DNA from: an uncultured archaeon
GTDB lineage: Archaea > Altiarchaeota > Altiarchaeia > IMC4 > SCGC-AAA252-I15
Direction of reading: 5' to 3'
DNA length: 15,961 bases
NCBI GenBank assembly: GCA_964587725.1
Contig: CAZPLO010000026.1
Location: 1 to 15,961, forward strand
In this document: piece after piece, positions 1 to 15,961 of the stretch
How the letters are laid out: each line of letters opens with the position of its first letter
How positions within the stretch are numbered: the first letter of the stretch is position 1
Notes under the pieces: generated by a model
Seen by the model: only the letters and a program-made list of their open reading frames with translations
Told to the model about the DNA's origin: nothing
The model's database searches: none
Made by a program: the position numbers and the translations under genes

Positions 1-36
1 GTGTATCTTTCATACACTTTTGTGTAACCGCTAGGT

Positions 37-44
37 TTTTATGT
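37..44 (+). promoter_or_regulatory. Putative archaeal TATA box for tbp (leaderless-type spacing)
   Basis: TTTTATGT lies ~23-30 nt upstream of ATG 67 in an AT-rich stretch, and there is no Shine-Dalgarno (SD) motif before the ATG. Confidence 0.5.
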
Positions 45-66
45 GCGTAACACCCTAATTGTAGAC

Positions 67-609
67 ATGATGAAGGTCAAAGTCGAGAACATGGTGGCCT
101 GCATAACCTTGGGGGTCGACCTTGACCTGAAAAAAATCGCTAAAAAGGTTCCCGGGGTGGAGAACCCGAAGAGCTTCCCCGGACTCATATACCGCCTGGA
201 AGACCTGAAGGTCGCGTTCCTCATATTCAGGACAGGCAAGCTCATCTGCAGCGGCTCCCGCACACGAAGCAACATCAACAACGCACTCGAAATCCTATTG
301 AAGAAGCTGCGGAAGGCGGGCGTCCGACTGAAGGACAAGCCTAAGGTGGAGGTAGTCAACATGGTCTCCTCAGCAAGCCTGGACTTCAAAGTCAACCTCG
401 ACATCATAGCCATGGAGAGCTGGAACGTCGAATACGAGCCTGAACAGTTCCCAGGACTCGTCTACAGACTCGACGACCTGAAGACGGTGATGCTCATATT
501 CCGGAGCGGGAAAATCATCATCACCGGCGCAACCTCCAAGAAACAGGCGGAGCAGGCCGCCGAAAAAACCAAGGAGATGGTGTTGTCCTTCGACGCAGCC
601 CTCGACTGA
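67..609 (+). CDS. tbp: TATA-box-binding protein
   Basis: Two TBP repeats: VENMVA..LDL..FPGLIYRL..LIFRTGKLICSG and VVNMVSS..EYEPEQFPGLVYRL..LIFRSGKIIITGA. ATG 67 (or 70) is preferred over the ORF-track start at 43 because of TATA spacing and where the fold begins. Confidence 0.96.
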   Translation: MMKVKVENMVACITLGVDLDLKKIAKKVPGVENPKSFPGLIYRLEDLKVAFLIFRTGKLICSGSRTRSNINNALEILLKKLRKAGVRLKDKPKVEVVNMVSSASLDFKVNLDIIAMESWNVEYEPEQFPGLVYRLDDLKTVMLIFRSGKIIITGATSKKQAEQAAEKTKEMVLSFDAALD

Positions 610-610
610 A

Positions 611-618
611 TTTTATAC
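611..618 (+). promoter_or_regulatory. Putative TATA box for the 643 gene
   Basis: TTTTATAC ends ~25 nt upstream of ATG 643. Confidence 0.55.
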
Positions 619-642
619 ACGCCCTATCATTGTTAAGACAGT

Positions 643-2820
643 ATGAAAGACAAGAGACTGCTTGTTTTCGCCGCGTTAACGCTGCTCACATACCTCATAG
701 GCTACCACGCCTTCATACTGCACCGGAACATATTCACCTGGATACAGTACATCCACTACATCACCCCCGCCCACATCATACTGTTCACGTTGGTGGCGTT
801 GGCGGCGGCAATGTACCTGGGAAAAATACGGGTGCCGGTGGAGAGGCGGCCGCTGCTGCTCGCGGGCCTGGCGGTATTGATGGCAGTCCCCTTCTGGAAC
901 CTGCCGCAGTTCAACCCCGACTCAGCCCAATACTATGCAACCGCACGTTACCTGCAGGAGACGGGGTTCACCGGACTGTCGACGCTGAAGGAAGCCGGCT
1001 ACGAAGACCTGCCGGGGTACCCGCTGCTCCTGTCACTAGTGTACAGGATACATGAGGGGTATGTGTCGACTCAGCTGCTACACATCCTACTGTATGCGCT
1101 CATACCCCTGCTGGTCTACGGCATCGGCAAAAACCTGTGGGACATTGACACCGGATACTACGCCGGCCTCCTTGCATTGGCGACGCCATTGATACACAGC
1201 AACCACTGGTTCCTCCTGCAGGACCTGCCGCTCACCGCATTCACCCTACTGTCGATATACGCGACGTTGAAGGCGTTCGACGACACCAGATGGCTTGCCA
1301 TAGCGGTGCCGGCGGCCGCCTTCACAGTGACATTGAAGGTAACGGGCCTACTCTATCTCGGGGCGACGTTACCGGTCATCGTGATATTAAAGATGCTGGA
1401 GAGATACGACCGGAGGAACGTGGTGAAGGCTGCTGGGGCGGCAGCCATACTGTTCGTTGTCCTGACGGCCATCGCATTGTCCACCACCCAGCTGGGGGAC
1501 AGGGTGATGGAGAAGGCGAAGGTGGTGGGGCTGGAAAATAACCTCCGCAGGTTCACCGGCATAGGCAACAACCACCCCACATTCGGCCTGCCGTACGACA
1601 TAGGGTTCCCGCAGACACTATTGTTCCTCGCCTTCATCCCATTGTCGCTGAAAAAATGGGACCGCAGACACTGGCTGCTGTATCTGTGGCTTATCATACC
1701 GTTCATGGTGGCGCATGACACCAAAACACGCTATCTGATGCCGCTGTTTCCGGCGATTTCACTGGCTGCCGCGCAGGCGGTGAAACGAGTGGGTGACAAG
1801 AAGATGGTGTATTTCACCGCCGCAGTAATCGCGCTGCCGACGCTGTTCGCCGTACCAGCAATATCCAACGACTACGAAATACGGAACCTGCAGGAGCTTG
1901 CGTTGGAGACCAACGGCATGGACGTTTCAACCGTCGGAGTCTACGCATACCACATTCCAAGATACATATTCAACCAGCACGAGCTCGCGTCCATGACAGA
2001 CTACTACACACACAAGAATGTGGTGTTCCTCGGCGGCTACCCCCTGTACGAGGAGGGCGCTTACAGAAACTTCATGGGGTGGGCGTACGGCAGCAACAGA
2101 AAGTACCAGGGGATACTCGGCACACTCTACCCGAATCTGAACCTGAACGGCGAACACCTCCTCGACAACTACACCTACGTCGGTGAATCATCAGGCGGCG
2201 CATACCACATGCGCAACACATACTACGCCCGACTCTACAGGCTGAGGGAGGGGATGTCGGGGCCCGTTGACGCGTTACTGTACCTGTCCAACGTGGAAGC
2301 ATGGCAGCCGGAAATCAACAAAACCTCGTTCTGCAGCAGTTACGCGGTGAACTTCTACTGCATGGAGTACGCCGACTGGAAGAAGAAAACATTCAGCCAG
2401 ACATACCGTATCGGCCCCATAGCGTTCGCGTCGACGTACGGGAAAGACATCGGCAGCTGGCTGGGGGAAAACATGCTGTACATGAAGCCGCCGGACGTCG
2501 GACAAGTCAACAGCACATACCGTCTCACAATACCGGGGGACACTGTCTTGAGGTTCAGCGTCAGCCTCCACCCCGAAACCTGGCACCCCATGAAAGGCGA
2601 CGGAGTCGAGTTCACCGTGTTGGCGGACTCCGAAACAATATACCAAAAGTACGTTGACCCGAAAAACAACCCAGGAGACAGGAGACTGCACGAGGAGGAA
2701 GTCGACGTCACCCGCTACTGGAACCGGACAGTAGACCTGGTGTTCATGACCCGCAGCGGCCCCTCCAACGACAGCAGATACGACACCGCAGGATGGGGTA
2801 ACCCGAGGTTGGTGGAATGA
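643..2820 (+). CDS. Polytopic GT-C-fold (ArnT/PMT_2, GT39/GT83-like) glycosyltransferase with an extracellular C-terminal beta-sandwich (NPCBM/galactose-binding-like) domain
   Basis: About 12-13 hydrophobic helices. NPDSAQYYATA follows the third TM segment; PGYPLLLS, LLQDLPLTAF and RYLMPLFP motifs are present. The C-terminus has GDGVEFTV...VDLVFMT.SGP...YDTAGWGNPRL and several N-x-S/T sequons. Confidence 0.75.
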   Translation: MKDKRLLVFAALTLLTYLIGYHAFILHRNIFTWIQYIHYITPAHIILFTLVALAAAMYLGKIRVPVERRPLLLAGLAVLMAVPFWNLPQFNPDSAQYYATARYLQETGFTGLSTLKEAGYEDLPGYPLLLSLVYRIHEGYVSTQLLHILLYALIPLLVYGIGKNLWDIDTGYYAGLLALATPLIHSNHWFLLQDLPLTAFTLLSIYATLKAFDDTRWLAIAVPAAAFTVTLKVTGLLYLGATLPVIVILKMLERYDRRNVVKAAGAAAILFVVLTAIALSTTQLGDRVMEKAKVVGLENNLRRFTGIGNNHPTFGLPYDIGFPQTLLFLAFIPLSLKKWDRRHWLLYLWLIIPFMVAHDTKTRYLMPLFPAISLAAAQAVKRVGDKKMVYFTAAVIALPTLFAVPAISNDYEIRNLQELALETNGMDVSTVGVYAYHIPRYIFNQHELASMTDYYTHKNVVFLGGYPLYEEGAYRNFMGWAYGSNRKYQGILGTLYPNLNLNGEHLLDNYTYVGESSGGAYHMRNTYYARLYRLREGMSGPVDALLYLSNVEAWQPEINKTSFCSSYAVNFYCMEYADWKKKTFSQTYRIGPIAFASTYGKDIGSWLGENMLYMKPPDVGQVNSTYRLTIPGDTVLRFSVSLHPETWHPMKGDGVEFTVLADSETIYQKYVDPKNNPGDRRLHEEEVDVTRYWNRTVDLVFMTRSGPSNDSRYDTAGWGNPRLVE

Positions 2821-4055
2821 ACGTCGCATTGGTTACGGTGGACTGTCTCCGCGCCGACCACCTCGGATGCTACGGCTACGGCAGGGAAACGCCGAACATA
2901 GACGCATTGGCCGGGAAGGGGCTGAGGTTCACTCACGCATACGCGAACGCACCCTACACGCCGGGGTCGTTCCTGTCACTGTTCACGTCACACCACCCCC
3001 TAGACTTCAAACAGATGCTGCCGCTGCCCCCCGCCTCTAACCCGCTGCCGGAGGTGTTGGGCATTGAGTCGGCGGCGGTCCACTCCAACCCGCTGCTGTC
3101 AAGACACTACGGATACCAGCGGGGGTGGAACAGGTTCGAAGACCACCTGAACAGCGGGGGCGGCGTATCCCCGGCAAAGTATCTCCCCCGCAAACTCCGG
3201 CTGCTGGCGGACCTGTACTTCGGAGGCGGCCCATACGCCGGCGCGGAAACAATAACAGGGAAGGCGCTGCGGCACATCCATGATATGGGGGAGCCGTGGT
3301 TCATGTGGGCTCATTACATGGACCTGCACCATCCCCTGCGTCTTCCCCCTGAGAGGAAGCACACGGAAAATATGTCGTTGTCGACGCGGATGCGTCTGCT
3401 GGAGAACCCCACCAAAGACTCGGACCCGTCGCTGAAGCAGGGTGTGGTGGACGCATACGACGACAACCTCCGGCACATTGACTCGCAGGTGGGCCGGCTT
3501 GTGGAAGCGGCTGAAGACACGGTCTTCATCGTCACCGCAGACCACGGGGAAGAATTCCTCGAGCACGGAGGATACGGCCACAGACCCAAACTATACAACG
3601 AACTACTGCATGTTCCATTGATTCTCTCCGGCCCCGGCGTCGAATCCGGCGTCAGGGAGGGCCTCGTATCCCACGTCGACGTCGCACCCACCATACTGTC
3701 CCTGTACGGTCTGAAGCCGCCGGAAGACTACGTGGGGGAAAACCTCTTCACCGGCGGGAAAAAATACGTGTTCAGCGAGGCACTGCATAATGAGCGCGGC
3801 CAGTTCATAGAAGACGACCGTGTCTTAACCGCAGGCTACGTCAGCTATGCGGTGCAGTCGCGGGAGCTGAAGCTGATTAAGACCTTCAAAGGCGGGGAAT
3901 TGGTCGGCAGGGAACTCTACAACCTCCTGGAGGACCCGGGGGAGACGGTGAACCTAACGGAAGACTCGCCGCTGGAGAAAGAACTCGACCGCCACATCCA
4001 AAGCAGGATGCTGAGGGAGGCGGCCGACAGAGTCTCCGAAGACGAACGTTTGTGA
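2817..4055 (+). CDS. Sulfatase-like hydrolase/transferase (alkaline phosphatase superfamily) with Thr at the nucleophile position
   Basis: NVALVTVDCLRADHLGCYGY..TPNID, HYMDLHHP, TADHGEEF.EHG, LHVPLI, DVAPTIL and ELYNL..DPGE..NL motifs. ATGA overlap with the upstream gene. Confidence 0.88.
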   Translation: MNVALVTVDCLRADHLGCYGYGRETPNIDALAGKGLRFTHAYANAPYTPGSFLSLFTSHHPLDFKQMLPLPPASNPLPEVLGIESAAVHSNPLLSRHYGYQRGWNRFEDHLNSGGGVSPAKYLPRKLRLLADLYFGGGPYAGAETITGKALRHIHDMGEPWFMWAHYMDLHHPLRLPPERKHTENMSLSTRMRLLENPTKDSDPSLKQGVVDAYDDNLRHIDSQVGRLVEAAEDTVFIVTADHGEEFLEHGGYGHRPKLYNELLHVPLILSGPGVESGVREGLVSHVDVAPTILSLYGLKPPEDYVGENLFTGGKKYVFSEALHNERGQFIEDDRVLTAGYVSYAVQSRELKLIKTFKGGELVGRELYNLLEDPGETVNLTEDSPLEKELDRHIQSRMLREAADRVSEDERL

Positions 4056-4061
4056 AAGAAT

Positions 4062-4934
4062 TCACTCTAGTAGTTTCAGCAGCATCGCCTTCTGGGCGTG
4101 CATCCTGTTTTCGGCCTGGTCGAAGACGATAGAGTTACTGCTGTCCAGCACTTCGTCGGTGACTTCCTGTCCGCGGACGGCGGGGAGGCAGTGCATGAAC
4201 AGCCGGTCACCCAACAGTTCGCCGGTCACCCGGTAACCCCTGAGGTCCTTAACCCTTTTTTCCTTCTCTGCTTCGTCGCCCATGCTCACCCACGTGTCCG
4301 TGTACACGATGTCCGCGTCCTCCACCGCCTCAACCGAGTCCCTGGTTAAGGTGAGGCCGTGCTTCAAACCGAAGTCGACAACCTCCGGGTCTGGCCCGTA
4401 GCCTTCGGGAGTCGCCACCGTAACCTTAGCACCTACTTTGCAGCAGCCGAGGATTAGGGAGTTGCAGACGTTGTTGCCGTCCCCCACGTATGCGAGGTGG
4501 AAGTCGTATGACCCTGTTTTCTCGTAGGCTGTCATCAAATCAGCCAGCGCCTGGCAGGGGTGGAAGCGGTCGCACAGTCCGTTGACCACCGGCACCTCCG
4601 CGGCCGCGGCTATGTCCAGTATCTCCCGGTGGCGGGACACCCTCGCCATTAATACGTCGCAGTACCGGTCCAGGCATCTGACCTCGTCCTGCAGTCTACC
4701 TTTGGTGAAGTTGGTGGTCCGCCAGTCCAGGTATATTGCGTCGCCCCCCAGCTGGTACATTCCGGCTTCGAAGCTGCACCGCGTCCTAGTCGACGGCTTC
4801 ATGAACAGCATAATAAGTGTTTTGCCGTCGAGTCTGCCGCGGAAGGAGTCTACGTCAGACTTCACTTCCAAGGCGTCGCCTATGACGCCTTTAACCCATT
4901 TTCCGCTGTAGTCCCCGAGTGTCAGCAAATCCAT
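4062..4934 (-). CDS. argF: Ornithine carbamoyltransferase
   Basis: F.KPSTRTR.SFE (carbamoyl phosphate binding), HPCQALAD, GDGNNV, YTDTWVSMG, FMHCLP and DQAENRMHAQKA. Confidence 0.96.
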   Translation of the reverse strand: MDLLTLGDYSGKWVKGVIGDALEVKSDVDSFRGRLDGKTLIMLFMKPSTRTRCSFEAGMYQLGGDAIYLDWRTTNFTKGRLQDEVRCLDRYCDVLMARVSRHREILDIAAAAEVPVVNGLCDRFHPCQALADLMTAYEKTGSYDFHLAYVGDGNNVCNSLILGCCKVGAKVTVATPEGYGPDPEVVDFGLKHGLTLTRDSVEAVEDADIVYTDTWVSMGDEAEKEKRVKDLRGYRVTGELLGDRLFMHCLPAVRGQEVTDEVLDSSNSIVFDQAENRMHAQKAMLLKLLE

Positions 4935-4967
4935 TTACACGCCTTTATTGGATTACGGGTTGAAAAA

Positions 4968-6068
4968 CTAAAGGAGTCTCCGGTCGAATCGTTCGTCCAC
5001 GTACTTGCTCAACGCGTCCAAGGCCACGTCGAGGCCGTGTTTCTCCGCCTCCTTGAGGGACGCCCCGCGTTTGCTTTCGTAGAACTCCTGGTCCTCGTAC
5101 AGCCTGTCCACTGCTTCAGTCCACGCGTCCACATTCGCAGTGGAAAGTTTGATGCCTGCGTCGCCCGCCGCCTCAGCCGCGCCGCCCACGTCCGAAACAA
5201 CCACGGGCAGGCCGTTAGCCAAAGCCTCCAACACGGTGCGGGGGTAGTTGTCCGCCATAGAAGAAGGCGCCAACAGAATGCGGGCGCGTCCGTACACCGG
5301 CTTCATGTCATCGACGCGGCCCAGGTACTCGACGTTCGGCTCTTCAGCGAGCCACATGTAGTCTCTGTCGAGTCCGCCTGCCAATGTGAAACGCCTCTTC
5401 CGCATATTCTTTACCAGTTCCGCCACCAAGGCAACCCCCTTGTGTTTCACCGGGTTCACGAACAGTATACTGTCGCCCTGCTGGTCCGACACGTATTTCT
5501 CCAAGTCCACTATCATCGGCAGCACATCCGGCTCCACGCCCGTGTAATGCTCGGTCACCTCCCGCATGAACCTGCTTTGGGTGACGACGGCGTCCGCCTC
5601 TTGAATGGCCCTGCGGTTGCGGTCGTAGATGACCTTATACGCGGGGTACCGTATCAACCCTTGAACGCCTTCGCAGCGCCAGCACCGCTGCCTGCAATAC
5701 ACCTCCCCCTGCTTGAAGGAGTCGAGGCAGAAGTGCTCGAAACTCCGCACGTACATGAGACACGGTATGCCCCTGCCTTTACACCAGAAGACGGTCGGCG
5801 CCGCCGCATTCACCTGCGTCAGCACCAGGTCGGGCTTGAAGCCGAGGCGGTTCAAGTACCTGCTCCAGAACAGATTCACGTACAGTATGTTGTTCCAGCA
5901 GCCGACTTCATGGACGCGAACCCCGTTCCAGTCGTAATCCCCGCCTTTCCCGGACGCGAGGACGTGGACTTCATGGCGGGCAGCCAGCTCCCGCAGCAGC
6001 GTCTGCGCGCACAGCTCCGCGCCCCCCACATAGTTCAGGAAATGCTGGGCCGAAAACAGTATCCGCAT
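4968..6068 (-). CDS. GT4 family (GT-B fold) glycosyltransferase
   Basis: MRIL...GGAE N-terminus, KGV, and PS..DNYPRTVLEALANGLPVVVSDVGG..E. Start is 6068 (MRILF) or 6077. Confidence 0.9.
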   Translation of the reverse strand: MRILFSAQHFLNYVGGAELCAQTLLRELAARHEVHVLASGKGGDYDWNGVRVHEVGCWNNILYVNLFWSRYLNRLGFKPDLVLTQVNAAAPTVFWCKGRGIPCLMYVRSFEHFCLDSFKQGEVYCRQRCWRCEGVQGLIRYPAYKVIYDRNRRAIQEADAVVTQSRFMREVTEHYTGVEPDVLPMIVDLEKYVSDQQGDSILFVNPVKHKGVALVAELVKNMRKRRFTLAGGLDRDYMWLAEEPNVEYLGRVDDMKPVYGRARILLAPSSMADNYPRTVLEALANGLPVVVSDVGGAAEAAGDAGIKLSTANVDAWTEAVDRLYEDQEFYESKRGASLKEAEKHGLDVALDALSKYVDERFDRRLL

Positions 6069-6109
6069 AGTATCCATCAGGATTTAACGTCTAAAAACCT
6101 TTCCTAAAC

Positions 6110-7222
6110 ATGGTCGACTCCCGGATTCCCATGAGGTTGGCTGCCGTCTTCATACTGTATACGGTGGTGCTCGCCTCCTACTCACTAGCCTACACCGGAA
6201 GCCTGGATGTGACGGCGTTCATCCACGCCGGGGAAAACCAGACCCTACTGAAAGGCATACAGTACGATGGAGTCTACGTATACCCCGGTTTGGACGGATA
6301 CGACGGACAATACTACTACCACATAGCACGCAATCCCTTCAACATAGCGGATGTAGCGCGAATCGAGTCGCCGCAGTACAGGTACCAGCGGATACTGTAT
6401 CCGCTGCTGGTGTACGTATTGTCGCTTGGCCAAGCCTCCGCAGTCCCGTATGTGATGCTGGCGGTGAACCTCGCATGTGTCTTGGCTGCCGCGTACCTGT
6501 ACATGAAATGGGCTGGCAGACACTGGTTCTATGCCGCATTCATCCCCGGGGTTTTCGTGTCGGTCATACTCGACCTCGCCGAGCCGCTGTGGTTCCTGCT
6601 GACGTTGGCTGCGCTGTGGGCGAGCAGCAGGGAAGAGCACTGGGGGTCCGCATTCCTGTTCGGCCCCGCGTTGTTCACGAAGGAGATGACCCTGTTCATC
6701 GTCGCACCCCTCGGCCTAGCGTATATCCTGAAGAGGCGTTACCGTGAGGCTGCTCCTTACGCGTTGCTGGCGATACCGTTTCTCGCATGGCAGCTGACGC
6801 TGCTGCCGTTGTTCGGTAAGCTGCCGGTTCAGCACAGTGGAAGGTTCGTGTTCTCGGGAACAGGATATGTGGAAGCGTTCACGGCGGTTGTTTCAAACCC
6901 GTCGCTCCACAAACTACCCGTCCCCCTACTTCAGCTGTCCATTATACCCGCCGCGTACGTCGCATACAGGGCGTTGAAGCGGAAGACGCCGCTGGCGTAT
7001 GCGCTAGCATTCAACGCCGCCGTAGTGTTCCTGTTCCAGAAGGGCCTGTGGGTGGATTTGAACGCCGCCGCCAGAAACATCCTCCCACTGTCGACGATGC
7101 TGCTCGCATACTATGCGGTGGAACACGACGGGAGAATCCATTATGCGGCGGCCCCGCAGATTATTGTAACGGCGGCTGCAGCATCCTTCTATGTGGTGAA
7201 GGCGTTTAACGCGGTTTTCTGA
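6110..7222 (+). CDS. Polytopic membrane protein, GT-C-like cell-surface glycopolymer protein (GYDGQ-YY / YRxQRILYP family)
   Basis: GYDGQYYYHIARNP and PQYRYQRILYPLL motifs in the first loop, then EPL and TKE motifs and ~10 TM helices. Confidence 0.7.
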   Translation: MVDSRIPMRLAAVFILYTVVLASYSLAYTGSLDVTAFIHAGENQTLLKGIQYDGVYVYPGLDGYDGQYYYHIARNPFNIADVARIESPQYRYQRILYPLLVYVLSLGQASAVPYVMLAVNLACVLAAAYLYMKWAGRHWFYAAFIPGVFVSVILDLAEPLWFLLTLAALWASSREEHWGSAFLFGPALFTKEMTLFIVAPLGLAYILKRRYREAAPYALLAIPFLAWQLTLLPLFGKLPVQHSGRFVFSGTGYVEAFTAVVSNPSLHKLPVPLLQLSIIPAAYVAYRALKRKTPLAYALAFNAAVVFLFQKGLWVDLNAAARNILPLSTMLLAYYAVEHDGRIHYAAAPQIIVTAAAASFYVVKAFNAVF

Positions 7223-8294
7223 GGATGTTCAGGAGTTCTTCCGCCGTCTTGCTCCACGGGTATTGTCCGGCGGTCTTGATTCCGGCGGCGCCCATCTTGT
7301 ACGCCAAAACATCGTCTTCAATGAGTTTGTTCACTCTCCCCGCGATGTTCTCCGGCGTAGGGTCGACGAGGAAGGAGTCGACGCCGTCGGAGAGGACTTC
7401 CGTGAACCCGCCCTCCAGGCATCCTATCACCGGGGTGCCCTGGGCGAGGGACTCCAGGGGCACCAGCCCGAACGGCTCCCTCACCGGCGTGTACACGGTG
7501 CACAAACTCCCCCGGTATAGTCTGTCTAGTTCGTCGCCGAATTTCACGCCAGTGAACTCCACCCTATCCGTCAACCCAAGGTCGTCGGCAATCCTACGCA
7601 GCCCCCCCTCATACCCGCCTTCACCGACAACCTTCAGCTTAACGTCTTCGGGGAGGTGCCGGAGGCACCGGATGGCGAGGTCGACGCGTTTCTCCGGCAT
7701 GAGACGGTTCACACACAATATGTAACCGCCGTCTTTTCCCGCGGGCTTGTCTGCGACGCCGTCAACCCCCATGTACACCACCTCATCTGCGCGGCCGTAC
7801 ACCCTCCGCAGGTAGTCTGCGGAGTACCTGCTGTTCGCGACGACCGAGTCCACCCTGATTCTTTTGTCCACCGACCTCAGGTAGGGGAAAACCAGCTTCA
7901 TCAGGAGTTTCTTGTGGAACCCCAGGTCATCGCGTCTCATGAGTTCCGGGTAGAGGTCGTACAGCATCCTCGGCGGCTCCTGCGGATACCACACCGACGG
8001 GTGCCGGTCCACCAAGTGGGTGGGGTACAGTACCATGAGATAGGCGTCATGTAAGCCGACAGACCCCCCGTACTGTTTCATGAACAGGGATGACAGGAAC
8101 CGGAGGGAACGCTGTTTGGGCATATGTGCCCGAACCTCCACGTACTCGGCGTCCAACCCCCTCAGAAGCCGGCTGTCGGCCGACATCGAATAAAGGGTGA
8201 CGTCGTGTCCGCTCCACTGCTCCATCACCTTCAGCCCGAACTTTTCCGCGCCGCCCACGGTGTCGAAGAAAGGGTATAGTACGGCGATGTCCAT
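7206..8294 (-). CDS. GT4 family glycosyltransferase
   Basis: GGAEK, VANSRYS, VNRLMPEKRVD and EPFGLVPLESLAQGTPVI. Confidence 0.93.
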   Translation of the reverse strand: MDIAVLYPFFDTVGGAEKFGLKVMEQWSGHDVTLYSMSADSRLLRGLDAEYVEVRAHMPKQRSLRFLSSLFMKQYGGSVGLHDAYLMVLYPTHLVDRHPSVWYPQEPPRMLYDLYPELMRRDDLGFHKKLLMKLVFPYLRSVDKRIRVDSVVANSRYSADYLRRVYGRADEVVYMGVDGVADKPAGKDGGYILCVNRLMPEKRVDLAIRCLRHLPEDVKLKVVGEGGYEGGLRRIADDLGLTDRVEFTGVKFGDELDRLYRGSLCTVYTPVREPFGLVPLESLAQGTPVIGCLEGGFTEVLSDGVDSFLVDPTPENIAGRVNKLIEDDVLAYKMGAAGIKTAGQYPWSKTAEELLNILRKPR

Positions 8295-8332
8295 GCATAT
8301 TATTAAGTCCTCCTAGTTTAATGTACCCAAGA

Positions 8333-9406
8333 ATGGAGGCTGTGGTACTGCACGACTACTTGTCGAACATCGGCGGCGGGGAGAAGCTGATGCTGTCGCT
8401 GGCTAGGGCGTTGGATGCGGACTTCGCAACACTGGATTTGAACCGGGACGTGGTTGAGGACGTGGGGTACGGTGACGTGAAGTTCATAGACCTGGGTTCG
8501 ACGGTTAAGAAGCCGCCGCTGAAGCAGCTGCACGCGTCGCTGAAATACCGGCTCGCGAAACTCGACTACGACGCCTACATGTTCAGCGGGAACTGGAGCC
8601 ACTACGCGGCAGTGAACAGTCACCCCAACATCTGGTACTGCCACACGCCCGTCCGCGCCTTCTACATAGACTGGGAGAACATAAGAGACGGCATGAACCC
8701 GGTTCAACGGCTGATATATGATGTGTGGGTTGCGTTTCACAGCAGGTGGGACAGGAAGTCGGTTAAACACGTCGACAAAATAATCGCCAACAGCAACAAC
8801 ACACGGGACAGGATAAAGAGGGTCTACGGCCGGGAGTCCACGGTCGTGTACCCCGGCGTCGACACCGGCAGGTTCAAATACCTGGGTGACGGCGGATACT
8901 GGCTGAGCGTTAACAGAATCTACCCGGAGAAGAGGATACGCCTGCAGGTTAACGCGTTCGAGCGCATGCCTGACCGGAAACTTGTCATAGTCGGAGGGTC
9001 GCTCGCAGGAGACCACAGCAGCCGACACGCCAGTGAACTACTCGATAATCTGCCGCCGAACGTCGAATACCGTGGAAGGGTTTCAGAGGACGAGCTCGCG
9101 GAACTCTACGGACGCTGCACAGGCTTCATATGCACTGCCGTGGACGAAGACTTCGGGATGACGCCCGTGGAGGCGATGGCCGCCGGCAAACCAGTGGTCG
9201 CGACCCGGGAAGGGGGATACCTGGAGACCGTGGTCGACGGGGAGACAGGGGTGCTGGCGGAAGCCGAGCCCATGTCCCTGAAGGCGGCGGTGGAGGAGAT
9301 TTCAGACAACCCAGACTCCTACAGGAGGGCGTGCGAACGGCGCTCCCGCGACTTCGACACCAGCGTTTTCATACAGTCGATGAAGGGGCAGCTGGAGGAC
9401 ATATAA
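8333..9406 (+). CDS. GT4 family glycosyltransferase (mannosyltransferase-like)
   Basis: LHDYL..IGGGEK, WYCHTP.R, IANS, VVYPGVD, SVNRIYPEKR and EDFGMTPVEAMAAGKPVVA. Start is 8333 (MEAVVLHD) or 8321. Confidence 0.93.
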   Translation: MEAVVLHDYLSNIGGGEKLMLSLARALDADFATLDLNRDVVEDVGYGDVKFIDLGSTVKKPPLKQLHASLKYRLAKLDYDAYMFSGNWSHYAAVNSHPNIWYCHTPVRAFYIDWENIRDGMNPVQRLIYDVWVAFHSRWDRKSVKHVDKIIANSNNTRDRIKRVYGRESTVVYPGVDTGRFKYLGDGGYWLSVNRIYPEKRIRLQVNAFERMPDRKLVIVGGSLAGDHSSRHASELLDNLPPNVEYRGRVSEDELAELYGRCTGFICTAVDEDFGMTPVEAMAAGKPVVATREGGYLETVVDGETGVLAEAEPMSLKAAVEEISDNPDSYRRACERRSRDFDTSVFIQSMKGQLEDI

Positions 9407-9441
9407 ACAAGTCCGCCAAGATATTACAGAGGCGGTTTCCG

Positions 9442-10119
9442 GTGCCGGACGAGGACAAAAAAAGCATGGTGGAGAAGCTCAAGAAAGAGCTCGCGAAGCT
9501 GGAGTGGGAGGAGAAGCTGCTCCGCAAGAGAGACGACCGTCTGAAGTGGGAGGAGGAGATGCTGGAGATGGAGGAGGGCCTCAAAACCAAGCGCGCAGAC
9601 TTCATGGAGAAAGCCCCACCTGAAATGCTGGAGAAAAAGGAGGAGGCTGAAGAACCGAAGGAATCCCATGTGGAGCCTGGCACAACCTACCTGCTGAAGG
9701 AGCAGAAGCCTGACCGGAGCAACCGAATATTCACGCAGCAGATGAACGCAGGCTACAAAGGCCTTTACATTACGCGCAGCAACCCCAAGCAGGTTAGGAA
9801 GAAATACGACCTCGGCGACGCCGACGTGTGCTGGCTCACCGGCGTGAAAACCGACGAAGACATAAAGTCGGTGTCGGGGCTGCAGGAGCTCAGCATCCTC
9901 GTCAGCAACTTCATAGACGAAAACAGCAAGAGCGTGATACTGCTGGACGGCCTCGAATACCTGATAAGCAACAACGACTTCCCCATCGTGTTAAGGCTTG
10001 TGCAGCAGATACGCGACAAAGTAAGCACGTCGGAATCCAACATGCTCATACCCTTGAATCCTGCGGCACTCGACGAACGTCAGGTCACGCTGCTGGAGCG
10101 GGAATGCGGCTCACTATAG
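9442..10119 (+). CDS. DUF835 (inactive KaiC/RecA-like ATPase) protein with an N-terminal coiled coil
   Basis: C-terminal GLYITRSNP...WLT...VILLDGLEYLI.NNDF..VLR....IRD.V....LIPLNP.AL.ERQ..LLERE, with no Walker A motif. Real start is likely GTG 9442 (GAGGCGG upstream) or ATG 9466; the ORF-track start at 9130 overlaps the GT4 gene. Confidence 0.85.
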   Translation: MPDEDKKSMVEKLKKELAKLEWEEKLLRKRDDRLKWEEEMLEMEEGLKTKRADFMEKAPPEMLEKKEEAEEPKESHVEPGTTYLLKEQKPDRSNRIFTQQMNAGYKGLYITRSNPKQVRKKYDLGDADVCWLTGVKTDEDIKSVSGLQELSILVSNFIDENSKSVILLDGLEYLISNNDFPIVLRLVQQIRDKVSTSESNMLIPLNPAALDERQVTLLERECGSL

Positions 10120-10737
10120 CAGCTGCTCCGAAGGCCACAGCGGCTCCCGCTTCTCGTTGATTGGCGTCGGAGTCCTGAACTGCAGCGGCGTGGGGTTGCC
10201 GTGGTGAGGCACAAACACAATCCGCACGTCCTCGTCCTCGCCGATGCCGCCTGTCGTGTCAGCGGGCCCTGAACTGTAGTAGTTGAAACGCATCCGGATG
10301 ACATCGCCTCTCGTGAGGTAGCCGACGCGGTGGTCGCCGCTGGCCTTCACGTACTCGACCGTGAAGTCGGACGTGGTGGCGGCGTTCGAGGTGGTGTCGC
10401 CGGCGCTCTGGTTGTAGTATATGTTCTGGGTGTACTGTTTGGTGGTGACGACCACCACCATGTTGGTGAGGTTCATGAAGCTGCTGCCCGGCAGCAACCT
10501 AGCCAACACCTCGAAGTGTTCGATGTCCCGTCCGGCGCTGCCGTCGGTGCCCATCACATACATCACCTCCATGCCGGATGTGACGCTCTCCTCCGCCTCG
10601 AAGCTGCTTCGGACGGCGGTGGTCTGCAGGCCGCCGGTGGAGTAGATGATGACAACCGCCGCGATAGAGGAAACCAGTATGACCGCAACCAGTATGATGA
10701 GTGCGGCCACTCCGCTGAGACCCCTGTTACACCCCAT
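10114..10737 (-). CDS. flaB: Archaellin-like protein (divergent/minor archaellin)
   Basis: Class III signal peptide MGCNRG|LSGVAALIILVAVILVSSIAAVVII, then GGLQ...VTSGMEV..V.GTDG and LPGS..MNL. GGTGA SD at 10744-10748 (minus strand). Confidence 0.82.
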   Translation of the reverse strand: MGCNRGLSGVAALIILVAVILVSSIAAVVIIYSTGGLQTTAVRSSFEAEESVTSGMEVMYVMGTDGSAGRDIEHFEVLARLLPGSSFMNLTNMVVVVTTKQYTQNIYYNQSAGDTTSNAATTSDFTVEYVKASGDHRVGYLTRGDVIRMRFNYYSSGPADTTGGIGEDEDVRIVFVPHHGNPTPLQFRTPTPINEKREPLWPSEQLL

Positions 10738-10773
10738 GTGCTCTCACCCCCGGAAACTAATTAGCTTTAATGC

Positions 10774-10781
10774 TATAAAAA
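10774..10781 (-). promoter_or_regulatory. Putative TATA box for the minus-strand archaellin
   Basis: TTTTTATA on the minus strand, placing the transcription start just upstream of the GGTGA SD. Confidence 0.6.
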
Positions 10782-10863
10782 GATGTGGGTAATGCATTGA
10801 CGGTGTTGTCAGGGGATACGGGGCCTGAAATGCCGACACGCACCCGCACCCCGGCAACCGCTA

Positions 10864-10871
10864 TTTATATA
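10864..10871 (+). promoter_or_regulatory. Strong TATA box upstream of the flaC/D/E leader
   Basis: TATTTATATATAC matches the archaeal TTTATATA consensus and is nearly identical to the promoter of the downstream archaellin (15665-15675). Confidence 0.7.
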
Positions 10872-10906
10872 TACCCCAAATACAAAGTAAGTATTGGGGG
10901 GTGTCC

Positions 10907-11030
10907 TCTAGTCGTGACTATCCGTTGACTGGATAAAGAACCGGTTTAACGGTGGAAAAGGGCTTTTACACCACCTATACAAACAGGTGGTGTATACCTC
11001 CGACGGTGTTAGAAACCGTTGGTGACTAGA
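10907..11030 (+). other. Candidate structured RNA (multibranch 5' leader or sRNA)
   Basis: Closing stem TCTAGTCG 10907-10914 / TGACTAGA 11023-11030. It encloses hairpins TATCC/GGATA (10919-10935), a perfect 10-bp TACACCACCT/AGGTGGTGTA (10967-10994) and CCGACGGT/ACCGTTGG (11000-11022). Confidence 0.4.
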
Positions 11031-11180
11031 ATGGTGATGTTTGAGGAAGGCGCCGGAGCGCCCAGGGGGGTTAGTGTACTGAGAGACCTCTTCAGTTTCT
11101 ACACGACGCTCGAACTATCTGCTCTGACGCGGATTTCACCTTGCCTTTGCGCTTCACCGCATGGGGGGTGTGTGAAGTGA
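11031..11180 (+). CDS. Possible 49-aa upstream ORF (leader peptide) coupled to flaC/D/E
   Basis: GGTGA SD at 11021-11025, ATG at 11031, and a stop TGA at 11178-11180 that overlaps the GTG start of the next gene (GTGA). Codon usage is atypical. Confidence 0.25.
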   Translation: MVMFEEGAGAPRGVSVLRDLFSFYTTLELSALTRISPCLCASPHGGCVK

Positions 11181-12718
11181 TAAAGGAGCTCCTCGACGGA
11201 CTCACGTCGAGGCTTAAGGGGGTTGGAGAGAAAGGGGGTGAGGTGCCGCCGGCGGGCGGCATACCCCCGGCCCCCGGAGAGGATGAAATGCCTCCGGCGG
11301 GGGGTGAGCAGGCCCCGGACGTCAAACCACAGGAGGGGGAGGAAGACTTCAGCGCCCTTCTCGGCGGTGGGGACACGTCTGAGCTGGAGAACAAGGTCAA
11401 GGAACTGGAGGACCGGACCGTGAAGCTGGAGTCTTCTGTGAAGGACACGCTGGACATCGCCAAACAAAACCAGGAGCGCCTGGACAGCATAGACGGGAAC
11501 ATGAAGAAGTTCATTTCACTGTATGAGCTGGTCACCAACCAGATTAACCCGTTCGTCGACCAGTCCCAGCCGTTCAAGGAGCCGGAGAAGCCTCCGCTGG
11601 AGGAGGCGGAGGAGAAGATTGTCATGCCGCCGGCGGAGGAACTGGAGAAGGAGGAGCCGGATGAGAAGGAAGAGGAGGTGAAGCCGGAGCCTAAGAAGGA
11701 GAAGCCGAAGCCGGCTCCAGCCCCCAACGTTCCCGAAGGAGACGAGGAGCAGGTGATGTTCCTGCAGTCGGTGAAGGACGGGAACGCGTCGTTCGTGCTG
11801 GAGTGGATTACGTCGCTGGTGAACGAGGAAGGCGACGTGGAAGAGAACACGAAATTACTGACGTATCTGCTGAACATGGGGTGGATTACGCCGAAGGCGT
11901 ATGAGGCGTTGATGCAGCACGTCCGCGCCATAGCGCAGGCCGGCAGGGTAGCGCAGCCCCAGCGGCAGAGGATTCCGCTGATGGCCGGGATGCCGTCGCA
12001 GATTCCGCAGACCGGGCAGCCGCCCGGCCTGGGCAGAGGGGCGCCGGTGTCGGCGGACGACAAGGGCTCGCTCATGGAGGTGCTGGAGTGGGTGAAGTAT
12101 TTGGTCGACAAAGTAGGCTCCGACGAGGCGGAGGAGATACTCAAGTACCTGGTGCAATTGGGTTGGATTACGCCGGACGCGCACAGGGCGCTGCTTAAAT
12201 ACATAGACCGGACGCTTCCCGAAGAGGCGTTGCAGCAGTTCCGGGAGCCGGAGGAGACCAAAGTGCAGCTGCCGCCGGACCGTATACCGAGTCCGGACGA
12301 GTTCATGCAGCGTGAGGCCCAATACAGGATGCCTGTGCAGCCGGTTCAGCAGCCGGTGCGGATGCCGTTCCAGCAGCCTGTAAGGAAGAGTCCGGAGAAC
12401 GAGATAATACCGTTGACTGAGATAGGCTCAGACATAGACTCACTCGCCATCGTGCTGGAGTGGATACGCTACCTCGTCGACCGGGCGGGGACGCAGGGTG
12501 CTAAGGACATATTCAACTACTACCTCAACATCGGGTGGGTGAGCCAGCAGGTGTACCAGCAGCTGGTCAAGTACGTGGACGGCATCAAGGCGAAGGAGGA
12601 GGAGACCGTCGGGTATCAGCCGACGGTTGAGGACCACGCCACATCCCTGTTTTTCATAAGCAGGCTGAAGCACATGGACTTGAGCGAGGAAGACATACAG
12701 AACATGCTGGGGAAATAA
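11177..12718 (+). CDS. flaC/D/E: Archaellum accessory protein: FlaC domain fused to three FlaD/E domains
   Basis: A coiled coil ending in SLYELVTNQINPFVD (FlaC signature), three VLEW..YLV....G....L.Y...GWI/V repeats, and a C-terminal EDHATSLFFI (FlaD/E). GTG 11177 has an upstream GGGGGGTG SD. Confidence 0.88.
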   Translation: MIKELLDGLTSRLKGVGEKGGEVPPAGGIPPAPGEDEMPPAGGEQAPDVKPQEGEEDFSALLGGGDTSELENKVKELEDRTVKLESSVKDTLDIAKQNQERLDSIDGNMKKFISLYELVTNQINPFVDQSQPFKEPEKPPLEEAEEKIVMPPAEELEKEEPDEKEEEVKPEPKKEKPKPAPAPNVPEGDEEQVMFLQSVKDGNASFVLEWITSLVNEEGDVEENTKLLTYLLNMGWITPKAYEALMQHVRAIAQAGRVAQPQRQRIPLMAGMPSQIPQTGQPPGLGRGAPVSADDKGSLMEVLEWVKYLVDKVGSDEAEEILKYLVQLGWITPDAHRALLKYIDRTLPEEALQQFREPEETKVQLPPDRIPSPDEFMQREAQYRMPVQPVQQPVRMPFQQPVRKSPENEIIPLTEIGSDIDSLAIVLEWIRYLVDRAGTQGAKDIFNYYLNIGWVSQQVYQQLVKYVDGIKAKEEETVGYQPTVEDHATSLFFISRLKHMDLSEEDIQNMLGK

Positions 12719-12747
12719 CTTAAAAAGCGTCACCCATATATTCTATC

Positions 12748-13197
12748 ATGGGCTTCAGCACCGTTGCTACGCAGCTGATATTCTTCATAGCCATACTGGG
12801 CATATCCGCTGGACTAATCTCTATCTTCTCAGGCTACGTCGACGAGGCGTCGGGGGCGATGTCCGACAAGCAGCAGCATATAACGGATCAGCTCCGCACC
12901 GACATCATTGTGACGAACATAGACAACAGCAGCGGCCACTTGCATGTGTTCGCGAAAAACATCGGCGACTACACGTTGGACACCGAATGCGTCGAACTCT
13001 ACGTAGACAGCGGATGGGTTAACCTGGGCGCCGCGCAGATCGTGGACCCCAGCACCGACACCGCAGTCACAGTCTGGGCGCCGGAGGACACCATCCAGTT
13101 GAAGCCCAGCACGGTGGCGTTGAACACCGACTCGATACACGAGGTGAAGGTGATAACATGCAACGGCATCTCCGACACCGAGGAGTTCTCCACCTAA
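12748..13197 (+). CDS. flaG: Archaellum stator protein FlaG/ArlG-like
   Basis: N-terminal TM segment with QLIFFIA, then QLRTDI, FAKNIG..TL, LYVD, W.PEDT and VKVITCNGIS. Confidence 0.8.
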   Translation: MGFSTVATQLIFFIAILGISAGLISIFSGYVDEASGAMSDKQQHITDQLRTDIIVTNIDNSSGHLHVFAKNIGDYTLDTECVELYVDSGWVNLGAAQIVDPSTDTAVTVWAPEDTIQLKPSTVALNTDSIHEVKVITCNGISDTEEFST

Positions 13198-13228
13198 GAC
13201 TCTTTTTATCGGCTGCGCAATAGATTAC

Positions 13229-13681
13229 ATGGGCTTGTCCACCACCTACGCCAACATGGTGTTGTTCGTGTTCATACTGTCGATACTCTACTTCCTGATG
13301 GGCGTGTACGGAGACTACCTCGGCGACACGTCGCCGGAGGTGAAGGCCCAGGCGGACAGGGTCCGCGGGCGCCTGGACACCACCATACTCCTGTCGTCGG
13401 CGACGACGGACGGCAACGACGTCATCATGTACGTGTTGAACAGCGGGAAGACGACGTTGGACCCGAACTGCACCGACTTCTACATAGACCGGGAGTGGAT
13501 TCCCCGCAGCAGCATAGACGAGCTCCGCATACTCAACACCTCTTTTGACCCGGGGCTGTGGAATCCGGACGAGACGCTGCGGATGCAGACACAGTACGAC
13601 ACCGACGACGGCCAACCCCACGAAGCCAAGGTTGTCGCGTGCAACGGCGCAATGGACAGCCGCATATTCTATCACACGTGA
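13229..13681 (+). CDS. flaF: Archaellum stator protein FlaF/ArlF-like
   Basis: MGLS + TM segment, RLDTTI, VLNSGKTTL, FYID, WNPDETL and KVVACNG. Confidence 0.78.
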   Translation: MGLSTTYANMVLFVFILSILYFLMGVYGDYLGDTSPEVKAQADRVRGRLDTTILLSSATTDGNDVIMYVLNSGKTTLDPNCTDFYIDREWIPRSSIDELRILNTSFDPGLWNPDETLRMQTQYDTDDGQPHEAKVVACNGAMDSRIFYHT

Positions 13682-13683
13682 AA

Positions 13684-14436
13684 ATGGGCTTAAGTTCTTT
13701 GACGGCGATGACGTCGCTCGCGTTCATAGTGTTGCTGACGGCCACCGGGCTGATGATGATGCAAGACGGTCGATCAGATATCGCAGCCAAAGACCGCGGC
13801 GGCATACTCGAGCAGGAGCGGAAGTCCCACGCATCCTTCACGGACTTCAACGCAACCAACATAACACTCTCCACCGTAAACGTCACCCTCTACCTCGAGA
13901 ACACGGGGTCGACGAACATGCGGGCGTCGTGCATGGACCTGTTCATAGACGACTCATGGGTTACCGTAACCGGCTCCAGGGTTGCGCCGGCCGCGTTCGA
14001 CCCGATGCTGTGGAACCCCTCCGAAACACTGTTGTTGAGCGCGGAGGAGAACCTGGCGGTCGGCGAACACAACGCCACCGTCATCACATGCGCGGGACAG
14101 CGCATAGAGGCGGTGTTCAACGCCAGCAGATGCGGCGACGGAATCTGCACGGGCGGCGAATACTGCAGCTCAGACGACGGAGCATGCGACCTCCTCTGCT
14201 ACTACACCCGCTGTGAAGACGGGTGCTTCCAGGAGCTTGTTCCCGCCGGCGGCACCGAAGCCACCGGCCTGCTGATATGCGATGAAACAGGCGCTGGATG
14301 CGACACAGACAGCTGCGTGTGCGACGGCGCGGGCGGATGCTGCGGCGCAGGCGGTTCATCGTGCAGCCAGGACAGCCAGTGCTGCTCCGGCAGCTGCCCC
14401 CCGCCGGGCCCGAAAACCTGCACCCCATACCCGTGA
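13684..14436 (+). CDS. FlaF-like paralogue with a C-terminal cysteine-rich (18 Cys) extension
   Basis: MGLSS + TM segment, LENTGST, LFID and WNPSETL, followed by CGDGIC...CCSGSC...C. ATG 13684 lies 2 nt after the flaF stop; the ORF-track start at 13558 overlaps flaF. Confidence 0.8.
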   Translation: MGLSSLTAMTSLAFIVLLTATGLMMMQDGRSDIAAKDRGGILEQERKSHASFTDFNATNITLSTVNVTLYLENTGSTNMRASCMDLFIDDSWVTVTGSRVAPAAFDPMLWNPSETLLLSAEENLAVGEHNATVITCAGQRIEAVFNASRCGDGICTGGEYCSSDDGACDLLCYYTRCEDGCFQELVPAGGTEATGLLICDETGAGCDTDSCVCDGAGGCCGAGGSSCSQDSQCCSGSCPPPGPKTCTPYP

Positions 14437-14514
14437 ACGCCAAAGATAGCCTTTTTAAATCGGTAATGTACAATAGTTTATACTGGTGGTTGGTTGATTC
14501 ATAAGGTGAAGGAC

Positions 14515-15642
14515 ATGAGTGAACACTCCGGCCCCAGCAAAACAGTCAAAGTAGCCTCAATACTTCTTCTGCTAGCGAATTACGCGTTAACCGCGTCCGC
14601 CGCACCCCTGGGGGCTGCGGAGATGACGGTGAGCAGGTTCTACTGGCTGTTCCTCATAGTAGTGTTGGCGGTGCTGTCGCTGATTTACATGTTCAGCAAG
14701 CAGGAGTCCCCCATCGAGGTGATGGGGTTGACGTACGACAAAACAACCCATCAGATGGAGTTGACGGTCAGGAACACGGGCAGCGAACGATACTGCATAC
14801 GCTCCGCACTGCGCCTGATGGCGCCGGCGCAGGAGGTCATAGACCAGGTGGCGGACGACGGCAACATACCCATGGCCGCCGCACGGGCGTCCGTCGGCGA
14901 CAGGAGCCTGTTCCAGCTGCTCTGTGAAGACGACTCGCCGGTGGTTTTGGAACCCAACGAAACCCGTACGCTGGCATACGACGTGCTGATGCCCGCTGAA
15001 ATGATCAACCTCGACTCCAGCAAAGACGTGGAAGTCCACATAAACTTCGGGGAACACAGGACACCTTCGATGCAGCCGCAGCCGGACGGACTGTGCATAC
15101 ATATGGGCTCCGGCGACGTCATAGCCGAAGCGTACCTGCTGGAGGATCTGCTGGGGGCGGTCCGGAACTCCTCCGACGACGTCATCGCACACCACATGGC
15201 GGACGGAAACGACTTCGCAGACTGGGTGAGAAACGTCCTCGGCGACGGGGGACTCGCAGACCAGCTGGACACCGTCGAACCCGGTCCGGAGGCGGGGGAG
15301 CGGCTGGCGTCGATACTGGACTCCAAGGTGGAGTCCCTCAAACACCCGTACCTGAGAAGGGTTCATCCGGAGAAGAAATTCCTGCTGAAGGCCGGCCACG
15401 ACGACGTGGTGTCGGAGATAACGGTGTTGGATGATTTGGCGGAGAAACTCGCCAAGGCATCCGCCGAGTCGGTGGCCTTCCACCTCCGCGACGGAAACGA
15501 CTTCGCCGCCTGGACACACTCCGTCGTCGGCGACGAAGAGCTCGCCGAACAACTGAACGGGATCGAATACGGCAGCCCGGAGGATGCGAGGGACAGGATG
15601 GTGTCCGCCATCAGAGCCCGCGTCGACTCCCTGAAAACCTGA
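14515..15642 (+). CDS. Membrane-anchored protein with an Ig-like beta-sandwich and two DUF5752-like repeats
   Basis: Signal-like segment (..ALTASA|A) and a TM helix, then ELTVRNTG...LEPNETRTL, then two repeats HH..GNDFADWVRNVLGD..LA..L and FH..GNDFAAWTHSVVGD..LA..L. AAGGTGA SD precedes ATG 14515. Confidence 0.72.
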   Translation: MSEHSGPSKTVKVASILLLLANYALTASAAPLGAAEMTVSRFYWLFLIVVLAVLSLIYMFSKQESPIEVMGLTYDKTTHQMELTVRNTGSERYCIRSALRLMAPAQEVIDQVADDGNIPMAAARASVGDRSLFQLLCEDDSPVVLEPNETRTLAYDVLMPAEMINLDSSKDVEVHINFGEHRTPSMQPQPDGLCIHMGSGDVIAEAYLLEDLLGAVRNSSDDVIAHHMADGNDFADWVRNVLGDGGLADQLDTVEPGPEAGERLASILDSKVESLKHPYLRRVHPEKKFLLKAGHDDVVSEITVLDDLAEKLAKASAESVAFHLRDGNDFAAWTHSVVGDEELAEQLNGIEYGSPEDARDRMVSAIRARVDSLKT

Positions 15643-15666
15643 CGTTGCATACGTGACCGAAAGGTA

Positions 15667-15674
15667 TTTATATA
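15667..15674 (+). promoter_or_regulatory. Strong TATA box of the downstream archaellin
   Basis: TTTATATA preceded by a BRE-like CCGAAAGG; GGGGTGA SD at 15741-15747. Confidence 0.75.
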
Positions 15675-15753
15675 CTCAGAACCACTATCTAACCCCTGAG
15701 ACAGGTATTTACCGATGGTATATACCGGTTAAAAAGCAGGGGGGTGAGAACGA

Positions 15754-15961
15754 ATGAGAAAACCAACCGACAACAGAGGTATGATGGGGATTGGGACACT
15801 GATAATATTCATTGCAGTGATCCTGGTTGCCGCAGTCGCCGCCGCCGTGTTGATTTCAACCGCGGGCAGCCTGCAGCAGAGGTCTTTGGCGACCGGTTCC
15901 CAAACGGAGGAGGGAGTCTCCACAGGAGCCGAGGCGGTTTCTGTGATGGCTACCGACGGAG
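15754..15961 (+). CDS. flaB: Archaellin, N-terminal part (truncated by the window end; absent from the ORF track)
   Basis: Manual translation gives MRKPTDNRG|MMGIGTLIIFIAVILVAAVAAAVLISTAGSLQQRSLATGSQTEEGVSTGAEAVSVMATDG, a canonical archaellin N-terminus. Confidence 0.95.
   Translation, partial: MRKPTDNRGMMGIGTLIIFIAVILVAAVAAAVLISTAGSLQQRSLATGSQTEEGVSTGAEAVSVMATDG

Follow-up and report, generated by a model that had tools for sequence, protein, structure and literature searches.

The evidence assembled here supports the assignment of a cysteine-tailed protein, encoded by an uncultured member of the Altiarchaeota, to the ArlF/ArlG (FlaF/FlaG) type of archaellum operon proteins, to which a conserved C-terminal tail containing 18 cysteines has been added. 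The gene is an additional, third paralogue accompanying an ArlF/ArlG-like pair of ordinary size, and its tail consists of two separable modules that are reused on other surface proteins, an arrangement not described in an earlier interpretation of the same DNA (the sequence-only reading). The last six cysteines of the tail carry the signature of a knottin, or inhibitor cystine knot (ICK), at the level of sequence. The best reading of its function, to which we give about an even chance of being correct, is that the tail forms a rigid, disulfide-stapled stalk or head tying the archaellum stator to an outer envelope layer.

There is no settled account of the fixation of the stator to the envelope, particularly for archaea lacking a regular S-layer. 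The current view is that ArlG filaments with an ArlF cap hold the motor in the S-layer; the 2025 study discussing this arrangement reports that a special binding motif was sought in the ArlF of Thermoplasmatales, which have no S-layer, and that none was found (PMC12448462). For Ca. Altiarchaeum, a double membrane has been reported (PMC4500143). A conserved extra ArlF/ArlG paralogue with an exchangeable outward-facing head is a concrete candidate for the link in such a double-membraned phylum. The tail also defines two apparently disulfide-rich modules, not represented in Pfam, NCBIfam or the PDB, which are small, probably very stable, and should be easy to express and solve. The KNOTTIN database paper states that, as of 2017, archaea were still without knottins (PMC5753296), such that the second module brings a knottin signature to a domain of life reported to be without them.

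Genomic context

The cysteine-tailed gene occupies 13684..14436, stop codon included, on the forward strand of the 15,961 nt stretch of DNA that was analysed (the window), and encodes a protein of 250 aa (P0001). The enclosing open reading frame covers 13558..14436 on the same strand, the ATG at 13684 being the likely start codon. The co-oriented run to which it belongs begins with a 525 aa ArlC/ArlD/ArlE fusion (11141..12718, forward strand; Pfam Arch_fla_DE 6.8e-45, FlaC_arch 8.1e-11) and continues with two ArlF/ArlG-like paralogues: the first is 149 aa long (12748..13197, forward strand; Pfam Arch_flagellin 2.2e-7, NCBIfam ArlF 6.8e-18 and ArlG 3.3e-15) and the second 150 aa (13229..13681, forward strand; NCBIfam ArlF 6.8e-11 and ArlG 8.6e-7), its stop codon being separated from the start of the cysteine-tailed gene by a gap of 2 nt. 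Downstream lies the gene of a DUF5752 membrane protein (14494..15642, forward strand; Pfam DUF5752 2.4e-15 and synteny), for which the ATG at 14515, behind a GGTGA, appears the more likely start; in relatives, this gene is always the next one downstream of the cysteine-tailed gene. It is followed by an archaellin gene of which the contig retains only the 5' part (15754..15961, forward strand; PF01917 match at 15778-15948), and another archaellin gene is found on the opposite strand (10114..10737; Pfam Arch_flagellin 7.2e-20).

Relatives' loci repeat this gene order, from ArlC/D/E through paralogue 1, paralogue 2 and the cysteine-tailed paralogue to DUF5752 and archaellin. The segment running from paralogue 1 to DUF5752 was recovered in the window and eight other loci (L004/L010, L036/L035, L038, L032, L007, L008, L009), the order being judged as far as each contig extends. 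Within the window's own taxonomic family, the cysteine-tailed paralogue is present in five of the six genomes with ArlF/ArlG-like genes; in the sixth, the contig stops 100 aa into the gene. Two archaellum-bearing relatives (G008 and G009) have only two paralogues, hence the third is not required for an archaellum. A true ArlI is encoded on another contig of the window's genome (716 bits, relative to a cut-off of 550).

Family assignment and domain layout

The first 47 residues of the protein (13684..13824, forward strand) are predicted to form a hydrophobic membrane anchor helix and a helical stalk, on the basis of the sequence and of a helix spanning residues 4-47 in the AlphaFold model. The N-terminus, MGLSS, is the same as in both adjoining paralogues. 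As judged from the sequence only, the protein begins MGLSSLTAM without a charged class III leader, whereas the archaellin at 15754 begins MRKPTDNRGMMGIGTLI. Residues 48-148 (13825..14127, forward strand) constitute an archaellin/ArlF/ArlG-type beta-sandwich, assigned through Foldseek and modelled with a pLDDT of 75-89 and with strands located between residues 50 and 147; it contains five N-glycosylation sequons and a cysteine pair, C83 and C136.

ArlF and ArlG are the top-ranked NCBIfam models for the cysteine-tailed protein (5e-9, 36.4 bits, and 6.2e-7, 29.5 bits, respectively), with scores far under the curated equivalog cut-off of 110 bits. The two adjoining paralogues likewise fall below this cut-off (65.2 and 42.5 bits), and the scores do not tell which of the three paralogues is ArlF and which is ArlG. 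When the whole-protein model was compared with known structures using Foldseek, the best matches were archaellum filaments (E 1.4e-5), alongside FlaG (5tuh; E 1.2e-4, TM 0.65 on the target), FlaF/FlaG (5tug; E 3e-4) and FlaF (4p94; E 7.2e-4). Of the FlaF-like identity suggested from the sequence, the ArlF/ArlG type and the archaellum operon are supported; the gene is an additional paralogue and not a modified FlaF.

Modules of the tail

The tail, residues 149-250, begins RCGDGICTGGEYC and contains 18 cysteines in 102 residues, encoded from 14131 to the last cysteine codon at 14419-14421; cysteine makes up 0.9% of the 13 other long ORFs in the window (42 of 4631 residues). Both this density and a richness in glycine and aspartate (19 Gly and 10 Asp) had been noticed in the sequence-only reading and are confirmed. 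Neither histidine nor asparagine is present, and no known calcium motif was seen in the tail. It is most likely extracellular. A literature search found no publication describing an ArlF/ArlG protein with an added domain, in agreement with the earlier statement that no such stator was known.

The tail is real, neither a product of chance nor an artefact: its 18 cysteines are invariant in homologues and the contigs of DNA runs reproduce the sequence. All 18, as well as both cysteines of the sandwich, are conserved in an alignment with ten full-length homologues (36-62% identity), in eight of which conservation of the tail equals or exceeds that of the sandwich. Four more genomes of the phylum, and metagenome contigs as well, yielded further copies. 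Contigs from four DNA runs of one study span the region with no differences and no indels; two of these runs may be the source of the window's DNA, and a hole at 14375-14405 in run X4 carries no meaning. Nothing was found in favour of an assembly or frameshift artefact, a concern raised in the sequence-only reading, which the homologue alignment and the DNA-run contigs rule out, leaving it a negligible probability.

Module A (residues 150-219; 14131..14340, forward strand) starts CGDGICTGGEYC and contains 12 cysteines. The unit is 67-70 residues long, includes a CYxPxCxxGC core, and has a shorter variant with ten cysteines; in other archaea, pilin-like and lipoprotein surface proteins contain it, either singly or as repeats, and it has no match in Pfam, NCBIfam or the PDB. 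Its opening, CGDGxCxxGExC, is shared with the Myxococcus cysteine-rich repeat/DUF4215 (PF13948, TIGR02232) and with short CGDGxC...DCGxC repeats of Polyangiales (L005), and had suggested a likeness to the myxobacterial family; the genome collection contains the CGDGxCxGGE pattern at a minimum of 609 positions. However, these repeats are without the CYxPxCxxGC core. DUF4215 and TIGR02232 do not match the window's tail in Pfam at E<=10 or in NCBIfam at E<=1, and none of 29 tail-family members matches DUF4215 at E<=1 in a scan that detected the true DUF4215 carrier P0024; the proposed family relationship is thus not borne out.

Module B (residues 220-246; 14341..14421, forward strand) contains six cysteines spaced C-x6-C-x5-CC-x3-C-x7-C, exactly as had been read from the sequence, including a conserved CCSGxC. 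All six are invariant in 17 copies of the module. The spacing, C-x6-C-x5-C-x0-C-x3-C-x7-C when written in full, falls inside the ICK consensus, CX3-7CX3-6CX0-5CX1-4CX4-13C. A module B profile produced 50 matches to PDB sequences at E<=10, by name nearly all venom or plant cystine-knot peptides, plus Dickkopf; their E-values are marginal (the best being 7.3e-4), and, at E 7e-4 to 10, the matches rest largely on cysteine spacing. As a control, a module A profile gave no matches to the same sequences. Similarly, single members of the module B family have sub-threshold Pfam matches to Toxin_18, Toxin_12 and Toxin_29. These comparisons support a knottin-type signature in the last six cysteines of the tail. 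Of the knottin-like ending proposed from the sequence, this signature has held up, but the confident model of the tail found no match among solved folds.

Both modules were found on other surface proteins when the tail was sought elsewhere. Module B forms the end of three further proteins of the window's genome, all of them secreted, Thr-rich and lipoprotein-like; a function as a C-terminal sorting signal, considered since the module ends four proteins of the genome, was dismissed in view of its internal position in longer homologues. Both modules also occur on proteins unrelated to motility, and may be generic spacers without a specific ligand.

Structure models and the state of the cysteines

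When the tail was modelled separately with AlphaFold (29 rows), the result was confident, with a mean pLDDT of 79, a pTM of 0.67, and a pLDDT of around 90 over its residues 60-100, consistent with a folded tail. In the whole-protein model (11 sequences), the pLDDT of the tail is only 30-48. Comparison of the tail-only model with the PDB yielded no Foldseek matches at E<=10 and, using VIA-align against 48,161 chains, none at Z>=2; tiny disulfide domains score poorly in such searches, so these null results say nothing on the novelty of the fold. A profile of the whole tail (A2) likewise had no matches to PDB sequences, the best score in an ESM Atlas search was 0.79, under any useful level, and a phmmer search of 1.84 billion representatives with the tail retrieved only seven proteins at E<=0.001.

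Disulfide bonds are favoured over metal sites on several grounds. The number of cysteines is even in each module (12+6), and cysteines are absent in pairs: C206 and C211 are missing together from the ten-cysteine variants of module A (L013, L039, L040), as are both sandwich cysteines from homologue P0013. The tail contains no histidine, no CxxC and no motif of the Fe-S type, and the genome encodes a membrane-anchored DsbA-type oxidoreductase with a CPYC motif (PF01323 1.1e-24). Of the two kinds of oxidase suggested as worth seeking, this is the one recovered; VKOR was not found in the genome, which is 92% complete. That negative result would fit unbonded cysteines, acting as metal ligands or as redox-active surface thiols of an anaerobe, as would the risk to exposed disulfides in the anoxic, reducing settings that known Altiarchaeota inhabit. 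Such a state is nonetheless very improbable given the composition of the tail, the loss of cysteines in pairs and the DsbA-type protein, and the ICK-type spacing and profile matches of module B also point to disulfides.

Possible functions of the tail

The reading of the tail as a stator anchor can be set out as follows. A third membrane-anchored member of the ArlF/ArlG family would be made from the same operon as the ordinary-sized pair, its outward-facing beta-sandwich extended by the 12-cysteine module A and the six-cysteine, knottin-type module B. The 18 cysteines could form nine disulfides, generating a stalk that is short, rigid and resistant to proteases and that bears a small head for binding. 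The paralogue would enter the ArlF/ArlG assembly through its sandwich domain, and the tail would reach and grip an outer envelope layer, preventing the motor from spinning idly in the membrane. In Sulfolobus, this job of holding the motor is ascribed to S-layer binding by ArlF. Relatives appear to use other heads for the same task. In longer homologues (L004, L032, L035/L036, P0016, P0017), poly-Thr linkers and additional domains come after the tail, and in G011, from another altiarchaeotal family, one of three ArlF/ArlG-like paralogues carries a Laminin_G_3 lectin domain (4e-22), ArlH coming directly after this paralogue.

Alternatively, the ArlF/ArlG-type domain might be only a membrane anchor for an adhesin or tether outside the motor, with the tail binding external surfaces, mat matrix or partner cells and so coupling swimming with sticking. 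We consider this distinctly less probable than a stator anchor, despite a number of observations with which it agrees: the archaeal surface proteins P0014, P0015, P0021 and P0023 combine a pilin-like N-terminal domain with module A and then PKD or LamG/pentraxin-type domains, module B ends the three Thr-rich proteins noted above, and the DNA derives from microbial-mat metagenomes. Furthermore, the domains of longer homologues are borne on poly-Thr linkers of >100 residues, potentially able to extend well away from the cell, and the very long linkers of some fit an extension of this kind better than the bridging of a narrow periplasm. By contrast, the window's protein has no domain beyond its 102-residue tail and no class III signal peptide for entry into a filament, and the gene lies tightly and conservatively behind two ArlF/ArlG-like genes. 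Co-folding of the soluble domains of the three paralogues, with a score of 0.34 where the control gave 0.65, supports neither view. Incorporation as a minor archaellin-like subunit at the base or tip of the filament, decorated by a cysteine-rich knob, is quite improbable. The archaellin fold, the ranking of archaellum filaments as the best Foldseek matches, and the fact that paralogue 1 exceeds the Pfam Arch_flagellin cut-off would all be in keeping with it; however, the N-terminus is that of the two ArlF/ArlG-like neighbours and not that of the window's archaellins, in which a charged leader precedes GIGTLI, and NCBIfam places ArlF and ArlG first.

Returning to the stator anchor, a bolder version can be advanced tentatively, although we regard it as doubtful in its full extent. 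Module B would be a true cystine knot, stacked on a new 12-cysteine domain, and the Altiarchaeota would employ it as the grip of a third stator protein dedicated to fastening the motor to an outer envelope layer, which might be the outer membrane if the archaeon is double-membraned. The protein would then belong to a broader class, so far undescribed, of ArlF/ArlG paralogues with cystine-knot, lectin or jelly-roll-like heads adapting the stator to different envelopes. If module B is indeed such a knot, it would count as one of the earliest knottin domains to be recognised in Archaea.

Comparison with known systems

A close likeness is to the ArlF/ArlG stator proteins, known from Sulfolobus acidocaldarius (4P94, 5TUH, 5TUG) and from the ArlG filament of Pyrococcus furiosus (PMC8667602), with which the cysteine-tailed protein shares a membrane helix followed by an archaellin-type beta-sandwich, a gene position after arlC/D/E beside two more family members, and, by analogy, a proposed role in anchoring the motor to an envelope layer. 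Unlike them, it is a third paralogue, 100 residues longer and ending in two putative disulfide-rich modules, with HMM scores well under the curated cut-offs, and the arlH/I/J motor genes are on a different contig. The lectin-headed paralogue of G011 resembles it in being one of three ArlF/ArlG-like genes in a row, of which one has an extra outward-facing module; there, the head is of the LamG/ConA type, whereas here two small cysteine-rich modules are present and no lectin fold was detected. Modular type IV pilins of archaea and bacteria that bear adhesive domains at the C-terminus similarly consist of a pilin-type helix and sandwich followed by add-on modules, and module A itself is present in P0015, P0021, P0023 and L013, but the cysteine-tailed protein differs from such pilins in lacking a class III signal peptide and in its stator position in an archaellum operon. 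Finally, module B resembles the ICK peptides of spider, cone-snail and scorpion venoms and the plant knottins in its six appropriately spaced cysteines, with their CCSGxC core, and in the in-register alignment of its profile with solved ICK peptides; by contrast to these free secreted peptides, it is a domain within larger archaeal surface proteins.

The tailed ArlF/ArlG paralogue and its operon

P0001, the product of the third ArlF/ArlG-like gene, lies in an open frame spanning 13558..14436 (+), in which ATG 13684, two bases past the TGA of the preceding gene, is a plausible start giving 250 residues. Pfam gave no match to this protein, and its top NCBIfam ranks, ArlF (5e-9, 36.4 bits) and ArlG (6.2e-7), both fall far under the cut-off of 110 bits. 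In the AlphaFold model of the whole protein a helix (residues 4-47) is followed by a beta-sandwich (50-147, pLDDT 75-89), and the best Foldseek matches were archaellum filaments (E 1.4e-5), with FlaG 5tuh (E 1.2e-4, TM 0.65 on the target), the FlaF/FlaG complex 5tug and FlaF 4p94 (7.2e-4) also found. Upstream are paralogue 2 (13229-13681; ArlF 6.8e-11), paralogue 1 (12748-13197; ArlF 6.8e-18) and, ahead of the latter, an ArlC/D/E fusion (Arch_fla_DE 6.8e-45, FlaC 8.1e-11). The window also contains archaellin genes at 10114-10737 (-) and from position 15754 on. The motor ATPase ArlI is encoded on another contig (716 bits, cut-off 550). The order paralogue 1, paralogue 2, cysteine-tailed paralogue, DUF5752 membrane protein and, where the contig extends, archaellin recurs at related loci (L004/L010, L036/L035, L038, L032, L007, L008 and L009).

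The membrane protein at 14494-15642 (+), with two DUF5752-type repeats, is kept as the next gene after the cysteine-tailed paralogue in relatives and precedes an archaellin gene; possibly it is an accessory protein of the archaellum that has yet to be described. A DUF835 gene (9130-10119) stands ahead of the operon, with a similar open reading frame in the same place in L004 and L036. Adjoining the archaellum genes is a cluster (643-9406) encoding a PMT_2-type glycosyltransferase, a sulfatase-family protein, three GT4 glycosyltransferases and a surface-glycopolymer formation protein (NF046093), which may modify archaellins or envelope glycans.

Composition and authenticity of the tail

A scripted count gives 20 cysteines in P0001, 18 of them within the final 102 residues, bearing out the sequence-only reading of 18 in about 100; the background is 0.9% (42/4631 residues in the 13 other long ORFs of the window). 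Their codons run from 14131 to 14419-14421, at spacings of 4, 5, 6, 3, 4, 3, 17, 6, 4, 1, 5, 0, 6, 5, 0, 3 and 7. The tail opens with RCGDGICTGGEYC, containing the motif CGDGIC.GGEYC reported earlier, and its final six cysteines (14341-14421) follow exactly the proposed spacing C-x6-C-x5-CC-x3-C-x7-C. The description of the tail as Asp/Gly-rich likewise holds, with 19 Gly and 10 Asp, and neither His nor Asn.

Among 5.8 billion proteins searched, ten homologues of 231-254 residues were found, 36-62% identical over 90-100% of the query, and in their alignment with P0001 all 20 cysteines are invariant, as is the tail junction FNAS-x-C-x-D-x-x-C-x-GGEYC. In eight of the ten, conservation of the tail equals or exceeds that of the beta-sandwich, the exceptions being P0009 and P0010. 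Contigs of four DNA runs cover 13600-14500 without difference or indel, all four belonging to one microbial mat metagenome study and two possibly being the source of the window DNA; X3, an independent contig, extends over 13881-14500, and X4 has a hole at 14375-14405. The possibility raised at the outset, that the tail is an assembly or frameshift artefact absent from homologues, is thus extremely unlikely.

Two modules shared with other surface proteins

Judged by its other carriers, the tail consists of two modules. Module A (residues 150-219, 12 Cys) has the consensus CGDGxCxGGEYCxxDxxxCxDNxCYxPxCxNGC...C...C....CxC.....C, and module B (residues 220-246, 6 Cys) has the conserved core CCSGxC. 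The search for the tail on other surface proteins, suggested earlier, located both on pilin-like and lipoprotein-like proteins. Module A without module B, single or repeated, is present in archaeal surface proteins (P0014, P0015, P0021, P0023 and L013) with pilin-type N-termini before it and PKD or LamG/pentraxin-type domains after it, and the lipoproteins L039 and L040 contain arrays of a 10-Cys variant. In these two metagenome contigs (L039 3065-5155, without a Pfam match; L040 2843-4396) the 10-Cys units alternate with a second Cys-rich unit, C.DG..N.DETD.DCGGSC..CG.GK.C..D.DC.SGDC....C.

Module B, behind module A and a two-residue spacer, ends a 621-residue pilin-like family (P0018, L011, L012 and L034). 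It also forms the very C-terminal end of three further proteins of the same genome, all secreted, Thr-rich and lipoprotein-like, with open frames of 327 aa (L045, C4:36128-37108, -), 270 aa (L046, C32:2334-3143, -) and 225 aa (L047, C36:8703-9377, -). These are paralogous, sharing the C-terminal motif GRCC-x6-C-x5-CCSGxC-x7/8-C, and L045 had no Pfam match.

In longer homologues of P0001 the tail is internal and therefore points away from the membrane anchor. In P0016, P0017, L032 (2211-3800) and L035/L036 (L035 2-2086) it precedes poly-Thr linkers that can exceed 100 residues, and one or two Cys-containing domains of ~170 residues with the motif ...SFPD.C.G.YP..C....L.CDD...E...A.....CG..., for which Pfam gave nothing beyond a weak galactose-binding-like hint (E 0.013). 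In L004/L010 poly-Thr linkers again come after the tail, with a sequon-rich stretch unlike those domains. A role for module B as a C-terminal sorting signal is ruled out by its internal position in such proteins.

Relationship to known cysteine-rich families

The tail matched nothing in Pfam even at E 10, nor in NCBIfam at E 1. Likeness to the myxobacterial cysteine-rich repeat, proposed in the sequence-only reading, is confined to the opening motif, which recurs at 609 or more sites across the genome collection; Pfam found no DUF4215 in the 29 members of the family alignment, although the same scan does detect it in P0024. Single members gave only sub-threshold matches, to Toxin_18 (0.0026), UPF0506, Toxin_29 and Toxin_12.

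For the proposed knottin-like ending, a profile built from 17 copies of module B was compared with all PDB sequences and retrieved 50 at E<=10 (best 7.3e-4, 1.1e-3 and 1.6e-3), the printed alignments being in register over all six cysteines. From their names we take nearly all to be inhibitor-cystine-knot peptides of spiders, cone snails, scorpions, nemerteans and plants, and a few are Dickkopf domains. A profile made from 18 copies of module A, serving as a control for mere cysteine richness, and one of the whole tail each retrieved nothing at E<=10. Module B has the spacing and, at marginal E-values, a profile similarity to these peptides; a cystine knot is its candidate topology.

Folding and cysteine chemistry

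A disordered tail would have spoken against the sequence-only reading; AlphaFold predicts it to be folded, the tail-only model (29 rows) having a mean pLDDT of 79, ~90 over residues 60-100, a pTM of 0.67 and short strands only. Foldseek returned no matches to this model at E<=10 and VIA-align none among 48,161 chains at Z>=2, which, for small irregular disulfide domains, does not show that the fold is new.

Six points favour disulfides and two stand against them. The tail cysteines are even in number (12+6); C206 and C211 are both missing from the 10-Cys variant, suggesting that they pair with each other, and C83 and C136 of the beta-sandwich are both missing in P0013. Such paired losses, the cystine-knot signature of module B and the lack of any His, CxxC or Fe-S-type motif in the tail argue against a metal or thiol function, which we regard as unlikely. 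The oxidases suggested earlier were found in part: the genome encodes a DsbA-type protein that has a CPYC motif and is anchored in the membrane at its N-terminus (Thioredoxin_4 4.2e-27, DSBA 1.1e-24; L048, C3:366-1208, -), which supports disulfides. No VKOR was found in this 92%-complete genome, which counts against them. So do the habitats of known Altiarchaeota, which are reducing and would put exposed disulfides at risk. Downstream of the DsbA-like gene, C3:4-639 (-) encodes a small membrane protein with the pattern CC..P.C..C ... C.C ... C..C, a possible partner.

Distribution in the phylum

Across 61 genomes of the phylum, this one included, the ArlF/G-like N-terminal domain (E<=1e-5) was found in nine, the ArlD/E family (PF04659) in seven, the 102-residue tail in eight and the module B profile (per-genome E<=0.01) in 21. 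The tail is on an ArlF/G-like protein in five of the eight (G000, G034, G037, G038 and G050) and on different proteins in the other three. Within the window's taxonomic family, ArlF/G-like genes are present in six genomes. Five of these have the tailed paralogue, and in G040, the sixth, a contig end truncates the gene after 100 residues. The archaellum seems patchy even inside the genus, whose only other genome (G051, 90% complete, 10 contigs) gave no ArlF/G-like domain, tail or ArlD/E match. In another family, the archaellum operon of G011 has three ArlF/G-like paralogues directly followed by a KaiC-type ArlH-like gene, the middle paralogue (L041, G011:C10:36500-42500, ORF 1714-3108) having 465 residues and a Laminin_G_3 lectin domain (4e-22). 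G008 and G009, from a family with just two paralogues, have the second (L043 1221-1697; L044 999-1472) ending ...FY(T/A)CCG, with a conserved Cys-Cys-Gly.

Possible role and comparison with known stators

By analogy with described stators, and with moderate confidence, P0001 would form the envelope-contacting end of the stator, its disulfide-stapled tail providing a rigid stalk with a small binding head. The G011 paralogue with its lectin head and the longer homologues with added domains fit this reading. Its main rival, an adhesin using the ArlF/G fold merely as an anchor, draws on the very long poly-Thr linkers that some homologues carry and on the presence of both modules in surface proteins unrelated to P0001; we consider it distinctly less probable. 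A minor subunit borne on the filament is more doubtful still, given the ArlF/G-type N-terminus.

Contact with the envelope is the most economical reading given published ArlF/ArlG work, in which ArlG forms periplasmic filaments whose ArlF cap attaches to the S-layer and keeps the motor from rotating in the membrane (PMC12448462, PMC8667602). PMC12448462 treats anchoring without an S-layer as an open question and reports no special ArlF motif in Thermoplasmatales, and PMC4500143 describes a double membrane in Ca. Altiarchaeum with unknown outer components. As for knottins, the KNOTTIN database paper states that none were yet known in archaea in 2017 (PMC5753296), and a predictor published in 2015 identified none in archaeal chains of the PDB (PMC4491269). 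Among the open-access papers listed in the main-text search, PMC8667602 and PMC13705601 included, none was found to describe an ArlF/G protein with an added domain; P0001 is classed as a member of the ArlF/G family with two undescribed modules.
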